Source: a virus
UHGV virus genome: UHGV-0200554
Length of the DNA: 64,000 bases
Strand: one strand, 5' to 3'
This document shows, in pieces, positions 1-64,000 of this stretch. The notes beneath the pieces were generated by a model that was given only the letters and a program-made list of their open reading frames with translations, was not told where the DNA came from and made no database searches. The number at the start of each line of letters is the position of its first letter. Positions within the stretch are counted from its first letter, which is position 1. The translations under genes and the position numbers were made by a program.

Positions 1-113
1 AAGGCGGCGCGGATGATTTTGCAAAAAGGTACGGTTTTAATAATGCCAACGAGATGATCGAGGCGGTTGTACTCCAGGCAGAAGAAGACTACGCAGAAAG
101 GGCGCTTGGTTAA
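1..113 (+). CDS. 3' end of an upstream gene (partial, C-terminal ~36 codons ending ...QAEEDYAERALG)
   Basis: Open frame from window edge to TAA at 111-113; no function assignable. Confidence 0.25.
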   Translation, partial: GGADDFAKRYGFNNANEMIEAVVLQAEEDYAERALG

Positions 114-156
114 TACACGGGCCGAAAGGCCCACCACACAAAGAGGAGTAAAAATT

Positions 157-351
157 ATGGCACTTAAAAAATTAACTGAAAAAACTCGTTGGGATATGAT
201 CGACGGGGAAGTCTATATTTTCGCCCGTAAACCTGGCGATCAAAAATGGGTAAAAGCGTTCACTTGTCACCCTGCTGTTATTGACCTCATTAAAAGTAAA
301 GGCCTACGTGAAGCAGTGGCACGTAGTCTATTAATCCCTTGCAAAGAATAA
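157..351 (+). CDS. small hypothetical protein (64 aa; track ORF 67..351 probably over-extended 5')
   Basis: ATG at 157 preceded by AAAGAGGAG RBS; followed by intrinsic terminator. Confidence 0.5.
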   Translation: MALKKLTEKTRWDMIDGEVYIFARKPGDQKWVKAFTCHPAVIDLIKSKGLREAVARSLLIPCKE

Positions 352-373
352 TATAACTGACGAAATAATAAGA

Positions 374-398
374 GGCCGCAAATAAGCGGCCTTTTTGT
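374..398 (+). terminator. rho-independent terminator (GGCCGC-loop-GCGGCC + T5)
   Basis: GC hairpin followed by TTTTT read directly in sequence. Confidence 0.6.
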
Positions 399-1059
399 TG
401 TCTGTAGTATAGTGAATCCGGTATTCAAAACAGCGGATCATTCCGCGAACGCTATGCGTGATGTGTGCATAAAATAAAATGCCTATAAATTAACCACACC
501 ACAAAAAAGCTGTATGTGCATACATAGTTTTTAAGTTTTTTCAGTTTTCAGCTGTCAAATGTGGGGCATTTTGTGAAGTATCTCACACTTTTCGGCTGAT
601 GCACATTTTATATAGCTATGTCAACAACTATAAATCTTTATAAAACAGTAAGTTACAAAGTCCATTTTTTGAAAAATCGGGTATAACTATAGGCGCGAAA
701 TTCTATTTTTCACGTAGCGTCACGATAAGATGTATCTGATAGGTATGTTTTAATTATGCAATATTAATGCATAACCAACATGTGATAAATATTCTCAACA
801 ACCCGGCAGATGTATTAAATATGGTGACTATTCCACCCCACATTATTTCAGACGGCAACTATTCCGATGTGTGATTAATATACTTTCAGGCGGTGATTAT
901 TCTGTATCTCAATAATCTATATAATATAATATTAGTAATATAATTAGATTATGAGATACAAGAAAACATCTAAAATAGTAAAATTACAATTAATGAAAAT
1001 ATATAAATTGCATAAAATAAAATAAGACAAATAACAATTTGCGAATGCAATGATCACAA

Positions 1060-1481
1060 TATGCAACGATAACATGGCGCGACCGGAGGGAGCGACATAA
1101 TAACGCTGAGTGACAATAACACCCCCGTGTTATTATCCAGCATTATTATCTCGCTAATTTATGATTATCTCATAAATTAACATGTAATAATCCTCAGCGT
1201 TATTATGTCCTCCAATAACAATAAAAATTGTTATGGTAACGCTGAGTTATTACTATGTTAATAAAAGGGCATAAAGCCCGGTACTATGTACCATTAAATA
1301 ATCTAAAACGATTACGTTTTCTCAGCGTTATTGTGTCAAATGTTATGATAACAGTATATAATTATCTTGCTAACTTTCAGTATACATATTCCGCGTAGCG
1401 TCATGTGGAGCGTGTAGTAAACCTGTAGCAAGATAAGAATAACGCTGAGGTATTGTACCGTATGCAACGATAACATGGCGC
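1060..1481. repeat. iteron block: 21-bp direct repeats TATGCAACGATAACATGGCGC at 1060-1080 and 1461-1481 flanking five copies of ATAACGCTGAG in alternating orientation (about 1095-1110, 1193-1209, 1237-1246, 1321-1337, 1438-1449)
   Basis: Exact repeats read in sequence; includes 17-bp inverted pair GACATAATAACGCTGAG / CTCAGCGTTATTATGTC. Confidence 0.6.
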
Positions 1482-1645
1482 AACTATAACAGGCCTAAAG
1501 AGTAAGATAAACAATAGTTTATGTGTATAATCGGCGGGGCCTCCTGGCTGCGCTGTGTGAAACTATCATGTATGGAAACAGTCCAGGATGTTATGATTTC
1601 AGCATGGGATTGTGTGTTTTTGAATTGTGTACGGGTAAACTGTGT

Positions 1646-1701
1646 GGGGTAAGTATAGGGGAAGTATAGGGGAAGTATAGGGGAAGTATAGGGGAAGTAT
1701 G
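1646..1701. repeat. tandem array of ~5 copies of 11-bp unit GGGGAAGTATA
   Basis: Head-to-tail copies with one-helical-turn periodicity; no spacers, so not CRISPR. Confidence 0.7.
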
Positions 1702-2008
1702 CCTAACAAATTTCGTTCTTTTTGTCAACAATTTTTCTATGAAAGTGGTCCGACCAGTTATAAGATGCATCTACGGAGCATGTTATGTAGCTGGTATGGT
1801 AGTGTGCCAGTGCAATATGATGCCCGGTCATAGCTTGTGTGGTGTACCTGTTACACCAGTAAATAGAATTAATAGCAGGCTAACTACTACAATGATTAAT
1901 CTTTTAGTGCTGTAATAAACCGCAATTATTCTCCTTTCGATTGTTTTCGTTTCCTTTCGTTTCTTATCGTTTGAGCTGTGTTTTATTCCGCGTAGCGTCA
2001 TGCTGAGC

Positions 2009-2048
2009 TGTGGATAAGTCTGTGGATAACCCTGCCTCCTGTGGATAA
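2009..2048. promoter_or_regulatory. three perfect DnaA boxes TGTGGATAA (reverse complement TTATCCACA) at 2009-2017, 2021-2029, 2040-2048, same orientation
   Basis: 9-mers match the E. coli DnaA box consensus exactly; clustered within 40 bp. Confidence 0.65.
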
Positions 2049-2911
2049 CTGGCCTGCTATGCCTGCTGTGTGGTACTATTGAACTACTGTACAAATGATC
2101 ATAAGTGCGTATAATCGGTGTTACGTATGATGAACAATACGAAGTAATAATTATTCCCACATGAGAAGGCTTATCATTTACTTAAATGTTGCTGTGGAAA
2201 ACTGTAACGCATGTTATTATTCAACCCCACACAATGAGGGCGTGAACAGTCCCCCCCTATAATCACTGTGTGCAACTATTAATCACTGTGAGTAACTACC
2301 ATGCAATAACTAGGCCAATGGTCGCAAGGCCCCGGCTATCAATTGCGTAAACAGCCTCGATATTTGAGAATCATTCGCATTATGAGAAGGAGTCGCGTTT
2401 CGCCTGCCTAATACCTCAGATGTGAGTCTGGGTGTATCGGCCCCGCACTACCCCTGCTTCAGGACAGGACCTGCGGTCCGGTGACAACAACTTGTTGTGC
2501 ACCATTGAGGATATTTGCCCCGGTTTGTATGAATACCTCTTCAGGCTGTGTACCTCCCCGTAGGGGGGGTATGGTGAGAGGTAGTACGAATAAAAAAAAA
2601 ATGAAGCCCTCTTCAGGCCTGTGATATTTGTGTGGCTGATATTTGTGGGGAATCCAGTATTTACGGGACTCCTGGACAGGGCGGGGAGGTATACACAAAG
2701 GAGGTATTATGTTAAAGATATGTTAAAATATGTGGTGCTCTTTAGGCATTATTCTTCAATGAAATCAAGTGCTTAGGCTATGTGTGGGTATTTTCTGTGA
2801 ATAATTGGCATGTTAATCGGATCAAAGAGGATTAAAGAAGGGAAATGATTTGACTCTTCATGCCACTTGTGGTATATTTTCGATACTGGTAAAGGGGGTT
2901 CGGAGGTCAGG

Positions 2912-3286
2912 ATGTTTGAGTTCAAAGCTGATGCTCAGGAGTTCTACAACAAAGTTGCTAAGCCTGTTGTGGAGTCTGTTCAGGAACACCCTGCAAGCAG
3001 ACCTACTTCTGTGGGGATAAAAGGTGTTAGCAAGTACTACAGAGGTAAACATGTGTATTACAGGGCTTACATCTGGGTAACACGCCACACTGTGAACAAG
3101 CAGTTGATCAAAACGTTTAAAACTCTGGAAGAAGCTGTAGCTCAAAGGCAGGAATGGGAACAGGTGAAGGATATTTTGGACGGGAAAGTAGCGATGGTAT
3201 TACCTTTTGAATGGGATATGGTGTATGCTTCTAAATACTGGGAAGTTTATCATGGAATGGCTCAGGAGCAGGATGAAGATTATTAA
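2912..3286 (+). CDS. stand-alone AP2-domain DNA-binding protein (homing-endonuclease-associated type)
   Basis: GGAGG RBS before ATG 2912; AP2-like signature (KGVSKYYRGK..YRAYI..KTFKTLEEAVAQRQEW); no HNH motif. Confidence 0.5.
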   Translation: MFEFKADAQEFYNKVAKPVVESVQEHPASRPTSVGIKGVSKYYRGKHVYYRAYIWVTRHTVNKQLIKTFKTLEEAVAQRQEWEQVKDILDGKVAMVLPFEWDMVYASKYWEVYHGMAQEQDEDY

Positions 3287-3801
3287 TGGACCGTGAAGGT
3301 CCGGCATGTAATGCCAGTTTATGGAATGTAATTTGTAGGCATGGAAGCTATTATTTTGCTTAGCTCTGTAATGATTAGCAGGCTGTGTGCTACAACCTTG
3401 TTGTACCTGAATCCTTAGGTTTCTAATGATTAGTTTGCTAAGTATTTATATGTGCCTAACCCCCTACCCCCGGTTCTAGTCTCCCCAACAACGCTGGTAC
3501 TTAAACTCTACCGTTATTGTGCCTTACTGCCCATATTACATCGCAGTTGGCTGGTCACTATAACCGCTCCCGCTCTCCAACCTCGACAAGCTCGTGCGAT
3601 ACTCCATTCATTCGGATGTTCACGCTGTTCACTCAGTCGATATTCCCCTATCTCCTTCAATCCGAAGAGAGAGAAACCCAGAATCGTATTCTGGAAAAGA
3701 GAGAGAAGATCTAAATTATAGCAGGAGATGAGAGGAATTGCAATATGGAGGATACCTACCAGAATTGGTAGGCATATGTGGACAGCACTTATTGACAAAA
3801 A

Positions 3802-4029
3802 CTACTCCGTATCGATATCTACCTCTGTGCCTTCCTCAGGTACAGATAACATAGCCATCTGTAGAGCTTCCTCCCAGTTAGTGCGCTCAGCCTGAGCCAC
3901 CAACTCATCCGGGTCTTTACCCAATGCTTCAGCTAACCGAGATACATAGAGTACACCAGGGAGAAGTTCAGGATCAAATTCAAGATAGAGAATCCCATCC
4001 CCATCTTCTGTGAAAAGCTCAAGTCGCAT
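3802..4029 (-). CDS. hypothetical acidic protein (75 aa)
   Basis: ORF in co-directional leftward gene block. Confidence 0.45.
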   Translation of the reverse strand: MRLELFTEDGDGILYLEFDPELLPGVLYVSRLAEALGKDPDELVAQAERTNWEEALQMAMLSVPEEGTEVDIDTE

Positions 4030-4284
4030 ACTGGCTCCTTATGTTGACTTCATACAGGTTGTACGATGCCTAAAGAGTGAAATTACTTTGTCTCTTCAGG
4101 CAACAGAGCTTGCGATTGTTGTGGATGTGTGGGCAGAGAAGCTACATAGTAGTGAATAGCTCCACGACATACTACAACAGTATGCATATCATTGTGACCG
4201 CTCCAGCTACACACAATATAGCACTTATGATTGCTAATGAGAACAGGCAGTAGCTGATAGCTGTGTCTGTAATATCACTTACCC

Positions 4285-4500
4285 TCATACGCTTCTCCTT
4301 GTTGCTCTTGCTACTTCAAAATAGTCTACATATCTTGATTCTTGCAGGATACGATAGCCTTCCCTATCTGCGTCTTCGATTGTGTGGAAGCGATCTCCAA
4401 GCTCCATACGCTCACCAGATTGTAAAACAATTATCAGCTTGTACATAGACCCTCCTTCATAATGCAAACTGATAATAGCACAGACAGGAGAAGGAGTCAA
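4285..4500 (-). CDS. hypothetical protein (71 aa)
   Basis: ORF in leftward block. Confidence 0.4.
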   Translation of the reverse strand: MTPSPVCAIISLHYEGGSMYKLIIVLQSGERMELGDRFHTIEDADREGYRILQESRYVDYFEVARATRRSV

Positions 4501-4742
4501 GCATAAACCGTGAAGAAAATAGATTATTTTCTGAGCAGTGAAGGTAAGGCTGGAAAAATTTTGGACAGCTCGCCGCTGGCGAGGAAATGTACAGACCCCC
4601 CCTAAAACGTAATAAGAGGGCCTGTAATGGGTTTTTAGGTTAGGGTAGGGTGTTTGCTCAAGTTCTTGCGAAAAATGCGTCAGAATTGCATCTAGGCCCC
4701 TTAAATTTGAAATCTGAGGTCTGTTTTTAGTCTTAGGGTCCT

Positions 4743-4958
4743 CTAAAAGTCCTCCCTTTCACGAAGTATTTTAGTGAACCCTTCAAGCCAGGTAGTGTCT
4801 GTGATCATATCAAGATCCTGTGCAAGTGCACGTCTGACGTTCCTTTTATGCACCGCAGTTAGTGTTACCCAAAAGTCCAGAGGCATGTTGGCTAGACAAG
4901 AATTGTCGAAAGGGTAATTATGCACCTTACCTTCAGAGCAGAGCACACTGAAATCCAT
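4743..4958 (-). CDS. hypothetical protein (71 aa)
   Basis: ORF in leftward block. Confidence 0.4.
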   Translation of the reverse strand: MDFSVLCSEGKVHNYPFDNSCLANMPLDFWVTLTAVHKRNVRRALAQDLDMITDTTWLEGFTKILREREDF

Positions 4959-4974
4959 TTGGCATCACCTCCGA

Positions 4975-5265
4975 TCACTTATGATCAGCGTCGTAGTCTT
5001 TCCAGGGGAGAAATTCGCAATCAAGGCCGGGGGCAACAACCTCACCAGTAGTAAGACCTTGCAGGAAGATAGTCTGCCCAGTTTCTGTAACGATGCATTC
5101 AAAATTCCTCTGATGGGCATAAAGCACCGTATAGATCTCGCCGAGGTACAACCCTTTGATACCGCCTGTTTTTACGCACATGACGCTCATAAGAGGGTAT
5201 AAACCTTCTTCACAAGTTAGTTTGCTCAGTTCTCTCATAGTGTATCTCATTGTGTCCTCCATCAT
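4975..5265 (-). CDS. hypothetical protein (96 aa)
   Basis: ORF; 4-nt overlap with next gene suggests coupling. Confidence 0.45.
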   Translation of the reverse strand: MMEDTMRYTMRELSKLTCEEGLYPLMSVMCVKTGGIKGLYLGEIYTVLYAHQRNFECIVTETGQTIFLQGLTTGEVVAPGLDCEFLPWKDYDADHK

Positions 5266-5570
5266 CCAAAAATTGTTTCGAGATAGGCAGCTCTGCGGTT
5301 TTTCGTGAAATCCTGCAAATCATTGAGATCGGCATCAGTCCTGGTACACAAAGACTCCCTGCATGTGTTCAGCCAATGCAGATCTATCATAACCTGACAG
5401 AAGTCCCTGGGTAGCATATTATCCATAACATCCTTCTTGTCAAGGTTTGGGAAGATTTCATCGATAGTGCTATCATCGGGACTAATGATACTGAATGTTC
5501 TGTCAATACCTGTGCAGACAGCTACAAGTGTAGGGCTGTCACCAGGCAACAATTCGTGATCACGAGACAT
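5262..5570 (-). CDS. hypothetical protein (102 aa)
   Basis: ORF in leftward block. Confidence 0.45.
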   Translation of the reverse strand: MSRDHELLPGDSPTLVAVCTGIDRTFSIISPDDSTIDEIFPNLDKKDVMDNMLPRDFCQVMIDLHWLNTCRESLCTRTDADLNDLQDFTKNRRAAYLETIFG

Positions 5571-5579
5571 GTAAACCTC

Positions 5580-5608
5580 AGATAAAGAAAAAGGGAGCCA
5601 AAGCTCCC
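5580..5608 (-). terminator. intrinsic terminator (GGGAGC-loop-GCTCCC + T-run on minus strand)
   Basis: Hairpin followed by TTTTTCTTT on minus strand, just downstream of gene 5615..5920. Confidence 0.5.
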
Positions 5609-5614
5609 TTCAGA

Positions 5615-5920
5615 TTATTCTGCTGAACGCTTGAAGAGGATATCAGTCTCTTCCATTGCGTCAACTTCGGCTTCCAGTTTCGCGCGACGTTTCTCTGATT
5701 CATATCTCTTATCGAATTCAGTAGCCACCAGTGACTTCAGGAATTTAGGAGAAATCAAGTGATCTTCTTTTTCCACCTTGATAATATCCTTCATTGCTTC
5801 CTTCATGTCTTTAATTTTCAACTGGAGATCAACCAGTTCTTCAACTGTTTTACGCAGACGTTCGCGTTCTGCTGGGTCAGCCGGAAGAGAAGTAAACAGT
5901 TCAACTTTAGTACGTGCCAT
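5615..5920 (-). CDS. hypothetical charged helical (coiled-coil-like) protein (101 aa)
   Basis: ORF; KE-rich heptad-like sequence. Confidence 0.5.
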   Translation of the reverse strand: MARTKVELFTSLPADPAERERLRKTVEELVDLQLKIKDMKEAMKDIIKVEKEDHLISPKFLKSLVATEFDKRYESEKRRAKLEAEVDAMEETDILFKRSAE

Positions 5921-5938
5921 CTTTAGAGGTCCCCTTTC

Positions 5939-6151
5939 TTAATCTAAAATGTCTACAATTTTGAAGTACTCTGGGCATTCGATTACATTCAGGCAGATGT
6001 AACGGCTATCACCATCGTCATCAATCGTATAGAAAGCTAACTCACCGTCAACAGCTGGATGGTGGACGACGTAACCATCGTAGATTCCACCTTTAGTGAA
6101 CCCCCAGTAATCACCGAGGCATTTCACTGCAAAGCAATCACCGTTTGTCAT
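5939..6151 (-). CDS. hypothetical protein (70 aa)
   Basis: ORF in leftward block. Confidence 0.45.
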   Translation of the reverse strand: MTNGDCFAVKCLGDYWGFTKGGIYDGYVVHHPAVDGELAFYTIDDDGDSRYICLNVIECPEYFKIVDILD

Positions 6152-6273
6152 TTCTTCAACTCCTCACGAATCCGGTCACAAACCACTTTCAGCAGATACG
6201 ACACCCCAGCAAGTATCCCGCCAAGTACAAGGGATACACCGAAGATCATCAATAGGACATAGATATCTACCAT
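6148..6273 (-). CDS. tiny single-pass membrane peptide (41 aa, MVDIYVLLMIFGVSLVLGGILAGVSYLLKV...)
   Basis: Hand-translated; fills gap between track ORFs; stop overlaps next start (ATGA); below track length cutoff. Confidence 0.3.
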   Translation of the reverse strand: MVDIYVLLMIFGVSLVLGGILAGVSYLLKVVCDRIREELKK

Positions 6274-6297
6274 GGAAACGTCCACAAGCCACCCCCC

Positions 6298-6555
6298 CTA
6301 TCGAATACCTTTCAGGATATCTTCAAGTTTATAGCCTTCGTCAATTGCATGGATAACTTCATCAGCTGTGTAGTAGTATTCTTTACACAAGCGGCAGGCT
6401 ACAAACAGTTCACCACGAAGTTCCAGACGGCTGATATCAAACTCACTGAAACCCTGTTTACGAAGTTCTATCTTACACCATTCTACGGCAACCTTGCAAA
6501 CAATAAACAGGATTAAGATTGCCAGAAGAATGGCGGTCAAAGTACTGACTACCAC
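6298..6555 (-). CDS. small N-terminally membrane-anchored protein (85 aa)
   Basis: ORF; hydrophobic N-terminus. Confidence 0.45.
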   Translation of the reverse strand: MVVSTLTAILLAILILFIVCKVAVEWCKIELRKQGFSEFDISRLELRGELFVACRLCKEYYYTADEVIHAIDEGYKLEDILKGIR

Positions 6556-6564
6556 AGAGTCCCC

Positions 6565-6648
6565 TTAGATTAGAATGATAAGTGCGATGACTGCTGCCGC
6601 TGTAATAGTTATTGTTCCTAAAAACAACTTCAGCATTTCTTTGTTCAT
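6565..6648 (-). CDS. tiny hydrophobic peptide (27 aa)
   Basis: Hand-translated; ATGA overlap with upstream gene stop. Confidence 0.25.
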   Translation of the reverse strand: MNKEMLKLFLGTITITAAAVIALIILI

Positions 6649-6953
6649 GATATAATCTCCAAAATTTCATAACGGTTAGGTTTGAATATGAAGGCTTCTT
6701 CTTTTTGGTATTTGCTTTTTATCTTCTTGCCCCCTTTTTCTTTACGGCAGAAATAACAAATGATAACGTTATCTCTTACCATGTGGAACAGGATATCTTC
6801 TTCTGTCAACCCACAGGTAGAAAGGTCCTCGTAGGAGAGTGCTTTAGCTACAGATTCTTTGGTTGGGGTTTCACCAACAACTTCGTCACCTTCGTGAACC
6901 CCGTACTCTGCCAAAGCATCTCCCACACCAATCAATCTAACTTTAACCAGCAT
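6645..6953 (-). CDS. hypothetical protein (102 aa), possible distant member of the small paralogue family
   Basis: ORF; C-terminus ...YEILEIIS. Confidence 0.45.
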   Translation of the reverse strand: MLVKVRLIGVGDALAEYGVHEGDEVVGETPTKESVAKALSYEDLSTCGLTEEDILFHMVRDNVIICYFCRKEKGGKKIKSKYQKEEAFIFKPNRYEILEIIS

Positions 6954-6967
6954 GGGAGAGTCTCCTG

Positions 6968-7240
6968 CTATTCAACGATTTCGTAGCAATCACTGCAAAC
7001 AATCATCGGGTCTGCTTCGAAGCCAGGGATATTTTCAAGAACGACCGCTTGGTTAAGAGTCAGCATAACCAGGAGAATACCAACATCTTCTTCTGCAACA
7101 CCTAAGCTAAGCAGTTCTTCTTTATTCGGGTAGTGTGCATCAAGCACAGCACCTTCTTTGATCATACCAGACGCTTCAACCATTCCTTTCATGTCACTAG
7201 GCATCATGCAGTCTTCAACTTTAGTCAGGCGAATTTTCAT
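6968..7240 (-). CDS. small acidic protein, paralogue family member (MKIRL...CYEIVE)
   Basis: Shares N-terminal MKI(K/R)L and C-terminal YE(I/V)VE with 7709..7981. Confidence 0.5.
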   Translation of the reverse strand: MKIRLTKVEDCMMPSDMKGMVEASGMIKEGAVLDAHYPNKEELLSLGVAEEDVGILLVMLTLNQAVVLENIPGFEADPMIVCSDCYEIVE

Positions 7241-7533
7241 TATTCGTCCTCCTCTTCTTCAACAACATCCCAGAAATCACCAGGGATAGCCAGACCTTTA
7301 TCTTCATCACCGTTTGGGAAAATGAAAACAACCCCTTCGAGGATCATCATCAGAGTGACCTGCTGTAATGCATCTTCACCAGGATCAGGATCTCCGTGAG
7401 AAGTGATCTCTTTCAACACATCTGCCGGACTTGGGACAAATGCATCATGAATTTCACCATCTTTGATACCGAAGATTTTTGCTGTTTCTTCGTCTACACC
7501 TTTAAGCACTACTTTAAAATCTGGTTGACGCAT
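7240..7533 (-). CDS. small acidic protein (97 aa), C-terminus ...DFWDVVEEEEDE
   Basis: ORF; acidic tail resembles paralogue family. Confidence 0.5.
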   Translation of the reverse strand: MRQPDFKVVLKGVDEETAKIFGIKDGEIHDAFVPSPADVLKEITSHGDPDPGEDALQQVTLMMILEGVVFIFPNGDEDKGLAIPGDFWDVVEEEEDE

Positions 7534-7600
7534 TGTGAGTACCTTTTGTAAAAGGGCACATCCGCTGTGCCGATGAGTTAGGGAGGTAACTGCAAGTTTA

Positions 7601-7705
7601 TCAGAGAAACTCTTTCAAAACTTTAGCTTGGGTGATCATAAAGACACCGTAAGCAAGAACTACAGGTGCTGTTACGACAGTTAAGAGATAAGCTACTGCC
7701 AACAT
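7601..7705 (-). CDS. tiny single-pass membrane peptide (34 aa)
   Basis: Hand-translated; GAGGAG RBS; tightly packed after 7709..7981. Confidence 0.3.
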   Translation of the reverse strand: MLAVAYLLTVVTAPVVLAYGVFMITQAKVLKEFL

Positions 7706-7708
7706 GCT

Positions 7709-7981
7709 TTACTCCTCAACTACCTCGTAGTTTTCAGGTAAAACAATCAGGTTTTCACCACTACCCGGGGCATCAAAAGTAGCCATACCTTCCGGCAGGT
7801 GCAGTTCAACCAAAGTGAGCAGAGCTTCACGTTCAGCTTCGCCCATACCTTCGAAAGTTTCGTCACCTAGGGCATCGCGAGCTACATCTTCCGGTGTAGG
7901 AATTTTAGCTTCTACGATCATACCTTCAGTCAGGCCGTGGATTGGATCAGCGATTTCAGTGTTCAGTAATTTAATTTTCAT
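7709..7981 (-). CDS. small acidic protein, paralogue family member (MKIKL...NYEVVEE)
   Basis: Paralogous to 6968..7240. Confidence 0.5.
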   Translation of the reverse strand: MKIKLLNTEIADPIHGLTEGMIVEAKIPTPEDVARDALGDETFEGMGEAEREALLTLVELHLPEGMATFDAPGSGENLIVLPENYEVVEE

Positions 7982-8107
7982 TAGAAGGTCCTCTTTTTGG
8001 GTAGAATTAATAGCCGTAGCCTAAGAAGTTAACAACAGCTATCAGGAAAATCATAACTAACAGACAAGCTATCTCTAAACGCATTACATGTTCTCTTTAG
8101 TTGGTAG

Positions 8108-8221
8108 TTATTTCTCTTGTTTGTAGTGTTCACGGAGGAGCTGGATTACAAAGTCCAGCCCTCCGATGATACCACAGACAAGGAAAGTATAGATGAGAAA
8201 CATTAAAATCATGTCGTACAT
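8108..8221 (-). CDS. tiny single-pass membrane peptide (37 aa)
   Basis: Hand-translated small ORF in inter-ORF gap. Confidence 0.3.
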   Translation of the reverse strand: MYDMILMFLIYTFLVCGIIGGLDFVIQLLREHYKQEK

Positions 8222-8347
8222 ACTACACCACCTTGCTGCTAGTGTCAAGTGCTTATTTGGAAAATAGGTGAATTATTTTTTACCTTTCCCGCCTTTGCCT
8301 TTGCCACCTTTTTTGCCACATGCCATACACAATCTCCAGTTAGTTAA

Positions 8348-8668
8348 TTAAAAGTGGCCTTGCGCTAGTTTAATGAGCGCATCTGCCATTTGACGAACCG
8401 CTTTGGCGTGTTCCAAAGGCGAAAGTCCGTCTTCAGGATCGAAGCGTAATGCTTCCATTACTGCTTTCAGTTCACCATCTTCCGCATGGATTTCACCACG
8501 TACCGGAAGTGCCCCAGGACACGATTGGTCCATACTTTCTTCAACGTAATCAACACCAGCGATAAGACCAAATGCACCGTTGTTGTCGATAACAAGTTCT
8601 TGTTTCATCTTGGCACCCTCTTTGTTTCGATGTGTGGTAACTATAACAGATTCAAATCGTGTTGTCAA
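8348..8668 (-). CDS. hypothetical protein (106 aa; true start may be the internal Met)
   Basis: ORF in leftward block. Confidence 0.45.
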   Translation of the reverse strand: MTTRFESVIVTTHRNKEGAKMKQELVIDNNGAFGLIAGVDYVEESMDQSCPGALPVRGEIHAEDGELKAVMEALRFDPEDGLSPLEHAKAVRQMADALIKLAQGHF

Positions 8669-9073
8669 CTACTTTTTAATCTCAATTTTGCCGTATGGAG
8701 GCATATCATCAAGATTACTGTTTTTAAGCATTGTAGCACAATTTTTATCTGGTGTCCACTGTTTTTTATCATTGTCCCAATAATAAGGAGATCTGCTATC
8801 AGGATGTTTAATTATAAACACTTCAGGTGCTGTTGTCAAGTCAATTTTTTCAAAATCTACGTGGACTTTACCATTAAACCCGCCACGTTGATATCCACGG
8901 TCGAAATTTGATCTTGCAAATAAATATCCGGCTAACCAGCCAGCAGAGACACCATCCCCCGCGATGGCGTAGCCAATTACACGTTTTCTCTTCTGGTGGT
9001 CATCCTCAACATCCCAGGCATCTTCCACCAGAGTAGTTATTTTATACAGATTCACCTCTGTGGGCCTCCTCAT
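8669..9073 (-). CDS. hypothetical protein (134 aa)
   Basis: ORF. Confidence 0.45.
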   Translation of the reverse strand: MRRPTEVNLYKITTLVEDAWDVEDDHQKRKRVIGYAIAGDGVSAGWLAGYLFARSNFDRGYQRGGFNGKVHVDFEKIDLTTAPEVFIIKHPDSRSPYYWDNDKKQWTPDKNCATMLKNSNLDDMPPYGKIEIKK

Positions 9074-9404
9074 AGTTCAGAATCATGGCATCTACAAACA
9101 ACATCCGCATAACGTTGAGGTGTTTGTTCTTGCGGCTATAATACACGTATGCATCCCCGTTGTCAAACGGAAACTGTGTGTCACCATAAACTTTTTCCAG
9201 AGCATTTTCCAGCTCTTCCTGGAGCTGATAGTACGTCCCTGTATCAAGACCTTGATAAGAGGCATACTCAGCCAGGTTCCCACATAAACCGCGATGATCC
9301 TGGAACACAGGATCAGTGTCTTTAGCACCTCCCCATGCCCAGCTCCTGTACTCCATGTAAAACTGGTACATGAAGTCAGAAGGAATTACTGTCTCAATAA
9401 CCAT
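9042..9404 (-). CDS. hypothetical protein (120 aa)
   Basis: ORF. Confidence 0.45.
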   Translation of the reverse strand: MVIETVIPSDFMYQFYMEYRSWAWGGAKDTDPVFQDHRGLCGNLAEYASYQGLDTGTYYQLQEELENALEKVYGDTQFPFDNGDAYVYYSRKNKHLNVMRMLFVDAMILNYEEAHRGESV

Positions 9405-9413
9405 AACCCACCT

Positions 9414-9713
9414 CTACTCATCTACATATATGAGCAGGATACGAGTATCCGGCACCCCAGTTACTTCCCAGTAGCCACCACCTGGATAAACTTTACCAAG
9501 CAGTACGCCGATATGGCGACGGATTTTCTCAACCATCTCTTCCATACGTTGTGCATCTTTGCGTCGGAACATGCGGAATGTGCCGTTTGACAAACGGTAT
9601 TGGTATTCCATCATCTTATCGACTAATTCAGCTACACGGTTTACTACCGGATCGTCATCGAGGCCATCAAGTAAACGAACATGACGCATAACTCTCTCCT
9701 TACCAGCCTTCAT
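9414..9713 (-). CDS. hypothetical protein (99 aa)
   Basis: ORF. Confidence 0.45.
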   Translation of the reverse strand: MKAGKERVMRHVRLLDGLDDDPVVNRVAELVDKMMEYQYRLSNGTFRMFRRKDAQRMEEMVEKIRRHIGVLLGKVYPGGGYWEVTGVPDTRILLIYVDE

Positions 9714-9761
9714 AGCGGATAATTGGTTGTGGGGGTTCAGGTGGACGTGGTTTATCGTCCT

Positions 9762-10025
9762 TTACAGCTTTTTTGGCGGTGCTGCCTTAGGCATATGAGC
9801 TTTAGTATGGATCTGGTCAGCAGTGTAATACTGTGCACCCTGCTCTGTTAAAGCTCGGTCTTTCACATAGCAATCAGCAGCCCAAACGGCCTGTTCTTCA
9901 CTATGCCATTTACGCTGACCATTTAGCCAAATATCATGCCACATTGGGATAAAGCCAAGGTGAACTTTCTTCACCTGTGCCCTCCACCATACACCATCAA
10001 AGAAGATTTTAAATTCCACTTCCAT
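9762..10025 (-). CDS. hypothetical protein (87 aa)
   Basis: ORF. Confidence 0.45.
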   Translation of the reverse strand: MEVEFKIFFDGVWWRAQVKKVHLGFIPMWHDIWLNGQRKWHSEEQAVWAADCYVKDRALTEQGAQYYTADQIHTKAHMPKAAPPKKL

Positions 10026-10297
10026 CAGTCATCCTCCACCAGCTGTGCACCTGCCGGATAAATACCTGTTTCAACCCAAAGCTCACACTGAGCGTACCCT
10101 GGGATACGAGACAGCGAGCAAGGTTTAGATGTAGTGTAGAAACGGCGTTCACCGTAACCGTTCTCCTGGAGGATCCAGAAACCTACGTCACCATCTCCAG
10201 GTATTTTCATGCCGTTCTCATCGAGCCACTCTATACTCCAGCGGCGATAAGCTACTGTGTGGAATTTACGTTTCTGCCACCAGTTAAAGAGCCACAT
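10025..10297 (-). CDS. hypothetical protein (90 aa)
   Basis: ORF; start/stop overlap with neighbours. Confidence 0.45.
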   Translation of the reverse strand: MWLFNWWQKRKFHTVAYRRWSIEWLDENGMKIPGDGDVGFWILQENGYGERRFYTTSKPCSLSRIPGYAQCELWVETGIYPAGAQLVEDD

Positions 10298-10478
10298 CTG
10301 TAACCTCCTCCAGCTTCACATAACGCCACGTACGGCTGTAGAGGGCACCAGCGTCATCAAGAGTATCACGGATGTACTCAGGAGTCGTGCCTTCTTTAAA
10401 AACGAGAACCCTGACCAGATGCCAGTCTTCGTCAATAGACATACGACCAGATATGATGAAAGTTGTTTCTGTAGGCAT
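10284..10478 (-). CDS. hypothetical protein (64 aa)
   Basis: ORF. Confidence 0.4.
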   Translation of the reverse strand: MPTETTFIISGRMSIDEDWHLVRVLVFKEGTTPEYIRDTLDDAGALYSRTWRYVKLEEVTDVAL

Positions 10479-10675
10479 CAGAAGATCTCCTCTTCAAAAA
10501 TACCTCTCTCAATAGCTTTTATCATAAGCTCTTTAGTGAAAGCAGAACCTTTCCCCTTACTTATATTTTCAGACCTACACACCATTACAATGTTTGGAGT
10601 GTCTGAGTGCACGATGTAATACAAACCATTCTGTTTGTTGAAGTAATAAGTGTCGTATTTAAATTTGTTAGCCAT
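10478..10675 (-). CDS. hypothetical protein (65 aa)
   Basis: ORF. Confidence 0.4.
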   Translation of the reverse strand: MANKFKYDTYYFNKQNGLYYIVHSDTPNIVMVCRSENISKGKGSAFTKELMIKAIERGIFEEEIF

Positions 10676-10983
10676 TAGCGTCTACCTCTACCTTTTCTTT
10701 TTACTGCTTTCTTAGGTTTCTCAGCTTCATCGTCTGCATTAAACATCTGCATGAGATGTGCCTGAGAATTCTTACCAAGGCCGGGTTTCTTCAAAGGATT
10801 ATCATGTTCTTCAATGTCAATCTCTACTGACTCAACCTCTCCGACCTTGTATGGCAATTCTAACAGAAGTTTACCATCCTTGTCAAATGTTTTTATAATA
10901 ATTGTTTTCCCTTTTTCTTCTACCTCATAACGGACACCCGCCGTATAGAAAAGTGTACCGTCATTATGATGGATCCACAGCAT
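10675..10983 (-). CDS. hypothetical protein with basic C-terminal tail (102 aa)
   Basis: ORF. Confidence 0.45.
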   Translation of the reverse strand: MLWIHHNDGTLFYTAGVRYEVEEKGKTIIIKTFDKDGKLLLELPYKVGEVESVEIDIEEHDNPLKKPGLGKNSQAHLMQMFNADDEAEKPKKAVKRKGRGRR

Positions 10984-11167
10984 CGCCTTCCTCCTTCAAC
11001 ATCTGGTGGTAGATATCCATAATGGCATCGTATGCAACATCAAAACCTTGCTGACGCAGCATATCTTCCAGAGGAGACTCCATTGTTGGGTTGTAGTGAC
11101 GAGCTACGATATCCCGATCCAGTTCGTCAAAAATGCGTTGGAATACCTCAAATTGCTCTTTTGTCAT
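10964..11167 (-). CDS. hypothetical protein (67 aa)
   Basis: ORF. Confidence 0.4.
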   Translation of the reverse strand: MTKEQFEVFQRIFDELDRDIVARHYNPTMESPLEDMLRQQGFDVAYDAIMDIYHQMLKEEGDAVDPS

Positions 11168-11553
11168 ATACGAACCCCATCTGCTGGCCCAGAGTATCGC
11201 TCAGGTTCCGTTACCGGATCACTGGCTGCTGGAGCTTCCATTCGCATCTGAGCCTGATCTCCATCCATATAAAGCCAGAACTCTATCTCTTCACCAGAAG
11301 AAAGGATAGCATAACCGTGGAAGAAATCTTTGTTCTTAGTCAACTTTTCGTCAATTGTTGCTTCGACACAAACTTCTTCATAGCCACTTTTTTGTAGCGT
11401 GTACGTTGCAACCTGGCAAGCATAAGCCTCTTGATCTCTGTAATCTTCACCCAGTGAATGAATGATGAAACCCAAGCCTAATCCGCAAAACAGGATAATG
11501 CCTAAAGCAAGCATACACTTGGCGAAAGCAACACTGAACAGAAAATTTTTCAT
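11164..11553 (-). CDS. membrane or secreted protein (129 aa, hydrophobic N-terminus)
   Basis: ORF; N-terminal hydrophobic segment with Cys residues. Confidence 0.45.
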   Translation of the reverse strand: MKNFLFSVAFAKCMLALGIILFCGLGLGFIIHSLGEDYRDQEAYACQVATYTLQKSGYEEVCVEATIDEKLTKNKDFFHGYAILSSGEEIEFWLYMDGDQAQMRMEAPAASDPVTEPERYSGPADGVRI

Positions 11554-11683
11554 ACAATGAACCTCATAGCTTCAACAAACAGAAGACCTAATGCTGCACC
11601 GAACGCAAACCAGCACACCCCATCAATTAACTCCTTAATGAACTTTTTCATGTTGCCCTCTCTTACACATCCTTGTGTAACAT

Positions 11684-12139
11684 TTATTCAAAAAGTAGCT
11701 CTACGTGGTGTAAAATAAGCATTAATTGCATTAACACAATGACAAGAACTACCCAGTTGGCTTTATTATTAACAATTTTACGAATCTTTTCAGAACGTGA
11801 TTCAGGTAGAGATCTCAGGATACGCTCTACTGAACGATTCATATCACGGATAGCCATTTTAAAACTGTCCGATCCTTCATCTTGCTCCGTAACCACGTCG
11901 AAAGCACAGTCTTTAGCGTTACCTCCAGAACCACGAGTCACAATGAGTCGATACATTGACACAGAATAATGTGTATTCGACTCAGCGTCATAGATGCTGA
12001 GAACTTCTTTGGTATGGTCAATTGCTGATGAAAGTTTAATCGCACCAGCTGTCGTCTCAATTTTACCAGCCTCAAGGAGCATTAACCAATGCTTTTTATC
12101 CAGATTCTCAAGACTAGATCTGACGTACTTCACAAACAT
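11684..12139 (-). CDS. hypothetical protein with C-terminal transmembrane segment (151 aa)
   Basis: ORF. Confidence 0.45.
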   Translation of the reverse strand: MFVKYVRSSLENLDKKHWLMLLEAGKIETTAGAIKLSSAIDHTKEVLSIYDAESNTHYSVSMYRLIVTRGSGGNAKDCAFDVVTEQDEGSDSFKMAIRDMNRSVERILRSLPESRSEKIRKIVNNKANWVVLVIVLMQLMLILHHVELLFE

Positions 12140-12352
12140 TTAATCCTCCTTGCCGAAAGTTAAAAAGAAGTTAAAATCATCAATCCAGTCCCAATTAGAG
12201 CGGATCATAGGCCACGATTTATCACCATGCTCAACATTGTGGGCGCGATAGTCCATCTCCCACACATCAATTAGCTGGTGCATATACTCTTTAGCCTGCT
12301 CAAGAGACATGTTGTCAGGATCAATTTTTGTAATGTCAATCATCTTCATCAT
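12140..12352 (-). CDS. hypothetical protein (70 aa)
   Basis: ORF. Confidence 0.4.
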   Translation of the reverse strand: MMKMIDITKIDPDNMSLEQAKEYMHQLIDVWEMDYRAHNVEHGDKSWPMIRSNWDWIDDFNFFLTFGKED

Positions 12353-12583
12353 CCTCTTTTAGTTTGTGATAAAGGATAATTGCACCCGCTAAGATAACAA
12401 AAAACAGGCACACCCCAGTCAACATCTCAACCAACATTGCTTGGCCCATGATCAACCTCTTCAATTAGCTCAACAACTTCATGTAGCAAGTTTTGCAACA
12501 AAATTTGATCAGCCAATGTTTTAGCATTGTTTCTGTGGTCTTTTATGATGTGGAGCACTTGCCACAACAATTGGGCATGAATA

Positions 12584-12802
12584 TCATCTTCCATCACCAC
12601 CTCCTCTCAGCTTACGCATATTCTTAACCCAATCGATTACACCGATCAGCAAGCCCAGGAACAGGAAAGGCCACAATCCTGCCAACCCAAGGATATTATG
12701 AACATCATCACCATCAATCCGACGTTTAGTCTTCATACACAGGATTGCCAGAACAATCATCAACAATCCTGCTACACCGAAATATAGTTCAACAATGCCC
12801 AT
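12584..12802 (-). CDS. small two-helix membrane protein (72 aa)
   Basis: ORF; two hydrophobic segments. Confidence 0.4.
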   Translation of the reverse strand: MGIVELYFGVAGLLMIVLAILCMKTKRRIDGDDVHNILGLAGLWPFLFLGLLIGVIDWVKNMRKLRGGGDGR

Positions 12803-12813
12803 TGTGTCAACTC

Positions 12814-13329
12814 CTATTTAAATTCTGCCATACTGCGGATCATCCGATCACGAGCTTTTCTGTGATGAGTACGCATACATTCTTCAAACACTCCAGAGAT
12901 AAATCTTGAAATGTAATCTCTTTCAGCTTTAGTTAGGAGTTCTTCCTCTTCTATTTCGACAGTTTTGTAAGCATATAGACCACATTCGTTGTAGCCTTCA
13001 TAATAATTCACAGCAATTTTAACAGGAAGATCATGACCTTCAAGGGTGAACGGTGTTAACCGACGCTCTGGGTGGCCTGTTTCCTCACCTTCAACAAAAT
13101 AAAGCGTATTATCATCGAACGCTTTGTCCATGCAAGCCACAAAAGCAGCTACTGCCTCAGAAACACCAGCGATAAAGTAAGCATATTTAGCTTTAGCCAT
13201 CATGATTTGATGACGTTTTACATCTGCTTCAGTGTGCTTTCCTGAAGCATAGTAATAATATGTGTGGATCTTATCCGGCGATACGTAAAAGTCTTCCCAA
13301 GTGTACAGTAGCTTGCTCATAGTGGTCAC
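12814..13329 (-). CDS. hypothetical protein (171 aa)
   Basis: ORF. Confidence 0.45.
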   Translation of the reverse strand: MTTMSKLLYTWEDFYVSPDKIHTYYYYASGKHTEADVKRHQIMMAKAKYAYFIAGVSEAVAAFVACMDKAFDDNTLYFVEGEETGHPERRLTPFTLEGHDLPVKIAVNYYEGYNECGLYAYKTVEIEEEELLTKAERDYISRFISGVFEECMRTHHRKARDRMIRSMAEFK

Positions 13330-13559
13330 TCCTCAACTATTTCGAACCCTAAACCGCCATGCTCTGGGAGCGGCAGAAGGGACATGTAGTAGGTATATCC
13401 GGGGGATATTCTTCCCTCTTTTGCACCTGCCTCTAATAAATCAACACCACGAATTATAACAATTGTCGGATCGGTTGTCAAGCGTTTACAGGGAACAATT
13501 TTGCCAACACAATCACAGAGGGATGGGTAACCGTGGTCGGTAAGGAATTTGACTTTCAT
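13326..13559 (-). CDS. small protein (77 aa), C-terminus ...FEIVEE, probable paralogue family member
   Basis: Shared C-terminal motif. Confidence 0.45.
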   Translation of the reverse strand: MKVKFLTDHGYPSLCDCVGKIVPCKRLTTDPTIVIIRGVDLLEAGAKEGRISPGYTYYMSLLPLPEHGGLGFEIVEE

Positions 13560-13600
13560 TTAAACCTCCTGAAAGGCCATCCCTGGCAGGCTAAAGAAAC

Positions 13601-14011
13601 TTACTGAACTGTTTTTGGAGCTACCATTGACAATTCTTCAATAGCGAAGAGTTCGTTACCCACAATGATATCTTCTTTTTCGCAGTTTTCAGGGTCTTCC
13701 GCGTAAATCAGAGCTACTTCATCAAATTTACAACCGATGCGATTGCCCTTATTGTCTTCCATCTGCATACGAGGATGTTCAGTCATGCAGATGTATCCGT
13801 CTGTACCGACAGTACCTTCCATAGGTTCCTGACCTGCTACTAGGATCAGGATTGTTGCACCTTTAGGTACAAAACCCATCACCTGAACAGTGTCACCAAC
13901 AATACTTTCACCGAAATGAGTTTTCTCAAACATTGTGTCTTTCACCACTGTGGCGAATTCACCGTTCACTTCTTTCTTGCCGCTCTCACCTGTTACGATT
14001 TCGATTTTCAT
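13601..14011 (-). CDS. hypothetical protein (136 aa)
   Basis: ORF. Confidence 0.45.
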   Translation of the reverse strand: MKIEIVTGESGKKEVNGEFATVVKDTMFEKTHFGESIVGDTVQVMGFVPKGATILILVAGQEPMEGTVGTDGYICMTEHPRMQMEDNKGNRIGCKFDEVALIYAEDPENCEKEDIIVGNELFAIEELSMVAPKTVQ

Positions 14012-14023
14012 CGTGGACTCCTG

Positions 14024-14284
14024 TTATTTCCAAGTGTTCATGTATTTTATTAAATCTAACATATCCCTGCCATGATCCAGATCATAAATTTCATCAGCCG
14101 GAATCATGCCAGTCAGTCTTTTGAAGTGCTCATCCTTACGCAGCATCTCACGGCACCACCAACCGCTACCTTCAGGTTTTTCACCTTGTGTGATGAATAG
14201 CTCTGTATAGTGTTTGTTTTTGCGGAACCAGATGTTGAATTTAACGTAAGCCATAAGCACCTCCGATGTTTTGAATAGTAACAC
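14024..14284 (-). CDS. hypothetical protein (86 aa)
   Basis: ORF. Confidence 0.4.
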   Translation of the reverse strand: MLLFKTSEVLMAYVKFNIWFRKNKHYTELFITQGEKPEGSGWWCREMLRKDEHFKRLTGMIPADEIYDLDHGRDMLDLIKYMNTWK

Positions 14285-14291
14285 ACATCTA

Positions 14292-14588
14292 TTACCATGT
14301 CAACATCAAAAACACAAATACAGCATCTTTTTCTGGATTCATCCCGATCACATCCACAGATATACCACCAGATCTTAGGTCAGCTATCATGTGAGGAATG
14401 TAATCTGACAGATGCTCAGGTATTTTCAGCGTGAATGAGCAGCCAAAGAAGCCTGCAACTGCCTTTTCTTTGGCTGTAGCCACAACTGCATCATAAAGCT
14501 CGTTCATCTCTTTAGGAAGCGTTACAGGAGCTTTCATGGCCAGGTTGTGTAGCGTATCTCTTGCGTTCATTATTCTGGTCCTATCCAC
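14292..14588 (-). CDS. hypothetical protein (98 aa)
   Basis: ORF. Confidence 0.4.
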   Translation of the reverse strand: MDRTRIMNARDTLHNLAMKAPVTLPKEMNELYDAVVATAKEKAVAGFFGCSFTLKIPEHLSDYIPHMIADLRSGGISVDVIGMNPEKDAVFVFLMLTW

Positions 14589-15088
14589 ATGAATGGTGGA
14601 AGTTTCAGCAGGTCCTGTTTATCCCACACAAAGAAGGCATACGCCTGACCATCAGTTCTGCCGTTCTCCTGGAAGGATGGACGCTTGGCAATGGTGATTA
14701 TCGTTGTGGGTTGGTGGGTTTGCCACCACTCATAACGTGTCTTTGACTCAAGAAAATTCAGACGAAGTAGCATGATCACCACATCAGCATCACTCAGACC
14801 TTTCTCAATAAACTCTTGAGCTTTAGAGAAGGGCGGGTTGGTCACAATGCAGTTAACATGTGGGTAATCTGTTTTCAGATAGTCCACACCTTCCTGAATT
14901 TCACCCCAGGCTGAACCTAACGGCATATTGCTGTAGAACGGCCCTGTTGCACTGTTTCTGCACGGCTCCATGAACGTGAAGTGGTCAGGGAAGTCAATCA
15001 GTTCGAATAGTGCATCCGCTAAATATTGTGGGGTGACATATTCATCATAGGGTTTACGTTCACTATCTGGCTTGCGAGCACAGGTCAT
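14570..15088 (-). CDS. small protein with NPPF motif (VTNPPF), possible N6-adenine methyltransferase-like
   Basis: Motif-IV-like NPPF in ORF translation; no clear SAM-binding motif found by eye. Confidence 0.35.
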   Translation of the reverse strand: MTCARKPDSERKPYDEYVTPQYLADALFELIDFPDHFTFMEPCRNSATGPFYSNMPLGSAWGEIQEGVDYLKTDYPHVNCIVTNPPFSKAQEFIEKGLSDADVVIMLLRLNFLESKTRYEWWQTHQPTTIITIAKRPSFQENGRTDGQAYAFFVWDKQDLLKLPPFMWIGPE

Positions 15089-15101
15089 AAATAAATCTCC
15101 A

Positions 15102-15126
15102 GATCAAAAAAGCCCTCCGAAGAGGG
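15102..15126 (-). terminator. intrinsic terminator (AGCCCTC-loop-GAGGGCT + T6 on minus strand)
   Basis: Hairpin plus TTTTTT immediately downstream of ClpP-like gene. Confidence 0.6.
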
Positions 15127-15142
15127 CTTAGCGTTATGTTAA

Positions 15143-16156
15143 TCAGCCCAGCAATTTATCATGAAGATCTTTGCCAGCTTTGATGATTTTTTTAACCAGA
15201 CGACCACGGTTGTTGTCTTTAACTTCAATTTCTTCACCAGTTAAAGCACCGTGTAACTGAACCAGAATCTCACGGAGTTCTGCAACAGTGAAGTCTTTCA
15301 GCTCTTCTTCACTTAACGTTGCAACGTTCAGTTTAAAGTTACGACCATCGTCCATCAGCAGATTCAGATAAACATCTTTCGGTTTATCTTCTTCCTTGTC
15401 TTTAGCTTTCGCTTCATGGATAGCTTTTACCAGTTCTTCCATAGAATTGCATTGACGAACTTCCGGTAAACCTTCTTCACCTAACAAGCCACGGTCTTTG
15501 TTGAAAGGCAGAGCCTGCTGACCAGCCTGAATACGTGCAATATTCTCTTCGTCAAGGATGATTGCACCAGTGCGTTCAGCCATGTCTTCTTCGTTCAACC
15601 AGACCTGACCACCACCTTTAATTTTCGCAATCTCTTCTTCAGTCAGAACACCAGTGTACATTTTATCAATCAAGCGATCAAAATGACGTTTGAAGAAAGT
15701 TACCTGATCGTGCATGTTAGCACCGTCACCATAAGTCCCGCCCTGGTAGTTATGGAACATGAATTCACAGTTCGGAGACAAAGTACGTTCTTTTGCACCT
15801 AACCACAGAATAGTACCAGCAGAGCAGACCATACCTTCAGCGTGAGTAACTACATGGCCCTGAGATTCACGCATTGCTTGGAGATAAGCCATAGCAATGT
15901 TAACGCAACCCCCTGGGCTATTGATGATAATTCTAATAGAATCATCAGGTTGCAGCATACGAATCAGTTGTAAACGAGATAGATGGTCCTGAAGGTCTTC
16001 TAAGTCATCAATATAGATGACATGATCCATAACCGGAGCAGGATAGCTGTATGTTTCCATGATGCCACCAGGCATACCGAACATTTTGTTCTGCATCGGT
16101 TCTACTGCTTTCTCGTTGCGTTCAGGCTGACGACGATTGTTATAAAATTTGTTCAT
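15143..16156 (-). CDS. ClpP-family (S14-like) serine protease with ~150-aa C-terminal helical extension
   Basis: INSPGG, GMVCSAG (Ser) and FMFHN (His) motifs; start moved to Met with AAGGA RBS. Confidence 0.6.
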   Translation of the reverse strand: MNKFYNNRRQPERNEKAVEPMQNKMFGMPGGIMETYSYPAPVMDHVIYIDDLEDLQDHLSRLQLIRMLQPDDSIRIIINSPGGCVNIAMAYLQAMRESQGHVVTHAEGMVCSAGTILWLGAKERTLSPNCEFMFHNYQGGTYGDGANMHDQVTFFKRHFDRLIDKMYTGVLTEEEIAKIKGGGQVWLNEEDMAERTGAIILDEENIARIQAGQQALPFNKDRGLLGEEGLPEVRQCNSMEELVKAIHEAKAKDKEEDKPKDVYLNLLMDDGRNFKLNVATLSEEELKDFTVAELREILVQLHGALTGEEIEVKDNNRGRLVKKIIKAGKDLHDKLLG

Positions 16157-16210
16157 GATAGCGATCCTTATGTGAGGGTAGACTTGTTGTAGCGTCACTG
16201 CATCACCACC

Positions 16211-16528
16211 TTATCTTGCTACAACGTATTTGTAAGTGTTGTCGTTCTCTGGAATTCCTGCAATGTCAACAATGTACCAGATTACACCGTCTATGTCAAC
16301 CTTTTCTCCAACAAATTTTACTTCACTTGTGAAATACTCCATAGACTCTGTGAACATCTTGTAAGACGAATTTGTCAAGATTGCCACACTTTCTACAGAA
16401 CCGTCAGGATTCTTAATCCATGCATTACGTGTTCCCTTATTGGCTACGATATAACCTTCACCTTTAGGGACAAGGCAATACACTTTGTTTAGTCTTTCTT
16501 GCAATGATAGGAATCTCTTTTCTGCCAT
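16211..16528 (-). CDS. hypothetical protein (105 aa)
   Basis: ORF. Confidence 0.45.
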   Translation of the reverse strand: MAEKRFLSLQERLNKVYCLVPKGEGYIVANKGTRNAWIKNPDGSVESVAILTNSSYKMFTESMEYFTSEVKFVGEKVDIDGVIWYIVDIAGIPENDNTYKYVVAR

Positions 16529-16617
16529 ACTTCGTTCTCCTCTTTATGGGACTAACTATAACAGAAACGATGAGGGTTGTCAACAGTTTTCTTTCAATAA
16601 ATTTTAAAATACTACCC

Positions 16618-16642
16618 ACAAAGGGGGCCGAAGCCCCCGTGT
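16618..16642 (-). terminator. intrinsic terminator (GGGGGCC-loop-GGCCCCC) downstream of PhoH-like gene
   Basis: Perfect GC hairpin followed by T-rich tract on minus strand. Confidence 0.5.
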
Positions 16643-16651
16643 TGTGAGTGA

Positions 16652-17440
16652 TTATTCAGATACCGGAGTCCAGATTTTATTTTTACGGTCTTCAATAAGG
16701 TTAAGAGCAATCTGGCGACCAATACCAGAACGGACTACATCATCTGGACTATCGAAGTCTACCATACCAACTTCTTCGTCCGGGTGACGAGTGAAGAAGT
16801 CAGTAACCCATGCAAGGCCAGAACGACCTGCAATATCGCGTTGCGAGTTATCACCCATGATTACCAGCGTTGCCTGGTCTGAAACACGAGTGATGATCGA
16901 CAACATTTCTTCCGGTGAAGTTTGCTGTGCTTCGTCAATCAGTACAAAGCAGCGTTCGTCGAAAGAACGACCACGAATTGATTCAACTTCGCAAATCTCA
17001 ATGCGGCTGTTCTGACCATCACCAAGCATAGCTGCAAATGCACCACCACCAACCTGACGGCGAATAGTGTCCATCATGCTACGCAAATAAGGCCAAAGTT
17101 TCTGCATCGCATTACCAGGTTTAAACCCTGAAGTTTTACCAGTCTGAACATATGGACGTGCAACAATGATTTTATCAATCTCATTTTTGCGTAACTGTTG
17201 ACCAGCAAAAGCTGAAGCCATGAACGTTTTACCGCTACCGAACACACCGTTTACGATAACAATCTTCTTAGTTTGTAAGAAGTGCAGATATAACCCTTGT
17301 TTTTTGTTGAGAGGACGGATAGCAGGAGCATTATACTCACGTTCTTCAGCAAATTTTTCCGCTGCGTGTCTCATACGCTCGTTTTTACGAGCTTCTTTAG
17401 CATCTTCACGCATACGACGAGTTTCGCGACTTCTACCCAT
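16652..17440 (-). CDS. phoH: PhoH-like P-loop ATPase
   Basis: Walker A GVFGSGKT and PhoH-like overall pattern in ORF translation. Confidence 0.75.
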   Translation of the reverse strand: MGRSRETRRMREDAKEARKNERMRHAAEKFAEEREYNAPAIRPLNKKQGLYLHFLQTKKIVIVNGVFGSGKTFMASAFAGQQLRKNEIDKIIVARPYVQTGKTSGFKPGNAMQKLWPYLRSMMDTIRRQVGGGAFAAMLGDGQNSRIEICEVESIRGRSFDERCFVLIDEAQQTSPEEMLSIITRVSDQATLVIMGDNSQRDIAGRSGLAWVTDFFTRHPDEEVGMVDFDSPDDVVRSGIGRQIALNLIEDRKNKIWTPVSE

Positions 17441-17534
17441 TTTGGGACTCCTTAGTTGAGGATAATTGGGGAATATTGTTTCAGACCGCTACACTTCAGC
17501 ACCGCACGGCCTAATCAACGGCTGTTTTCTTGAA

Positions 17535-17894
17535 TCATCCCAGGAGTTCAGTTAAAGATTGATCAAGTCCGGCTGCTACGCCTTGTACACGAATGTTGAG
17601 TTTCTCTGTGTGGATCAGTTCCTCCAGCTCTTTCACGGAGAACTCTTTCGCCATTGCATCCACCATAATCTCCCGCACTTTGGCCTGAGTTTTAGCTAAC
17701 AATGCTTTTTCAAGTTGTTTAGCTTTTGCTTCCAGGTCTTTCATTAGGCGAGGATCGGTAGATTTCTGTAGTAACAGGCGAATACCTTCCAATTCAAATT
17801 GAATACTTTCAGCATGGCCTGCCATCATACGTGGAAATACTAAATCCACAAATTCTTGAGCCAAAGCTCTGCGTTTGTCTACATTAATCGGCAT
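17535..17894 (-). CDS. hypothetical helical protein (119 aa)
   Basis: ORF. Confidence 0.45.
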   Translation of the reverse strand: MPINVDKRRALAQEFVDLVFPRMMAGHAESIQFELEGIRLLLQKSTDPRLMKDLEAKAKQLEKALLAKTQAKVREIMVDAMAKEFSVKELEELIHTEKLNIRVQGVAAGLDQSLTELLG

Positions 17895-18114
17895 TATTCT
17901 TCTTCCTCTTCTTTTGCTTTACGTTTTGCCCTTTCCATTTCTTCATGTTTACGCCGACGTTTAAGCTCCAGTGCCATTTCTTTCTTCAGAGCTTTTTTCA
18001 GCATTTTCTTAGCCATCTCAAGGCCCCTCCTCTGTTTTGTTGAGCTAAGTATAACAAAGTTTACTGAGCTTTGTCAACCAATCTTTTAAGTATCATGTAT
18101 TGTTTGCTTGCTTT

Positions 18115-18600
18115 TCAATCAACCTTGTGCCAGATACCATCTTTCTTAACATAAAAGCACTGATTATCAGAGCCACGGAAAGGTTTCTTTGTTGGCAGGT
18201 CTTTCTCATATCTGCCATCGATAAGCATGTCAGCAAGGCATTCTACCTGGGCACGTACCCAAATCGGTAGTTCTTCCAATACGTAGCCAGTATACACTAA
18301 AATGGTCTTCTTGTCACCAAATTTTTTGCGGATTTCTCGCATTACTGAAAGAATGCCTTCCACGTTATAAGGTGCAAGAGGTTCACCACCGAGGAAACTG
18401 ATTCCGTCGATGTAGTTATTATCCAGATCTTGAAGTATTTTGTCAAGATGTTTTTCTGAAAATGGTGTACCTTTATCTGGGTCGAAATAGGAAGCGTTAA
18501 AACACCCCTTGCAGTGATGTATGCAACCAGACACCCACACAGCAACCCTGATACCTGGCCCCTCTGTATAAGAGGCCGAATCATAACCAACTATGTTCAT
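18115..18600 (-). CDS. nrdG: anaerobic ribonucleotide reductase activating protein (radical SAM)
   Basis: CxxxCxxC-type cluster (GCIHHCKGC); GGAGG RBS before internal Met; adjacent to nrdD. Confidence 0.8.
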   Translation of the reverse strand: MNIVGYDSASYTEGPGIRVAVWVSGCIHHCKGCFNASYFDPDKGTPFSEKHLDKILQDLDNNYIDGISFLGGEPLAPYNVEGILSVMREIRKKFGDKKTILVYTGYVLEELPIWVRAQVECLADMLIDGRYEKDLPTKKPFRGSDNQCFYVKKDGIWHKVD

Positions 18601-18658
18601 CTTCCTCCCTCCAAAAAGATGCACATCCTTGTGCATCATTAGTAAATTACTCATCATC

Positions 18659-20794
18659 TCACAACATGCAGTGATCACCGCCTACATGTTTAACCCTCTC
18701 TATAACTTCCTGCTGTTTACCAACGTTGAACGGACGAGCGTTTGGTGCACTCAAGTAACCAGATACACGCCGGATTACAGAGAGTGTTGCAGGATCATGG
18801 TTACCACATTCTGGGCATTCGAAACCTTTTGCTGTTGCCTTAGCTTCGCCTTTAAAGCCACATTTCATACAAAAATCAACAGGTTGGTTTACCCCGTAGT
18901 ACATAATATGCTTGTAACCAAAATCAATAAGGGCTTCTAAAGCACCGAGGTTATTTCTCAGGTTTGGTGTCTCAATGTAACCAATGTTACCTCCGTTGGA
19001 GATCGTGGCAAAACCTTCCTCGTATAACCATTTGTCAAAAGGTGTTGTATATAACCACACAGGTTGGTGGAAGCTGTTAGTCAGGTATTCACGTTCATGT
19101 TCCAGCACCCCAGGATACGCTCTGTCTAAGCAAGTAGCTGATTTATAGCATAAACTTTCGCTCGGCGTGCCGTACAAGCTAAAACCTAATCTGCTGCGTT
19201 CTTTGAACTCAACGCATTTATCCTTCATGTGCTGGAGGATACCCAGAGCAAGGTTTTTGTCGCCTTCCCTACCGAGGATTTGGCATGTTTCATAAACACC
19301 AATGTAGCCGATACTAATCGAAGCATAGCCATCAAAAAACAAACTGTCTATGGTTTCTTCGGGGTCAAGACGGGCAAGAACACCCTCACACCACATGATC
19401 GGGTTCTGCCCCGCTTTTGTCCCTTTCAGGCGGTTGACACGAACCATGTGGGCATCGTATGCCAGTTCAAGATATTCATCAAGAACAGCGTAGAAGTCCG
19501 TACCCTCTGTCTTAGCTTTCGCTGCAATCATAGGCAGGTTAAGGCTAACAACACCTAGATTGAAGCGCCCCAGATATTTCTCTTCACCTGTTTGTTGGTC
19601 GATATATTTAGAGAGGTAGCTTCTACATCCCATGCTTGTAACATCACCAGCAGTAGAACCTGTAACTTTTCTGTTCAAAGGCACAGAAACAAAGTCTGGG
19701 TAAATTCGTTCTGCTGAGCATTCCAAAGCCAGGCGTTTCAGGTCATAATTTGGGTCACCTGGGTTAAGGTTCACACCTTCTTCAAGGAAGAACAAAACTT
19801 TAGGGAATACCGGGGTTATATGATCCTCCCCAATACCACCTTTGTGAACCATAAGATAGTTTTTAGTAATCATCCTCCCAAATTTAGAAGTATCTAGACC
19901 TAAACTGATAGTCAAAAACGGAGTTTGGCCGTTGGTGCTGGTTAATGTGTTGATTTGATAGAGAAAACATTGCATACTATCGTACACATCTTTCTCTGTC
20001 ATTTCATCGGCGACGCTTTCCGGCAAACCGTGTTTTTTACAGAAAGATAAGTTTTTATTATGTGTTTTTTCTACATAAGGTACAAGATAGCGGTCTATGT
20101 GGCTGTACGTCTGCCCACCATATTGCCCACCAGAAACAGCAGCTGAAATTTGTGAAAGAACTGTTGCAGCTACATTAATAGAATTGGGTGTTCCTATAGT
20201 TGCGTTACCTATTGTAAATCCATGCTCCAGCATGTCTGGGTAATTTACAAGACAACAGTTTGTTAATGAACTGATAATATAGTCAAGATCGTGCACATGT
20301 ATAAAACCATCGGTATGTGCCTTCGAAATATGTTCCGGTAGGATCTGTGTCACAGCTAAGTGCTTGCTTAGAATCCCAGCCAGTAAATCACGATGAGTGT
20401 GCACATGCTTGGTGGGTTTGTTAGCATTCTCCTTGGTGAATTCATCACAGGATTGGTCAAGGAAACCATTAACATCTGCCAGTAGTTTACCACCAGCTTC
20501 ACGATTGTTGTCACGGGTTTTACGGTACTCAATGTAAGCACGGGCAGCATCCAGATAACCATAGCGCATCAAAGCGTTTTCCACCATTGTGTGGATTTCA
20601 GGTACTGTAATCTCCTCTTCATGCTGAGCATAACTTTCCAGCTCAGAAACAATCTCGTCAGCAACAAAGTGTGCTGCATGGAACGCTCTTACCACATCAG
20701 CCCCAGATGCCTCCAGGGCTTTTTGTGCAGCTACCACTATTTTACGAGCATCAAAAGGTTCTGTTGTCAGATCTCTCTTGATTACGTTTAACAC
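18659..20794 (-). CDS. nrdD: anaerobic ribonucleoside-triphosphate reductase (glycyl radical enzyme)
   Basis: 711 aa; C-terminal glycyl-radical motif RVSGYLS and CxxC...CxxC zinc ribbon; GTG start with GAGGAG RBS. Confidence 0.85.
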   Translation of the reverse strand: MLNVIKRDLTTEPFDARKIVVAAQKALEASGADVVRAFHAAHFVADEIVSELESYAQHEEEITVPEIHTMVENALMRYGYLDAARAYIEYRKTRDNNREAGGKLLADVNGFLDQSCDEFTKENANKPTKHVHTHRDLLAGILSKHLAVTQILPEHISKAHTDGFIHVHDLDYIISSLTNCCLVNYPDMLEHGFTIGNATIGTPNSINVAATVLSQISAAVSGGQYGGQTYSHIDRYLVPYVEKTHNKNLSFCKKHGLPESVADEMTEKDVYDSMQCFLYQINTLTSTNGQTPFLTISLGLDTSKFGRMITKNYLMVHKGGIGEDHITPVFPKVLFFLEEGVNLNPGDPNYDLKRLALECSAERIYPDFVSVPLNRKVTGSTAGDVTSMGCRSYLSKYIDQQTGEEKYLGRFNLGVVSLNLPMIAAKAKTEGTDFYAVLDEYLELAYDAHMVRVNRLKGTKAGQNPIMWCEGVLARLDPEETIDSLFFDGYASISIGYIGVYETCQILGREGDKNLALGILQHMKDKCVEFKERSRLGFSLYGTPSESLCYKSATCLDRAYPGVLEHEREYLTNSFHQPVWLYTTPFDKWLYEEGFATISNGGNIGYIETPNLRNNLGALEALIDFGYKHIMYYGVNQPVDFCMKCGFKGEAKATAKGFECPECGNHDPATLSVIRRVSGYLSAPNARPFNVGKQQEVIERVKHVGGDHCML

Positions 20795-20816
20795 AGCAAA
20801 ACTCCTCTAATTTTTA

Positions 20817-21137
20817 TCATTGATAATCTTTTGGATCACCAATGCCGAACTCTTTTTCAGCAATATCTACATCGGTGTCCCGTATTTGAGCTTCCATCTC
20901 TTGTCTGTCAAGTTCTTCCATTATGTTGATGACTTTTCCTTTAAATTCATCAAAATAAACATCATCGCGTAGTCGGTTATCATCTGTGAGGCCATTGAAC
21001 CACAACCATCCAACATATTCTGCACGACTACCAAAACCTCTTTCTTCCCATTTTTTACTCATTTTGCCCTCTGTATTATGCTTCAAGTCCAAACAATTTT
21101 TCAAGACGTTTGAAATCGTCAATGTCGAAAGGTTCAT
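20817..21137 (-). CDS. hypothetical protein (106 aa)
   Basis: ORF. Confidence 0.4.
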   Translation of the reverse strand: MNLSTLTISNVLKNCLDLKHNTEGKMSKKWEERGFGSRAEYVGWLWFNGLTDDNRLRDDVYFDEFKGKVINIMEELDRQEMEAQIRDTDVDIAEKEFGIGDPKDYQ

Positions 21138-21540
21138 CTTCGCCTATAGACATTTGTTGCTCTTTGTCCTGGCGTTTTGTGTACTTACGAACGTTCACGC
21201 GGTCTTCAACCGGAATATCATACGGCAGATCAGAAACCAGTAATGCATCTTCCGGTACTTCTTCTACGTCAAGAATATCCACACCATGATAAATTTCTGG
21301 ATACAGGAAATCTTTCCGCATTGTGCCAGCGAAGATATCTGCTTTACGATAATGTGTGGTTTTGTTTTTACAACGGACGTTCTTGCCTTTCATCACATCT
21401 ATGTTCTTGAGGTCAAAACCTACAGCATAGAGTGCAGCCCGTAGCCCGTTTCTTGTCTTAAGATTAACACCTGGCAACTGTGCCAGAAAATCAAGGGTCA
21501 CAGAGATAAATACTTTCTTAGGTGTCATCATATCGCTCAT
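21076..21540 (-). CDS. hypothetical protein (154 aa)
   Basis: ORF. Confidence 0.45.
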   Translation of the reverse strand: MSDMMTPKKVFISVTLDFLAQLPGVNLKTRNGLRAALYAVGFDLKNIDVMKGKNVRCKNKTTHYRKADIFAGTMRKDFLYPEIYHGVDILDVEEVPEDALLVSDLPYDIPVEDRVNVRKYTKRQDKEQQMSIGEDEPFDIDDFKRLEKLFGLEA

Positions 21541-21646
21541 TTCTGTCTCTCCTTGAAGCCGTCCTTTGGGCGAGACGAACTTCTATTTTACACTATATCT
21601 TGCGGTTGATCAATTACAAATTATCTATCGTTGGGCAAGGTTTTGC

Positions 21647-21853
21647 CTATCGGCACCTCCTTACCCTAAGATGATACTCTTTCTCTTTTGCTATGTCAAT
21701 GTCTGCTTTAAACACCAAGTAACGATTGAGCATTTCTTGACACATATCGTGATTGATCCTGTTGGCAAAGACCAACTTTCCGTCCTTATCCTGCACTTCC
21801 AGCCAGTCACCTTCATGCACTACAGGATCACCACCTTTAGCACACCGACTCAT
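21647..21853 (-). CDS. hypothetical protein (68 aa)
   Basis: ORF. Confidence 0.35.
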   Translation of the reverse strand: MSRCAKGGDPVVHEGDWLEVQDKDGKLVFANRINHDMCQEMLNRYLVFKADIDIAKEKEYHLRVRRCR

Positions 21854-21855
21854 GG

Positions 21856-22458
21856 CTACTCCAGAATAGTATCCATGAAGTCTTCGATATCATACCAGTC
21901 ATCTGCCAAGCAGTCAACCGGATTAGTCAGCTCATAGAACTGTTCGTACGGAGTTTTCATTTTAATCAGGATCGTTTTAGCTGGATCAAACTGATTAAAG
22001 AACTCATTACGGTCGTCTATCATCACATCACAATTGATGTTACCTTTGAAATGTGTAGCATAGAAACCGTGGCCCTGTGAGTGATCATCAAGGTCCATGA
22101 AATCTTGAGTCCAACGCTTCAGGAAGCGAACTTTTGAAGCCTGATGGCCTTTGTGGCACATTGAGATAAACGCAATCTGATGACCCTGTTTAACCCATTT
22201 CTTAAGAACATCCATTGCATGACCATACGGACGAAGACGATCATACAAGTATGGATCCTCCCAGAAATCTTTAGGTTTCAGCATATGCTTACTCGGTTCA
22301 GGGAAGTATTTACCCAGGTCGTAGAACAATCTACCATTCTTAGGATGCTCTTCTGGCAGAGTGAAATCACCATTCACTCTGTACATCGCTTCCATCCAGT
22401 TCCACCATGCACTATCTGTAGGAACAAGTGTGAGATCAACATCAACGCCGATTAACAT
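21856..22458 (-). CDS. HAD-superfamily phosphatase, possibly 5'(3')-deoxyribonucleotidase-like
   Basis: N-terminal DVDLT (DxDxT) and later IDD motif. Confidence 0.5.
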   Translation of the reverse strand: MLIGVDVDLTLVPTDSAWWNWMEAMYRVNGDFTLPEEHPKNGRLFYDLGKYFPEPSKHMLKPKDFWEDPYLYDRLRPYGHAMDVLKKWVKQGHQIAFISMCHKGHQASKVRFLKRWTQDFMDLDDHSQGHGFYATHFKGNINCDVMIDDRNEFFNQFDPAKTILIKMKTPYEQFYELTNPVDCLADDWYDIEDFMDTILE

Positions 22459-22462
22459 ACTG

Positions 22463-23521
22463 CTACTCCTTTAAACTGTACACCCAGGGTTTAAGTATCG
22501 TTTTTTCTATCTCTTTTACAGCTTCCTTGACACTACCGTTGTTACTTACAGTATAGTGCTCGGCACAGGTATTTGTCAAGGGTTTTCGTGAATCGTTTTC
22601 CCAGGTACAACCTTGTCTTTCGAGATGTATAACAATAACTCTGAACCCCGCGTCTATAAGGACCTGCGCCTCTTCTTCAAAACCTGAATCAGAGCACAAC
22701 ACCAGGTTGCACTTATCTAAACGTATAGAGTTAAGGGTAAACCTACCGAACCAATCTTTTCCGTATTTTGGTTTAACATACTCCTCACTTAAGAACTTGA
22801 ACCACTCCCTGTTGGTATATAATTTACCACAAAACTCTATGTGTGGGATCCTCTCTTTGAAATCCCTGTTGTCATAAAAAGTTTCAAGCCTTTTATACAT
22901 TTCCTTAGACAACAGTTTGCGGCTCCAGTACCATAAACCTGATTTAAAACTGGCCTTGAAATGGTGCAGCCTGAATGCGTTACATATAAAATCCTTGCCA
23001 GAGCCTGGAGGTCCATTTAGCAATACGACGGTTTTTATCTTAAGAGCATCCTCTGCAAAATCTCTAGCAAAAGCGGCTTCCTCAAAAGTATCATAGTTCC
23101 CTAGAAATATAGACCTGTTGCTGCCGTCACCTATTCTAGCACACCATTTGCTATTATGTTTGCTAAAAGTTACTCCAGTTTTACCGCTTGTGTTGTTCGA
23201 ATACTTATTGCACCGTTTAGCAGCGCTGTTGTTAAATGTTTTACTCGTGCATTCAAGATTCCACACATAGTCCCCTACGTGGACTCCGTGCTTGTGGTTT
23301 ATTACCATATCTTCTGACAAGGGATAGTAAAACATTTCCCAGATAATCCTATGCCTTTTATATCTTTTACCATTGTACCAAATTCTCCAGTAACCCTTTT
23401 TTCCCTCTGGGCCTCCTGCAAGATCACCTGCGTTATGACTAAACCTCCCTTTTTTTCCTTCAGTTGCCTCTTTCCAGTACAGCTTGCCTTTATCATATGT
23501 GAAAATATTATTCCAATCCAT
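22463..23521 (-). CDS. in-frame fusion: N-terminal HNH-AP2 homing-endonuclease-like domain + C-terminal T4 gp1-like deoxynucleoside monophosphate kinase
   Basis: N-terminal HNH-type His/Asn pattern and AP2 motif (YDTFEEAAFARDF); C-terminal P-loop LLNGPPGSGKD and gp1-like VIVIHLERQG...NNGSVKEA; no ATG/RBS at junction. Confidence 0.6.
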   Translation of the reverse strand: MDWNNIFTYDKGKLYWKEATEGKKGRFSHNAGDLAGGPEGKKGYWRIWYNGKRYKRHRIIWEMFYYPLSEDMVINHKHGVHVGDYVWNLECTSKTFNNSAAKRCNKYSNNTSGKTGVTFSKHNSKWCARIGDGSNRSIFLGNYDTFEEAAFARDFAEDALKIKTVVLLNGPPGSGKDFICNAFRLHHFKASFKSGLWYWSRKLLSKEMYKRLETFYDNRDFKERIPHIEFCGKLYTNREWFKFLSEEYVKPKYGKDWFGRFTLNSIRLDKCNLVLCSDSGFEEEAQVLIDAGFRVIVIHLERQGCTWENDSRKPLTNTCAEHYTVSNNGSVKEAVKEIEKTILKPWVYSLKE

Positions 23522-23704
23522 AATAATCTCCTACTGTTGAACAACACCAAACCACGATGCTGGAAACATACCGAGGTATCTGTTCATACCGTGTGGGAGA
23601 TATACCAGCACATCGCAACCGACCTGCTCAACCAGGTAGACACAACCGATCTGCAAAGTTTTATCAGCATCTTCTTTGAGGCATTTTGCTTTTAACATTA
23701 TCCA

Positions 23705-23730
23705 CTCCTGAGGGGCCGAAGCCCCTCCAG
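23705..23730 (-). terminator. GC hairpin (GGGGCC-loop-GGCCCC), possible terminator
   Basis: Perfect hairpin; weak T-tract. Confidence 0.35.
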
Positions 23731-23736
23731 CTTCTG

Positions 23737-24720
23737 TTAGATGATCTGAATTAATGTTTCTTTCATTTCTTCGCGTGTACGGATGTTGCGACGATCACGA
23801 GCGATTGAACCACAGTCATCACAGCGATACACCTCGAACTTACTTACCTGGGTGTAAGCATGAACACCATCTTGCTTGGTCAGGTGTACACCACCACAGC
23901 GTGGGCAACGCAGAACAGGTTCTTCGTCCTGATAATACAGCGACATGTTCGGATGCTGTTTTGCAAACGGACGTGCAAGCAGGTATAAACCTTCCAAAGA
24001 GAGGATATCTCCTACATTATATTCACGCATTTTAGCAAATGCATTCAAGTCCCCATGCACACAGGATACCCACATTTGGAACGTGTGGTCCATAAGTTTT
24101 TGATTTTCAAGTTGAAAATACTTACAGGCATACTCCAACGTATTCGCATTTAAGTGGAATGCTTTCTTAATCATCTTCAAAGTATCCACTTCTTTATACG
24201 GAGATACTGGTGGCATATTGTGAAACGCGAACCGCATGTTGCTCCAGTTATCATCAAAAGGGGCGTTATGGGCTATTGCTATATCGCAAGTATCCAAGTA
24301 ATACCACAAATCTTCAATCAAATCATGGTCGTTGTGGATATCCTGTTGCCACATAGGGTAGTCAGGTAGACCACAGTCAACAACGGTTGGGCTATCGAGC
24401 CATTTACCAGCAAACGTCAGCATGTATGGGAAAATTTCAATCCCAGCAGGTTGGATGTTGGTTTTATAATGACCAAAAAACCACCCACAGGTTGGAGAGG
24501 TTTCTGTATCATATATCCAGATTTTAGCACCACGGTTCTCTTCCATGAAACGCTCAGCAGCTTCGCCAGCAATCTCATTGAAGTTAGCCTGGGCTTTTTT
24601 CAGCTGTAGACGAACCCAACTTTCACGGGATTCTTTACCTAATAACTCACGAGCTATCTGCCTATTGGTCCAACCCTGAGTCTTAAGCTCTACGATTTTT
24701 TCTACTGTTAAATCAGCCAT
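23737..24720 (-). CDS. DnaQ-like (DEDDy) 3'-5' exonuclease with N-terminal HTH and C-terminal zinc ribbon
   Basis: Exo I IYDTETS, Exo II IAHNAPFD, Exo III YNVGD; CPRCG...CDDCG. Confidence 0.6.
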   Translation of the reverse strand: MADLTVEKIVELKTQGWTNRQIARELLGKESRESWVRLQLKKAQANFNEIAGEAAERFMEENRGAKIWIYDTETSPTCGWFFGHYKTNIQPAGIEIFPYMLTFAGKWLDSPTVVDCGLPDYPMWQQDIHNDHDLIEDLWYYLDTCDIAIAHNAPFDDNWSNMRFAFHNMPPVSPYKEVDTLKMIKKAFHLNANTLEYACKYFQLENQKLMDHTFQMWVSCVHGDLNAFAKMREYNVGDILSLEGLYLLARPFAKQHPNMSLYYQDEEPVLRCPRCGGVHLTKQDGVHAYTQVSKFEVYRCDDCGSIARDRRNIRTREEMKETLIQII

Positions 24721-24730
24721 TTCATTATCC

Positions 24731-24961
24731 TTAGTAGAATCGTACGATATCCTGAACTTTGAAGTCTCGATACTCGCCTTTCTCTATGTCAAAAGCGTGC
24801 ATCAGATAACAATCTTCAGGATGCCATTCTGTATGTCCGAACCAGATCTGTGGCTCTGTGACTATCCGATCAGAGTATTTACCTTTGTAGTTACGATAAA
24901 GAAATCTTAGTACAACTGCTTCACATGGTTTAAACACGGGTTTCTCTCTGATCTCCGACAT
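24731..24961 (-). CDS. hypothetical protein (76 aa)
   Basis: ORF. Confidence 0.4.
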   Translation of the reverse strand: MSEIREKPVFKPCEAVVLRFLYRNYKGKYSDRIVTEPQIWFGHTEWHPEDCYLMHAFDIEKGEYRDFKVQDIVRFY

Positions 24962-25511
24962 AAAAGTCTCTCTCCTCTGTGTACTTAATAAATTCCTGCA
25001 TGTAAGCCTCTATGGCTTCATGTTTGGTTAAGCCTTCAGGTATGTCCAGATTAAGGTCTTTCTTCGCTCTGGCGATGATTGTGGCCTTAGAACAGCGCCT
25101 TAGGAACTTAGTCATGTCATCTCTGTAATTTTTGTGGAACGGGAGATCACTATAGTCATTTTCAAGATAGTCAGCCATCCGGCGCAACGCCTCTGATAGA
25201 CTGCAATCTGTGTACTCTGCAACGTATTTCATCCAGTATTTCGTGATATACCCCTCCCAGGTATTCACACACTGTGATAAAACACCTCTACAGTGTCCGT
25301 CTGCATGGTCATGGTCGAGTACTGGTTTGCGAAGTGGCTCGCCAAGTACAGGATCCAGACCACCCTGTTCCTCAGACATTTCTTCACGTAAAGCTGCAAT
25401 TTCTTTTGAATCCTTTAACCACTTGCGCGTTACAGGTGCTTTCACAGCCTTGCGTCTCGCTTTTACCTTGCGCTTCCTGATATCCCCTCCCACCAACAAT
25501 AACCTATCCAC
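24930..25511 (-). CDS. endonuclease VII-like HNH nuclease (junction-resolving or homing type)
   Basis: DHDHADGHCRGVLSQCVN matches endo VII signature. Confidence 0.6.
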   Translation of the reverse strand: MDRLLLVGGDIRKRKVKARRKAVKAPVTRKWLKDSKEIAALREEMSEEQGGLDPVLGEPLRKPVLDHDHADGHCRGVLSQCVNTWEGYITKYWMKYVAEYTDCSLSEALRRMADYLENDYSDLPFHKNYRDDMTKFLRRCSKATIIARAKKDLNLDIPEGLTKHEAIEAYMQEFIKYTEERDFYVGDQRETRV

Positions 25512-26080
25512 AAAGCATCTGCTACGTCAGCCTTACCCATAGTCAAGTTCATACCGTCAAGAAACCCAGGCCACTTCCTTTCAGCAGCAGCGATCATAAG
25601 TTTCTTGTCCATTTTCACTTGCTTCGTAATAGTATGCTCCTTGCCGGAACGTTTGTCAACCTTTATTTCTTCATAAAAGGCAAGTTCTGGTGGTAAAAAG
25701 CTATGAGCCTGCTTTTTAGCAGCCGTTACGTTCACTGTGTGGATTTTCGATATGTCTCCGAGCGTCTTCAACATGGTAAGCTCAATAGCATAGAACAGAC
25801 CTGCCAAATCCTTGCCAGCGTTACCACGGGCAAGGTTGAAAGGCAAGTCTTCCATCACAAAGTGGTCTATCTTCCACTCTTCAGCGAGTGAGGCTATTTG
25901 TTCGCATAACCACTGTATACGTTCAACGGTAAAATGGGCTTGATAAGCCCCCTTTTTCACCTCTTTGGCACAACTGTCTGCTGTCTTAAAGACGGCTTTG
26001 TGTACCGGAACACCGTCCTGCCATATGCAACAGGCCGAATGTGTTAATGATTGGTCAACAGAAAGTAAAATCACTGTCAA
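25463..26080 (-). CDS. RuvC-like Holliday junction resolvase (putative)
   Basis: RNase-H-fold-like acidic residues (LSVDQS, FVMEDL, ADALWIG). Confidence 0.45.
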   Translation of the reverse strand: MTVILLSVDQSLTHSACCIWQDGVPVHKAVFKTADSCAKEVKKGAYQAHFTVERIQWLCEQIASLAEEWKIDHFVMEDLPFNLARGNAGKDLAGLFYAIELTMLKTLGDISKIHTVNVTAAKKQAHSFLPPELAFYEEIKVDKRSGKEHTITKQVKMDKKLMIAAAERKWPGFLDGMNLTMGKADVADALWIGYCWWEGISGSAR

Positions 26081-26084
26081 CTCC

Positions 26085-26522
26085 TTATACCACAGGATCG
26101 AAATCCCTCAGCAAATTGATAATTATTTTCATCTGATCTTCGTAGAATCGAGGGTGTACGGCCCCGTCATCATACAAATTCTTTCCCAGACCAATCTCAG
26201 ATTCTTCTGTGAGACAGAAGCCTTGTTGTGTAAGCACCATAGCACCTTTATTCACCAGGTGCTGAAAGGCCAGCACAATGTTGTTGGCAATCTTTGAACG
26301 ACTCCAACCCATCCGGTGGAGGATCGTCTCCAGAGGAATAAGTTGTGGATCTGGTTCTTTATATAGCTCCTCCTCCCGAAGCAGGATTTGAGGAAGATTG
26401 TAAGCCTGCTGCACTCTACACAGCAGGTCTACCCTCTGCTCTTCATCAAGTTCGAGGATATCAGAAGCCCCCTTCACAAATAGCAAAGCATCCTCAAGGC
26501 TCGCCATATCTTGTGGGTTCAT
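26085..26522 (-). CDS. hypothetical protein (145 aa)
   Basis: ORF. Confidence 0.45.
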   Translation of the reverse strand: MNPQDMASLEDALLFVKGASDILELDEEQRVDLLCRVQQAYNLPQILLREEELYKEPDPQLIPLETILHRMGWSRSKIANNIVLAFQHLVNKGAMVLTQQGFCLTEESEIGLGKNLYDDGAVHPRFYEDQMKIIINLLRDFDPVV

Positions 26523-26573
26523 ATCCCGCTCCTGTTTATTAGCCAGAGTGATGTATACGTGACTGACCGTCTT

Positions 26574-26846
26574 CTACTGGTCAACCAGCTTAACCATGCA
26601 GTGGCCTTCTTTCCACTTAGAAATCGACTTCTCACCGTTAGAATAGTAGACTTCCAGTTTAGCACGGTTATTTTTGATCTGTATGACTTTTGCTGTCTCC
26701 AGAGCACCATAACCGTAATACACTGCAACAGTATCACCTACGTACACTGCACTGCCACGGTAGTCATGGATGTAATCAGTACCTTCTGAAACCATACTAT
26801 CCACCTTATTCGAAGAAGTGAGTTCGAGGACAAGATCCTGCCTCAC
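26574..26846 (-). CDS. hypothetical protein (90 aa)
   Basis: ORF. Confidence 0.4.
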   Translation of the reverse strand: MRQDLVLELTSSNKVDSMVSEGTDYIHDYRGSAVYVGDTVAVYYGYGALETAKVIQIKNNRAKLEVYYSNGEKSISKWKEGHCMVKLVDQ

Positions 26847-27009
26847 CTTGTTTCACCAGCTCGTACACTTCGCCTTGGCTCGTTTCATAGATACAAACTT
26901 TCTGCCCGTTGCCACGATAAGTGTCCACAAGGTAAGCTGTGTCACCTGCCAATGCAAAACCTGAAGCAAACACCACAGCAGAAATAAAGACAGCCCACAG
27001 TGTTTTCAT
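26806..27009 (-). CDS. small secreted/periplasmic protein with signal peptide (67 aa)
   Basis: N-terminal MKTLWAVFISAVVFASGFALA; next to endolysin. Confidence 0.4.
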   Translation of the reverse strand: MKTLWAVFISAVVFASGFALAGDTAYLVDTYRGNGQKVCIYETSQGEVYELVKQGEAGSCPRTHFFE

Positions 27010-27071
27010 AGTGCCCTCCTCCTTATCAACAAGTGAAGTATACCAGAAACAAAGCAGGCTGTCAAATAAAC

Positions 27072-27551
27072 TTAATCTGTAACCACACCTCCAGCATTAC
27101 GGAAAACCCTCAGCATTTTTTCAATATCCTCAACCCGCTGATCATAAAGTTTACCAGAACCTGGAGGTGGTGGGAAACTCGCCCAGCGGCTACGGCATTT
27201 ATAGATAGCTGAACGGATCCTCCCTTCATAAATGTCATCAAGGGCTTTACATTCACGGATCAGTTGTTTTGCTATAGCATCCTGACTTGCTGGGCCGAAA
27301 TCTCTTAAGCCGAGCTGTTTCATATAATGTTTGGCATATTTCTCCAAGATCTGATATCTGCCGAATGCTGATGACGTTAAGCCCGGACGTAGTTTGACAT
27401 AAATACCTGGGTGTTTACTAAGATCTTCTATATACCTCCCGCCACACAAGATGTGATACGAAGCAGCTTCGCTACCGTAACGGTCAGTTCCTTCACTGAA
27501 CGAAATCAACGAAAAAAATGCTCTCAATTGCTTATCCTTATTTAATTTCAT
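27072..27551 (-). CDS. endolysin, lambda R-family lytic transglycosylase
   Basis: Strong resemblance to lambda R: AFFSLISFSEGTD, GRYQILEKY, KQLGLRDFGPASQDA, WASFP. Confidence 0.85.
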   Translation of the reverse strand: MKLNKDKQLRAFFSLISFSEGTDRYGSEAASYHILCGGRYIEDLSKHPGIYVKLRPGLTSSAFGRYQILEKYAKHYMKQLGLRDFGPASQDAIAKQLIRECKALDDIYEGRIRSAIYKCRSRWASFPPPPGSGKLYDQRVEDIEKMLRVFRNAGGVVTD

Positions 27552-28273
27552 TTGAACCTCCGATTAAACCACTCTTCCAACAAACCGTTATGCTTTGCAT
27601 ACTCTGCGGATTTTCTGACACATACAGCATCCCACCACTCTGCATATTGCCCTAGGTGATACCTTTTACTATTTTCAGAAATCTGAACTTGCCACTTTTC
27701 AGCATCATGTCTCCATTTAACACCTGTGCACCCCGACGTGTTATTAAGTTTAAGTGTTCTGCCTTTGTAAGTACCTAAAATTAGCTGTTTTCTTGCCTCT
27801 ACAGCCTCGTCTTTGGTTCTAAAGTACCCAGCAAAAAGCGCCCCGCCTGTGATAGTGTTATATTCTGCATACCATAAACCGTTCTCACGTTTCTTATGAA
27901 CGCCTGCGTGACCGTGTAAATTATTTTTCTGTAGTAAATTATTTCTTATACGATCCTTGTTATTCTCACTATATGTTCCCATAGCAAGATTTTCTATATT
28001 ATCCTGACCTTTTATGTCATTTAAATGCCTGACAAGAAAGTTTTTTGTTAGGGAGTTATAAAACATATCATAAACTATTCTATGACGTTTCCTCTCACGA
28101 ACCTCCGAGGATTTAATACCGATGTACCCTTGCCTATCTTTACAACCCGCTTTTGTGCCAGCCTTTATAAAGAGTTGACTTTTGCCTCTACCTCTGTAAT
28201 GATTCTTTGTCCAAATTAGCTCCCCATCTTTGTACCAGAATGGGAAATTATCATTAAAGAAGAAATTAATCAT
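27548..28273 (-). CDS. HNH homing endonuclease with AP2 DNA-binding domain
   Basis: HNH core plus AP2 motif (YFRTKDEAVEARKQ). Confidence 0.65.
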   Translation of the reverse strand: MINFFFNDNFPFWYKDGELIWTKNHYRGRGKSQLFIKAGTKAGCKDRQGYIGIKSSEVRERKRHRIVYDMFYNSLTKNFLVRHLNDIKGQDNIENLAMGTYSENNKDRIRNNLLQKNNLHGHAGVHKKRENGLWYAEYNTITGGALFAGYFRTKDEAVEARKQLILGTYKGRTLKLNNTSGCTGVKWRHDAEKWQVQISENSKRYHLGQYAEWWDAVCVRKSAEYAKHNGLLEEWFNRRFK

Positions 28274-28282
28274 TTGTTCTCC

Positions 28283-28864
28283 TTAACAATGTTTATTCCA
28301 TACCGGAAGTGCGCCTGTCATATTGTAGGCCTCCTCCAGCGTTAACAATCTGCCCCACAGATCCCAACCGCAATCCATCTGCCTGCCGTAGCACTCTGTC
28401 CCAGTACCGTGATCATGCCCATACAGCTGCCTTGCACCGTAGCGTTTCTTGTTCCACGTAGCAAACTGGTAGTGGCTCATGCAGATTAGATCTTCAAAGT
28501 CTCGACATTCGTAGTAGTCAACCACTTCATGACCAAACTCTTTCATGATTCGCACTGTGGTTTCAGTATCGTGATTCCCTCGGACAAGAATAATATGACC
28601 GTTCATAATATCCAAAAAGTATTGCAGATCATGTGCAATATCTTTGTCCTTAGCACAACAAATGTCTCCCAGAAGGAACACAGTATCATCTGGAGACACT
28701 TGATCATTCCACGCAGTGATAATCCCCCTGTGCATGGAGTCCAGATTACCTTTGTACAAACCTCTGTGTTTTTGAGATGAATCAAATTTCAGGATGTTTT
28801 TATGCAATAAGTGCAGGTCTGCTGTTACGAATTTCATTCTTCGGGAACCTCCTCCCCATCCCAC
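28283..28864 (-). CDS. calcineurin-like metallophosphoesterase (Ser/Thr protein phosphatase family)
   Basis: Motifs GDICC, VRGNHDTE, GHDHG. Confidence 0.7.
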   Translation of the reverse strand: MGWGGGSRRMKFVTADLHLLHKNILKFDSSQKHRGLYKGNLDSMHRGIITAWNDQVSPDDTVFLLGDICCAKDKDIAHDLQYFLDIMNGHIILVRGNHDTETTVRIMKEFGHEVVDYYECRDFEDLICMSHYQFATWNKKRYGARQLYGHDHGTGTECYGRQMDCGWDLWGRLLTLEEAYNMTGALPVWNKHC

Positions 28865-29166
28865 GCTTTATTTTTGAAAAGTACCAGAGAGTATGCCGGA
28901 CCAGTCGCATCTTCCTGCACACTGGTGAACACACATAGTTTTTCACCCTCAATTATCTCACAATCTCTGTTCAGAGTCAATGCGAAAACACGATCACTTG
29001 CAAAATCATCTGTGCAAAGAATGAAAGCATAATCATTTTCATCGTACAAGCGCCACATCCCTGTGGCTACGATGAACGTCGGCTTAAGCTGTGTTACACC
29101 AACTTTATGCTCGTCTTTGAACACTGCTGCCATGATTGCTAAATCACCGCCATCGATTTTATTCAT
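28834..29166 (-). CDS. hypothetical protein (110 aa)
   Basis: ORF. Confidence 0.4.
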   Translation of the reverse strand: MNKIDGGDLAIMAAVFKDEHKVGVTQLKPTFIVATGMWRLYDENDYAFILCTDDFASDRVFALTLNRDCEIIEGEKLCVFTSVQEDATGPAYSLVLFKNKAWDGEEVPEE

Positions 29167-30302
29167 TTTATAATCCCCACCCTACGTAAAGTAGAAGATA
29201 AAGAAGTTTTGTCATTGAAAACACGCTTCATGTAAACAGCATCGAAAATAACGCCCATCCACTGACCAACCGAAATGTCCCGATCAATGCCGTTGAAGTC
29301 GGTGTATTTCACCCGCCCATCTGGGAACCACTCTTTGTACTGCTGGATCGTTGCTTCCCACAGCTCCAGCTCACTCTCGCATACAGACAACAACTGGAAT
29401 GCAGAAGCATCACCGAAGCGGCCTTTAGCAATCAACCCCTGATAAGGTTTGATGTTATCAGCAGTATCCCCACACAACATTTGGTAGTGGAAGAACATCT
29501 GGCCCCAGCCACCAACATCTCCATTCGGCTTCATGAAAATGTGGCCTATAGAGTCATCGATCAGCATCGGTGTTTCACGAACAAAATCGCCTTTGTCGTT
29601 ACGCATCGGATCGAACAGCAGACCAGGGGTCTGGCGTTGATCTTTATCAATACTGATCACCAGTTTGTCGAATTTACCTGTCTGTTGGTAATGTAGCCAA
29701 CCGGAGTATTGCTGGATTGCCAACCAATCATCAGCTTCCATACCATCGATCACCTGTGCGTTGAAGTGTTCCCGCAGGTATCTACGTGCATCCGGTAACA
29801 TCAGGGGTCGCAACATGTCAGCCCTGTTGGCCTTGTACTGTTCAGGCATAGGGAGATCCAGACGGAAGTTACCTTCCCCACCGAGCACGCCAATGCATCT
29901 TTCAACCGGGATACCCAAGTGGTTGAGCACAGCGTTAGCCTTGCATTTCAGTGTGTGGAGGCAATTCTCAACAGGCTCCGGTGTCTGTATATCCAGCACA
30001 TCAAAATCGTCACGGGTCCAGGGTGTAAACTCTTTACCAGCTTTTTTGCAACGTGCTTCACGGTTAGCATTCTCGGCTTTCAGCCAACCACCTACAGCTT
30101 TTTTCTGTCTTCCCCAAAACTCTGTTCTAGTTTTGAACTCTTTCTTGCGGCCTGACGCTTTGTGAGTGACCTCAATGGTTCGTTTCTCACAGCTTGCAGC
30201 AGCTTGATAAGCTACCTGATCAAAGTCGTAGTAGACCTTAGCATCAGGTTCAAGAAGATCTTTTAACTCCTCAATGGAGGTAAGTAATGGGTAGTCTCTC
30301 AA
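29163..30302 (-). CDS. 5'-3' exonuclease / flap endonuclease (RNase H, T4 rnh / T5 D15 type)
   Basis: 5'-nuclease motifs GEGNFRLDL, YKANR, GMEADD. Confidence 0.7.
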   Translation of the reverse strand: MRDYPLLTSIEELKDLLEPDAKVYYDFDQVAYQAAASCEKRTIEVTHKASGRKKEFKTRTEFWGRQKKAVGGWLKAENANREARCKKAGKEFTPWTRDDFDVLDIQTPEPVENCLHTLKCKANAVLNHLGIPVERCIGVLGGEGNFRLDLPMPEQYKANRADMLRPLMLPDARRYLREHFNAQVIDGMEADDWLAIQQYSGWLHYQQTGKFDKLVISIDKDQRQTPGLLFDPMRNDKGDFVRETPMLIDDSIGHIFMKPNGDVGGWGQMFFHYQMLCGDTADNIKPYQGLIAKGRFGDASAFQLLSVCESELELWEATIQQYKEWFPDGRVKYTDFNGIDRDISVGQWMGVIFDAVYMKRVFNDKTSLSSTLRRVGIIK

Positions 30303-30314
30303 AGTATCCTCCTG

Positions 30315-30902
30315 TTATTTGCCGCTATAAATTTTATTGAACAGCACATCATCCCCGTTACCGAGCATTTCACCGTAAGCATCACCAAACCTTCCAGCAA
30401 TAGCTTCAAGCGGGTACAGTATTGTTTTATCCAGTTCAACCAAAGCCATACCGTAGCGCTCTGCGTAATGTTTTAGTGCACGGTGCAATGAGTCATCATC
30501 GTATTGAGATTTCTTAACATCACAAACTTTTCTGATGGCCTGCATATCAAAGAAACCTTTCTGATACCATTGTAGCATCAGTTGTCTGCGCTCATCAACA
30601 ATAGTTTCTACCTCATGCAACACCTCATCAAGAGCATAGCCCTCTTTATGTGTGGAGGATTTACCACATTTAATGTAGTTACCATCTTTGCGTGGGGAAA
30701 TTGTTTCGTGTTTCTTCTCCTCCTCCTGTGCAGGGGGTTTCAACCACAGGTCGGGGTGTTTACGGTCCTTAATATCAGAGTGATTTCTCTGATAACCATG
30801 TGTCCATGTGAACGTTTTACCAGGAATTTCGTATTTTTTGGCAAGTTCTTCACGATCTTTATCGTCTGTCACTTTCATAGTAGTCTCCATGTGCAATTTC
30901 AA
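30315..30902 (-). CDS. hypothetical protein (195 aa)
   Basis: ORF. Confidence 0.45.
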   Translation of the reverse strand: MKLHMETTMKVTDDKDREELAKKYEIPGKTFTWTHGYQRNHSDIKDRKHPDLWLKPPAQEEEKKHETISPRKDGNYIKCGKSSTHKEGYALDEVLHEVETIVDERRQLMLQWYQKGFFDMQAIRKVCDVKKSQYDDDSLHRALKHYAERYGMALVELDKTILYPLEAIAGRFGDAYGEMLGNGDDVLFNKIYSGK

Positions 30903-30937
30903 CGATCAAAGCCAGGGACTAGCCCTGGCGATTGTTG

Positions 30938-31642
30938 TTACAGTTCGTCAACATCTACAAAGCTCGAAGGCTTCATGATCTTTCCTTTTCCATCAAGGAA
31001 GATGAAGCGTTTTTCACCTCTGTAGTATATTTCTGAGCAAGTGAAACCAGTATAACGCCCTTCGAATCGGTTTGTCAACTCTTTTAGCTCCAAACCTACC
31101 AGTGACGGAATATCTACCTGCACAGCAGGGACACCGTGTGCTGCACGAAGGTTCTGCAATGTGGCAAATTTACTGTCGTTTGATTCCAGAACTTTTTTCA
31201 TCATACCTTCAGTATCGCCACGGAGCTGGAACAGCAGAGCAGTTGACATACGGCAAAGTTTAGCAACGTTCATCGACTGATGATCACCAACCATCGCACG
31301 ACTTAGGAGATGCATAAACGTTCCAATTTCAAACTTACTTTCTGTGTCACGCTCGAATAATTCCTTCCAGACTAGTGTCTCACGGAGCAAGTATCCGGCG
31401 TAGCTTGTCACTACGAAGAGATCACAAGCCTCTTTCATCAAATGATCAATATCACCTTTGTCAATTGCTTCCAGTACCTCATTGAACTCTTCTTCTACAA
31501 AATTTAGTTGCAGATCCAGAGGTGTAAACTTACCGCCTTTGGCTTGTGTGGCAGCAAGGTTCCATTCCCGTACATGATCAGCGGCCCATGTGAAATTATC
31601 GCTAAGTGAAAGTTCTTCCAGTTTACGGTACAGTTTAATCAT
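30938..31642 (-). CDS. putative all-alpha NTP pyrophosphohydrolase (MazG-like), low confidence
   Basis: EExxEVLEAI..D-type motif (VEEEFNEVLEAIDKGD). Confidence 0.35.
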   Translation of the reverse strand: MIKLYRKLEELSLSDNFTWAADHVREWNLAATQAKGGKFTPLDLQLNFVEEEFNEVLEAIDKGDIDHLMKEACDLFVVTSYAGYLLRETLVWKELFERDTESKFEIGTFMHLLSRAMVGDHQSMNVAKLCRMSTALLFQLRGDTEGMMKKVLESNDSKFATLQNLRAAHGVPAVQVDIPSLVGLELKELTNRFEGRYTGFTCSEIYYRGEKRFIFLDGKGKIMKPSSFVDVDEL

Positions 31643-32136
31643 TGTTGTGAAGCCCCTTTTCGTTCAAGTTTAGCAATCAATATCCCCACCAACACAACCG
31701 CAATGCATTTTACCCCAAACTGCATAGCCATAACACCTGGCATAATCTCAAGGAATGCAACCGGACTGAATATTAATGCATCCACAGCAGCAGTGCAGAT
31801 ATTTACAACCACTATGTTATCTGTGAATCTATAAAGTATGTTGGCAGCACCGCAGCTTGCTACAACAGCTACAAAGCAACCTATCGCGGCCTGTGTGGCA
31901 ACAGGAGATACAGCAGCTGTAACCATACCAGCTATTGCCACCATGCTTATAGACCAGAATGCTCCATACTGGTGGATCACGTTGTCACGCAGAAACATGT
32001 TTGCAGCAACACAACAAGAAGTCGTGATCGGGATAACCATCCATCCCCAAACACCAACTGCAATGTTACACAGTGTGAAGATCAGTATGTATAGTAATGC
32101 TTTTTGCAGCATTGGCATCCGATCTATGATCGCCAT
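31639..32136 (-). CDS. multi-pass integral membrane protein (possible small-molecule transporter)
   Basis: Four to five hydrophobic helices. Confidence 0.5.
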   Translation of the reverse strand: MAIIDRMPMLQKALLYILIFTLCNIAVGVWGWMVIPITTSCCVAANMFLRDNVIHQYGAFWSISMVAIAGMVTAAVSPVATQAAIGCFVAVVASCGAANILYRFTDNIVVVNICTAAVDALIFSPVAFLEIMPGVMAMQFGVKCIAVVLVGILIAKLERKGASQQ

Positions 32137-32140
32137 TTGA

Positions 32141-32785
32141 CTACCCCCTTATAAGATCTTCAGCTATCTCTACCCGTCGTGAGACTATCCTTTGATCATA
32201 GTCGAGATAACCATCCTTCACTTTACTCAAGATTCTTTCAGCTTTTAATTTATTTTTAACAGCTATGGCTTCCTCCAATGTGTTACAGCTTTTGCTTTTA
32301 CCACGACCATCACGAACTTCATATTTTTTACAAGGAGTTATACGTATACCTGGTGGATAGTCTGAAGCCTTTTTACCTCTCCTGGTCAACAACATATTAT
32401 TTACATCCAAAGGAACAAAACAGCAGGTGTCTCTACTATACTCCTTTCTACCACTCTTATTAAGAATGTCTTTATCTAAAGCATAGTTTCTACCATACTT
32501 ATCCTTCATGTGATACCCCGGGGCTGTTTGGCAAAAATCACAAAAATCTTGAAAATCCTTAAAACAATTTTTTACTCCAGCATAAGTGGGCTTATTTTTC
32601 TGGTAAGCCGACCCCAACCTTGTTCTCTGTTTAATATTAAACCATATCATACCTGCTTTTGTTACAACTTTGTAAGATTTATCACCTACAACAACTTCAA
32701 CACAGTGGCACCATGTACCGTCTCTAAATTTAAAGTCAAAATCTAACAAATACCACTCTACAGGTTTTCTATTTCTCTTTTTCAT
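32141..32785 (-). CDS. putative free-standing homing endonuclease-like protein with C-terminal AP2-like motif
   Basis: Basic Cys/His-rich protein between ligase and membrane gene; TLEEAIAVKNKL; weak. Confidence 0.4.
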   Translation of the reverse strand: MKKRNRKPVEWYLLDFDFKFRDGTWCHCVEVVVGDKSYKVVTKAGMIWFNIKQRTRLGSAYQKNKPTYAGVKNCFKDFQDFCDFCQTAPGYHMKDKYGRNYALDKDILNKSGRKEYSRDTCCFVPLDVNNMLLTRRGKKASDYPPGIRITPCKKYEVRDGRGKSKSCNTLEEAIAVKNKLKAERILSKVKDGYLDYDQRIVSRRVEIAEDLIRG

Positions 32786-34059
32786 TCTAAAACCCCCCAG
32801 GTAATTGGGTCTACATCCCGTGTTGCTATACCTGTAGGGAAACTGGGTATACCATCTTCTGTGAGAGCCTGGTACTTAAACGTAATAAATTTTCCTTTCA
32901 GGTTAGCCATCCTCCAGTACAACCGTTCACCATGTGTGCCTTTCATTTTACACTTAAATACTTTACCATTTTTTAGCTGGCAAATCAAGACACCTTCACC
33001 GTTTTTATCCTCTTCAGCACCGATGACTTTGGCCTCATCTGTGTTAAATTTCTTCCATTTCAAAGCGTTACATGAACGTTGACCGTATTCATATTCACCG
33101 CAGAAATTACGCAGTACTGTACCTTCATAACCTTCAGCCATGTAACGGCCTACAGATTCTTCACATTCTTCAACTGTGTGGAACAGTTCCGGTTCAGCAG
33201 TGAAGATGTGGTCAAGATCTTCAATGAAATCTTTGATGCCGAGAAGATCTGCACAACGTCCATGCTCTGTTTCAGGATCCCACCACACTTTGTTACTTGG
33301 AATATCAAAAATGTGGTATTGCAGATCGTAGCTTGAGTAACCACCGTAACGCATGTCATCACGCACAGGTTCGACTTCAACAGGAAACTCTTCTTTGTTG
33401 AAGTTCAGATATGTCTGTTTTCCTGCCTTAATCGCAGCCTGACGACGTTTTATGTCGGCAGCATAGTCTTTATCGATCTCGGCTTGAATCTCTTCCTGTG
33501 TGCGCCAGCGTTTCGCCAGAGACACTATTTTCTGCAACGGCAGACCATGAATGTAAATCTCACCATCAAAACGGCTGAAGCCTGTGCGGATACGGAGCTG
33601 TTTCAGCTGTTTGATAATGTCACCTTCGATAGGGTACGATTTGTTACCGCGTGAGATAAACACTGGAGTATCCCCTTCGAAGTTTACCAGCAGTCGCAGA
33701 CCATCCAGTTTGTGCGATCCCCAGCACGGTAGAATAAGCGATTTACCACGTTTCAGGTAGTCATGTACCAGCATAGGAATCAGGTTTTCTTCCACCACAA
33801 GGCTGCTTTCGTCTTCAACGTATCCCAGGCGAACTTGCTTCTCCCACTTGCTGGTTGCTTCCAGAACGGCCTGTTGTTCTGGGGTAGTCTCGTTGGCACG
33901 ACCTACGTTTTTAGCTTTGCAGATCGTCTCTTTGTACTGCATTTTACCATCTTTCTTGCCGAACTCAACTATTACTTTTTCACCCTCTGTAAACACTTTC
34001 CACTGCTGTACGCTTCCGTCGCGGTTAAGTGCATAGAGGGTTGTTTTTACTTGATTCAT
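32782..34059 (-). CDS. ATP-dependent DNA ligase
   Basis: Adenylation motif I KLDG (SHKLDGLRLL); start set at Met 9. Confidence 0.75.
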   Translation of the reverse strand: MNQVKTTLYALNRDGSVQQWKVFTEGEKVIVEFGKKDGKMQYKETICKAKNVGRANETTPEQQAVLEATSKWEKQVRLGYVEDESSLVVEENLIPMLVHDYLKRGKSLILPCWGSHKLDGLRLLVNFEGDTPVFISRGNKSYPIEGDIIKQLKQLRIRTGFSRFDGEIYIHGLPLQKIVSLAKRWRTQEEIQAEIDKDYAADIKRRQAAIKAGKQTYLNFNKEEFPVEVEPVRDDMRYGGYSSYDLQYHIFDIPSNKVWWDPETEHGRCADLLGIKDFIEDLDHIFTAEPELFHTVEECEESVGRYMAEGYEGTVLRNFCGEYEYGQRSCNALKWKKFNTDEAKVIGAEEDKNGEGVLICQLKNGKVFKCKMKGTHGERLYWRMANLKGKFITFKYQALTEDGIPSFPTGIATRDVDPITWGVLE

Positions 34060-34073
34060 GTATGGTGCTCCTG

Positions 34074-34388
34074 TTAATACCAAAATTCTGTCACTGTGTA
34101 GTACAACGCATCTTCACTTGTTGCACACAAGAAAACTACGTTCCATTTACTTCCTTTTACAAATCTTTTCTGATCCACACCTACTACCTGGTTCACCTTC
34201 ACCCCTTCCATATCACCCAGCTGGAGAACATCGTTCGGCTGGATGTAAACCTCATGCAGACCTTTCTTGCGCTTCAAAGCTATTACCATAGTGTTTAGGC
34301 CATGAGAAATCTCTTTAATATCATCAGGTTCAAGGTGGTGAACTCTATACGTGTACATACTACTCTCCTTATTCTGTGTGATTATCAA
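34074..34388 (-). CDS. hypothetical protein (104 aa)
   Basis: ORF. Confidence 0.4.
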   Translation of the reverse strand: MIITQNKESSMYTYRVHHLEPDDIKEISHGLNTMVIALKRKKGLHEVYIQPNDVLQLGDMEGVKVNQVVGVDQKRFVKGSKWNVVFLCATSEDALYYTVTEFWY

Positions 34389-34436
34389 TTATACCCAAAA
34401 CACCAACGTATTGTCAAGTAGAAATAGCCCAGAGGA

Positions 34437-34634
34437 TTACTCCTCCAGGCAAGCTGCACCGTTTTCTTCCTCGAACTCATATCCGGCGACCACAAGATCT
34501 ATCAGCCGGATCGCCAGACCACCATTAGGTGAATCCACCATTAAGTCCCAACCTTCAAGGTAGGCGTAGTAAACACCACCTGTTGAGAACAGGTAATCAC
34601 CTATTGCTGGTGTTTTCGTACATTTTACAAACAT
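34437..34634 (-). CDS. hypothetical protein (65 aa)
   Basis: ORF. Confidence 0.35.
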   Translation of the reverse strand: MFVKCTKTPAIGDYLFSTGGVYYAYLEGWDLMVDSPNGGLAIRLIDLVVAGYEFEEENGAACLEE

Positions 34635-34738
34635 CTCTACACCTTTTATTCGCCTTCAAAAGATTTCTTTTGCAATTCATCAATAGCGTAGCTAACGATG
34701 AGATCTATCTGTTTTTAAGTAATTTCATCTTAAGCCCT

Positions 34739-35071
34739 CTATTTTGCAGATTTCCTTGCTACTTTCTTCGTAGCTCTGCGGCGTTTGTGGTAGATATCAA
34801 GAACAGCGTTCTCCTGGGCACATGTTTTGACTGTTTTCAGGTTGTAGGCTTGCGCTATCGGAAGATTCAGTTCCCACCAGCCAAGCCAGTATAGCTCACT
34901 CTCTGTGAGCTTCTCCTCCTTTGCTTTTCGGTACAGCTTCTGCATACCCGCGATAATATCATCGAGCGGGGTATCAAACACAAAAGCTGTTTTATCAAAA
35001 GGTGCTTTCTTCGGCTGTTTTGCCTTAGGCATCTTCCACCTCCTTAAATATCTGGTGCATCGATTCATCAC
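34739..35071 (-). CDS. hypothetical basic protein (110 aa)
   Basis: ORF. Confidence 0.4.
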   Translation of the reverse strand: MMNRCTRYLRRWKMPKAKQPKKAPFDKTAFVFDTPLDDIIAGMQKLYRKAKEEKLTESELYWLGWWELNLPIAQAYNLKTVKTCAQENAVLDIYHKRRRATKKVARKSAK

Positions 35072-35294
35072 TCATCACCAGAAAATCCCCAAAGAAGTCC
35101 ACCAGCCAATCACCACGATGGAGAACATACCCACCAAAATCATCATCGATGAGGGCTTGTGGTCGGAAATCTCTCGTCCGTACAGCATGACGAACAAACA
35201 CCCCAGTATCGTGCCAGTGTTGCAATTCAGACACGCTTGTGCTTGAGCCATCAAACTGGTGTGCTTCAATCGGTTTAATCAGTTCAAATTTCAT
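35025..35294 (-). CDS. hypothetical protein (89 aa)
   Basis: ORF. Confidence 0.4.
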   Translation of the reverse strand: MKFELIKPIEAHQFDGSSTSVSELQHWHDTGVFVRHAVRTRDFRPQALIDDDFGGYVLHRGDWLVDFFGDFLVMSDESMHQIFKEVEDA

Positions 35295-35569
35295 TCCGGT
35301 AACTCCTCAACAGGGTAAACTAACAGGTGGCAATCATCATAACGCACATTCATATGTTGCCAGCAGATAAATCGGATCGCTACAAGGTTGATCAAGTTAC
35401 GATCACCGTGCAGGCCGACACAGACATTACGCCAGTTACTACCATTCACCACACAGGTGTCAAAGTACAATTTTTCATCAAACTTGTGTTCAATATCCTG
35501 AACAATACCTTTCAGAGCGGCAAATTGTCCACCGAACACGAAGTCTCCTTCGAGATCTTTCAGTTTCAT
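35291..35569 (-). CDS. hypothetical protein (92 aa)
   Basis: ORF. Confidence 0.4.
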   Translation of the reverse strand: MKLKDLEGDFVFGGQFAALKGIVQDIEHKFDEKLYFDTCVVNGSNWRNVCVGLHGDRNLINLVAIRFICWQHMNVRYDDCHLLVYPVEELPE

Positions 35570-35570
35570 C

Positions 35571-36044
35571 TTAGTTACCTTTTGCGTAATTCTCCAACCA
35601 CGAAAAATCAGTTTCCCAGACCTTGATCTTGCTTAGTTCTCTCCACTCTTCGAAGCACGCTTCATAATACTCCTGTGCCTGCTGTTCTGTCAACCAGTTT
35701 ACGTCAGCAAAATGTTTTCTTGCACGGAGATAAACATCCCTGCCGAGGCAATTGCAGCGGCCAGGATGCACACTCATATGGCAGTCTGGGCACAATGCGA
35801 TCAGACCCACACAGGTGATCTTGTGATCTTCGAACAGGTACAACTCGTGGGCTTCCACAGGATGTTTAGGTCCTTTACCACCACAGACTTCGCATCTGTA
35901 CTCTGCTTCTTTGTAACAGCGTTTACGGGCTTTATCCCACAAGCCACGACCGATAGCTTCACGTCCTGCTACCCCCCACAGCGGTTTAGGGATAAGCTGA
36001 ACGATCAGCATTTTCTCTTCACGCATTTTACGACCGTCTTGCAT
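35571..36044 (-). CDS. Cys/His-rich putative zinc-binding protein; first gene of leftward block
   Basis: CEVCGG...CPDCH; promoter-proximal position. Confidence 0.45.
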   Translation of the reverse strand: MQDGRKMREEKMLIVQLIPKPLWGVAGREAIGRGLWDKARKRCYKEAEYRCEVCGGKGPKHPVEAHELYLFEDHKITCVGLIALCPDCHMSVHPGRCNCLGRDVYLRARKHFADVNWLTEQQAQEYYEACFEEWRELSKIKVWETDFSWLENYAKGN

Positions 36045-36087
36045 GTAGCACCTCTCTTCTTATGCATACTCTTACCAGTAGGCGAAC

Positions 36088-36122
36088 CATAACATAATTT
36101 TCATTTGCTGTCAATACTGATT
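36088..36122 (-). promoter_or_regulatory. candidate leftward sigma70-like promoter (TTGACA-17-TATGGT on minus strand)
   Basis: Read from reverse complement upstream of 35571..36044. Confidence 0.4.
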
Positions 36123-36717
36123 TAAACGCTCTCAAACGCTCTGTAACGCTGTTGGTAGTTTAGTAATGCAACTGTAGCACTTAGTCACTATTAGCTCACC
36201 ACAGAAGCTACCAGAGGCCTCAAAGCCGATTTCTGGTGTTGGGATAAGGTTGAAGCGGCGGCGCAGACTTTCGACGGCTCCTCCCGGCAGCTTCGCTTTT
36301 CGCCGTCATCCCACATTAGCACCTCCCTCACGGTCGGTGATCTTCCCACACAACTCAGGCAGCTCTGTTGTCACAGACCTGCTATGTACCCACATACATC
36401 TTCTGGATTGTTGATAATATAATATAAAATTTATTAAAACAATCCAGAAAAATAACCACCCACAGCCTGATCATCTGCTACAAAGCACTGCTTTGTCACT
36501 CCAGTGCTGTTGTCAGTGGATCATGATAATAATTATCATTAAGAAAGAGATCATTGATCAATTTGTAACATGCATAAAAAGTATGTTGAAGAGAGATCAT
36601 GGAGGTGGTGGTAAATACCACAGAACTACCATCAAACAGACAGCGGAGGGTGTGCTTGGTATTAGCACCCACCTCCTAGTCTATTTTCTTTCTTTAGAAA
36701 GAAGAAAATAGTTAGGT

Positions 36718-36832
36718 GGGCCATTATTTGGCCCTTAGAATTCAGTTTAAGGGCCATTATTTGGCCCTTGGAAGCGTTTTAAGGGCCATTATTTGGCCCT
36801 TGGATTGACTTTTATGGGCCATTATTTGGCCC
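36718..36832. repeat. four tandem 17-bp palindromes GGGCCATTATTTGGCCC (36718-34, 36751-67, 36783-99, 36816-32), 32-33 bp apart
   Basis: Exact copies; each can form a 6-bp stem hairpin or a dyad-symmetric protein site. Confidence 0.7.
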
Positions 36833-37024
36833 TTAGAATCACTCATATTGGTGGGATTTATGGTATTTTCTGTTTATTGTCAAACAGTTATAACAGTATT
36901 TCATTCTGTTGGTATCTTTATATAGACCGATCAGTCTATTACAACTATTTAACAAATGCCGACACTGTACAAAATTTCTGAGTTTTCATGTTTGACATTT
37001 CGTTAACAAATCACCAATACAGTA

Positions 37025-37699
37025 TTATTTTCTTCTTTGAGGGAAGGGTATGTGGTCATATCCTTTCCCTGCATTATCATTCACCCATTTCAGGAAGTCT
37101 ATTCTGTCTTCGAACACGTATTTCAGGTCACAACCCTCTGTACGGTACAGCATCAGGTAGTTCACCTGATTGGCATCTGGTAATTCATTCACCATTGCCA
37201 GGCGACGTGCTGGTACTCTCGTGCACAGATTTTTACCATCTTGTGGTTGCCTGCTGATCACAAGGCCAATTGACTCCAGGAACTTGATACTTTCTGCTAC
37301 CTTCCGGTTCCTGTTGTGGTTCTTGTCATATGGCAATCCTGCTTCCATAGCGATTACATGTGTGGAATCCCCGCACCAGTTGTTCCTGTGCATATCTTCA
37401 TAGCTTGTCTGCTTACGAATCTGGTAGCATTTGAACTGGATTCTGTTCTGATCAGCAAGATGACTCAACACTGCCTTGTCAATATTGGTCAGAAACAGGC
37501 AGCTTTTCTCTGCCCACACACTACCAGCCTCAGGGATTCTTCGCTTATCGAAATCTTTCCTGTTGGTCACATCTGCCGGATTTTTCACCCACACAGCAAA
37601 CAGGTTGTCAACCTTCCGATGACAATCGTCGTTGCCAAAGCAGATGTTTTTGTTGAACCAGTTCTCCAGTACGCTTGATTTGATCTCTTGTTCTGCCAT
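37025..37699 (-). CDS. hypothetical protein (224 aa), isolated leftward gene
   Basis: Complete ORF; no motif recognised. Confidence 0.5.
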   Translation of the reverse strand: MAEQEIKSSVLENWFNKNICFGNDDCHRKVDNLFAVWVKNPADVTNRKDFDKRRIPEAGSVWAEKSCLFLTNIDKAVLSHLADQNRIQFKCYQIRKQTSYEDMHRNNWCGDSTHVIAMEAGLPYDKNHNRNRKVAESIKFLESIGLVISRQPQDGKNLCTRVPARRLAMVNELPDANQVNYLMLYRTEGCDLKYVFEDRIDFLKWVNDNAGKGYDHIPFPQRRK

Positions 37700-38175
37700 C
37701 TCTGTTACCTTCTTCTGTTTTTAACAGAGTATAGCAGGCACAAGGCCTGCTGTCAATGTTCACTCGTCACGTAATGCTTTGATCATCTGTTCGAAGAATC
37801 TCCTTGCATCGTCGTAGTGCTTGTTCAGGAGTGCTTCTTTATAGTAGTAACGATAAACAACGTATTCAACGCCACGCATATGCCACCTCACTTGTTGTCA
37901 GCTTCAATCATCAGGAGTAATGCATCTTTGAACCCCATAAAAAGAACGCCACAGCGAATTTGCGGGTACGCCCTCAGGATTGGGAGCATGTACACCTTCT
38001 CTTCGTCACAGAACGTTTGAACGCTGTAGAATACGATTCTTCTCATGGTGGTTTCCTCCTATGTGTGCAAAACATATCACACCTTGTTGTGGAAGTCAAG
38101 AATAAAATCATGTTGACAACGAGATCAGGATGTGTTATCGTTCGCCAACAAGCGGATAAATGGAGGACTCATAAC

Positions 38176-38475
38176 ATGATTAGTCAAGAAACAGTACACG
38201 ATATGGCACTGGCATTCATCCGTGAGGGGTGTGATGTGTGTTACATACCAAACCCTCGCCATCAGAATGACCCTGAAGACCCATCTATTTATCTTTCTGT
38301 ATCTGGCAGAGGAATGGACCATCTTATCTATCTCGGACTGAGTAGTAAGAGAAGGGATGAATATATTGAAAAATACCAGCAGGCAATTGATCAGGCAAAA
38401 GAAGACGCACATGGTGAACAGATGTACAATTTTATTCCTGGTTTGGACGATTGTAAGGATGGAGGTGCTTTATGA
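38176..38475 (+). CDS. hypothetical protein (99 aa; track ORF 37960..38475 trimmed to RBS-linked ATG)
   Basis: GGAGG RBS before ATG 38176; stop overlaps next start. Confidence 0.45.
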   Translation: MISQETVHDMALAFIREGCDVCYIPNPRHQNDPEDPSIYLSVSGRGMDHLIYLGLSSKRRDEYIEKYQQAIDQAKEDAHGEQMYNFIPGLDDCKDGGAL

Positions 38476-39197
38476 AGAAGGTTTTAGAGTTTCAATTTGA
38501 AATTGCTGAAATAGGTGGAGAAAGACGGAGGCTTGTTAATGCAAGAGATTTGCATAAACAGTTAGGCATTCGTACACGCTTTAGTGACTGGATTAAAAGG
38601 TCATTAATTAATCAAAATTTCTTGCAAGATGTTGATTTTATCGTGGTTCTCAAAAATGAGTATGACGCAAGTAAGTTTGGTGGCATACGTAAGCAAGAGG
38701 AATATTTATGCACTGTTGAGACAGCTAAACACCTTGCTATGATGGCGAAGACACCGAAAGGTAAAGAGGTTCGTAATTACTTTATCGAAATTGAAAGAAA
38801 GTACCGCGAGTACATGATTGAGCAACGGAGGTTGGCAAGGAAGATGCTTAACATGGAAAGCTCAACAGATATGGTCTGCATAACTGTTTCGGCGAAGAAA
38901 ATCGCTAAAGTGCTTGGGATAACCATGTCTGTGTTTGACCTGAATGGATTCTTGAGGACGGATGGTTACAAGCATAAACATTGGTATAACGCAACTCTTG
39001 CTGGTCAGGAGGTGTGGAATGATTGGGTTATGAAAAGCAAATATGGGGGTCATAGGTTTACAAGCCAGAACAGTATTAACATTGTGCAATGCCTGCTTTA
39101 TGAAAAAGGTATTAGTAAGCTGGAGGATGACATTTGGCAAGAACTTGTTTGGATTGTGTTCATGAAGAATTGGGTTGATTATCTTGCCAACAGATGA
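38472..39197 (+). CDS. Rha/Ant-like phage regulatory (antirepressor-type) DNA-binding protein
   Basis: N-terminal RLVNARDLHKQLGIRTRFSDWIKRS resembles Rha/Ant-type domains; assignment approximate. Confidence 0.45.
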   Translation: MKKVLEFQFEIAEIGGERRRLVNARDLHKQLGIRTRFSDWIKRSLINQNFLQDVDFIVVLKNEYDASKFGGIRKQEEYLCTVETAKHLAMMAKTPKGKEVRNYFIEIERKYREYMIEQRRLARKMLNMESSTDMVCITVSAKKIAKVLGITMSVFDLNGFLRTDGYKHKHWYNATLAGQEVWNDWVMKSKYGGHRFTSQNSINIVQCLLYEKGISKLEDDIWQELVWIVFMKNWVDYLANR

Positions 39198-39251
39198 TTG
39201 ACAAACACAACCAAACATGCTAAGATTCTTCTTATCGAAAGGAGGTACACC

Positions 39252-39452
39252 ATGGATAATCCTGTTGCTAAAAACTGCAACAAGTTTAACAAAGCTGCAA
39301 CTCATGCTGATCGGAAGAAAGGTTGGTGTCCAGATTTAGACGAAGGACTTGAAGAGTACTTCGAAGATGAACTGGAAGACCTAGCAGACAATGCTCAAGA
39401 GATTGCAATCAGGGAATATGCAGAAAGAGCGAAAGCTGCAAGAATTTGTTGA
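39252..39452 (+). CDS. small acidic protein (66 aa; internal ATG with GGAGG RBS)
   Basis: RBS-linked start within track ORF 39198..39452. Confidence 0.4.
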   Translation: MDNPVAKNCNKFNKAATHADRKKGWCPDLDEGLEEYFEDELEDLADNAQEIAIREYAERAKAARIC

Positions 39453-39531
39453 CAATACCCTGTTTGTTTGGTAATATTAAAGCATGAGGTGAGGTAAACG
39501 ATTTTAGTTTGAGAGGTCTACAGGAAATGCT

Positions 39532-39774
39532 ATGTTTAAGGTTAAGCTCGTTTTCAGATCCTTAGAAGGAGACTATTTAGAACACGAATCTGAACACAGA
39601 TTCTTTGATGATGCTTTTGAAGTTGCAAACGATATTGCCTGCGAGAACACAGGTTACGGACTGGAGTTCTGGGAAGGAGGTGCACAAATAGATAAAAGCA
39701 AAATCTTCTATTTTTACCCGGATCCAGAATGCAGACATGTGAAATATGTGTTGTTCTTCTGTGTATTGCAATAA
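39532..39774 (+). CDS. hypothetical protein (80 aa)
   Basis: ORF. Confidence 0.4.
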   Translation: MFKVKLVFRSLEGDYLEHESEHRFFDDAFEVANDIACENTGYGLEFWEGGAQIDKSKIFYFYPDPECRHVKYVLFFCVLQ

Positions 39775-39810
39775 GGAGAGACATGAAAGACGAATTTGAT
39801 GGCTTTTAGC

Positions 39811-39839
39811 TTGACAATGTTGAGTTAAAACGCTATACT
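39811..39839 (+). promoter_or_regulatory. sigma70-like promoter TTGACA-17-TATACT
   Basis: Consensus -35 and near-consensus -10 with 17-bp spacer. Confidence 0.55.
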
Positions 39840-40071
39840 TACAGTGTTCCCCATAGAGGGCTTGATAGTGCACCACACTGAAAAATGGTAGGAACGTAGA
39901 GGGCTACGGACGCGTAGGGTTCCAGCAACCTGTAATAAGGTCGAGTCCAAGTACGGTAATGGCTTCCCCTTTCCCTTCGAGGGCTTGAAAATGCCAGAGA
40001 CGGACTGGCAATCTATTGACAATCTCCAGAGTACGTGATAAACTCAGCTTATTAACTATTCTGGAGGTTAT

Positions 40072-40419
40072 ATGGTGGACAAAAAAGAGAAAGCGAAAAA
40101 ACGTCGTCGCAGGGGCAGACCCCTGAAAGAGGAATCAAACGCTATTCAACTTGATAAAAATCTTATTGAGATGAAAGAAGCGTTCATTGCAATGGTTCCA
40201 GAGGCACACAAAGTTCTCCGCGATATGATGAATAACCCCAAAACGAAAGAAAACATTCGTCAGGGCATAGCAACATACGTTCTGGAGAAAGCTGCTGCCA
40301 TGCAGGAAGAGTACGACGAAATGTTCGGGGAAGAGGAAGAAGAATCTACTGTTGTAGATGCGACCCCAACACCGTTCTCTCCGTTTACTACAGAGATTAT
40401 CCCGATCAACGATCAGTAA
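40072..40419 (+). CDS. basic N-terminal DNA-binding protein, candidate small terminase subunit
   Basis: KKRRRRGRPLK N-terminus; position upstream of large terminase; inference only. Confidence 0.35.
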   Translation: MVDKKEKAKKRRRRGRPLKEESNAIQLDKNLIEMKEAFIAMVPEAHKVLRDMMNNPKTKENIRQGIATYVLEKAAAMQEEYDEMFGEEEEESTVVDATPTPFSPFTTEIIPINDQ

Positions 40420-40488
40420 TCATTGTTGTGTAGCCTTGGAGAGAGAAGAGTGCTTGGGCGGTAAGCACTGGAAACACCGCTCAGTAGT

Positions 40489-40564
40489 GCCCCGTTAGTT
40501 CAAATGGAAGAACAGTGGCCTTCTAAGCCATAGGTTACAGGTTCGAGTCCTGTACGGGGTGCCA
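40489..40564 (+). tRNA. tRNA-Arg (anticodon UCU, reads AGA/AGG), CCA encoded
   Basis: Hand-folded cloverleaf: 7-bp acceptor, 4-bp D stem, 5-bp anticodon stem with loop CTTCTAA, 5-bp T stem with TTCGAGT, GCCA 3' end. Confidence 0.85.
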
Positions 40565-40608
40565 ACACTTTTAACCAAAACACTAATCATTTAAAGGAAC
40601 TTAGTAAT

Positions 40609-40875
40609 ATGTATACATTAAAAATCGTAGAACGTGTAATGCCAGAAGGTGAACCGGAAGATACCAACATTCCATCTAAACCGTATCTTCGTGAGTCATA
40701 CTATGACATGAATAAAAACACAGATGTTATCTTCTATGAACCAAATCAGGAAGGTATCATCGCTGTGGTAATGGATGGTGAACAGAAGGTCTACATTTAT
40801 GATGACACTTCTGCTTACCTGATGAATGAAAACGCTGTTACAGTACGTATCATTCATCGTGTTCAGTTCAACTAA
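40609..40875 (+). CDS. hypothetical protein (88 aa)
   Basis: ORF with AT-rich RBS region; followed by terminator. Confidence 0.45.
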   Translation: MYTLKIVERVMPEGEPEDTNIPSKPYLRESYYDMNKNTDVIFYEPNQEGIIAVVMDGEQKVYIYDDTSAYLMNENAVTVRIIHRVQFN

Positions 40876-40942
40876 GGTGGTTTCAGTTCATAATCAGTTT
40901 CATTGATACATCTCCTTTCATTGGTTTATAAGTTTTAACCCG

Positions 40943-40978
40943 CCCCGTTGACTGAAATGGTCACGGGGTTTTTTATTT
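40943..40978 (+). terminator. intrinsic terminator (CCCCGT...ACGGGG + T6)
   Basis: Hairpin followed by TTTTTTATTT. Confidence 0.6.
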
Positions 40979-40996
40979 GTATGTTCTGGAGGTTTC

Positions 40997-41398
40997 GTGC
41001 CAGCAGTACTTGCATTCCTGATAAAATATAAGCGCGTGATAAAATGGACTATCGCGGCTGTCTTACTGGTTGTAGCCTGCGCTGGAGTGCACAGTTGGTA
41101 CAACACCCAGATACAAAATGCCTACAACGAAGGGGTCGCTGTAACAGAGCAGAAATGGGATAAACTGATGATGCAGCAGAAGCTACAGGCCAACCAGACG
41201 AAGTTGGAACACGCTTACGAAGTCAGAGAGCTTGAGCAAAAGCTGGCTAACATGCAGAACGCCATGAACGCTCCTGGAGCTTTTGGTGGGGCTACACAAC
41301 AGCAGTTCCAGTCATCTCCAGAAGGGCAACAGAACCGGATCCCAGATAAAGTGATCGATATCTACAACGAAAGTATTAACTCGGAGGTGCAGCAATGA
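40997..41398 (+). CDS. i-spanin (Rz-like: N-terminal TM anchor, periplasmic coiled coil)
   Basis: TM helix IAAVLLVVACAGV then Q/E-rich helical region; followed by lipoprotein ORF overlapping by 4 nt. Confidence 0.55.
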   Translation: MPAVLAFLIKYKRVIKWTIAAVLLVVACAGVHSWYNTQIQNAYNEGVAVTEQKWDKLMMQQKLQANQTKLEHAYEVRELEQKLANMQNAMNAPGAFGGATQQQFQSSPEGQQNRIPDKVIDIYNESINSEVQQ

Positions 41399-41691
41399 GG
41401 TGGTTACTTGCATTAGCGATTGCACTCACGTTTTCTATGGCCCTGGTAGGTTGTAGCTCACCTAAAAGTACGCCAGTTACAGTTGCACCGCAGAAAGTTG
41501 AACAACTTGCTGTAGAGCCTCCTGCGGCAGCTATGATCCCACCAGCAATAGCTATCCCCTTGGTGAAAGGTGCACCAGATGCGGATAACTCTGCAATTAT
41601 GAGGCAGAACAATCTCTCCTGTAGCAATGATCGTGCCAAATTAATCATCTTGCAGGATTATGTAAAATCTTTATTCAATAAGGAGAATTAA
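41395..41691 (+). CDS. o-spanin (Rz1-like outer-membrane lipoprotein)
   Basis: Signal peptide with lipobox LVGC, Pro-rich mature part. Confidence 0.55.
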   Translation: MRWLLALAIALTFSMALVGCSSPKSTPVTVAPQKVEQLAVEPPAAAMIPPAIAIPLVKGAPDADNSAIMRQNNLSCSNDRAKLIILQDYVKSLFNKEN

Positions 41692-42806
41692 TGGCTAAAA
41701 TGTATGGCCCATGCTCCCGTAAACAACAAATGATTCTGGAAAATGATGCCGACTTCCTGATCATTGGTGGGGCAGCGGGTTGTTTGTCAATGCGACATGA
41801 GGTGATGACACCTAACGGGTGGATCAGAATATCGGAATGGGATGGTCAAGATATCCTCCAGTTTGATAAAGAAACTGGTAAGGCCATGTTTATCCAGCCT
41901 GAAGAGTTTGTTAAGCTGGAATGCGACAAACTAACCAGGATTGTGCAGGATGGTATTTGTCAGGAATTATCCGACGAGCACACAGTTCTGTACGTCCCAG
42001 AAGACGGAACAGCTTACGGTACACTTAATTTCGGAGAAGTGGCTGAACAGTATGCTAACGGTGAGTTGGCAATGCGTATGCAGACCACGTTTGTGAACAT
42101 GGGTGGTACTGGCCTTGGCATTTCTGACGAAGAGCTGAAAGAAAGGGCAAGATATTACAAATTCACAGATGAGTGGTATAATTGTGATCGTCGTCAGTTG
42201 TTGCAGATCTGGTATGAGATTTACCTGAACGGTAATGATCCCCATGCCTACGTTGTTCCAACGAAAGAACAGGCTGATTTCTTGCAATACCTCGGATCAT
42301 CTTTAGGTTTCAACGCACAGATCTTCTTCGAAGAAGGTTACAAAGTTGTGTTCTCTAATGAACGTGCAGGTACGATTGCTCTTAATAACGATGCAACGTT
42401 CGAAGAGTTTGAGCCGGAAGATGGTTACAAATATTGTTTTGCTACCACAACAGGCTATTTTATCACCAGACTGGAAAACTGCATTGCAGTGACTGGTAAC
42501 AGTGGTAAATCCTTTCTTCTACAGCTTCTCCCACTAAAGATGATAGATGACCCCAACACTTCTGTGGTGATGTTCCGTAGGACAACTCCACAACTGGAAG
42601 GTGAAGGTGGTCTGTGGCCTAAAGCACTGAGTGTGTATCTGGATCTTCCTGAGTACATGAGGCCGAAATTCAGAGAGAAAGACCATAAGTTTACTTTTCC
42701 ATATTATGATGCAAAGACGGGCAAATGGAATAAGAAAAGAGACGGAGCAGTAATCAAATACTGCCATATGGAATACGTCCAAGATAAGCTGAATCATCAA
42801 GGGTAA
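41691..42806 (+). CDS. terL: terminase large subunit, exon 1 (ATPase N-terminal part; contains intein; ORF runs into intron to first stop)
   Basis: P-loop split as IIGGAAG / SGKSFLLQ around a 240-aa insert; true 3' exon boundary undetermined. Confidence 0.7.
   Translation: MAKMYGPCSRKQQMILENDADFLIIGGAAGCLSMRHEVMTPNGWIRISEWDGQDILQFDKETGKAMFIQPEEFVKLECDKLTRIVQDGICQELSDEHTVLYVPEDGTAYGTLNFGEVAEQYANGELAMRMQTTFVNMGGTGLGISDEELKERARYYKFTDEWYNCDRRQLLQIWYEIYLNGNDPHAYVVPTKEQADFLQYLGSSLGFNAQIFFEEGYKVVFSNERAGTIALNNDATFEEFEPEDGYKYCFATTTGYFITRLENCIAVTGNSGKSFLLQLLPLKMIDDPNTSVVMFRRTTPQLEGEGGLWPKALSVYLDLPEYMRPKFREKDHKFTFPYYDAKTGKWNKKRDGAVIKYCHMEYVQDKLNHQG
41781..42500 (+). mobile_element. intein (~240 aa) inserted in the terminase Walker A motif
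   Basis: Insert begins Cys (CLSMRHEVMTPNGWIRISEW, block-A-like), ends ...CIAVTGN followed by Ser; excision predicts GGAAGSGKS. Confidence 0.55.
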
Positions 42807-43331
42807 ACAAACCTGCCCTTCGTGCCTAATTCGGTGAAACTCCTTGACAAAAGGACAATACCGAGCTACGGTTAAAGGATTAGTTGAAACCGAGTGTAAC
42901 GACTATCCCCGATGAGTGTAGGGGAGTAGAATCACAAGCGATTGGTGATCCAAACGGCACGCCAAGGAGGGAAGAGCTAGTCTGTTCCACATGGTAACAT
43001 GTGGCGGGTGTCTTAGCACACCGCGTCGGAGTAGCGATCCGGCGGGACAAAAGTGGAATATACTTTAATATGTTTTGATGAGGGTTAACTGGTAGCTCTC
43101 GTAAAACCTCCCTAATTGCGGGGAAATCTTTACTATTGACACCACCAACCTATTATGGTAACATAATATTGGCTTCGGAGAAATACCGAAGGTATGGTAA
43201 TAGCGTGTTGATTTAGATAATCCGCAGCGAAGCATCCTGATAGGATGTGTGCTCAACGACTATCGCTTACGGGCGTTAGGGCCAAGCGGCTGGGGAAACC
43301 CACAGTCTTTTAAGACTGCCGAAACGGGAGG

Positions 43332-43625
43332 ATGGGAATGTGTAAAACTAAAAAATGTGTAGATTGCCAGAGAGTCCTACCTCTTGAGGATTTCTTTTTA
43401 TCTTCTAAGAGTAATGATGGGTACTCTGGTACATGCAAGGAATGCTATATGTACTACAGAAAGAATGGATCTCGTAGAAACAAGGATATGGTTAAGAGAG
43501 ATGATGCAGCAGCGTTTATTCAAGATTTGCTAGAGAAAGGTGAGCTTTTTGAATGCAAATCTTGTCATAAAAGTATGCTCGCTGACAATTTTACACAAAA
43601 CGTGATTATGGTAGGGTATATCTAG
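43332..43625 (+). CDS. intron-encoded Cys-rich zinc-binding ORF (possible N-terminal part of the homing endonuclease)
   Basis: CxxC pairs; directly upstream of HNH ORF in another frame. Confidence 0.35.
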   Translation: MGMCKTKKCVDCQRVLPLEDFFLSSKSNDGYSGTCKECYMYYRKNGSRRNKDMVKRDDAAAFIQDLLEKGELFECKSCHKSMLADNFTQNVIMVGYI

Positions 43626-43642
43626 TCACGGGCAGGTGTAAA

Positions 43643-43927
43643 ATGTGTGAGAAGTTCTATCAGCTTGAGAAGAAATTTCACATAACAAAAGACGAATATT
43701 TTCGTCTACTCTCAGATCAAGATTATAAATGTGCCATTTGCGGGATATCACTTGATGAGTATAGGTCGCAAGGGTACAGAGATTTCTTTAGTGTTGATCA
43801 TGACCATAAGACTGGCGCTGTAAGAGGTTTGCTTTGTGATAAGTGTAACAGAGCTTTAGGTTTTTTCCAGGAGGATGAGGAAACTCTTCTTAAAGCGGCA
43901 GAGTATTTACACACTCATAAGATATAG
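43643..43927 (+). CDS. intron-encoded endonuclease VII-type HNH endonuclease
   Basis: DHDHKTGAVRGLLCDKCNRALG signature; stop codon overlaps intron S element. Confidence 0.6.
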   Translation: MCEKFYQLEKKFHITKDEYFRLLSDQDYKCAICGISLDEYRSQGYRDFFSVDHDHKTGAVRGLLCDKCNRALGFFQEDEETLLKAAEYLHTHKI

Positions 43928-44043
43928 TCTGGTCTGCATGGAGACATGCAGCTGCCACATGGTGGCGGGGCAAGAGTAGCGACCTTGCCCGAACACAAAC
44001 GACACAGTTCGATTGGGAGCAAATCGACTACCTGATTTCTCGT

Positions 44044-45123
44044 ATGAGGTCGAAATCGAAATACTCTTCACGGATGGTGATCAGCTGTAACCCGGATTCT
44101 GAACACTATTTAGCCAAACTGGTTCGTTGGTGGCTTGACGACGAGGGCTACCCAGATGAAAGCAAGTGTGGCGTTAAGCGCTATTTCATCCGTAGGGATG
44201 GGGAATTTATCTTCGGCGATACGCCAGAAGAGTTGATCGAGAAGTATACCTATGTTAACGGCAAAGGTGTTGAGATAATCCCAAAACCACTCTCTATCGC
44301 TTTTATCGGTGCAACAATCCACGATAACCCCATCTGCTTGCGTGATAACCCAGAATATCTTGCATTCCTGGAAGGTCTGCCAGAGCTGGAAAAAGCACAA
44401 CTCCTCTACGGTAACTGGTTCGCTAAGCCTGAAGGTGCAAACTATTTCAGTCGCACATTCTTGAAAGATGCGGATCATGTCCCCCTCGGAGCAGTTTCTG
44501 TAAGAGCATGGGATAAAGCTGGTACAGAACGTACCTCTGGCAACAAATTCCCCGACTATACAGCCAGTATCAAGGTCAGTAAGGATAGTGATGGTTACTA
44601 CTACATCTCCGGTGACTATTGCCCTGAAAACGTAGATGATGGCAGATATTCTACGGGCTTGCACGGTAAGTTCTGCAAGAAAGCTGGGGAACGTGATGTT
44701 ATTATCAAGAAACAGGCAGAGTTTGATGGTGAGGACTGCGTAATTGTCTTCTCTGTGGACCCCGGTCAGGCAGGTAAGAGTGAGTTTCTTACTTCATCTC
44801 GTAAACTTCTTGCCGGAGGGTTCAGGGTAGAAGAAGACCCAATGCCGTCTAACAAATCAAAACTCACCCGTTTCTCCCCGTTTGCCAACCTTGCCCAACA
44901 AGGGATGGTGCGGCTTGTCCGGTCAAGTTTCGACCCGGATACACTGGAAGCATTTTTGACAGAGCTGGAGAAATTTAACGGCGAACGGTCAACCTTTAGC
45001 CGTAAAGATGATTGGGCTGACTCCATTGCTTCTGCAATTAACTACCTTGAAAAAGAGGAAGTTGCTATGCCATGTGTTATTCCGAAGATTGTTTCACCCT
45101 CTATGTATAAGAGGATGATTTAA
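44044..45123 (+). CDS. terL: terminase large subunit, exon 2 (ATPase end and nuclease domain; true 5' exon boundary is upstream of this ATG)
   Basis: YLISRMRS...VISCNP and acidic nuclease-like C-terminal region; frame open upstream to ~43921. Confidence 0.7.
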   Translation: MRSKSKYSSRMVISCNPDSEHYLAKLVRWWLDDEGYPDESKCGVKRYFIRRDGEFIFGDTPEELIEKYTYVNGKGVEIIPKPLSIAFIGATIHDNPICLRDNPEYLAFLEGLPELEKAQLLYGNWFAKPEGANYFSRTFLKDADHVPLGAVSVRAWDKAGTERTSGNKFPDYTASIKVSKDSDGYYYISGDYCPENVDDGRYSTGLHGKFCKKAGERDVIIKKQAEFDGEDCVIVFSVDPGQAGKSEFLTSSRKLLAGGFRVEEDPMPSNKSKLTRFSPFANLAQQGMVRLVRSSFDPDTLEAFLTELEKFNGERSTFSRKDDWADSIASAINYLEKEEVAMPCVIPKIVSPSMYKRMI

Positions 45124-45175
45124 GTAGTTGCCAATCTTAGATGAATGTGTTACAATAATCTATAGAGCATAACTA

Positions 45176-45200
45176 AGCCCTCTTCGGAGGGCTATTTCTT
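45176..45200 (+). terminator. hairpin + T-run (AGCCCTC-loop-GAGGGCT, ATTTCTTTT) between terminase and portal
   Basis: Read directly. Confidence 0.5.
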
Positions 45201-45223
45201 TTGTCTAACTTGAGGGTAATCTT

Positions 45224-46783
45224 GTGTCCAAGAAAAGCCGTAGGAAAAACAACGCAGCAGCCAAAGCGAGGGCTGTGAAAAAAGCTGGAAATCAAGATGC
45301 CCAGGTGCACAATGTTCGTCTGGGAGAGATTGGTTCCGGTGCACTGGCTCAGATCCAATTTGAATCTCAGCAGATGATGGTTGAGGAGTTGCGTTGGCCC
45401 AACCTTATCGCTACCGTAGAGACGATGAAATGCGACTCAACAGTAGCTACCGCTCTGGATTCTAAATATGTACTGATCACCAAAGCCTTCAACGATTTCA
45501 AAATTCTCTGTAATGAAGAGAGTGAAGAATCTAAGAAAGCAGCAGCATTTATCGACTATGCCCTGCGTAATCTCTCTAATCAGCAAACACTTCGTGATAT
45601 TGCAAGAAGTGCAGCCACCTTTAATGAATACGGCTTCTCAATATTTGAGAAAGTTTACCGTCGTGAACAGGAAGGGGAGTACGCTGGTAAATTAGTTATT
45701 GACAAGTTTGCATTCAGACCTCAAGCGAGCCTGTCCCGCAGTAACCCGTTCCAGTTTGATAAAAATAGTCGTAAACTTGAAGGTATATGGCAGTCACCGA
45801 ATGCGTTTGTTAATTTCAAACGTAATTCATACGCTGGCCCACTACTTTCTGCTCCGGCAAACTTCAACGGTGAGGAGATTTTCATTCCGGCTAAGAAAAT
45901 CATGATCATGACTCTTTCCGGTACAGAGTCCAATCCGGCAGGTGTTTCACCTATGATTGGTTGTTACAGATCCTTCCGTGAGAAAGTGCTGATCGAAAAC
46001 CTGGAAGTGGTTGGTTGCTCCAAAGATCTTGGTGGTGTGCTTGAGCTGAAAATACCGTCCAACATTCTGAATAAAGCAAGTATCGACCCCACCTCAATGG
46101 AAGGTCAGATGGTTGCTAACCTGATGGCAGATGCTGCAAATGCCCACTCCGGTGAACAGAGTTTCTTTATTCTCCCATCGGATCGTGATAAATCAGGTAA
46201 AGAACAGTATTCCATGGACCTGAAAGGGATCAATGGTGCTGGTAAACAATACTCCACCAAAGATCTTGTTGATGCACGTAAGAAAGCTATCCTTGATAGA
46301 TTTGGTGCTGGTTTTATTAACTTAGGTAACGACAACGTTGGTTCTTACTCGTTGTCCGAGTCCAAACAGTCTTTACATGGTCACTTCGTTAACCGTGATA
46401 TTGACATTATTGTTGAGGCTTTCAACAAAGACTTCATTCCCCAGATGCTGGCGCTGAACGGTATCTACCTCTCCAATGAGGATATGCCGAAACTCAAACC
46501 AGGGTTGACTGAAAAAGTTGACATGGAAGAGTTCTCCAAATTCGTACAGCGTATTGGTGCAGTTGGTTATCTGCCTAAAACTCCGGGTGTTATCAATAAA
46601 ATCCTTGAAGTTGGTGGTTTTGACTACCGCGTTGATGAGGATATTGACACTGAAGAGTTAATGCAAATACTGGGTCAGGATGTAAGTCGGTCAGGTGACG
46701 GTATGGCGGCGGGGACCAACGGTAATGGCACGTCCAGAATGTCATCCACACGCGATAATTCTGTATCAAATATGGAAAATTAA
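45224..46783 (+). CDS. portal protein (putative)
   Basis: 519-aa ORF immediately after terminase; assignment by size and position. Confidence 0.5.
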   Translation: MSKKSRRKNNAAAKARAVKKAGNQDAQVHNVRLGEIGSGALAQIQFESQQMMVEELRWPNLIATVETMKCDSTVATALDSKYVLITKAFNDFKILCNEESEESKKAAAFIDYALRNLSNQQTLRDIARSAATFNEYGFSIFEKVYRREQEGEYAGKLVIDKFAFRPQASLSRSNPFQFDKNSRKLEGIWQSPNAFVNFKRNSYAGPLLSAPANFNGEEIFIPAKKIMIMTLSGTESNPAGVSPMIGCYRSFREKVLIENLEVVGCSKDLGGVLELKIPSNILNKASIDPTSMEGQMVANLMADAANAHSGEQSFFILPSDRDKSGKEQYSMDLKGINGAGKQYSTKDLVDARKKAILDRFGAGFINLGNDNVGSYSLSESKQSLHGHFVNRDIDIIVEAFNKDFIPQMLALNGIYLSNEDMPKLKPGLTEKVDMEEFSKFVQRIGAVGYLPKTPGVINKILEVGGFDYRVDEDIDTEELMQILGQDVSRSGDGMAAGTNGNGTSRMSSTRDNSVSNMEN

Positions 46784-46803
46784 AAAAATTTTCATAAACA
46801 GGG

Positions 46804-46833
46804 TTGCATTTTAATTTGCAGTGTGGTAGAATA
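46804..46833 (+). promoter_or_regulatory. sigma70-like promoter TTGCAT-17-TAGAAT
   Basis: Read directly. Confidence 0.4.
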
Positions 46834-46850
46834 GTTTACATGAGGTAAAA

Positions 46851-47279
46851 ATGTCTACAACTGAAGAGATGATTTCATACGAGATCATCTACGAACCAAA
46901 CACTAAAGATGCTCACGGCGAGTGGATGTCCGAAGAAACTCTTCGCAAAGCGAAAGAAAGCTGGGACATGGCATACGCCGCTGGCATCGCCAGAGAAAAC
47001 CTTTTCCATCTCACCTCCACTGAAGCATTCACTATCGAAAAAACCTGGATTCAGGAAGAACTTGATGTGGTTGTTGCAGAAACCGGACAACCTATCAAGG
47101 CTGGATCATGGGTAGCTAAAGTGAAATACAATAACGAAGCCTTGTGGGAAGCTAAGAAAGCTGGCATTGTCGGTGGACTAAGCATCCAGTGCACAGGCCA
47201 TGTTAACGAAGAGACAGGTGAGATTACAGATATCAATTTCGGGGCCACAATCGTGGAAAATGAAGAGGGCGATGAATAA
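46851..47279 (+). CDS. head morphogenesis protein (142 aa), possibly a short prohead protease
   Basis: Position between portal and scaffold; no convincing catalytic motif. Confidence 0.3.
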   Translation: MSTTEEMISYEIIYEPNTKDAHGEWMSEETLRKAKESWDMAYAAGIARENLFHLTSTEAFTIEKTWIQEELDVVVAETGQPIKAGSWVAKVKYNNEALWEAKKAGIVGGLSIQCTGHVNEETGEITDINFGATIVENEEGDE

Positions 47280-48334
47280 TGGCAGACACCATCAAAATTC
47301 AAGAGAAGGGCATTGCACTGTGCCATGAAGCACAAGGTTTCAGTGCCAATAACCGTCCGATCTCTTTGCTGATGAAAAGTGATCTTGAACCAGAACAGTT
47401 GACAGCTGATATTGTCAAAGCTCTGCGTCAGGTCACGGTGGATCTTAGTTTTGAAGAATACCTCATGAGATTCTTCGGTTTGTGGGCCTATGATGCTAAA
47501 AAATTAGCCGCACTTCTGGGGTTTGAAATCGAAGAGGAAGCCTTCGCTAGAGAACACCCAGACAATGATTGGGCGCAAGCCGACGCTGAAATGGTTCGTG
47601 AATGGCTGGAAGAAGTAAACTCCACAGTAACGATCCACAAAGCTGCTCAGGAAGGTAAAGACCTTTCTTTAGTCGAACAATATGAACTTCTGAAAGCACA
47701 GCAGAAGTTCGAGGAAGTAACCGCTGATCTCTTCGATGCAGAAGGGAACCTTATTAAAGCGGTCGAAGACCCAGTAGAACCTGAGGTGAAACATGAACCT
47801 CAACCGGAGCCGAAACCGGAACCTGTACCTGAAGAAGTAGTTCCAGTTAAGCCTGTGAAAGAAGTTCCTGAAAAAACCCCAGCTAATACTGATAACAATG
47901 AACCCGCAAATATCGAGGGGAATACGGTGGAAGATGTAACCAAATCTCAAGAGTACATTGACCTGTTGAAACAGTTTGAAGCATTGCAGGCTAAACAAGC
48001 AGAAGCCGATGCAATCATCAAAGCTCAGGTTGAACTCAAAAAAGCAGAAATGCTTGAAAAAGCTAAAGCTCTTAGCTTCGTAACTGAAGAAGATCATGAA
48101 ATGCTGGTTGACTTCATGTTAGAAAAAGCTAATGAAGCAGTTGTCGCACTTCTTGAAAAAGCTCAGGCACGTATTGCTGAACTTGAAGCGGAAGTTAAAA
48201 AAACCAAAGAAGAATTCGCAACCGCCGAACACGGTAAAGACGGCGAACCTATTGTGGATGATGTTCAAAAATCCGCAGAAGAAATCCTTGCAGAAAACGT
48301 AGCGAAAGCTCTCGCTGCAAAAGCTAACAAATAA
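47279..48334 (+). CDS. scaffolding protein (putative)
   Basis: Acidic, Pro/Glu-rich linker and long coiled coil; precedes capsid gene. Confidence 0.5.
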   Translation: MADTIKIQEKGIALCHEAQGFSANNRPISLLMKSDLEPEQLTADIVKALRQVTVDLSFEEYLMRFFGLWAYDAKKLAALLGFEIEEEAFAREHPDNDWAQADAEMVREWLEEVNSTVTIHKAAQEGKDLSLVEQYELLKAQQKFEEVTADLFDAEGNLIKAVEDPVEPEVKHEPQPEPKPEPVPEEVVPVKPVKEVPEKTPANTDNNEPANIEGNTVEDVTKSQEYIDLLKQFEALQAKQAEADAIIKAQVELKKAEMLEKAKALSFVTEEDHEMLVDFMLEKANEAVVALLEKAQARIAELEAEVKKTKEEFATAEHGKDGEPIVDDVQKSAEEILAENVAKALAAKANK

Positions 48335-48346
48335 TTCAAGGGGAAA

Positions 48347-48724
48347 ATGATGATCACCACTCAATATTCTGATATCGTGCTCGGCAAAGTAGACGCAAGC
48401 GATGCTGGCTTCAACTTTAAAGAGATCGAAATCACTCTGACTGATGACCATGTAGCAGGTGCTGTAGTTACCGCTACTGGTACTCTGGCTAACGCAGATG
48501 GTTCTGATACATTCGGTGTTCTGGTAGACCGTGCCTTACTGCCTGATTCTGCTGGTCGTGTAAACCTGGCTGAACCGCTGACTATTGGTCAGACCTATAA
48601 ACTGGTTGTTGCTGTTCGCGGCGTTACCTTTGCAAAAGAACATCTGGTTATCGCTGACGGTGCAGAAGCTCCTGAAGCTGTTCTGAAAGCTCTGGAAGCT
48701 CGTGGTAACAAAGTTCAAGAATAA
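48347..48724 (+). CDS. small head protein (possible decoration protein)
   Basis: 125-aa ORF directly upstream of capsid gene. Confidence 0.4.
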   Translation: MMITTQYSDIVLGKVDASDAGFNFKEIEITLTDDHVAGAVVTATGTLANADGSDTFGVLVDRALLPDSAGRVNLAEPLTIGQTYKLVVAVRGVTFAKEHLVIADGAEAPEAVLKALEARGNKVQE

Positions 48725-48747
48725 TTGATTGATAACTGGAGAAAATA

Positions 48748-49752
48748 ATGATCACTCGTAAAGATGATTTTGGTATTGTTGACCTGGGTGCAACTCTTGA
48801 GCTGGTTCCACGCCAATTCCGTCTGATCACTGGCATGAACCTTTTTGAAACCCACCTGGGTACTTCTACCATCGCACAAATCGAACGTGTTGACGAAATC
48901 GTAGCAGATATCCCTGCTCGTCGTCGTGGTGGTGAACGTAACTACGTAGGTAGCGAACGTGCTCAGATCAAAAACCTGAACATCCCGTTCTTCCCATTGG
49001 ATAAAGGGATTACAGCAGCTGACGTTCAAAACTTCCGTCGCTACTTTACTCCTGATGCTCCGAAAACTGTGGAAGATGTTGTAACTCGTGTAGTTCGCCG
49101 CATCCGTATCTCCCATGAAGCTCTGCGTGAAAAAGCACTGTTTGCTGCTGTCATGGGTAAATCCTATGCTCCTGGTGATGCAACCTGCAAATATGACTAT
49201 TACACCCTGTGGGGCGTAACTCAGAAATCCATCGAAATCGATCCGGCTGATGCTGCTCAGGACCCGATGGAAGTTATCGAAGAAGGTCGTCTGCACATTG
49301 CTCTGCAAGCTGGTGACAATGCTGGTGCATACCGCATTATTTGCCTGTGCTCTCCTGAATTCTTCAGTGCACTGGTTCATCATCCGCTGGTAGAACTGGC
49401 TTACACCTACTACAGCTCACAACAGGAACCTCTGCGTCGTCGTCTGGGTGCTGGCGGTGAAAATTCAGTCTATCGCGTATTTGAACACAAAGGCATGACC
49501 TTCATCGAAGATATCTCCGGCAACATCCCGGCAAAAGAAGCACGTTTAGTACCGATGGGTATTGATGCTATGTTCCAGCTGCACTTTGCTCCGGCAGATG
49601 ACCTGGCAGAAGCAAATACTCCGGCACAAGAACTGTACATGTGGTACAAACACTCAGCTTATCTGCGTGAAGAAAAAGTTGAGTCTGAAACCTCTATGCT
49701 GGCTGTTAACACCCGTCCTGAACTGGTTGTTAAAGTCACTCTTCATGAATAA
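48748..49752 (+). CDS. major capsid protein (putative)
   Basis: 334 aa; after scaffold, before strong terminator; E. coli-like high-expression codons. Confidence 0.55.
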   Translation: MITRKDDFGIVDLGATLELVPRQFRLITGMNLFETHLGTSTIAQIERVDEIVADIPARRRGGERNYVGSERAQIKNLNIPFFPLDKGITAADVQNFRRYFTPDAPKTVEDVVTRVVRRIRISHEALREKALFAAVMGKSYAPGDATCKYDYYTLWGVTQKSIEIDPADAAQDPMEVIEEGRLHIALQAGDNAGAYRIICLCSPEFFSALVHHPLVELAYTYYSSQQEPLRRRLGAGGENSVYRVFEHKGMTFIEDISGNIPAKEARLVPMGIDAMFQLHFAPADDLAEANTPAQELYMWYKHSAYLREEKVESETSMLAVNTRPELVVKVTLHE

Positions 49753-49780
49753 TCGTCACCTCGGTGACTAACCTCGAAGG

Positions 49781-49812
49781 GGGGAGGGGGAACCCTCTCC
49801 CCTTTCTTGTTT
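49781..49812 (+). terminator. strong intrinsic terminator (GGGGGAGGGGG-AACC-CTCTCCCC + TTTCTTGTTTT)
   Basis: Read directly after capsid gene. Confidence 0.7.
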
Positions 49813-49834
49813 TAGGGCTGTAAAGGAGACTCTT

Positions 49835-51259
49835 GTGTTCTATCCAGTTGAATATGATCCGAAATTACGGATTTTCAATAACCAGGTAGACTTCTACGAA
49901 TTTCTGGCAGAAGCTAATCCAGAAATCAACGTAGGTCTGTCTGCGTTATTACCACCAACCGAATTTGTTGTTGGTGAAAAACACTTCCCATGCAGAACGA
50001 TTGTGGATTTCTTCGAACAGATTGCAGAACAGACTGGATTGCCAATCGACACGGAAGCCTCCACTATCCGTATGGGTGTAATTCTTTTGTTCTTCACAGA
50101 AGACTTGGGTGAGAGCATCTTAACACTTCAAAGCGGTGATGCTCATATTACGCTTACCCCTTCCGTGTTTAAAGAGGTAGATGCTGCTTCCAAGGTTTCA
50201 GTGGCAAAAGGTCATCTGTGGTATCCTGAAGAAATGCCCAGCAAGGTTACCATAAATGATGAGCAATGTGATGTTGTTTATGCAGAGGGTACTCAAACTT
50301 TCACCATTGGGTGGCCTAAGAAACGTTCTCAGGTTGTAAATCCAGGTCTGACTTCCGAACCGATTGTAAGAGAAGAGTGGGAAGAGAGTCCTAATACGCT
50401 ACCAAATGAAAGAGCACTTAAAGAAGACGGTACTTTAAAAATGGGAACGGGTGTAAAAGGCACTTATGCTACAGTTACCAGTGATGGGGTAATTGAATTA
50501 GCACTCATTCCAATGATACCTGGTCGTAAAGTATTAGGTCCTGCTGGCGATGATGGTATTTTTACTAAAACAGAAAAAGGCGACGTTTCTTGTTTCTTTG
50601 GTGTGACTAGTTTGAAATATCCGTTAAAAGATGTAATTGGTTTATATGATTCCATTACTTTAGATGTAATTAGTGATGGTACACCTATACAAAAAATGGA
50701 CTTACAATTACATAATGGCGGTTGGTATGACAAAAACGGAGAAATGTTAGAGGGTACTTACCTTGACGAATATACTATTCAAGAAGCCACTCGTGTATCA
50801 TTCTATGCAGAAAGGGGTAGAGAACATAAGTTTGTTTTAAGTGCTACCTCTGGAGAAAACACGGAGAGCATAGAAGTTACCGTTATTGATGAGTACGTAG
50901 AACCGGATCCTGAACCAGAGCTGGAACCAGAGCCGGACCCGGATACAGGAGTTGACCCAGGACCTGATCCAGAATCATTACCTGAGCCAGGACCCACTGT
51001 GGGAGACAACGGTGAAACTACAGGGCCTGCTGAATCACAGGGTGCGGAGCCAGCTATAATGACAATGAGTATGGAAGAAGCTGCTCCCGATAGCGTCGAT
51101 GCCATCCTACAGCAGGCTGCTGTTTTAGAAGACGAAGCAGACAAGAGTGGCTCTAAAGTGGCTCTTGAAGCATTCGCCAAACAATACGGTGTGAGCTTAG
51201 CTCGAAATAAAACTTTCGCCAATATGATGAAAGATTTCGAAGCAGCTCTTAGAGCATAA
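49835..51259 (+). CDS. virion structural protein (474 aa) with acidic Pro-rich linker
   Basis: Large ORF after capsid gene; PDPEPELEPEPDPD linker; function unknown. Confidence 0.45.
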   Translation: MFYPVEYDPKLRIFNNQVDFYEFLAEANPEINVGLSALLPPTEFVVGEKHFPCRTIVDFFEQIAEQTGLPIDTEASTIRMGVILLFFTEDLGESILTLQSGDAHITLTPSVFKEVDAASKVSVAKGHLWYPEEMPSKVTINDEQCDVVYAEGTQTFTIGWPKKRSQVVNPGLTSEPIVREEWEESPNTLPNERALKEDGTLKMGTGVKGTYATVTSDGVIELALIPMIPGRKVLGPAGDDGIFTKTEKGDVSCFFGVTSLKYPLKDVIGLYDSITLDVISDGTPIQKMDLQLHNGGWYDKNGEMLEGTYLDEYTIQEATRVSFYAERGREHKFVLSATSGENTESIEVTVIDEYVEPDPEPELEPEPDPDTGVDPGPDPESLPEPGPTVGDNGETTGPAESQGAEPAIMTMSMEEAAPDSVDAILQQAAVLEDEADKSGSKVALEAFAKQYGVSLARNKTFANMMKDFEAALRA

Positions 51260-51282
51260 AATTAAAAATTACACCACTACTG

Positions 51283-51317
51283 GCCCCACACCATTCCCGG
51301 TCTGGGGCTTTATTTTT
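51283..51317 (+). terminator. intrinsic terminator (GCCCCA-loop-TGGGGC + TTTATTTTT)
   Basis: Read directly. Confidence 0.6.
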
Positions 51318-51370
51318 ATCAGCTTACATGTTATAATAATTAAGTGTTCATAATCCTCAAAGGAGATAGA

Positions 51371-52045
51371 ATGGCGTGGTATGAAGAAGAAGAGGTAGTC
51401 CCTACTCCTGGTGGGGGAGAGCCTGAAAATCCAGATCCTGTAGGGCCAGATGTTGGTGAAGGCGAGGAACCCACAGATCCTGTGCCTGAGGAACCGGAAC
51501 TGCCGACTGTACCAGATGAAGATATTGATCCAGATTTTAGTCAAGAAGATTCATTGTCAGCATTCGTTCGTATTCTGCTTGGTAATGTATCACCTGAAGT
51601 ACTTCCACCGGAAACACTGGCTCTGTTTGTAGAAATGGCAGTAATGAAATACGATCTGGAAAACCATCCAGAAAGGTTGCCGAATGTCAAATATGATGCA
51701 ATGGTCCAGGCTGTACGCTGGCTGATGGTTCAGGAAGTTGCGAGCGGTGAGTCCAGCATCAGTTCTCGTCTGGAAAAAGTTGGTGATGAAACTATCGAAG
51801 TCCGTATAGGTCAGACTACATGGCAAGGCTGGAAAGACTTCCTTGACTGGCTGGTTGCCAATCCAGATTATGTTGACTCTGAACTGGATTCCTGTGGCAG
51901 ACTGGTTATCATCGGTGGTGTGCGTGAAGATGAGTTCCAGAGAGTCAAACGTAATAGAAACAGTGTTTGTGGCTTTGATGTTTCTGGTATCACACCTATG
52001 AGTGGTTTACATGGACAACCAAAAAGATACCCATCTCGCAGGTAA
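51371..52045 (+). CDS. structural protein with acidic Pro-rich N-terminus (start at RBS-linked ATG)
   Basis: AAAGGAG RBS before ATG 51371. Confidence 0.45.
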   Translation: MAWYEEEEVVPTPGGGEPENPDPVGPDVGEGEEPTDPVPEEPELPTVPDEDIDPDFSQEDSLSAFVRILLGNVSPEVLPPETLALFVEMAVMKYDLENHPERLPNVKYDAMVQAVRWLMVQEVASGESSISSRLEKVGDETIEVRIGQTTWQGWKDFLDWLVANPDYVDSELDSCGRLVIIGGVREDEFQRVKRNRNSVCGFDVSGITPMSGLHGQPKRYPSRR

Positions 52046-52060
52046 TTTGCTAAATTAGTA

Positions 52061-52089
52061 TTGAAAATTGTTGCAGCCTGTGGTATAAT
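52061..52089 (+). promoter_or_regulatory. sigma70-like promoter TTGAAA-17-TATAAT
   Basis: Read directly. Confidence 0.5.
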
Positions 52090-52107
52090 TTATCTATTGG
52101 GGGCAAA

Positions 52108-52575
52108 GTGCTTAGAGTAAAATGCACTTCTAAAACCAATTTTAAGCCGCTTGAAAGGTTCCACAGGGAACTTATTAAGTTGGAAAGTAAAACAATCTCC
52201 TATGGATTCTACGACGAAGAACATTACTCCGGCCTGAATATGGCAACACTGGCTGCAATTCATAACTTTGGCTGGAATGGTCTTCCGGTTCGTAACTTCA
52301 TGGAAACTGCTTTCGTATTTTATAATGCGGAACTCTCCAAGCAGATGGAACGACTGCTCCGCGCGATGGCGCGTGGGGCAAGTCCAGATACTATCCTGAA
52401 GCAAATCGGTAAAGGCGGGGCTGAGGCCATTAAGTTTGTTATCGAGGCGGGGATGTTCAGCAATCCAAAGGTTAGCGAACAGTGGGCGCAAGAAAAAGGC
52501 TTTAACGAAGCTATGCGTCATTATGATGTGTTGCTTGAGTCAGCAACCTTCAAAATCGGACAATTAAAAGACTAA
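52108..52575 (+). CDS. head-tail joining/neck protein (putative), GTG start
   Basis: ORF position between head and tail genes. Confidence 0.4.
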   Translation: MLRVKCTSKTNFKPLERFHRELIKLESKTISYGFYDEEHYSGLNMATLAAIHNFGWNGLPVRNFMETAFVFYNAELSKQMERLLRAMARGASPDTILKQIGKGGAEAIKFVIEAGMFSNPKVSEQWAQEKGFNEAMRHYDVLLESATFKIGQLKD

Positions 52576-52585
52576 TGGAGGTTGA

Positions 52586-53023
52586 ATGGCTGTAGGCTAC
52601 AGATTGATTGGTAAAAATAAATTAATTCCGAGAAAGACTTTTAAAGGTCGTCACAGAACGCTTAAACGCATTGATAACAGCCCTTTTGCTAACAAAGGTG
52701 TTGAGCTTGAGATAGAAGAGTTCGATGTTTTAGAATGCGTTATGCAGCCTTTAACAGGCCGTGCGGCTAAAGACTACTCCTCGCAAATTAACCCCGAAGG
52801 TGGCAGACAATACGAAGCGTATACAGTTTACTCTTCTGTACGTCTACGTAACCCCGACGAAGGGGAATATCAACTTGCAGATCAGATCCAGTTGCCAAAC
52901 CTGCATGGTGAGTTAACATGGTTCACTGTTCTGAAATGCGATCAATATCATACATCAGGTGTGGAAAGATACCGCTCCTATGTTGTGGAAGAACCCGCAA
53001 ATAACGAAGGAGACACAATCTGA
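52586..53023 (+). CDS. neck/tail completion protein (putative)
   Basis: ORF position. Confidence 0.4.
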   Translation: MAVGYRLIGKNKLIPRKTFKGRHRTLKRIDNSPFANKGVELEIEEFDVLECVMQPLTGRAAKDYSSQINPEGGRQYEAYTVYSSVRLRNPDEGEYQLADQIQLPNLHGELTWFTVLKCDQYHTSGVERYRSYVVEEPANNEGDTI

Positions 53024-53571
53024 TGGAAGAGTTTGAAAAAGTTTTTAGCGATCTGGAGGAAATTGTTGCTAAGATGGCAAGAGTTGCCACAGGCAGACGT
53101 GTCATCATGGGTGATCAGGAGATCATTCCGAAACCAGATGGTGAGTTTATCCTTCTTGAAACGATGGGTATTCAGCCACACATCTGGGAAGACAATGAAT
53201 TCCAGACCGAAGAGGGTGTTGCTTACGTTACCCACAACTACACAGTTACCTATATGTTAACTGCCTATCGTGGTAAAGCGTATGCAGCATTGTCCAGATT
53301 ATTGCAAGCAATAAACCTTCCGATGTTTTACGATAAATTCTTTCCTGATGGTTCTATGTACGCCTATTCTTCGGCCTCTACAATCTCACCTCTGCGAGTA
53401 CCGATGAATAAGCAAGCATATGAGGTAAGAGCCACGGTAATGATGACGTTTAACGTCAGGTTTATTGAGACTGACATGGCAGCGTTCGAAGATCTTCAGG
53501 GCATCGAAGCTGAGCTTCATGTTCTCCACCCTGCTGATGACAGTCAAGCGGTTATCGACCCTGGTCAGTAA
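53023..53571 (+). CDS. neck/tail completion protein (putative)
   Basis: ORF; start overlaps previous stop. Confidence 0.4.
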   Translation: MEEFEKVFSDLEEIVAKMARVATGRRVIMGDQEIIPKPDGEFILLETMGIQPHIWEDNEFQTEEGVAYVTHNYTVTYMLTAYRGKAYAALSRLLQAINLPMFYDKFFPDGSMYAYSSASTISPLRVPMNKQAYEVRATVMMTFNVRFIETDMAAFEDLQGIEAELHVLHPADDSQAVIDPGQ

Positions 53572-53643
53572 TCGTTCTCCATGTAGCGTAATGATTATGC
53601 TACTTGTTAATATCCTGTGCACAAGATATTGAAGAGGAAACAA

Positions 53644-55032
53644 ATGCCTTACAATGATAAAGTTGTCGATGTGCAAGTAAACCTGGGTACACAGCCGATT
53701 GACACAGTAGGCTTCGAAACTCCCCTGTTTATTGCCATCCACAATAATTTTACTGAACGCGCTCGCGTTTACGCTGAACTCGATCAGTTAGTTGACGATG
53801 GTTTTGCACCAGGTAGTGCTGCTCACACCTTCGCTTCTAACGCTTTCGGTGGTGAGTTTCCGCCACAATACATTGTCATTGGTCGTCAGGCTGCAACAGA
53901 AACTGTTGTTGACTTTGTTGGTGGTGTATTCCCAGCTGAATCTGAAGTTATCGTAAACGTAGCAATCCCTAATTATGATCGTGCCGTAGTCATCCAAGTT
54001 GGTGGTGGTACTGCTGCTACAGCAATTGCTGAGGCTCTGGCTACAGCGATCACTGAAGATGAAACCTTGTCAGGTGCTGGCGTAACTGCTACCGCTGGGG
54101 AAGGTAAAGTTACCGTTACAGGGGCTACCGTAGGCTACAGTGCTGGCGATTTCAAAATCGAAAATAAATCTGATGAAACTCCGCAGACGATTATCGATGA
54201 AATCAATGACGCGAACAACAACTGGTATTTCCTGTGTGCCGAAGATCACAGCACTACTGCTATCACAGCTCTTGCAAAATGGGCACAAGCTAACTACAAA
54301 CTCCATGTTTACTCCACTGCTGATGAAGATGCAATGGGCGTAGAAGGGGGTATCGGTTACGCTCTCAAACTGCTCCAGATTGATAATACCATAGGTATGT
54401 GGGATCCGCGTGCTAACATGGACTTCCCAGAAGGTGGTATCATCGGTGCAATGGCATCCAATGACCCGTCATATGGTGATAGCTTACACCTGAAAAAAAT
54501 GCCAGGCATTACTCCTCCGAACATGAGTATCGGACAGAGAATGGCATTGTGGGATAATAACCTGAACTTCTACAGAATGATCAATGGTGTTGGTTGCTTC
54601 TGGGAAGGTAAATGCGCTTCAGGCCAATATGCTGACGTAATCAGATTCTCCCACTGGATCAAATTCCGTTCCGAAGAATCTATGTTTGGCTACATGCATC
54701 GCAGATCCAATATAGGCATGAGCATGAAAATGTCTGATGATGACCTGCCTGTTATTAAATCTGTTCTGATGAACGACCCGATCAACGTTGGTATCACCAA
54801 CGGTGCTATCCTGACCGGATATGACGAAGAAAATAGTGTGTTCTATGATCCGATTATCACTGTTCCGAAACGTGCTAACATCCCTACCAATCAGCTGGCT
54901 GCTCGCACTTTGGAAGGTGTTAAAGTAGAACTGGTCTATAACAACGCTCTGCACTTTGTTAAAATCCGTATCAATGTCCTGCTGGACAAAACGGGTACTA
55001 CCGGCACAAGTGCTCAGGCAATGACTGCATAA
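53644..55032 (+). CDS. tail sheath protein (putative)
   Basis: ~460 aa ORF followed by small tube-sized ORF, chaperone pair and tape measure; order-based. Confidence 0.45.
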   Translation: MPYNDKVVDVQVNLGTQPIDTVGFETPLFIAIHNNFTERARVYAELDQLVDDGFAPGSAAHTFASNAFGGEFPPQYIVIGRQAATETVVDFVGGVFPAESEVIVNVAIPNYDRAVVIQVGGGTAATAIAEALATAITEDETLSGAGVTATAGEGKVTVTGATVGYSAGDFKIENKSDETPQTIIDEINDANNNWYFLCAEDHSTTAITALAKWAQANYKLHVYSTADEDAMGVEGGIGYALKLLQIDNTIGMWDPRANMDFPEGGIIGAMASNDPSYGDSLHLKKMPGITPPNMSIGQRMALWDNNLNFYRMINGVGCFWEGKCASGQYADVIRFSHWIKFRSEESMFGYMHRRSNIGMSMKMSDDDLPVIKSVLMNDPINVGITNGAILTGYDEENSVFYDPIITVPKRANIPTNQLAARTLEGVKVELVYNNALHFVKIRINVLLDKTGTTGTSAQAMTA

Positions 55033-55043
55033 CAGGAGGGTAA

Positions 55044-55517
55044 ATGGTCACAGATATTTTAACACCTTATGCATATGACCCGAAAAAGGTTCGTCTCTAC
55101 TTGATGACTCAGAGAGTATTCGGTTTTGCAGCGGATACAAAAATTGTTGTTTCTCGTAACGAGGACAATATTTACCCGCATATGGGCGTGGATGGTGAAC
55201 TAAGTGCAGCTTTATCCCGTAACCAATCTGGTGTAATGACTGTATCTTTACAGAACACCTCCGCATGGAACGCCTACCTGTCAGACTGGCAGAAACAAGC
55301 ATCTATCACAGGTCTTGTATTCTTCCCAGTGCTGCTGGAAGGTAGCCAGGGGCCAGGCATCAGCACTATTGGCTGGATTCAGAAACAACCTGATCTGACT
55401 TATGGTACTGAAGTTGCCCAACTTGACTGGGAAATCGGCGTACTGGATTGCTGGTTAAACAAAGACAACATCGAATCTGCAATGATGGGACTTGCAGGTT
55501 TAACTGGTATCATTTAA
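55044..55517 (+). CDS. tail tube protein (putative)
   Basis: 157-aa ORF after sheath candidate. Confidence 0.45.
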   Translation: MVTDILTPYAYDPKKVRLYLMTQRVFGFAADTKIVVSRNEDNIYPHMGVDGELSAALSRNQSGVMTVSLQNTSAWNAYLSDWQKQASITGLVFFPVLLEGSQGPGISTIGWIQKQPDLTYGTEVAQLDWEIGVLDCWLNKDNIESAMMGLAGLTGII

Positions 55518-55524
55518 TGCTACA

Positions 55525-55551
55525 GGCCACCTTCGGGTGGCCTTTCTTGTT
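55525..55551 (+). terminator. intrinsic terminator (GGCCACC-TTCG-GGTGGCC + TTTCTTGTTT)
   Basis: Read directly. Confidence 0.7.
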
Positions 55552-55559
55552 TATAAGGT

Positions 55560-55589
55560 TTGACAAAAGTTGGTGTTTTGTGGTATAGT
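55560..55589 (+). promoter_or_regulatory. sigma70-like promoter TTGACA-18-TATAGT
   Basis: Read directly upstream of nuclease gene. Confidence 0.55.
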
Positions 55590-55622
55590 TCCTTTGTGTT
55601 TAAAATTACTAGGAGTTTACAG

Positions 55623-57149
55623 ATGGCTGGAAAATGTTACACTAAAAAAGAATGGCTAACAGCTGTCTTCAAAGAAAACCCTGAGTTTGAAGAAATGTAC
55701 GATTACAGTCAAACTGAGTACAAAGGCAGTAGAGAAAAAGTGAGCATTATTTGCAAAAAACATGGTGCGTTTTCTGTAGAAGCAAATGCTCATAGAAAAG
55801 GAGAGGGATGCAAAGAATGCTACCTTGAGCGTAAACGTGGAAACAAGGAAGAATTCGTTGAAAAAGCTAAAGAAGTGCATGGGGTGCGTTACAACTACTC
55901 TAAGGTTGTGTATAAAGACAGAGTGACAAAAGTAGATATCATCTGCCCTGATCACGGAGTGTTCTCACAAAAACCTAGCAAACATTTGAGAGGACAGGGC
56001 TGCCCCCATTGTGCTAACATGGCTCGTGGTAGAAAAAGAAGAAACTCTTTTGAGGAAGTAGTGGAACAGGCCAAAGAGGTCCACAAAGATAAATACGTTT
56101 ACAAAGGTATGTTTTACGATGAAAGGAAGAAAGGTATTCTTAATATTAAATGTTCAAGGTGTGGATCAGAGTTCCAACAACCTGTGAAAGACCATGTACA
56201 CCAAAATCATGGGTGTAGACATTGTGCAAAACTAACCTCAAGAGTGGAAGAATCTGTCTTTGACTTCATAAAAACTATCTGCCCAGACGCGGAGCAGTCT
56301 GATCGCACTATCCTGGATGATGGCAAAGAGTTAGATATCTATGTCCCATCAAAGCGTGTGGCGATTGAAGTCAATGGTATCTTCTGGCATGGAGACAATC
56401 ATAAGCCTAGGGATTATCATTACAAAAAATGGTTAGCCTGTAAAGAGAAAGGTATTCGTCTGATCCAGATCACAGATTATGATTGGAATAACAACCAAAA
56501 AGTGTTTAGCCAGTTGCTGGCTCATGCCTTGGGGTGCAATAGTGAGCGTAAAGTGAATGCTAGGGAATGCGAAGTGGTGCATCTCAAATCAACAGAGTGC
56601 AAAGAGTTTTACAACGCTTACCACCCACAAGGCCATTCTCCTAACCCAATTAATCTGGCCTTGAAAACGAAAGAAGGGGAAATTGTAGCGATCATGAGCT
56701 TTGGTTATGGTAAAACTACAAGGGGTCAGGCCAGAGCTAACGGTACGACTAAAGCAACATGGGAGTTATCAAGATTTGCATCAAGCTGCTCTGTTCGTGG
56801 TGGGGCATCTCGACTGTTTAAAACGTTCATCAGAGAGAACAATCCAGAAGAGGTTAGCTCATTCAGCATGAATGACTACTTCGCTGGTGGGGTTTACGAA
56901 GTGTTAGGATTTGTTGCGGAGACGTATGGCAAACCAGACTACAGAGTGTTCCATCCGTTCAGCGGGTTACGCCACAAATCATACTGGCAACGCCGTAATA
57001 TCCCGAAACGTTTGAAAGAACTGGGTAAAGAAGAATTAAACTTTGACCCAGAAATTGATCAGCGTACAGAGCGGGAGATAGAGGATTTGGTTGGTGCTAT
57101 CCGGTTGTGGGACAGCGGCAAGATCAAATGGGTATGGAAAGCTGAGTAA
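55623..57149 (+). CDS. free-standing nuclease: three zinc-ribbon repeats (HGxF...H..GxGC..C) + PD-(D/E)xK-like (DUF559/Vsr-like) core + C-terminal unknown domain
   Basis: Three repeats of KHGAFS...GEGCKEC type; VAIEVNGIFWHGDNHK...IRLIQITDYDW; own promoter and flanking terminators. Confidence 0.5.
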   Translation: MAGKCYTKKEWLTAVFKENPEFEEMYDYSQTEYKGSREKVSIICKKHGAFSVEANAHRKGEGCKECYLERKRGNKEEFVEKAKEVHGVRYNYSKVVYKDRVTKVDIICPDHGVFSQKPSKHLRGQGCPHCANMARGRKRRNSFEEVVEQAKEVHKDKYVYKGMFYDERKKGILNIKCSRCGSEFQQPVKDHVHQNHGCRHCAKLTSRVEESVFDFIKTICPDAEQSDRTILDDGKELDIYVPSKRVAIEVNGIFWHGDNHKPRDYHYKKWLACKEKGIRLIQITDYDWNNNQKVFSQLLAHALGCNSERKVNARECEVVHLKSTECKEFYNAYHPQGHSPNPINLALKTKEGEIVAIMSFGYGKTTRGQARANGTTKATWELSRFASSCSVRGGASRLFKTFIRENNPEEVSSFSMNDYFAGGVYEVLGFVAETYGKPDYRVFHPFSGLRHKSYWQRRNIPKRLKELGKEELNFDPEIDQRTEREIEDLVGAIRLWDSGKIKWVWKAE

Positions 57150-57154
57150 TCATA

Positions 57155-57179
57155 AGCCTCTTCGGAGGCTTTTCTGTCT
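57155..57179 (+). terminator. intrinsic terminator (AGCCTC-TTCG-GAGGCT + TTTCTGTCT)
   Basis: Read directly. Confidence 0.65.
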
Positions 57180-57183
57180 ACAT

Positions 57184-57211
57184 TGACAAAAAGTGAGTAC
57201 AATGTTATAAT
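57184..57211 (+). promoter_or_regulatory. consensus sigma70 promoter TTGACA-16/17-TATAAT
   Basis: Perfect hexamers read directly. Confidence 0.65.
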
Positions 57212-57290
57212 AAATCTATATAATAACGTGGTGGTGACAGTTGTCTAAAATCGCATATCTGAATGCTTTTCATAAGAGGATAATAAAGAA

Positions 57291-58433
57291 ATGACAGATA
57301 TCTACAACGATAAAGTTGTACACGCCGAGGTGGCTCTTGGTAAAGACGCTGCATCGGGTGGCAACAGGACTTCTCTGGATAAAGAGGCTTTACGAAGTTA
57401 TGTTCTTGCTGCTAGAGAGGCGGCTAACAAAGCTAAAGTGGCTTCAGAAGAGGCAGCTTTATCACGAGACGCTTCCCAAGCAAACGCTAACAATGCATCG
57501 ATTTCCGCAACCAATGCACAAGATAGTGCAGATCGTGCAGAATCAGCAGCTAACGCAGCCGAATTATCTTCCTCTTCTGCTGAGGGCAGTGCAACTGCCG
57601 CTGCCTTATCTGCAACGCAAGCATCCGCTGATGCATCTACAGCAACACAAGCAAAAGATGACGCTGTTGCAGCCTCTGGTGTGGCAACCCAACAAGCAGC
57701 AAATGCTGAATCATCTGCCGATACATCCGCTGAAAGTGCAGATGCAGCAGCAGCAAGTGCCGCTTCTGCTCAAGGATCTGCAACTTCTGCTTCCGGTTCT
57801 GCCACGACTGCAACAGAGAAAGCAACAGCAGCGAACAAATCTGCCACCGCAGCAAAAACGTCAGAGACTAATGCCAAAACCTCTGAAACCAACGCCGCAA
57901 GCTCAGCTAGTGCAGCATCCGTTTCAGAAAGCAATGCTTCTGATTCTGCAACAGCAGCAGAGTCTTCAGCGACTTCTGCAAGATCGAGTGCTTCAAGTGC
58001 ATCGACAAGCGCCAGCACAGCCACTACTAAAGCGAACGAAGCTGCAACCAGCGCCACTGATGCTGCTAACAGTGCCAAATCCGCTTCTAATAGTGCATCA
58101 ACTGCGACAACAAAAGCAGGTGAAGCAAGTAAGTCAGCAACAGATGCTGCAAATTCAGCAAGCTCTGCTTCAGCAAGCAAAGATGCTGCTGCTGCCTCAG
58201 CCAGCGCCGCAGCTACCAGCGAAACCAAAGCAAAAGCCAGTGAAACTGCTGCTGCAAGCTCTGCTTCTTCGGCAGCCACCAAAGCATCCGAGGCTGCAAC
58301 ATCTGCCACTAACGCAGCAAAAAGTGCATCAGACGCTGCAAATAGTGTGGAGGAGGTAAAAGCACAGTTCGAACAGCGCCTTACTGAACTTGAGGCAAGA
58401 ATTGCTGCTCTTGAGGGTGCTAAAAATAATTGA
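57291..58433 (+). CDS. Ala/Ser-rich repetitive fibrous protein with C-terminal coiled coil (fibre/whisker-like)
   Basis: Long degenerate repeats (SATxAAxSAxxAAxS), C-terminal EEVKAQFEQRLTELEARIAALE. Confidence 0.5.
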   Translation: MTDIYNDKVVHAEVALGKDAASGGNRTSLDKEALRSYVLAAREAANKAKVASEEAALSRDASQANANNASISATNAQDSADRAESAANAAELSSSSAEGSATAAALSATQASADASTATQAKDDAVAASGVATQQAANAESSADTSAESADAAAASAASAQGSATSASGSATTATEKATAANKSATAAKTSETNAKTSETNAASSASAASVSESNASDSATAAESSATSARSSASSASTSASTATTKANEAATSATDAANSAKSASNSASTATTKAGEASKSATDAANSASSASASKDAAAASASAAATSETKAKASETAAASSASSAATKASEAATSATNAAKSASDAANSVEEVKAQFEQRLTELEARIAALEGAKNN

Positions 58434-58600
58434 CACAAAAACCGCTTGATGTATTATGCCTCCAACAAACAAGTTGGGGGCTTTTGCTATGAAACACTTT
58501 GAAGAGACTTAGGGTTGCATCTTTTGGATTATTGCAACACTGATGATCGGTCTGTTCTTTGTTGTACCTGGTGTGGAGGCTGCACGGACTATGCACCTTG

Positions 58601-58629
58601 TTGACAAAAAGAAAGTACAATGCTATAAT
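58601..58629 (+). promoter_or_regulatory. consensus sigma70 promoter TTGACA-17-TATAAT
   Basis: Perfect hexamers read directly. Confidence 0.65.
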
Positions 58630-58675
58630 AAACCTATGCGATAACGCATAACAACTAACTTAAGGGTAACGAGAA

Positions 58676-59140
58676 ATGCCAAACTTTAGACCTACTACAG
58701 AAATAGATTTAGTCGGACATAACTTCATCATAACCCATTGGTCCCCGATGGTGTGTATGCATAACCTGCCAAAGATTGGTAGGATTATCGCTGTGCCGAT
58801 GGGAGCTATTGGTGGTGAATTACTTAATGGTGGGAGAAATTTAGCAGAAGTGCTCCCAACAGCCTTAGTCTATCTGTTCGAACAACTTGATGACCAATCT
58901 ATTGACGAACTGTTTAAAATCCTCTTCAGCGATGTTACAGTAGACGGTGTGGACAAGGTGGATCCTGATAAACTCTTTACTGGCAATCTGTTTGCAATGC
59001 TTAAACTGGCTGGTAAGGTGCTGGAGGTAAATTACGGATCTTTTTTCACGCAAGAAGGTTTAGACGGCCTGATGTCGATGTTGCAGGGACTGCAAATGGC
59101 GAATCAGATCAACAGTCTGGACCAGGAAACTCAGGAATAA
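58676..59140 (+). CDS. tail assembly chaperone (G-like)
   Basis: Position immediately upstream of tape measure; followed by -1-frame ORF. Confidence 0.5.
   Translation: MPNFRPTTEIDLVGHNFIITHWSPMVCMHNLPKIGRIIAVPMGAIGGELLNGGRNLAEVLPTALVYLFEQLDDQSIDELFKILFSDVTVDGVDKVDPDKLFTGNLFAMLKLAGKVLEVNYGSFFTQEGLDGLMSMLQGLQMANQINSLDQETQE
59041..59047 (+). other. candidate -1 programmed ribosomal frameshift slippery heptamer T_TTT_TTC
   Basis: In 58676 frame codons are TTT TTC (SFF); -1 frame appears open from ~59017 through 59397. Confidence 0.4.
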
Positions 59141-59151
59141 GCAAAGTCGTA

Positions 59152-59397
59152 TTGCAGGCCAGCGAGTGGGCAAGGAAACATAGCTCACTCAGCTGGTTCG
59201 ATTTCCTGTGGTGTAAAGTGTTGAAAGGGTTTCGTGGTGAGAACTATGAATCTCTCAATAGCGCCGACATGGACTACTTCTTGATGTTGTGTGAGTATCT
59301 TGACATAGAAGAGTTCCTTGACGGTGTTCAGAACAAAGAGTTTGAGAGAGAGCAAGAAGCCAGGATAGCCCAGGCAAAAGCGAAACGTAGACGTTAA
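59152..59397 (+). CDS. tail assembly chaperone C-terminal extension ORF (T-like), probably expressed by -1 frameshift
   Basis: ORF in -1 frame relative to 58676..59140; TTG start in track. Confidence 0.45.
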   Translation: MQASEWARKHSSLSWFDFLWCKVLKGFRGENYESLNSADMDYFLMLCEYLDIEEFLDGVQNKEFEREQEARIAQAKAKRRR

Positions 59398-59402
59398 AGC
59401 AG

Positions 59403-59437
59403 AGGGCTGGTTCCGAAAGGATCCGGCCCTTTTTATT
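59403..59437 (+). terminator. hairpin + T-run (GGGCTGG...CCGGCCC + TTTTT)
   Basis: Read directly. Confidence 0.5.
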
Positions 59438-59454
59438 ACTAACCAGGAGAGAAT

Positions 59455-61809
59455 ATGGCTGGTAACAAAGTGGTTGCCACAACCACAAACCGAATTACAT
59501 TTGAGATTGACAACAATAGCTACAAAAAAGCTATTGAAAGAATTAAAGGATTAGGCAGAGAGTTTACAAAGCTGGGCGATTCTTTGGGAAAGGGGAATCC
59601 TCTGAAAGCCTGGCAAGCATCAATGGAGAAGACTGGTCAGATTGTTCAGAGGGTACAGAATAAACAGTTGCAACAGCAACGCCGTATGCATCAGGAAGCT
59701 GTATCCCAGGCCAAACGTGAAGCTGCTGTACGATCTGCGATAGAAAAACGTGAGAATGCCAGAAGGAAACAGGTTGTCGGTCAGATGACTGCCAAAGATC
59801 CTGAATTGGTGAGAATGCGTAAATTCTATCAGGAGCAATCTAAGTTGGCTAAGAAAAGTGGTGGCTTAGGTGGTTCCTACTTCTCCAACAAACCAGTCTC
59901 ACCTCGTGCTCTGTCCAGAGCAAATACCTTCAGATATATCCCAGGTAACCCCAACATGGGGGGTGTAGCTTCCAACCCTGCACTTGTTCGTGCCCAGACT
60001 GCCGCTATGAATAGATGGCATAAGCAGAATGGTGGTACAGGAGGCTCAGGAACGCCAAGGCGCAACAATGTAGGCATGGATAGGCTAACACACCTTACCA
60101 ATATGTCAACGCGTCTGACAGCTCGTTATGGGGCTAATTTCAGGGATATGCTTGGCGGCTACCGTCAGGTTGAACAGCAATACGCAAAAGGGTTGATAGG
60201 TAAGTCAACTTTCAACGCCCAGATCGCTGCAATGCAGAAGGGGTTTGCTAATGCTGCTGCCGGAACCATGTCTTTGAGCACTGCCTTCAATAAACTAAGA
60301 ACAACAGTCATGGATCTGACCAAAGCATACACTGCATTCTCTGCAATTGTTAGTGTTAACAGGTCTGGTCACATGATGGAAGGTGCGAGTGCTGCTCTCA
60401 CTAACGTTATGGGTGATCCTACGAAAGCTAACGCGGAAGTTGCATTCGTGCAAAGTGAGGCTATGAGATTAGGCTTCGACCTGAAATCAGGTCTGCAAGG
60501 TTACGCTCAAATGGCAGTAAACGCCAAAAACCAAATGACAGGGCAGGAAGTCCGTGATCTGTTCTCTGCTTATTCGCAATATGCTGCGTCTTATGGTGCT
60601 GATGAAGTGAAATACCAACGTGGTATTATGGCAATCCAGCAAATGCTCGGCAAAGGGCAGGTAATGTCGGAGGAACTAAAACAACAATTGGCAGAGGCAA
60701 TGCCGGGTGCTTACGAGCCGTTCATTAAAGCAACAAAAGAGGCTTTCAACCTGTCCGAGCTGACTATGGAACAGTTCATGGACATGATGCAGAAAGGCCA
60801 GGTCAAAACAGCCAAAGTAATGAAATATGTTGCTAAGTACATGAACGAAGCATCTGCTGCTGGTTATGAACGTATGCAGAAATCTAACGTTCTGGCTGAA
60901 AACCGTTTGAAAACTTTCATCGAATTAACCAAACAGAAACTGTTCACTACATGGTCAGATGAACTTACCGAGTTCTATTACACCCTGATCCGTACAGGTG
61001 AAACATTCACCCCTATGATTATGCAAGCTGGTGAGTTTGTATCTGGCTTTATCCAAGGTCTGAACGACATTGTTGGTGAATTGAATAATACAATTGTTAG
61101 TATTCGTATCTGGTGGTTGCAAGTCAGAGATCACTTTGGTCTGCTGAAAAAAGAAGTCAAAGATACAAGCAACACTGTTGATGAAACCTTCAGCAAAGCT
61201 AAGTGGGTGGGCTATGCATTCTCCATCTTAGTTGTTGTTAGCGCTGTTGGTAGATTGTTAAAAATCATCAAAGCTGTTGCCGCAACCTTAGGTATGATTA
61301 AAGCTGCGGGTGGTATAGCAGGTGCTATAGGTGGTGCCGCAGGTGGCGCAGCTGCCGGAGGAGCAGCGGCAGGAGGTGCAGCAGCCATGGCTAAGAAAGG
61401 ATTGTTTGCAAGGATACTTGGTGGCCTGTGGAAATACAAAGGACCATTAGCTATTGGCTACATGGGGTATGAAGGTGCCAACCTGATTGACGAATGGATG
61501 CAAAACTACCATCAGGAAACTGACGTGACTAAGCATCCGCAGTGGCTTGTTGATGGTGTTAATGGTATTTCATCTTTCTTTGGCTTGGACTACCGCATGG
61601 ATAATCCAATTACCTACAGAGCTAATCCAACCCCAAGTACACCTTTGGATCCGTTCCAATCTTTCAACGTTCCTCCGATTCCTCTGGAAATTGGTGAGGG
61701 TAAAATTACAATTGAGTTTGACGCTGCTCAGTTCGAAGAAATGCTGGATGCAAGGTTTGAATGGGAAAACTGGAAAGATATTAACTTGTTTGCAAGTCCT
61801 AATAACTAA
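59455..61809 (+). CDS. tail tape measure protein
   Basis: 784 aa; long helical regions plus Gly/Ala-rich hydrophobic segment; position after chaperone pair. Confidence 0.75.
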   Translation: MAGNKVVATTTNRITFEIDNNSYKKAIERIKGLGREFTKLGDSLGKGNPLKAWQASMEKTGQIVQRVQNKQLQQQRRMHQEAVSQAKREAAVRSAIEKRENARRKQVVGQMTAKDPELVRMRKFYQEQSKLAKKSGGLGGSYFSNKPVSPRALSRANTFRYIPGNPNMGGVASNPALVRAQTAAMNRWHKQNGGTGGSGTPRRNNVGMDRLTHLTNMSTRLTARYGANFRDMLGGYRQVEQQYAKGLIGKSTFNAQIAAMQKGFANAAAGTMSLSTAFNKLRTTVMDLTKAYTAFSAIVSVNRSGHMMEGASAALTNVMGDPTKANAEVAFVQSEAMRLGFDLKSGLQGYAQMAVNAKNQMTGQEVRDLFSAYSQYAASYGADEVKYQRGIMAIQQMLGKGQVMSEELKQQLAEAMPGAYEPFIKATKEAFNLSELTMEQFMDMMQKGQVKTAKVMKYVAKYMNEASAAGYERMQKSNVLAENRLKTFIELTKQKLFTTWSDELTEFYYTLIRTGETFTPMIMQAGEFVSGFIQGLNDIVGELNNTIVSIRIWWLQVRDHFGLLKKEVKDTSNTVDETFSKAKWVGYAFSILVVVSAVGRLLKIIKAVAATLGMIKAAGGIAGAIGGAAGGAAAGGAAAGGAAAMAKKGLFARILGGLWKYKGPLAIGYMGYEGANLIDEWMQNYHQETDVTKHPQWLVDGVNGISSFFGLDYRMDNPITYRANPTPSTPLDPFQSFNVPPIPLEIGEGKITIEFDAAQFEEMLDARFEWENWKDINLFASPNN

Positions 61810-61816
61810 CTTTTCA

Positions 61817-61843
61817 GGGGCCTTTATGGCCCCTTTTCTTTTA
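61817..61843 (+). terminator. intrinsic terminator (GGGGCC-loop-GGCCCC + TTTTCTTTT)
   Basis: Read directly. Confidence 0.65.
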
Positions 61844-61849
61844 TGTAAC

Positions 61850-61878
61850 TTGTAAAAACCACATTTCTATGGTATAAT
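61850..61878 (+). promoter_or_regulatory. sigma70-like promoter TTGTAA-17-TATAAT
   Basis: Read directly. Confidence 0.5.
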
Positions 61879-61912
61879 TATGAAATGGTGACTACTAGCA
61901 ACTGGAGAGGTT

Positions 61913-62794
61913 ATGCCCTATACACCTGGTGTATCAACAGTGGTTGATGAGAAAGACCTGAATAAACCTCATCTGGTCAGGTCAGAAAAGGCAAAAGAAG
62001 CTGAGAAACAAACAGAGGACGTGCAGTTCACACTGTTTATCAGTGGGCTTAATTATGGTGGTCGTAACATTGAGCTGAAAGGTAAAAACTTCACCAACGA
62101 TATCGCTATCATATTTGACCAGATTGAGAATTACACTTTTGACAGAAGTATTGATAAATCCCAATTTGCAGTAGAAGATCGTGTTACAATTTCGGATCAC
62201 GCAGTGATCAAAGATGCAGTGTTCTCCTTCACAGGTAGGGTGAATACTTCCCCACACATCATCTACGAACAAAACTATATTGACAGAAACACTGACCCAG
62301 AAAGACCAGCAGACTCTGCAAGACCTGAGGCTGCATTGCAGGCAATGGGTGAAGTCATCAAGAGAAGACAACTGGTTACATTGGTAACTGAGGAAGCTGT
62401 CCTTGAAAACTACATCGTTACCAAGTGCAGTGCGAAGAAAAGCACAGGTGAGGGAGCTGCTCTGGTGTTTGATGTTGAGCTGACAGAGTTCAGAACTTTT
62501 GTCCTCAACAAAATGGTTAATGCGACTGTCTACACCAATCCTAAAAAAATTGATAAATCAAAACAGAAAGGTGCGGTTAACGATTGCACGAAGGATAGTA
62601 ATGTTGGTAACTCAAATAATGGTCCGTATGCAGATACGACCTATACCAATGCTGCTGAGAAGTGGAACAGCCAGAAAAATATCCAGCTCAAAAATTCCGG
62701 TATGACTGTTCAGGAAGCCTATCGTCAAGAGTACGGTGGTAACTCTACAATAGTCCCCTCTGAGCAAGGTAACTACATGCATGACAACAAATAA
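61913..62794 (+). CDS. tail/baseplate-proximal structural protein (293 aa)
   Basis: ORF after tape measure. Confidence 0.45.
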   Translation: MPYTPGVSTVVDEKDLNKPHLVRSEKAKEAEKQTEDVQFTLFISGLNYGGRNIELKGKNFTNDIAIIFDQIENYTFDRSIDKSQFAVEDRVTISDHAVIKDAVFSFTGRVNTSPHIIYEQNYIDRNTDPERPADSARPEAALQAMGEVIKRRQLVTLVTEEAVLENYIVTKCSAKKSTGEGAALVFDVELTEFRTFVLNKMVNATVYTNPKKIDKSKQKGAVNDCTKDSNVGNSNNGPYADTTYTNAAEKWNSQKNIQLKNSGMTVQEAYRQEYGGNSTIVPSEQGNYMHDNK

Positions 62795-62802
62795 GGTGGC
62801 GT

Positions 62803-63180
62803 ATGGAAATCAAAGAAATGTGTGTCATCACGTTTACATGGGACATTGATGGCTATGCAGACCAAACCATGCGTGTTGTGCTTGACAATGAAACCTACGA
62901 AATGCGACTGCAATGGAATGAGAGAGATGAGTCCTGGTGGTTATCCCTTGGGGCATTAGGTGATGATCCTTTGGTATGCAGAAAAGTTTGCAACTGCCAG
63001 GACATTCTTGATGGCCTCCATTACAGAGACGATTTGCCGAAAGGTAAGCTGATAGTTCTGTGCTTTAAAGATCAGCTCTACTGGGGCCGCTGCGGTCGCT
63101 ACAATATGGGTGCACGTTCTGAGCTGCAACTGGTGTATGGTACACCTGCAAGCCTCTACGATGAAATCTACATGGAGTGA
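62803..63180 (+). CDS. small tail/baseplate protein (125 aa)
   Basis: ORF position. Confidence 0.45.
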   Translation: MEIKEMCVITFTWDIDGYADQTMRVVLDNETYEMRLQWNERDESWWLSLGALGDDPLVCRKVCNCQDILDGLHYRDDLPKGKLIVLCFKDQLYWGRCGRYNMGARSELQLVYGTPASLYDEIYME

Positions 63181-63183
63181 TTT

Positions 63184-64000
63184 ATGGCTGAGTACAGACA
63201 CAGAACTTGGCGATTACTCTTTGGCAGATGTATTGACGCTAAAAGTAAATCCAAAATAGATATCCCGAAAGCAGTTCAAAAGCGTAATGAATCAGATTCC
63301 GGTGTCTATGAGATCAGCTCCGATACCGGATTCGCCAACATTGAGTTTGATTTGCAGAAAGATAATTCCAAAGAGCCAAACAAAGGCTATGTGGTTGTCT
63401 ACAACTTGTCAGATGATACAGTGAACTATCTTGATGCCCATCAAGCAGATGCTGTTGCTGTTCTGCTTGAAGCAGGCTATGATAACGATAACCAGGTTAT
63501 CTTCTCTGGTACAGTTGAGTTTGTGGAAGATACATGGGATGGGCCAACCCGTAAGACTAAACTGATCTTCGGCGATGGTACAGAGAACATCATCAAATGC
63601 CAGACAACAAGATCATATGCCAAAGGTACTCCGATGGATACGGTGTTGAATGATCTTTTAAACGATATGAATCTACCCCGTGGACGTGTGGTTAAGTTCG
63701 GCAATCAGACTTTGCAATATTCTATGGCTTTCTCCGGCAACACGGCTGAGAACCTTCGGAAGTTTGCACGTCTCACCAACTCTAATTTCAGCGTTCAAGA
63801 TGGCGCAGTTTATTGGACTAAGACGGGTAAACGGTTTAAAGATTCAGTCTATGAGATCAGCGCCGAGACTGGTATGCATGGTTCTCCTACACCTAAGAAC
63901 CCAGAACCTGCTAAAAAACGCAAAACAAAAGCTGCTGCTAAAAGTGGTGGCAAAAGCCCTATCACCGATGAGCAAGCTGGTGTAACTGGTAAGAAAAAGA
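63184..64000 (+). CDS. tail/baseplate protein, 5' portion (ORF continues beyond window; absent from track)
   Basis: Hand-translated from ATG 63184 with no stop to window end. Confidence 0.45.
   Translation, partial: MAEYRHRTWRLLFGRCIDAKSKSKIDIPKAVQKRNESDSGVYEISSDTGFANIEFDLQKDNSKEPNKGYVVVYNLSDDTVNYLDAHQADAVAVLLEAGYDNDNQVIFSGTVEFVEDTWDGPTRKTKLIFGDGTENIIKCQTTRSYAKGTPMDTVLNDLLNDMNLPRGRVVKFGNQTLQYSMAFSGNTAENLRKFARLTNSNFSVQDGAVYWTKTGKRFKDSVYEISAETGMHGSPTPKNPEPAKKRKTKAAAKSGGKSPITDEQAGVTGKKK

Follow-up and report, generated by a model that had tools for sequence, protein, structure and literature searches.

The closest described relatives of the gene analysed here are ORF122/gp117 of phage rV5, annotated as an 'ATP-dependent protease', and the BASEL proteins annotated as 'ClpP-like protease', both of which belong to PHROG 5410. 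More distant ones are the short stand-alone ClpP-like proteins of PHROG 1827, namely gp211 of ICP1, ClpP of KVP40, gp045 of Sugarland and gp047 of phiPsa267. In ICP1, gp211 (ClpP) and gp208 (PhoH) were classed as 'Middle-late', with a peak at 12 min together with the nucleotide-metabolism genes, and the capsid genes together with the S78_2 protease (gp122-125) were classed as 'Late'; gp124 of the same phage was identified as the scaffold by experiment. Mass spectrometry of rV5 virions yielded 19 proteins, and ORF122 was not among them. In virions of Certrevirus CB7, CB7_5 (the orthologue of the XkdF-type protease described below) was detected, and the proteins listed for these virions include no Clp protein. 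Functional studies of phage ClpP-like proteins and transcriptomes of Vequintavirinae were sought by literature searches, and none were found.

Here, a stretch of 64,000 nucleotides from the UHGV virus genome UHGV-0200554 (hereafter the window) was analysed with respect to a ClpP-like gene at 15143..16156 (minus strand), for which an earlier note had suggested either a remotely encoded maturation protease or a protease directed against regulators of the host or of the phage. According to the results, the product is judged to be an accessory intracellular protease, which joins the known but uncharacterised family PHROG 5410.

Identification of the ClpP-like gene and its family

The gene at 15143..16156 was recognized from the ORF list, profile matches, an SD-like sequence and dN/dS. 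Its stop codon lies at 15143-15145 and its product has 337 aa when counted from the ATG at 16156, which is preceded at 8 nt by the SD-like AAGGA; a GTG at 16196-16198 is a possible alternative start and would give 351 aa. The assignment to the ClpP family was borne out by the match to PF00574 in Pfam (E=1.5e-15, 57.9 bits with a cut-off of 20.2) and by an AF2 monomer model which was placed on solved ClpP structures with a TM of about 0.7. PHROG 5410 was matched with E=1.7e-128 over its full length (aa 22-336 corresponding to profile positions 4-318 of 323), across the protease domain, the linker and the C-terminal domain. The PHROG 5410 family alignment comprised 35 members with identities from 41 to 97%.

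The identity of the protein was 60-61% to cultured Vequintaviruses (tblastn) and 96-98% to IMG/VR contigs. Comparison with the relatives at 96-98% identity gave a dN/dS of 0.04-0.08 for the gene, which represents strong purifying selection, and the ORF is a real, constrained gene. It is well conserved and is carried, among DNA-metabolism genes, by all rV5-type phages. Megablast with 14-18 kb of the window gave no match in GenBank phages, and the window phage thus has no close cultured relative. No match for the ClpP-like protease was obtained with PADLOC.

Domain organization and predicted structure

The N-terminal 43 aa (16028..16156, minus strand), delimited by pLDDT, family alignment and dN/dS, are predicted to be disordered (pLDDT below 50 for aa 1-38 in the AF2 model) and contain a conserved NxxFG...YSYP motif. 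They are unlike the axial loop of ClpP and carry zero nonsynonymous changes in comparison with four close relatives. The catalytic domain, aa 44-210 (15527..16027, minus strand), was modelled with a pLDDT of about 90, and the best 50 Foldseek matches of the AF2 model were all ClpP, with a target-normalised TM of about 0.57-0.77 and an E of about 1e-11 against solved ClpP structures. The predicted crotonase-like ClpP fold appears complete, with the handle helix included.

A long tail follows the protease domain, as the earlier note had pointed out, but it is shorter than the charged helical extension of about 150 aa described there: it consists of about 127 aa, in which a charged linker leads to a folded domain of 77 aa with a beta-hairpin. 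The linker, aa 211-260 (15377..15526, minus strand; about 50 aa), is 40% D/E/K/R with low pLDDT, varies in length with indels across PHROG 5410 members, and has the highest dN/dS within the gene (0.11-0.16). The family-specific C-terminal domain, aa 261-337 (15146..15376, minus strand; about 75-77 aa), is acidic, with a pI of 5.3, and its dN/dS is 0.02 or less; its predicted elements (pLDDT 82-92) are a beta-hairpin, one short helix and a helix-extended-helix pair made up of two long helices.

A profile search with the C-terminal domain against 1.84 billion representatives returned only its own family, fragments of that family and one spurious repeat protein, and a BFVD search returned one family member and nothing outside the family. 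None of the hhalign comparisons with the ICP1 tail, the H101 tail and the scaffold protein was significant. A nucleic-acid-binding motif of the SAP/HeH/Rho_N type was also considered for the domain, but its comparison with Rho_N and SAP sequences by hhalign gave no significant match; in view of this result and of its acidic character, DNA/RNA tethering was dropped as its likely role.

Catalytic residues

The ClpP-like motifs noticed earlier are all present: INSPGG at aa 78-83, which includes the oxyanion-hole residues Gly82/Gly83, GMVCSAG with Ser112 (codon 15821-15823) and FMFHN with His135 (codon 15752-15754). Ser112, His135 and Gly82/83 align to S97, H122 and the INSPGG motif of E. coli ClpP, and they are invariant down to relatives at 26% identity. 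In the alignment, Gln184 (codon 15605-15607; the coordinates of all three codons, on the minus strand, were checked) takes the place of the triad Asp of ClpP, and the Glu/Asp-Arg pair beside that Asp is replaced by Gly-Gly. Among PHROG 5410 members, Q is the third triad residue in 31/35 and E in 4/35, the latter including the Vequintavirus-like P0002-P0004; ICP1, KVP40, H101 and phiPsa267 have D or E there. Asp is found at position 188 in 33/35 family members and Asn in the window phage. Judged by these residues, the protein looks catalytically competent.

Comparison with cellular ClpP

The fold with its handle helix, INSPGG and the positions of Ser and His are common to the window protein and cellular ClpP (E. 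coli, MEROPS S14, TIGR00493). The window protein differs in the Gln at the triad Asp, in a polar/charged docking pocket, in an axial loop which is not conserved and in the added C-terminal extension of 127 aa. The curated models of cellular ClpP were matched far below their cut-offs, with 38.8 bits for TIGR00493 (cut-off 308.6) and 44.9 bits for NF001368 (cut-off 249).

The pocket of E. coli ClpP into which the IGF/LGF loops of ClpX/ClpA dock is presumably formed by L48, F49, Y60, Y62, F82, I90, M92, F112 and L114. By alignment only, these residues correspond to Q63, L64, R75, I77, E97, H105, E107, T125 and S127, respectively; seven of the nine are polar or charged, and all but one of the seven show little or no variation. 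Within an ungapped stretch, L48, Y60, F82, I90 and M92 align to Q63, R75, E97, H105 and E107, which hardly vary in the family, if at all; T125 in place of F112 is invariant, and S127 in place of L114 is S or A across the family. Judged by this alignment, canonical docking of host ClpX or ClpA is improbable, and the database label 'ATP-dependent' is therefore unsupported.

Genomic context

A hairpin resembling an intrinsic terminator, AAGCCCTC-TTCG-GAGGGCTT followed by TTTTTT, was found by terminator scan 14 nt past the stop codon (15110..15129, minus strand). Upstream of the ClpP-like gene lies a 105-aa ORF of PHROG 5456 (hyp105; 16211..16528, minus strand), which gave no match in Pfam, PADLOC or PDB sequence search. 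In 18/18 IMG/VR loci and in MaxTheCat, hyp105 is upstream of the ClpP-like gene, either adjacent or 0.5 kb off. The promoter scan gave a sigma-70-type promoter-like site upstream of hyp105 (TTGACA-17-TATAGT with an extended -10 TG; 16555..16583, minus strand) and a second, weaker site at 16271-16299 (minus strand). rV5 has an annotated sigma-70 promoter, P121, at the corresponding position before ORF121. The two genes are probably co-transcribed.

As had been noted, the gene is a neighbour of PhoH, with one small ORF between them: a PhoH-like P-loop ATPase (PF02562, E=4.8e-46; PHROG 170) is encoded at 16652..17440 on the minus strand. The order NrdD, NrdG, hypothetical protein, PhoH, hyp105, ClpP-like protein and methyltransferase is that of Vequintavirus and of 18 IMG/VR loci, and the core of it (PhoH, small ORF, ClpP-like gene, N6-adenine methyltransferase) recurs in MaxTheCat, rV5 and the 18 IMG/VR loci. 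The domain order and the neighbours of the rV5 and BASEL proteins are likewise as in the window. Ligase, exonuclease, polymerase exonuclease subunit, resolvase and dNMP kinase make up the rest of the replication arm of the window.

In rV5-like phages, Certrevirus, ICP1, Shandongvirus H101 and Otagovirus, a distance of 0-2.1 kb separates PhoH from the ClpP-like gene downstream of it, the two genes overlapping in Otagovirus, and the ClpP-like gene occurs without an adjoining PhoH in KVP40, Sugarland, PAK_P1, Roomu-2 and Dorisvirus. The breadth of the linkage was judged from these ten lineages, which were sampled by hand, since the IMG/VR pattern scan gave rV5-like loci only. The PHROG 1827 proteins share 24-37% identity with the window protein in the protease domain and keep Ser, His and Gly-Gly, with Asp/Glu at the third triad position; their C-terminal regions differ from that of the window protein in sequence and length. 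They are found in nucleotide/replication neighbourhoods, often after PhoH, for example frd, clpP, uvsX in the T4-like KVP40 and dNMP kinase, ClpP in the T5-like Sugarland. The homologues are extra genes beside other head proteases or head modules, as with gp211 of ICP1, which is present in addition to the head protease gp125, and all of those sampled lie in nucleotide/replication neighbourhoods.

Head module and its protease

The capsid genes lie on the plus strand about 30 kb from the ClpP-like gene, in agreement with the remote position reported earlier. The statement that the head module has no clear prohead protease did not hold, since an XkdF-type (Peptidase_S78_2) prohead protease of 142 aa is encoded at 46851..47279 (plus strand), between the portal protein (45224..46783, plus strand; PHROG 113, Pfam Portal_Mu) and the head scaffold protein (47279..48334, plus strand; 351 aa, PHROG 2970). 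These are followed on the same strand by the head decoration protein (48347..48724; PHROG 2680) and the major capsid protein (Phage_cap_E; 48748..49752; PF03864, E=3.8e-39, PHROG 29). This order (portal, protease, scaffold, decoration, major capsid protein) is canonical, and it recurs together with the annotation in Vequintavirus JeffSchatz, ICP1 and P26059A.

The match of 46851..47279 to PF14550 (XkdF) was E=3.7e-16 and 59.7 bits, with a cut-off of 24. Its product is 78% identical to the BASEL Vequintavirus 'prohead protease' and 35% identical to the 'capsid protease' gp125 of ICP1, with which it has in common the Pfam match, the position between portal and scaffold and the His/Ser residues. 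D20, H22, H53, D72 and S111, which include the DAHG His and the GLS Ser, are invariant across homologues with 27-78% identity. At 142 aa it is a bare protease domain, as compared with 278 aa for the ICP1 version and 255 aa for that of P26059A. The scaffold protein of the window shares 28% identity with ICP1 gp124 (E=5e-10), and its BASEL counterpart is annotated as 'head scaffold protein'.

A canonical protease is thus located inside 46.8-48.4 kb, the interval in which the earlier note had looked ahead to one, and the catalytic inactivity of the ClpP-like protein, which had been coupled to it, is not suggested by the invariant Ser112 and His135. With a protease in the head module, the proposal of a remotely encoded maturation protease loses its premise. 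Capsid maturation is best assigned to the protease of 46851..47279, whose activity is predicted; and because this ordinary protease is present in the head cluster, it is very unlikely that the ClpP-like protein is the missing capsid-maturation protease.

Among curated families, the top match of the ClpP-like protein was NF045542 (head maturation protease, ClpP-related), for which it reached 55.2 bits (cut-off 120), and the same model was the best curated match of the ICP1, H101, KVP40 and phiPsa267 homologues. The PHROG head-maturation families scored 59-85 bits, and with 85 bits for PHROG 1684 and 55 bits for NF045542, whereas models of cellular ClpP gave about 45 bits, the family is by HMM score slightly nearer to the head-maturation side. 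The ClpP-related head-maturation proteases (NF045542; PHROGs 1684, 94 and 2976) resemble it in that the protease domain is extended at its C-terminal end by a region without catalytic residues. Unlike the NF045542 proteases, it is under the cut-off and outside the head module, the head slot is taken, and its ICP1 homologue is not late.

A homologue of ORF133, an abundant virion protein of rV5, was observed at 11684-12139 of the window, in the same 'non-structural' arm as the ClpP-like gene. Because a virion protein is encoded in this arm, the location of the ClpP-like gene alone is not decisive.

Discussion

It is considered probable, with some reservation, that the ClpP-like gene encodes an accessory, non-structural serine peptidase of the ClpP fold, which is orthologous to ORF122/gp117 of rV5 and to the BASEL 'ClpP-like protease' and is not the capsid-maturation protease. 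Of the two possibilities raised by the earlier note, the second, in which proteins of the host or of the phage are its targets, would be the better reading.

The gene would be the last of a two-gene sigma-70-type unit, consisting of the promoter-like site, the 105-aa ORF, the ClpP-like gene and an intrinsic terminator, inside the DNA-replication/nucleotide-metabolism arm and just downstream of PhoH. By homology to ICP1, whose ClpP-like protein is 37% identical in the protease domain only, the protein would most likely be a middle-phase product. The ClpP-like domain would then cleave peptide bonds with Ser112 as the nucleophile, His135 as the base, Gly82/Gly83 as the oxyanion hole and Gln184 in the place of Asp, and the acidic C-terminal domain on its flexible charged linker might serve as a docking module for substrates, for a partner or for self-assembly. 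The enzyme would be independent of canonical host ClpX/ClpA docking, and its substrates would be host or phage proteins that undergo degradation or processing while the phage takes over the cell and replicates.

Several other explanations were weighed against this one. As a rule, the prohead protease is no longer present in mature heads, so that absence from virion mass spectrometry is weak evidence, and the layout of a protease, a flexible linker and a small helical C-terminal domain is frequent in capsid-targeted proteases. The ClpP-like protein, which is modelled with this layout, could be conceived as the true or a second maturation protease, for example for internal or ejection proteins, which is targeted to the procapsid by its C-terminal domain. 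NF045542 as the best curated match, the 59-85 bits of the PHROG head-maturation families, the virion protein encoded in the same arm and the predicted nature of the XkdF-type activity all speak for it. Nevertheless this explanation is thought unlikely: the canonical head slot holds a protease with invariant His and Ser, the NF045542 score is under the cut-off, the homologues of KVP40 and T5-like phages are extra genes, the ICP1 homologue is outside the late class, the protein is absent from the rV5 and CB7 virion data, and the C-terminal domain has no similarity to the scaffold protein. The complete ClpP fold with handle helix in the model, together with the conserved Ser, His and oxyanion-hole glycines, would also fit a genuine ATP-dependent ClpP, the rings of which are driven by host ClpX/ClpA or mixed with host ClpP so that host proteolysis is redirected; no phage unfoldase was found among 10 large minus-strand ORFs (200-433 aa) scanned, so a host partner would be needed. 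This is improbable, however, in view of the pocket residues, which appear from the alignment to have become Gln, Arg, Glu, His, Glu and Thr (with little or no variation in the family) plus Ser127, of the unrelated N-terminal axial-loop region with its predicted disorder, of the Gln and Gly-Gly at the triad Asp and its neighbouring pair, and of scores far under every curated ClpP cut-off.

The Gln which replaces the triad acid in most of the family and the Asn of the window phage at the nearly invariant D188 would be expected of a catalytically weak or dead decoy, which blocks a host factor by binding and not by cleaving, but such a decoy is highly improbable, because down to 26% identity no relative departs from Ser112, His135 or the oxyanion-hole glycines and because Glu in four members and Asp/Glu in distant homologues at the third position indicate that the site is under selection as an active site. 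The neighbours themselves could also be given a role, with the PhoH-like ATPase and/or the 105-aa protein as partner, adaptor or regulator of the protease in a conserved module. The proximity of PhoH in five lineages with overlap in Otagovirus, the constant presence of hyp105 nearby upstream, and the single temporal class of PhoH and ClpP in ICP1 are consistent with such a module, which is nonetheless quite improbable. The lineages appear to share an old gene order (ClpP, later dCMP deaminase and ligase), from which the linkage may be inherited; PhoH is missing beside the gene in the other five lineages; in one IMG/VR locus (L029) PhoH is swapped for a 45%-identical allele and the ClpP-like gene is still 96% identical, which argues against tight co-adaptation; and PhoH is not an AAA+ unfoldase. 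Unlikely as well is the idea that the protein is an AAA+-independent, phage-specific descendant of a ClpP-related head-maturation protease, which moved to the replication module and took on a new task (takeover, anti-defence or protein recycling), with the C-terminal domain recruiting substrates and the 105-aa protein and/or PhoH as adaptor or partner.

For the annotation, the preferred reading of an accessory peptidase means that the normal head protease of the phage is to be placed at 46851-47279, and that the ClpP-like gene should be named neither a prohead protease nor an 'ATP-dependent' Clp subunit. The ClpP-like protein is an ordinary, already-annotated member of its family, in which the lost docking pocket, the triad Gln and the private C-terminal domain deserve attention. 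ClpP-like genes are widespread in large lytic phages (rV5-like, ICP1, KVP40-like, T5-like and Pseudomonas phages) and often follow PhoH. Should the protein be such a descendant with PhoH as its partner, this would be the first functional context for phage PhoH. If degradation of host or defence proteins independently of ClpX/ClpA were demonstrated for one of the ClpP-like proteins, that protein would represent a new class of takeover enzymes and might explain the frequency of PhoH in phages.

Identity of the ClpP-like ORF and its source phage

The ORF ends at 15143 on the minus strand and, read from the ATG at 16156 (with an AAGGA Shine-Dalgarno-like sequence 8 nt upstream), encodes 337 aa; an alternative GTG start at 16198 would give 351 aa, and the gene call of a 97%-identical metagenomic protein begins at the ATG. 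The observation of a ClpP-family ORF at 15143-16156 in the earlier note was sound, because the quoted motifs were recovered (INSPGG at aa 78-83, GMVCSAG with Ser112 and FMFHN with His135) and the protein was matched by Pfam CLP_protease (E=1.5e-15, 57.9 bits against a cut-off of 20.2) and, over its whole length, by PHROG 5410 ('ATP-dependent protease', E=1.7e-128).

The window was assigned to an uncultivated rV5-like myovirus, since megablast of 14-18 kb against GenBank phages gave no match, the best tblastn relatives were Vequintaviruses (rV5, V18 and BASEL phages; 60-61% identity over 97% of the protein), the order NrdD, NrdG, hypothetical protein, PhoH, hypothetical protein, ClpP-like protein and N6-adenine methyltransferase is common to the window, the Vequintavirus MaxTheCat and rV5 (counterpart ORF122/gp117), and IMG/VR contigs of 117-140 kb carry copies 96-98% identical to that of the window. 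Near 38 kb the coding strand changes, from a minus-strand replication/metabolism arm to a plus-strand structural arm. Annotation of the ClpP-like family dates back to the rV5 genome paper, and the family is included in PHROGs; the window copy is a divergent new member.

Fold, active site and sequence constraint

An AlphaFold2 model was built from the alignment of 35 family members (mean pLDDT 77). Residues 1-38, 44-210, 211-260 and 261-337 were predicted as a disordered segment, a confident ClpP fold including the long handle helix, a charged linker of low confidence and a confident small domain, respectively. All of the top 50 Foldseek matches in the PDB were ClpP (target-normalised TM ~0.57-0.77, E ~1e-11). 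Ser112, His135 and Gly82/Gly83 do not vary within the family, nor in an alignment with the homologues of ICP1, H101, KVP40 and phiPsa267 and E. coli ClpP. The position of the triad Asp of ClpP is occupied by Gln184 in the window, by Q in 31 and E in 4 of the 35 family members, and by Asp or Glu in more distant phage homologues; on this pattern the third site behaves as an active-site position would, the residue being an unusual amide in the window's clade.

Against four relatives of 96-98% identity, dN/dS of the gene was 0.04-0.08 overall, 0.11-0.16 in the linker and ≤0.02 in the C-terminal domain, and the first 43 codons held zero nonsynonymous changes. These low values argue that the gene is functional and that its tail matters. 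In the same comparison, dS of the first 43 codons (16028-16156, minus strand) was 0.04-0.25 against ~0.3-0.9 for the remaining gene; either a recombination boundary or overlapping constraint (RNA or regulatory) could account for this.

The C-terminal extension, described in the earlier note as a charged helical tail of ~150 aa, is charged in its linker; its length is ~127 aa, and it is not purely helical, as residues 232-337 were modelled as a beta-hairpin with one short and two long helices, the long ones linked by an extended segment (pLDDT 82-92). A profile of the C-terminal domain searched against 1.84 billion representative proteins retrieved nothing outside its own family and fragments, and its sole significant match in BFVD was one family member. 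The homologues of ICP1 and H101 are also long (326 and 351 aa, respectively) and end in a similar-looking helix-loop-helix; similarity of the domain to their tails, or to the scaffold protein, was undetectable. Comparison with Rho_N and SAP sequences by hhalign was insignificant. With a pI of 5.3 the domain is acidic, which makes nucleic-acid binding unlikely, and protein-protein docking is offered as the better guess.

Relation to canonical ClpP and ClpP-type head proteases

The alignment with E. coli ClpP is gapless from INSPGG to the catalytic Ser. Within and just upstream of this stretch, E. coli ClpP L48, F49, Y60, Y62, F82, I90, M92, F112 and L114, which line the hydrophobic pocket that receives the IGF/LGF loops of ClpX/ClpA, were mapped by alignment to Q63, L64, R75, I77, E97, H105, E107, T125 and S127, respectively. 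Of the nine counterparts in the window protein, seven are polar or charged; six of the seven are invariant or nearly so in the family (S127 is S or A). The N-terminal region is unlike the ClpP axial loop, and the acidic-Arg pair beside the triad Asp in ClpP is replaced by Gly-Gly. The TIGR00493 score was 38.8 bits against a cut-off of 308.6, and the top NCBIfam match was NF045542 ('head maturation protease, ClpP-related') with 55.2 bits against a cut-off of 120; the same ranking was obtained for the ICP1, H101, KVP40 and phiPsa267 homologues. The protein is not a canonical ClpP. On these curated-model scores the family is intermediate between the ClpP of cells and the ClpP-type head proteases of phages; it is slightly closer to the head proteases, and by the cut-offs it belongs to neither group. 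The label 'ATP-dependent' goes back to the Pfam name and finds no support here.

Head module and its own protease

The plus-strand head module comprises the portal (45224-46783), a 142-aa predicted XkdF-type protease (46851-47279), a 351-aa scaffold homologue (47279-48334), the head decoration protein (48347-48724) and the major capsid protein (48748-49752). The 142-aa protein was matched by PF14550 (Peptidase_S78_2, XkdF-type phage serine protease; E=3.7e-16, 59.7 bits, cut-off 24), with 78% identity to the 'prohead protease' of BASEL Vequintaviruses and 35% to the 'capsid protease' gp125 of ICP1; D20, H22 (in DAHG), H53, D72 and S111 (in GLS) are invariant among it and homologues of 27-78% identity. 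The 351-aa protein is a homologue of ICP1 gp124 (28% identity, E=5e-10), the scaffolding activity of which was demonstrated experimentally (PMC10002752). The order portal, protease, scaffold, decoration and coat is common to JeffSchatz, ICP1 and Curvibacter phage P26059A. In virions of Certrevirus CB7, mass spectrometry detected CB7_5 ('prohead core protein protease'), the orthologue of the 142-aa protein, alongside portal, decoration and capsid proteins, and the listing includes no Clp protein (PMC7344957). The earlier premise that the head module has no clear prohead protease thus fails, given this predicted protease and the same order in other phages: a canonical candidate does lie within 46.8-48.4 kb.

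Upstream, the large terminase gene (41691-45123) is split into plus-strand ORFs 41691-42806 and 44044-45123, unlike the uninterrupted TerL of JeffSchatz; rV5 TerL was reported as three segments with a homing endonuclease. Between the ORFs lie two group-I-intron-like matches, 42758-43004 (38 bits) and 43050-43951 (47.9 bits), the latter just under and both below the Rfam gathering score of 50; the second contains an Endonuclease_7-type homing-endonuclease ORF (43643-43927). The first terminase ORF has ~235 additional N-terminal residues before its TerL-matching part, with a weak match to a PhoH-like PHROG at residues 11-120 (E=1.8e-14), which may be an upstream gene fused or mis-joined, or a real extension.

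Predicted transcription unit and neighbours

A sigma-70-like promoter (16583-16555, TTGACA-17-TATAGT, extended -10) precedes the 105-aa ORF (16211-16528, minus strand; PHROG 5456), promoter P121 is annotated as sigma-70 at the equivalent place in the rV5 record, and a strong hairpin with a T run follows 14 nt past the ClpP-like stop codon. The 105-aa ORF is the upstream neighbour of the ClpP-like gene, adjacent or 0.5 kb off, in all 18 IMG/VR loci and MaxTheCat, and PhoH (16652-17440, minus strand) lies further upstream in 17 of the 18 and MaxTheCat. A scan of the 10 large minus-strand ORFs (200-433 aa) yielded no AAA+ unfoldase.

At 3570-4367 in IMG/VR locus L029, compared with loci L016-L018, PhoH is only 45% identical to that of the window and the flanking genes (hyp119, the 105-aa ORF and the ClpP-like gene) are 96-99% identical; here PhoH alone has been replaced locally by another allele (mosaicism). 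Elsewhere PhoH is the better conserved of the two genes, with 85% identity to Vequintavirus against 61-63% for the ClpP-like gene. Over 13000-21500, 33 sigma-70-consensus promoter-like sites were counted against 16.3 ± 4.4 in shuffled sequence, ~2x expectation, with several perfect or near-perfect TTGACA-17-TATAAT sites on the minus strand (e.g. 13481-13453, 18446-18418 and 18077-18048); this fits the view of the rV5 paper that host RNA polymerase reads the replication/metabolism arm. Several HNH homing-endonuclease-like ORFs are dispersed in this arm (22463-23521, 27548-28273 and 32141-32785, minus strand), the first apparently an in-frame fusion to a dNMP-kinase-like C-terminal half.

In more distant phages, PhoH lies <1 kb upstream of the ClpP-like gene in ICP1 and Pseudoalteromonas H101, overlaps it from upstream in Otagovirus phiPsa267 and lies 2.1 kb upstream, with HNH insertions between, in Certrevirus PcCB7V. 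Adjacent PhoH is absent in KVP40 (frd, clpP, uvsX), T5-like Sugarland (dNMP kinase, ClpP), PAK_P1, Roomu-2 and Dorisvirus (Schitoviridae). In most of these more distant phages the neighbours are nucleotide-metabolism or replication genes; in PAK_P1 the flanking genes are unannotated, with dCMP deaminase and ligase ~2.3 kb downstream, and in Dorisvirus the gene is near the large terminase. As the order ClpP, dCMP deaminase, ligase is common to several lineages, part of the PhoH/ClpP-like linkage may simply be inherited.

By RNA-seq of ICP1, gp208 (PhoH) and gp211 (ClpP) were classed as 'Middle-late', in a nucleotide-metabolism subset peaking at 12 min, and gp122-125 (capsid, decoration, scaffold and S78_2 protease) as 'Late' (PMC7567579). 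All 19 proteins from rV5 virion mass spectrometry were traced in text and table, and ORF122 is not among them (PMC3606486). ORF133 (PHROG 7821), a 'virion structural protein' and one of the predominant virion proteins of rV5 (PMC3606486), has a 151-aa homologue at 11684-12139 (minus strand), within the non-structural arm and ~3 kb downstream of the ClpP-like gene.

Proposed function and alternatives

The ClpP-like protein is probably an accessory intracellular peptidase of the replication/metabolism module. Catalysis would be by Ser112 and His135 of the ClpP-like domain, with Gln184 in place of the usual acidic residue. Substrates, a partner or further subunits would be recruited through the family-specific C-terminal domain, and the enzyme probably acts without canonical ClpX/ClpA docking. 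A remote capsid protease, as the earlier note suggested, or a second one is improbable: the nearer HMM relationship to head proteases, the protease-linker-tail architecture and the encoding of a major virion protein (ORF133) in the same arm speak for it, and the head module's own predicted protease and the virion listings speak against it. A true ClpP driven by ClpX/ClpA, which the confident ClpP fold would suit, is equally improbable in view of the altered pocket.

A joint module of the ClpP-like protein with PhoH, the 105-aa protein or both is slightly less probable still; the conserved upstream order points to it, and the phages with no adjacent PhoH speak against it. The replaced triad acid could be read as the mark of an inactive decoy, which is very improbable alongside the invariant Ser112 and His135.

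Four points are added here to an already annotated family: the head-protease assignment is corrected, the pocket for docking ClpX/ClpA is lost (by alignment to E. coli ClpP), the third triad position is occupied by Gln, and the C-terminal domain is private to the family and highly constrained. During ICP1 infection, V. cholerae clpS and clpA were differentially expressed (log2 change ~+1.0 and ~+0.7, respectively; PMC7567579, supplementary file 1), which could matter should the ClpP-like proteins of phages engage the Clp system of the host.

Follow-up and report, generated by a model that had tools for sequence, protein, structure and literature searches.

How did the gene for a homing endonuclease and the gene for an enzyme of nucleotide metabolism come to share a single reading frame, and is the enzyme made only as part of the longer protein? 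The question is raised by an ORF of 352 codons (22463..23521 including the stop, minus strand) in a 64,000-nt stretch of the virus genome UHGV-0200554, here called the window, which is part of a ~139-kb metagenomic contig (ENA ERZ1034815). A sequence-only reading had described this ORF as an N-terminal HNH-AP2 endonuclease module fused in frame to a T4 gp1-like deoxynucleoside monophosphate (dNMP) kinase, with neither an ATG nor a ribosome binding site at the junction, and had offered two explanations, namely that the endonuclease had captured the 5' end of a kinase gene or that translation of the kinase begins at a non-canonical codon. It did not give the minus strand of the ORF; the rest of its description is accurate.

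A nuclease and a kinase in one reading frame

In PHROGs, residues 1-160 of the 352-aa product match the HNH endonuclease family phrog_99 (E 9.5e-41) and residues 156-342 match the dNMP kinase family phrog_139 (E 8.5e-30). Together with the AP2 match and the T4 gp1-like fold described below, these matches within one ORF bear out both the N-terminal module and the in-frame fusion as first described. Pfam matches of the fusion protein to the HNH_3 (18.6 bits against a cutoff of 24.8), AP2 (14.9 bits against 33.3) and P-loop families are all below threshold, and NCBIfam gave no match for it.

The first ~100 residues form an HNH (His-Me finger) nuclease domain (aa 1-100; 23222..23521, minus strand). 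When 26 homologues of the N-terminal half were combined into a profile, it matched the intron-encoded nicking enzyme I-HmuI (1U3E) at E 6.8e-9 over positions 2-98 and plant AP2 domains (WRI1, 7WQ5, E 9.5e-9; also ERF1 and TEM1) over positions 99-151. The AP2 DNA-binding domain of the window protein (aa ~110-160; 23042..23194, minus strand) also matched that of WRI1 (7WQ5) in a phmmer search (E 6e-7, over aa ~110-157), and it has the AP2 pattern of a three-stranded sheet and a C-terminal helix (GV..../W.A.I/LG.F.T.EEAA.AY). In the alignment to I-HmuI, residues N75-H76, N88 and N97 (23231-23299, minus strand) correspond to D74-H75, N87 and N96, and across the 26 sequences H76 and N88 are invariant and N97 is nearly so. 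The metal-binding aspartate, D74 of I-HmuI, is replaced by N75 in the window protein (INH rather than DH). Since the same change is found in the free-standing homologues P0004, P0005 and P0013, as well as in a 336-aa fusion, we take the asparagine to be a mark of the subfamily and not a sign of decay. The catalytic His and Asn residues of beta-beta-alpha-metal enzymes of the I-HmuI/HNH_3 type are thus present in what is a predicted nuclease, and the fusion protein is probably an active homing endonuclease. Stand-alone HNH-AP2 homologues are 152-171 aa long and, in the 25 that were aligned, continue past the AP2 helix with a tail of ~10-14 aa (FHxNHGx), which is absent in the window. Here the helix ends at L160, i.e. 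at the junction, and strand 1 of the kinase begins at T164.

The remainder of the protein (aa 162-352; 22466..23038, minus strand) is, according to its structural model, a complete dNMP kinase, with T4 gp1 as the best fold match. This half was modeled with a pLDDT of 94.7 from a 43-sequence alignment, and the full-length fusion with a pLDDT of 39.8, too low to be of use, from an alignment of only five sequences. The window kinase has every residue that is invariant in the family alignments of 30 and 43 sequences (the GKD of the P-loop, a conserved R, SE..KP, D.GF..E, R.G and DSR), and these residues are identical across the five known variants of the fusion; the P-loop itself, NGPPGSGKD, lies at 22991-23017 on the minus strand. 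The resemblance to T4 gp1 (1DEK) is distant, at 14-15% identity, and the two differ in size, T4 gp1 having 241 aa as against the 191 aa of the window kinase, which has in addition the 160-aa N-terminal nuclease. The fold and the annotations in PHROGs and in T1 are the basis of the name dNMP kinase, and the activity is putative. N-terminal fusions are already known in this kinase family, in the natural PNK-phosphatase/dNMP-kinase proteins P0030 and P0080, and the family therefore tolerates them.

An identical fusion protein is encoded on four contigs and four further variants on others, all five falling into one 90% cluster of proteins that are 349-359 aa long and 91-95% identical. DAM57105.1, listed in nr as 'MAG TPA: homing endonuclease', is a member. 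In a search of 1.84 billion representative proteins, no cluster but this one spans both halves, all other matches covering one half at no more than 45% identity. A word-indexed protein search with the whole fusion returned only P0001 and two weak kinases, and the kinase half, scanned against IMG/VR, matched just one locus (L006), weakly and without relevance here. The fusion allele is uncommon, with five variants on fewer than ten contigs, while a single variant of the gene downstream of it is found on 87 contigs; this rarity is unlike a strongly driving element. Four versions are available as DNA, from the window and from contigs L005, L021 and L022, and all four keep the frame. With dS values of 0.24-0.44 among them, the six pairwise comparisons gave dN/dS ratios of 0.04-0.22 for aa 1-160 and 0.08-0.11 for the kinase half, which indicates that both halves are under purifying selection.

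The kinase slot in sibling phages

A megablast of positions 21500-24800 against cultured phages found no match at the DNA level. The genes flanking the fusion are 56-77% identical in protein to those of rV5-like Vequintavirus phages, and the host clade of the fusion is a group of uncultivated gut phages related to rV5. The syntenic position in the rV5-like phages is occupied by a stand-alone P-loop protein of 204 aa (MDIIVLNAPPSSGKD...), after which comes the orthologue of the 200-aa gene that lies downstream of the fusion in the window (21856..22458, minus strand). This resident gene, which resembles 5'(3')-deoxyribonucleotidases (Pfam NT5C, E 3e-5, just under the curated cutoff), is 56% identical to its rV5-like orthologue, which likewise follows the kinase, and belongs to a 99% identical cluster of 156 members.

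We sampled siblings of the window through this gene, taking ten contigs (L011-L020) that carry its commonest variant. A stand-alone kinase of 209 or 212 aa lies directly upstream of it in 10/10, and in nine of them the order is exonuclease subunit, 55-aa ORF, kinase, 200-aa gene, the 55-aa ORF being uncalled in L012; L009 carries the same stand-alone kinase. The resident kinase is of the rV5 type, the rV5-like orthologue being 30% identical to the kinase half in the window, although the sibling DNA is ~94% identical to the window in the flanks. The comparison with endonuclease-free relatives that the sequence-only reading had proposed thus finds, in all ten siblings, a stand-alone and only ~30% identical kinase in the slot that the fusion fills. 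The 55-aa ORF (23531..23698, minus strand) is resident as well; it flanks the slot, lies outside the cassette, precedes the fusion in L005 and L021, and is deleted in L022.

The borders of the replaced block are sharp. On the left, the sequence ...CAGTAGGAGATTATT ATGGAT is common to the window, L005, L021 and L022 and to the fusion-free L014 and L016, and in the DNA alignment the alleles diverge directly after ATG GAT|, i.e. after codon 2. The initiation region shared with the kinase of the endonuclease-free siblings lies at 23522..23533 (minus strand): the TAG of the 55-aa ORF overlaps the Shine-Dalgarno sequence (SD) AGGAG (23528-23532), which is followed by ATTATT and then by the ATG of the fusion, with a pairing energy to the anti-SD of -7.3 kcal/mol. 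On the right, (A/G)AGGAGTAGCAG(T/C)ATG is common to the fusion-free siblings, the breakpoint falls at |GAGGAGTAG, and homology to L009 restarts at window position 22470. This 3' boundary (22459..22471, minus strand) is made up of the last two codons of the fusion, AAG GAG, the TAG stop and the spacer, and contains the SD of the next gene, AAGGAG (-8.2 kcal/mol). These boundaries on both sides show that the fusion ORF is an exact swap of the resident kinase ORF, using the resident SD and ATG. Capture of the 5' end of a kinase gene, the first of the two explanations originally offered, is supported and gains in precision: the fusion starts at the siblings' own kinase SD, ATG and second codon. 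It should be noted that the N-terminal 'MD' is not in itself proof of an insertion after kinase codon 2, as many stand-alone endonuclease homologues natively start with MDW or MNW; for the same reason, the shared ATG GAT may reflect microhomology or coincidence.

The cassette and its flanks do not share one history. In the downstream gene dS is 0.11-0.23 in all combinations, fusion-bearing and fusion-free genomes not being separated, and for L022 this gene gives dS values of 0.63-0.86, as against 0.24-0.40 between its cassette and the other cassettes. It follows that the cassette has been transferred from one genomic background to another, and either homing or general recombination would account equally well for the discordance.

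A second in-frame fusion occurs in the same clade. In L009, L011, L013 and L019, a distinct endonuclease of HNH-AP2-AP2 type is joined in frame after codon 6 (MSEIRE|) of a 76-aa gene whose uninterrupted form is seen in the window (24731..24961). The inserted endonuclease is without a Met of its own, and the host part restarts at residue 7 in recoded form, with an end identical to that of the uninterrupted gene. With omega at 0.13-0.25 in the endonuclease part and at 0.06-0.19 in that of the host, both are under purifying selection; the L015 copy of the ORF has been broken in two by a frameshift. Since this second case lies in another small gene, in-frame N-terminal fusion is recurrent among the endonucleases of this clade.

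Origin of the junction and production of the kinase

The closest model for the arrangement before fusion comes from Drexlerviridae. In phage T1 and in Nouzillyvirus TH21, a homologous HNH-AP2 gene lies directly upstream of a homologous kinase gene in the same orientation, as in the window, with identities to the window of 29-33% for HNH-AP2 and 27-29% for the kinase in the family alignments (A3 and A2, respectively) and of 29-31% for both halves by tblastn. In these phages, however, the two proteins are separate. The T1 endonuclease ends 2 nt before the kinase ATG (TAA AC ATG AAA ACA, giving a kinase that starts MKT...), and in TH21 the endonuclease stop is followed at once by the in-frame ATG of the kinase. 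Both endonucleases keep their C-terminal FxxxHG tail, whereas the window lacks tail, stop and start and so encodes one protein. Starting from a T1-like arrangement, the simplest path would be a short deletion taking out the tail together with the stop and the start codon of the kinase. We also considered an origin by two point mutations (stop to AAG and ATG to ATA) and set it aside, the 10-14-aa tail of the stand-alone homologues being missing here; because this tail is absent, a short deletion is the more likely event. The databases searched contain no close unfused relative of either half, from which it follows that the fusion is old and its donor lineage unsampled.

We think it rather likely, from the comparisons above, that the ORF encodes a genuine translational fusion: the endonuclease would bring along a kinase allele of its own, and selection on that kinase would shelter the nuclease from decay. 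A free-standing gene for an I-HmuI-type HNH plus AP2 protein and the adjoining downstream dNMP kinase gene would have merged into one ORF when the C-terminal tail, the stop and the start codon of the kinase were lost from the T1-like layout of endonuclease, stop, 0-2 nt, ATG and kinase. This composite would fill the kinase slot exactly and be translated from the resident kinase SD and ATG, so that the foreign kinase, ~30% identical to the resident one, would be made solely as the C-terminal domain of a ~41-kDa protein. As an alternative, recombining allele, it would on entry take the place of the resident kinase between codon 3 and the penultimate codons, itself supplying the kinase function for the genome it enters. 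Selection on the kinase would guard the endonuclease, because any frameshift or premature stop in the endonuclease part would end synthesis of the kinase as well. Homing as the mechanism of transfer, the nuclease activity with its target, and the activity of the fused kinase are in this proposal predicted from sequence, and that the fusion would serve as the dNMP kinase of the phage is the best-supported reading.

A kinase made separately, by initiation at ATA codon 162 or a near-cognate codon, with the long ORF as a read-through endonuclease, is the first alternative to be weighed. The junction reads ...FARDFAEDAL-K161-I162-K163-T164-VVLLNGPPGSGKD, with codons AAG ATA AAA for K161, I162 and K163 (23033..23041, minus strand; AAG ATA AAA ACC at 23041..23030), and across the four lineages its DNA is ...GAG GAT GCT CTT AAG (A/G)TA AAA ACC. 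The ATA stands at the exact place of the ATG in T1-like and other stand-alone kinases (MKT...), a GAGGA lies 8-10 nt upstream of it, and the 12 codons before the junction show no nucleotide change, and hence no synonymous change, in four lineages. Codon 162 is, however, ATA in only three of these; in L021 it is GTA (Val), with constraint on the kinase half just as strong. In that lineage at least, a kinase with its P-loop is therefore obtained only via the long protein. As the sequence-only reading had noted, the junction offers no ATG, the fusion ORF having none in frame between M72 and M208, the latter already past the P-loop. The GAGGA is at the weak end of the range, with an anti-SD pairing of -5.8 kcal/mol as against -5.8 to -10.2 kcal/mol for real starts in the window, and 21% of codons in the fusion gene have upstream pairing that equals or exceeds it. 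A run of 12 invariant codons is likewise unremarkable in a gene in which ~65% of codons are invariant, and initiation at ATA in E. coli has roughly 1% or less of the efficiency of ATG. The TTG codon of L167 was considered as another possible start and rejected, since it is TTG in the window alone and TTA in the other three lineages, and since strand 1 would be lost. With ATA/GTA and TTG/TTA both varying and the GAGGA both weak and common, a start signal at the junction is not conserved, which speaks against the second explanation first offered, a kinase starting at a non-canonical codon. Low-level internal initiation may occur in the ATA lineages, given that ATA is kept in three of four and that the 12 codons are invariant; as an account of the locus, internal initiation seems to us improbable.

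We hold a comparable degree of doubt about domestication of the HNH-AP2 part, which would no longer be selfish and would act as a functional domain of the kinase, for example in DNA tethering or regulation. The omega of the HNH-AP2 part is 0.04-0.08 in some pairs, as low as that of the kinase half, and shelter from frameshifts alone would be insufficient to explain this. On the other hand, the fusion allele is seldom found compared with the stand-alone kinase, the nuclease keeps its catalytic H and N residues, the cassette is discordant with its flanks, and the like fusion in a further host gene, unrelated to the first, is better explained as a habit of the endonucleases than as an innovation specific to the kinase.

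Cleavage of the single chain at the junction by a host or phage protease, releasing free endonuclease and free kinase, would fit all of the sequence data and has a likeness in mitochondria, where intron ORFs in frame with the upstream exon are proteolytically processed. The junction is not obviously built for it: there is no linker, the step from the end of the helix at L160 to the start of the strand at T164 leaves little exposed chain, and neither a protease motif nor an autoprocessing domain was found in the fusion protein, so that we regard this reading, too, as unlikely.

Far less plausible is a self-splicing intron or an intein whose removal restores a normal kinase (MD-KTVVLLNG...). The insertion does start right after codon 2, removal of aa 3-162 would give a plausible kinase N-terminus, and a group I intron is present in a sibling NrdD gene. 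Nevertheless, no Rfam intron family was found at E<=10 in 22300-23800, although the same tool found Intron_gpI with 58.6 bits in the NrdD gene of L021 as a positive control, and the inserted 480 nt are filled by an HNH-AP2 endonuclease of minimal size, leaving no room for a ribozyme core. No Hint/intein Pfam domain was found either, and the insertion, which starts at W3 and ends ...ALKI|K, lacks the His-Asn/Cys-Ser-Thr residues of intein junctions; we therefore rejected both readings. An assembly or sequencing artefact or a decaying pseudogene, including an error hiding a stop or start at the junction, is excluded for practical purposes, because four diverged DNA versions keep the frame over >1 kb with omega far below 1 in both halves, and independent assemblies (ENA and Logan) of different samples carry the fusion.

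Precedents and meaning

Our search found no published description of such an endonuclease-kinase fusion. I-HmuI, from Bacillus phage SPO1, resembles the window protein in its N-terminal ~100 aa, with the catalytic His and two Asn residues, and differs in that it is encoded inside a group I intron, has other C-terminal DNA-binding modules, is not fused to a host enzyme, and has Asp74 instead of Asn. Group I intron endonucleases and maturases of mitochondria come closer in one respect, as their intron ORFs are translated in frame with the upstream exon and so, as in the window, borrow the translation start of the host gene. Those ORFs are spliced out, whereas in the window no intron is detectable and the host enzyme follows downstream in the same chain. 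The nearest oddities are two phage cases, mobE of Aeh1, which splits nrdA into two separately translated pieces, and 'ShiLan', in which an HNH is hidden in a methylase gene and read in another frame (PMC11855218). Like the fusion described here, both place an HNH endonuclease in or against a gene of nucleotide or DNA metabolism, with no intron or intein and with the host function apparently kept. In contrast to both, the endonuclease of the window is in the frame of the host gene, starts from the host gene's start codon, and forms one polypeptide with its product.

Homing endonuclease genes normally spare the host gene, by lying between genes or within introns or inteins, and are expected to decay once fixed. 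Here, the endonuclease is part of the polypeptide of a host enzyme, is intact across diverged phages, and comes with its own copy of that enzyme. If the fused protein is active as both nuclease and kinase, it would represent a selfish life inside a coding region that needs no splicing and is protected by selection on the host gene. It would also be a natural case in which a distant homologue has replaced a whole ORF at exact gene borders, which would help to explain the mosaicism of phage genomes at borders marked by nucleases. And it would carry a warning for annotation, as records named 'homing endonuclease', such as DAM57105.1, can hide the sole dNMP kinase of a genome.

Taking the kinase fusion and the fusion to the 76-aa gene together, we tentatively propose, with somewhat less than even confidence, that the HNH-AP2 endonucleases of this clade regularly fuse to the 5' ends of host genes. 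They would borrow the SD and ATG of the host gene, carry a recoded or foreign copy of it as an immune allele, and escape the degenerative stage of the homing cycle, since every disabling frameshift or nonsense change would remove the host protein as well. If true, this would be a third, splicing-free route by which such elements can enter coding regions without harm, alongside introns and inteins.

The junction and C-terminus of the endonuclease-kinase fusion

The 12 codons directly before the junction between endonuclease and kinase (codons 150-161; window 23003-23040 with the junction itself) carry zero substitutions across four lineages. No other fully invariant stretch of the gene is as long. 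Statistically this one is unremarkable, but it coincides with the weak Shine-Dalgarno-like GAGGA. The least constrained part of the fusion protein is its C-terminal ~10 residues. In the related metagenome contig L005 the TAG stop is gone (7060-7080; GAGGAGACAGATAATG); the ORF there continues for seven more codons and its end overlaps the beginning of the next gene downstream. In L021, by contrast, the fusion is three codons shorter.

Endonucleases and mosaicism in the surrounding genes

A second fusion ORF is found in siblings that carry a stand-alone kinase (L009 6001-7011; L011 646-1656; L013 and L019, both 647-1657; L015 651-1657). Here an HNH endonuclease with two AP2 domains, lacking a Met of its own, is set in frame behind codon 6 of a 76-aa gene to give 336 aa, with host residues ~7-46 recoded; the homologue of the host gene in the window (24731-24961, minus strand) is uninterrupted. 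Both the endonuclease part and the host part are under purifying selection, and the L015 version is frameshifted into 206 and 128 aa.

The window also encodes a free-standing 241-aa HNH endonuclease with two AP2 domains (27548-28273, minus strand), which is 32% identical to the fused endonuclease and whose gene overlaps the start of the next by 4 nt. L005 is without this gene, though otherwise collinear with the window, and L009 has a 227-aa HNH protein at a neighbouring position.

NrdD, the anaerobic ribonucleotide reductase, is intact in the window (18659-20794, 711 aa) and split into two to four pieces in most siblings (the locus lies at L005 8727-12140 and L009 10392-13011, and is also present in L012, L015, L017, L018, L020, L021 and L022). 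The ORFs breaking it are differing endonucleases (HNH_3, NUMOD4, NUMOD1), and the L021 gene contains a bona fide group I intron at 7670-7925 (Rfam, 58.6 bits).

Within the exonuclease-subunit gene (window 23737-24720) lies a mosaic breakpoint at ~24490. The DnaQ-like exonuclease subunit of L009, L012 and L017 is a 333-aa allele, near-identical to that of the window over the first ~77 residues and strongly divergent thereafter.

Other kinase fusions and the public annotation

Our search of representative proteins returned two natural single chains, P0030 (403 aa) and P0080 (461 aa), in which a polynucleotide kinase/phosphatase-type domain (phrog_415) is joined to a dNMP kinase (phrog_139), mirroring the gene order of T1-like phages, polynucleotide kinase then kinase. 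The NCBI nr entry DAM57105.1 is identical to the window's fusion protein, and the whole 352-aa chain is named just 'homing endonuclease' there; the genome's only dNMP kinase is therefore concealed in the annotation.

Follow-up and report, generated by a model that had tools for sequence, protein, structure and literature searches.

The window analysed here, a 64,000-nucleotide stretch of a viral genome, carries four tandem copies of a 17-bp palindrome that are quite likely duplex binding sites for a protein, an estimate that comes from sequence comparisons and sums the origin and the operator readings. Our preferred reading, which is tentative and falls a little short of an even chance, is that the palindromes are iterons bound by the adjacent, predicted winged-helix protein, and that the two would form an origin module at which replication of the phage starts. 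In this proposal, each palindrome would be a duplex DNA site for a dimer of a sequence-specific protein, most likely the product of ORF 37025–37699, which is encoded immediately upstream in gene-sense. Dimers loaded every 33 bp, or roughly three turns of the helix, would assemble into a nucleoprotein complex, which would open the adjacent AT-rich palindrome, from where phage DNA replication would start. Binding of these sites by the 224-aa protein and the start of replication by the complex are steps that we infer by analogy with lambda O/ori and the iteron plasmids. The general kind, an iteron array beside a winged-helix binder, is known; what is new is the protein family, the palindrome, and the CCTAAC/AT/GC context in which it is found.

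The features of the window to which the text refers are the following:

36360–37083, no strand: exchangeable cassette, delimited by blastn block boundaries and taking in the last ~19 codons of the ORF
36590–36717, no strand: left core (GC hairpin, AT palindrome and CCTAAC box), non-coding and highly constrained
36645–36676, − strand: GC-rich hairpin closing the module, with an alternative pairing with 36601–36620
36681–36711, no strand: AT-rich palindrome, 19% GC, a pyrimidine arm followed by a purine arm, candidate unwinding element
36711–36717, − strand: CCTAAC box (ACCTAAC in gene-sense), abutting the last iteron
36718–36734, no strand: iteron copy 1, GGGCCATTATTTGGCCC, invariant in 6/6 window-lineage sequences
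36751–36767, no strand: iteron copy 2, the sole variant seen being T7->C in L005/L058
36783–36799, no strand: iteron copy 3, an interior unit; L073, with three copies, is without one of the two interior units
36816–36832, no strand: iteron copy 4, with a T7->C variant in L098
36833–37024, no strand: AT-rich stretch from the array to the stop codon of the ORF, 30–34% GC, in the window lineage only
37025–37699, − strand: 224-aa orphan protein, predicted winged-helix, candidate iteron-binding protein or initiator
37728–37756, − strand: sigma70-like promoter TTGACA-17-TATACT, TG-extended, 11/12, upstream of the 224-aa ORF; a consensus match only

The array and its genomic setting

At the nucleotide level, the window has no match in INPHARED in either near or distant search modes, and its proteins are 45–70% identical to those of rV5-like myophages (Vequintavirinae). 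These matches include an HNH protein (58%), a phrog_3330 protein (69%), a ligase, NrdD, a Mu-like portal and a tape-measure protein; as judged from them, the source is an uncultivated, distant rV5-like phage. The array lies in an ORF-poor gap of 980 bp (36045–37024), in agreement with the ~1 kb given in the preliminary description of this DNA, which had also placed it between divergently oriented gene blocks. This second placement has to be corrected, because three leftward ORFs, namely 37025–37699 (224 aa), 37760–37891 and 37888–38046, are found to the right of the array, which is therefore inside the leftward block and downstream of the 224-aa ORF. The gene blocks diverge at 38046–38176, where back-to-back sigma70-like promoters are found, and the GC-skew minimum is at ~38000; the skew follows transcription direction, and the array does not stand out in it. 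Regarding the two binders suggested at that time, neither gained support: the stretch with the Rha/AntA-like ORF 38472–39197 differs in every relative, and the presumed Zn protein 35571–36044 is an HNH endonuclease of phrog_5200. The candidate that does accompany the array is ORF 37025–37699.

Some further observations concern this neighborhood. The stretch 38425–39192, with the AntA-like ORF, is unalignable to every close relative examined, and the relatives with gene calls encode a different Rha-/AntA-type protein in its place, so that it looks like a gene-exchange hot spot adjoining the divergent promoters. Three HNH endonuclease genes occur within 9 kb (27548–28273, 32141–32785 and 35571–36044), and the last of them, with the genes beyond, is headed by a sigma70-like leftward promoter (36114->36086), whose −35 is abutted by three direct AAACGCTCT-like repeats with a 10–11-bp period (36124–36150); these could be an activator or UP-type element. 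The large-terminase ORF 41691–42806 encodes 371 aa, of which the C-terminal part alone matches the start of terminase profiles, and the ORF may be split by a mobile element.

All four copies of GGGCCATTATTTGGCCC are exact on the + strand, with a start-to-start spacing of 33/32/33 bp, and each has 6-bp arms (GGGCCA/TGGCCC) flanking a TTATT centre. The 32–33-bp spacing first described thus stands, and the 64-kb window holds no further copy with up to three mismatches; 0.11 matches are expected by chance in the window vs the 4 observed, a number reached in 0/100 dinucleotide-preserving shuffles. One palindrome cluster is found per ~140-kb related contig. Bacterial and archaeal genomes amounting to 596 Gb gave 42 scattered single matches to the exact 17-mer and zero arrays, which is about the chance number by our own estimate, and a host source was not found there. 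In IMG/VR, GGCCCACCTAACTAT gave chance matches only, known relatives aside, and the text of the 17-mer was absent from the literature searched. As a separate observation, 10 IMG/VR contigs (L007, L009, L011, L014, L015, L021, L026, L028, L034 and L036; 70–76% GC and 7–40 kb, most of them 34–40 kb) contain three or four GGGGCCGGAATCCGGCCCC-type palindromes each at 30–36-bp spacing. The architecture of these arrays is as in the window, their sequence and host range are unrelated, and they apparently belong to actinobacterial prophage-like elements.

Column counts within the window lineage are based on 6 distinct sequences, the close relatives (L005/L058, L006, L068, L073 and L098) coming from IMG/VR, ENA and Logan assemblies. 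The palindromes are variable in 2/68 columns vs 11/47 for the spacers (Fisher p=0.0015) and 57/192 for the flanking AT-rich DNA (p=6e-7), and both palindrome variants are the same central T7->C change in different copies. The spacers differ by substitutions only, with the period held at 32–34 bp, and copy number varies, since L073 has three copies. As read from these alignments, the 17-mers are under strong selection.

On the left side of the array, constraint equals that of the palindromes, with 3/128 variable columns in the left core vs 57/192 in the right-hand AT-rich stretch (36833–37024), a region of ~190 bp that evolves fast and may be unconstrained. The long imperfect palindrome noticed earlier on this side was confirmed at 36681–36711, 6 bp from the last iteron, with outer arms of 10 bp that are perfect. 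A small protein encoded in the left core, by a + strand ORF from 36586, was considered and rejected, because a 1-nt deletion in L068 shifts the frame of this ORF and the DNA is still conserved. Neither DnaA boxes nor IHF boxes were found. A GATC/Dam cluster at 36469–36618 was likewise set aside, since GATC occurs at 4.5/kb genome-wide and two other 150-bp windows also hold five.

Three more elements in this region are noted here as they were seen. At 36521–36544, a Fur-box-like palindrome, TGATAATAATTATCA, overlaps a + strand promoter-like site (36510–36539); it is kept in most close relatives and altered in L073. At 36401–36449, inside the exchangeable cassette, a perfect 12-bp inverted repeat (TTCTGGATTGTT / AACAATCCAGAA) surrounds a 25-nt loop of pure A/T and is invariant across the window-lineage sequences. 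Beyond the module, a GC-rich stretch on the − strand (~36150–36400) aligns weakly with L046:1230–1450, L047:1600–1800 and L148:2560–2760, and its hairpins pair despite sequence change (GACCCC-TAC-GGGGTC vs GGGGCT-TAC-AGCCCT); a conserved structured element, of RNA or of DNA, is a possibility, and there is no Rfam match.

The adjoining gene and its relatives

The 224-aa ORF has no significant match in Pfam or PHROG and very few homologues, and a HMMER search of the family against PDB sequences returned nothing. A first AF2 model, with 7 sequences, was unusable (pLDDT 41), and a second one, with 11 sequences, reached a pLDDT of 71.5 and a pTM of 0.75. The weak Foldseek matches of this protein among viral models (BFVD) include replication protein O and DUF6945 proteins. 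The predicted structure supports a winged-helix DNA binder; the identity of an initiator is not given by generic fold matches of this type.

The most informative homologues come from two divergent lineages, L046 and L047, in which the protein is 57–58% identical to that of the window, and which otherwise share nothing with the window (L047) or one distant tail-region gene (L046). Both contain the identical 17-mer twice, 34 bp apart and 5–15 nt past the stop codon of the homologue, with ACCTAAC, then an AT palindrome, then a GC hairpin beyond them, i.e., the gene-sense order of the window. Here, with respect to both gene and AT palindrome, the 17-mer has the opposite orientation, along with its TAW flank (ATTATTT in gene-sense vs AAATAAT in the window), and all 17 bases are conserved in either orientation next to an AT palindrome whose sequence has diverged with its pairing retained. 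Conservation base for base despite the inversion favors duplex recognition by a symmetric dimer over an RNA loop. No long AT-rich stretch is present in L046 and L047 besides the AT palindrome of 31–37 bp.

As an aside, L046:977–4186 amounts to 3.2 kb without called genes and contains three 48-nt repeats at ~122-bp spacing (3464–3755), along with four copies of the 12-mer AACAGTGTTTCA at 2091–2276; a near-copy of the latter, AACAGTATTTCA, occurs once in the AT-rich stretch of the window (~36890–36903).

A profile search revealed a second subfamily, of 303–311 aa and 25–30% identical to the window protein, with members in the Logan contigs L097, L150, L151 and L152 and in L148 (pRHB39-C22_4). 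In 5/5 of these, five imperfect 14–15-bp palindromes, G[TG]ATCA[AT][CT]TTGA, are found within ~25 nt of the stop codon, the outer ones being perfect (GTATCAACTTGATAC) and the interior spacing being exactly 22 bp. Beyond the palindromes come [ACT]CCTAAC, tandem AT-rich 9-mers (TAGTGTAAC three or four times plus TATATTAATTAATAAG), which replace the AT palindrome, and a GC-rich hairpin. Thus, the array-bearing lineages have one order throughout: gene, iterons, CCTAAC box, AT-rich element and GC hairpin. The box beside the last iteron is ACCTAAC in L046, L047, L148 and L152 and CCCTAAC/TCCTAAC in L150/L151, and is kept where the iterons differ; counterparts of the AT-rich element are found in all lineages, and GC-rich hairpins occupy the equivalent position in L046, L047, L148 and L150–L152. 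Iteron sequence and protein subfamily change in concert. The subfamilies are divergent, a six-residue indel included, between the invariant WCGDS and IGL motifs, a stretch that in the AF2 model comprises helices preceding a beta-hairpin and that we read, from the model, as a helix-turn-helix.

One member of the second subfamily is carried by E. coli pRHB39-C22_4 (CP057043.1; L148/L149), a circular sequence of 20.7 kb annotated as a plasmid, which encodes tail, tape-measure and neck proteins, an AntA/B protein, a small tyrosine recombinase and an HNH endonuclease. It has no recognisable Rep, and the family protein with its five iterons is the only replication-like module; possible identities of the element are a phage-plasmid, a satellite or assembled phage DNA. 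It was not accepted as proof of plasmid replication, being a single record with tail genes that is absent from the RefSeq E. coli genome set. Separately, the 107-aa protein P0007 is a chimera that joins an AntA/Rha-like N-terminus to ~65 residues from the C-terminal end of the 236-aa family variant, which suggests recombination between these neighboring genes.

The winged-helix ORF is always directly upstream of the array, but three sister phages, L043, L044 and L045, have the gene and no array. Their homologues (224/236 aa) are 77–95% identical, and the exact 17-mer has no copy anywhere in the 117.8-kb L043 contig; thus, either the protein is not strictly dependent on the sites, or it is vestigial in these phages. 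In L043 and L044, another cassette replaces window positions 36360–37083, including the last ~19 codons, and L045 has the same layout. The replacement cassettes, with TTATCGGTATGGAAACC iterons both direct and inverted, are located as follows:

L043: 6650–7765
L044: 5729–6770
L045: 1458–2400

Each consists of a winged-helix ORF of 132–145 aa, three iterons 22–24 bp apart that begin 30 nt past its stop codon, inverted copies of these, a long AT-rich palindrome (TTAATTAATTTATCAATTAAT) and several ACTTAGT-containing hairpins. Weak DUF6945 and MarR-type matches were obtained for both the 132–145-aa ORF and the phrog_12838 protein of phage FFH2, and a profile comparison found no relationship between the 224-aa family and the 132-aa winged-helix protein.

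FFH2 itself (L040, NC_024134.1) has three tandem 21-bp repeats at 6939–7130, each holding a 17-bp palindrome, TGTCCGTnnnACGGACA. They directly follow ORF72, annotated as ‘replication initiation protein’ (phrog_12838), and a strongly AT-rich stretch comes next; from this sequence layout, the FFH2 repeats are a probable, unannotated Vequintavirus origin. Three unrelated winged-helix genes in this phage group hence have a common layout of gene, downstream iterons and AT-rich DNA, and two of the three modules occupy the same site in sister genomes. KB57 and GAP31, from other Vequintavirinae genera, have this region organised differently, with tRNA arrays, and were uninformative.

Known systems and rival explanations

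The closest known parallel in layout is perhaps lambda ori, which has four tandem inverted-repeat sites of ~17–19 bp with A/T-rich centres, an adjoining AT-rich region and a winged-helix initiator. The window has in common with it the four tandem sites, the adjoining AT-rich DNA and the (here predicted) winged helix, with O among the BFVD neighbors. However, the lambda iterons are inside the O gene at ~20-bp spacing, whereas those of the window are downstream of the gene at 33 bp; moreover, lambda O has no detectable sequence similarity to the 224-aa protein, and no P/DnaB-loader partner was identified. Unlike in the iteron plasmids with winged-helix Rep proteins (the pSC101, R6K, RK2 and P1 kind), the sites of the window are full palindromes at three turns, DnaA boxes and a Rep_3/RepA Pfam match are lacking, and the genome is that of a ~140-kb lytic-type myophage. 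The phrog_12838 module of FFH2 comes from a related rV5-like group and shares the layout of a small winged-helix gene, palindromes and an AT-rich stretch, but its protein family is unrelated (no tblastn homologue in the window) and the sequence, period and position of the repeats differ. A layout of gene followed by repeats is also known from the sopB-sopC centromere of F, where tandem palindrome-bearing repeats begin just after the binder gene, and from some terminase/pac pairs. With sopB-sopC, the window shares tandem palindromic repeats straight after a (candidate) binder gene; it differs in having neither a ParA-type ATPase gene nor a ParB domain, and in having 2–5 repeats followed by a conserved AT-rich element.

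Regarding the origin reading, the repeats number four here, 2–4 at 33–34 bp in relatives and five at 22 bp in the sister subfamily; what weighs against it is the gene without sites in the L043-type phages, the short AT-rich stretch of L046/L047, the fast evolution of the ~190-bp AT-rich stretch of the window, the lack of DnaA and IHF boxes, a GC skew that does not mark the array, the occurrence of a gene-repeats layout in sopB-sopC and some terminase/pac pairs, the generic fold matches, and the single plasmid record. A less probable alternative, although one to be taken seriously, is that the array binds the winged-helix or another phage protein as duplex DNA for a purpose other than replication, such as autoregulation, a transcriptional roadblock, silencing/insulation, or a centromere of the sopB-sopC type. 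The evidence for duplex recognition and for linkage of gene and array applies equally to this alternative, the site falls within what is inferred to be the 3′ UTR of the gene, with a terminator-like GC hairpin beyond it, and the position of tandem palindromes straight after the binder gene is that of sopB-sopC. However, no partition NTPase gene adjoins the ORF in any locus and no ParB or other significant Pfam match was obtained; the array occurs once per genome and away from promoters. This alternative also leaves unexplained the conserved AT-rich element at a fixed distance, and the replacement cassette pairs iterons and an AT-rich region with a protein weakly like O-like/DUF6945 origin-binders. 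That the repeats act as RNA, i.e., as 3′ UTR or + strand small-RNA hairpins for exonuclease protection, RNA polymerase pausing/termination, or protein binding, appears improbable. Folding energies speak for it (per unit, −17 kcal/mol for the + strand, where G-U pairs extend the stems, vs −13.3 for the − strand; z ~ −9 for the whole region on both strands), as do the location of the array between stop codon and terminator-like GC hairpin in all lineages and the pairing that the neighboring AT palindrome keeps through sequence changes. On the other hand, the gene-sense loop is AAUAA in the window vs UUAUU in L046/L047 with every base conserved, a stabiliser would not require an exact stem sequence, and the subfamily iterons (GTATCAAYTTGA at 22 bp) fold poorly. 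Among the three readings of the preliminary description, sites for a dimeric protein and an origin-like layout are thus the ones favored, and RNA hairpins are disfavored by the inverted loop and the lack of a U-tract on either strand.

The copies were rejected as intrinsic terminators, the downstream sequences being UUAGAAU/UUGGAAG on the + strand and UUAAAA/AUAAAA on the − strand; the terminator scan reports only stems between neighboring copies. Rfam 15 gave nothing relevant for the window and its relatives at gathering or E-value thresholds: a tRNA-Arg (40489–40561) is the only family that passes in the window, and the matches over the array are to snoRNA/miRNA at chance level (E 0.1–5). 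CRISPR arrays have repeats of 23–47 bp and unique spacers of similar length. A CRISPR array, or an RNA anti-CRISPR mimic, was discarded, since a unit of 17–20 bp with spacers of 15–17 bp and a period of 33 is too short, and since no CRISPR-DR match reached at least the gathering scores of Rfam. The CTTAGAA tail resembles a type I-F handle; TTAGAA is missing from copies 2–3 and from L046/L047. Small terminase subunits carry a winged helix or HTH at the N-terminus, and the phased repeats that they recognize are located within or next to their own gene. A packaging site (pac/cosB-like) for a protein of this kind would agree with these features, with the single occurrence of the array per genome, and with the ~5 kb separating it from the large terminase ORF at 41691, but it is very unlikely: the gene and the large terminase gene are not neighbors and lie on opposite strands, the L043-type phages have the gene and not the site, and the related contigs are unbroken at the array, the ends being ~27 kb and ~37 kb away in the two full-length contigs. 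Least credible of all are high-affinity sites for Fis, a nucleoid protein of the host, in which a phased bending array would activate a nearby promoter or assist another reaction. Positions 2–16 of the 17-mer do fit the Fis core, with G/C at ±7, a Y-R step at ±3–4 and an A/T centre (PMC4784862), a fit whose chance is ~1/8192 by our own calculation. However, a G at ±8, just beyond the 15-bp core, inhibits both binding and bending by Fis, the INV±8G construct being bound 1250-fold worse than the reference site F1 (PMC4784862), and G/C is present at ±8 in all copies; furthermore, the positions unread by Fis are also invariant, no convincing conserved promoter occurs at the usual distance, and the subfamily iterons misfit.

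Significance for rV5-like phages

The replication origins of rV5-like (Vequintavirinae-type) phages are so far undefined, and in the rV5 genome paper no origin was placed, the skew changes being all that was found, and these follow transcription direction (PMC3606486). If the origin reading is true, it would give one lineage a concrete origin and a candidate initiator, the three palindromes after ORF72 would be the likely Vequintavirus origin, and phages of this type would be seen to exchange initiator-origin cassettes at a fixed site. In addition, an orphan family with no place in Pfam or PHROG would gain a function, and the minimal cis/trans pair could serve phage engineering. A broader proposal is possible but distinctly more doubtful, namely that ORF 37025–37699 and its relatives are an unrecognised phage initiator family travelling with its own origin, as a cassette swapped between otherwise unrelated phages and phage-like circular elements of enterobacteria, and displaceable at the same site by an unrelated initiator-origin cassette. 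If so, origin modules would be swapped in large lytic-type myophages.
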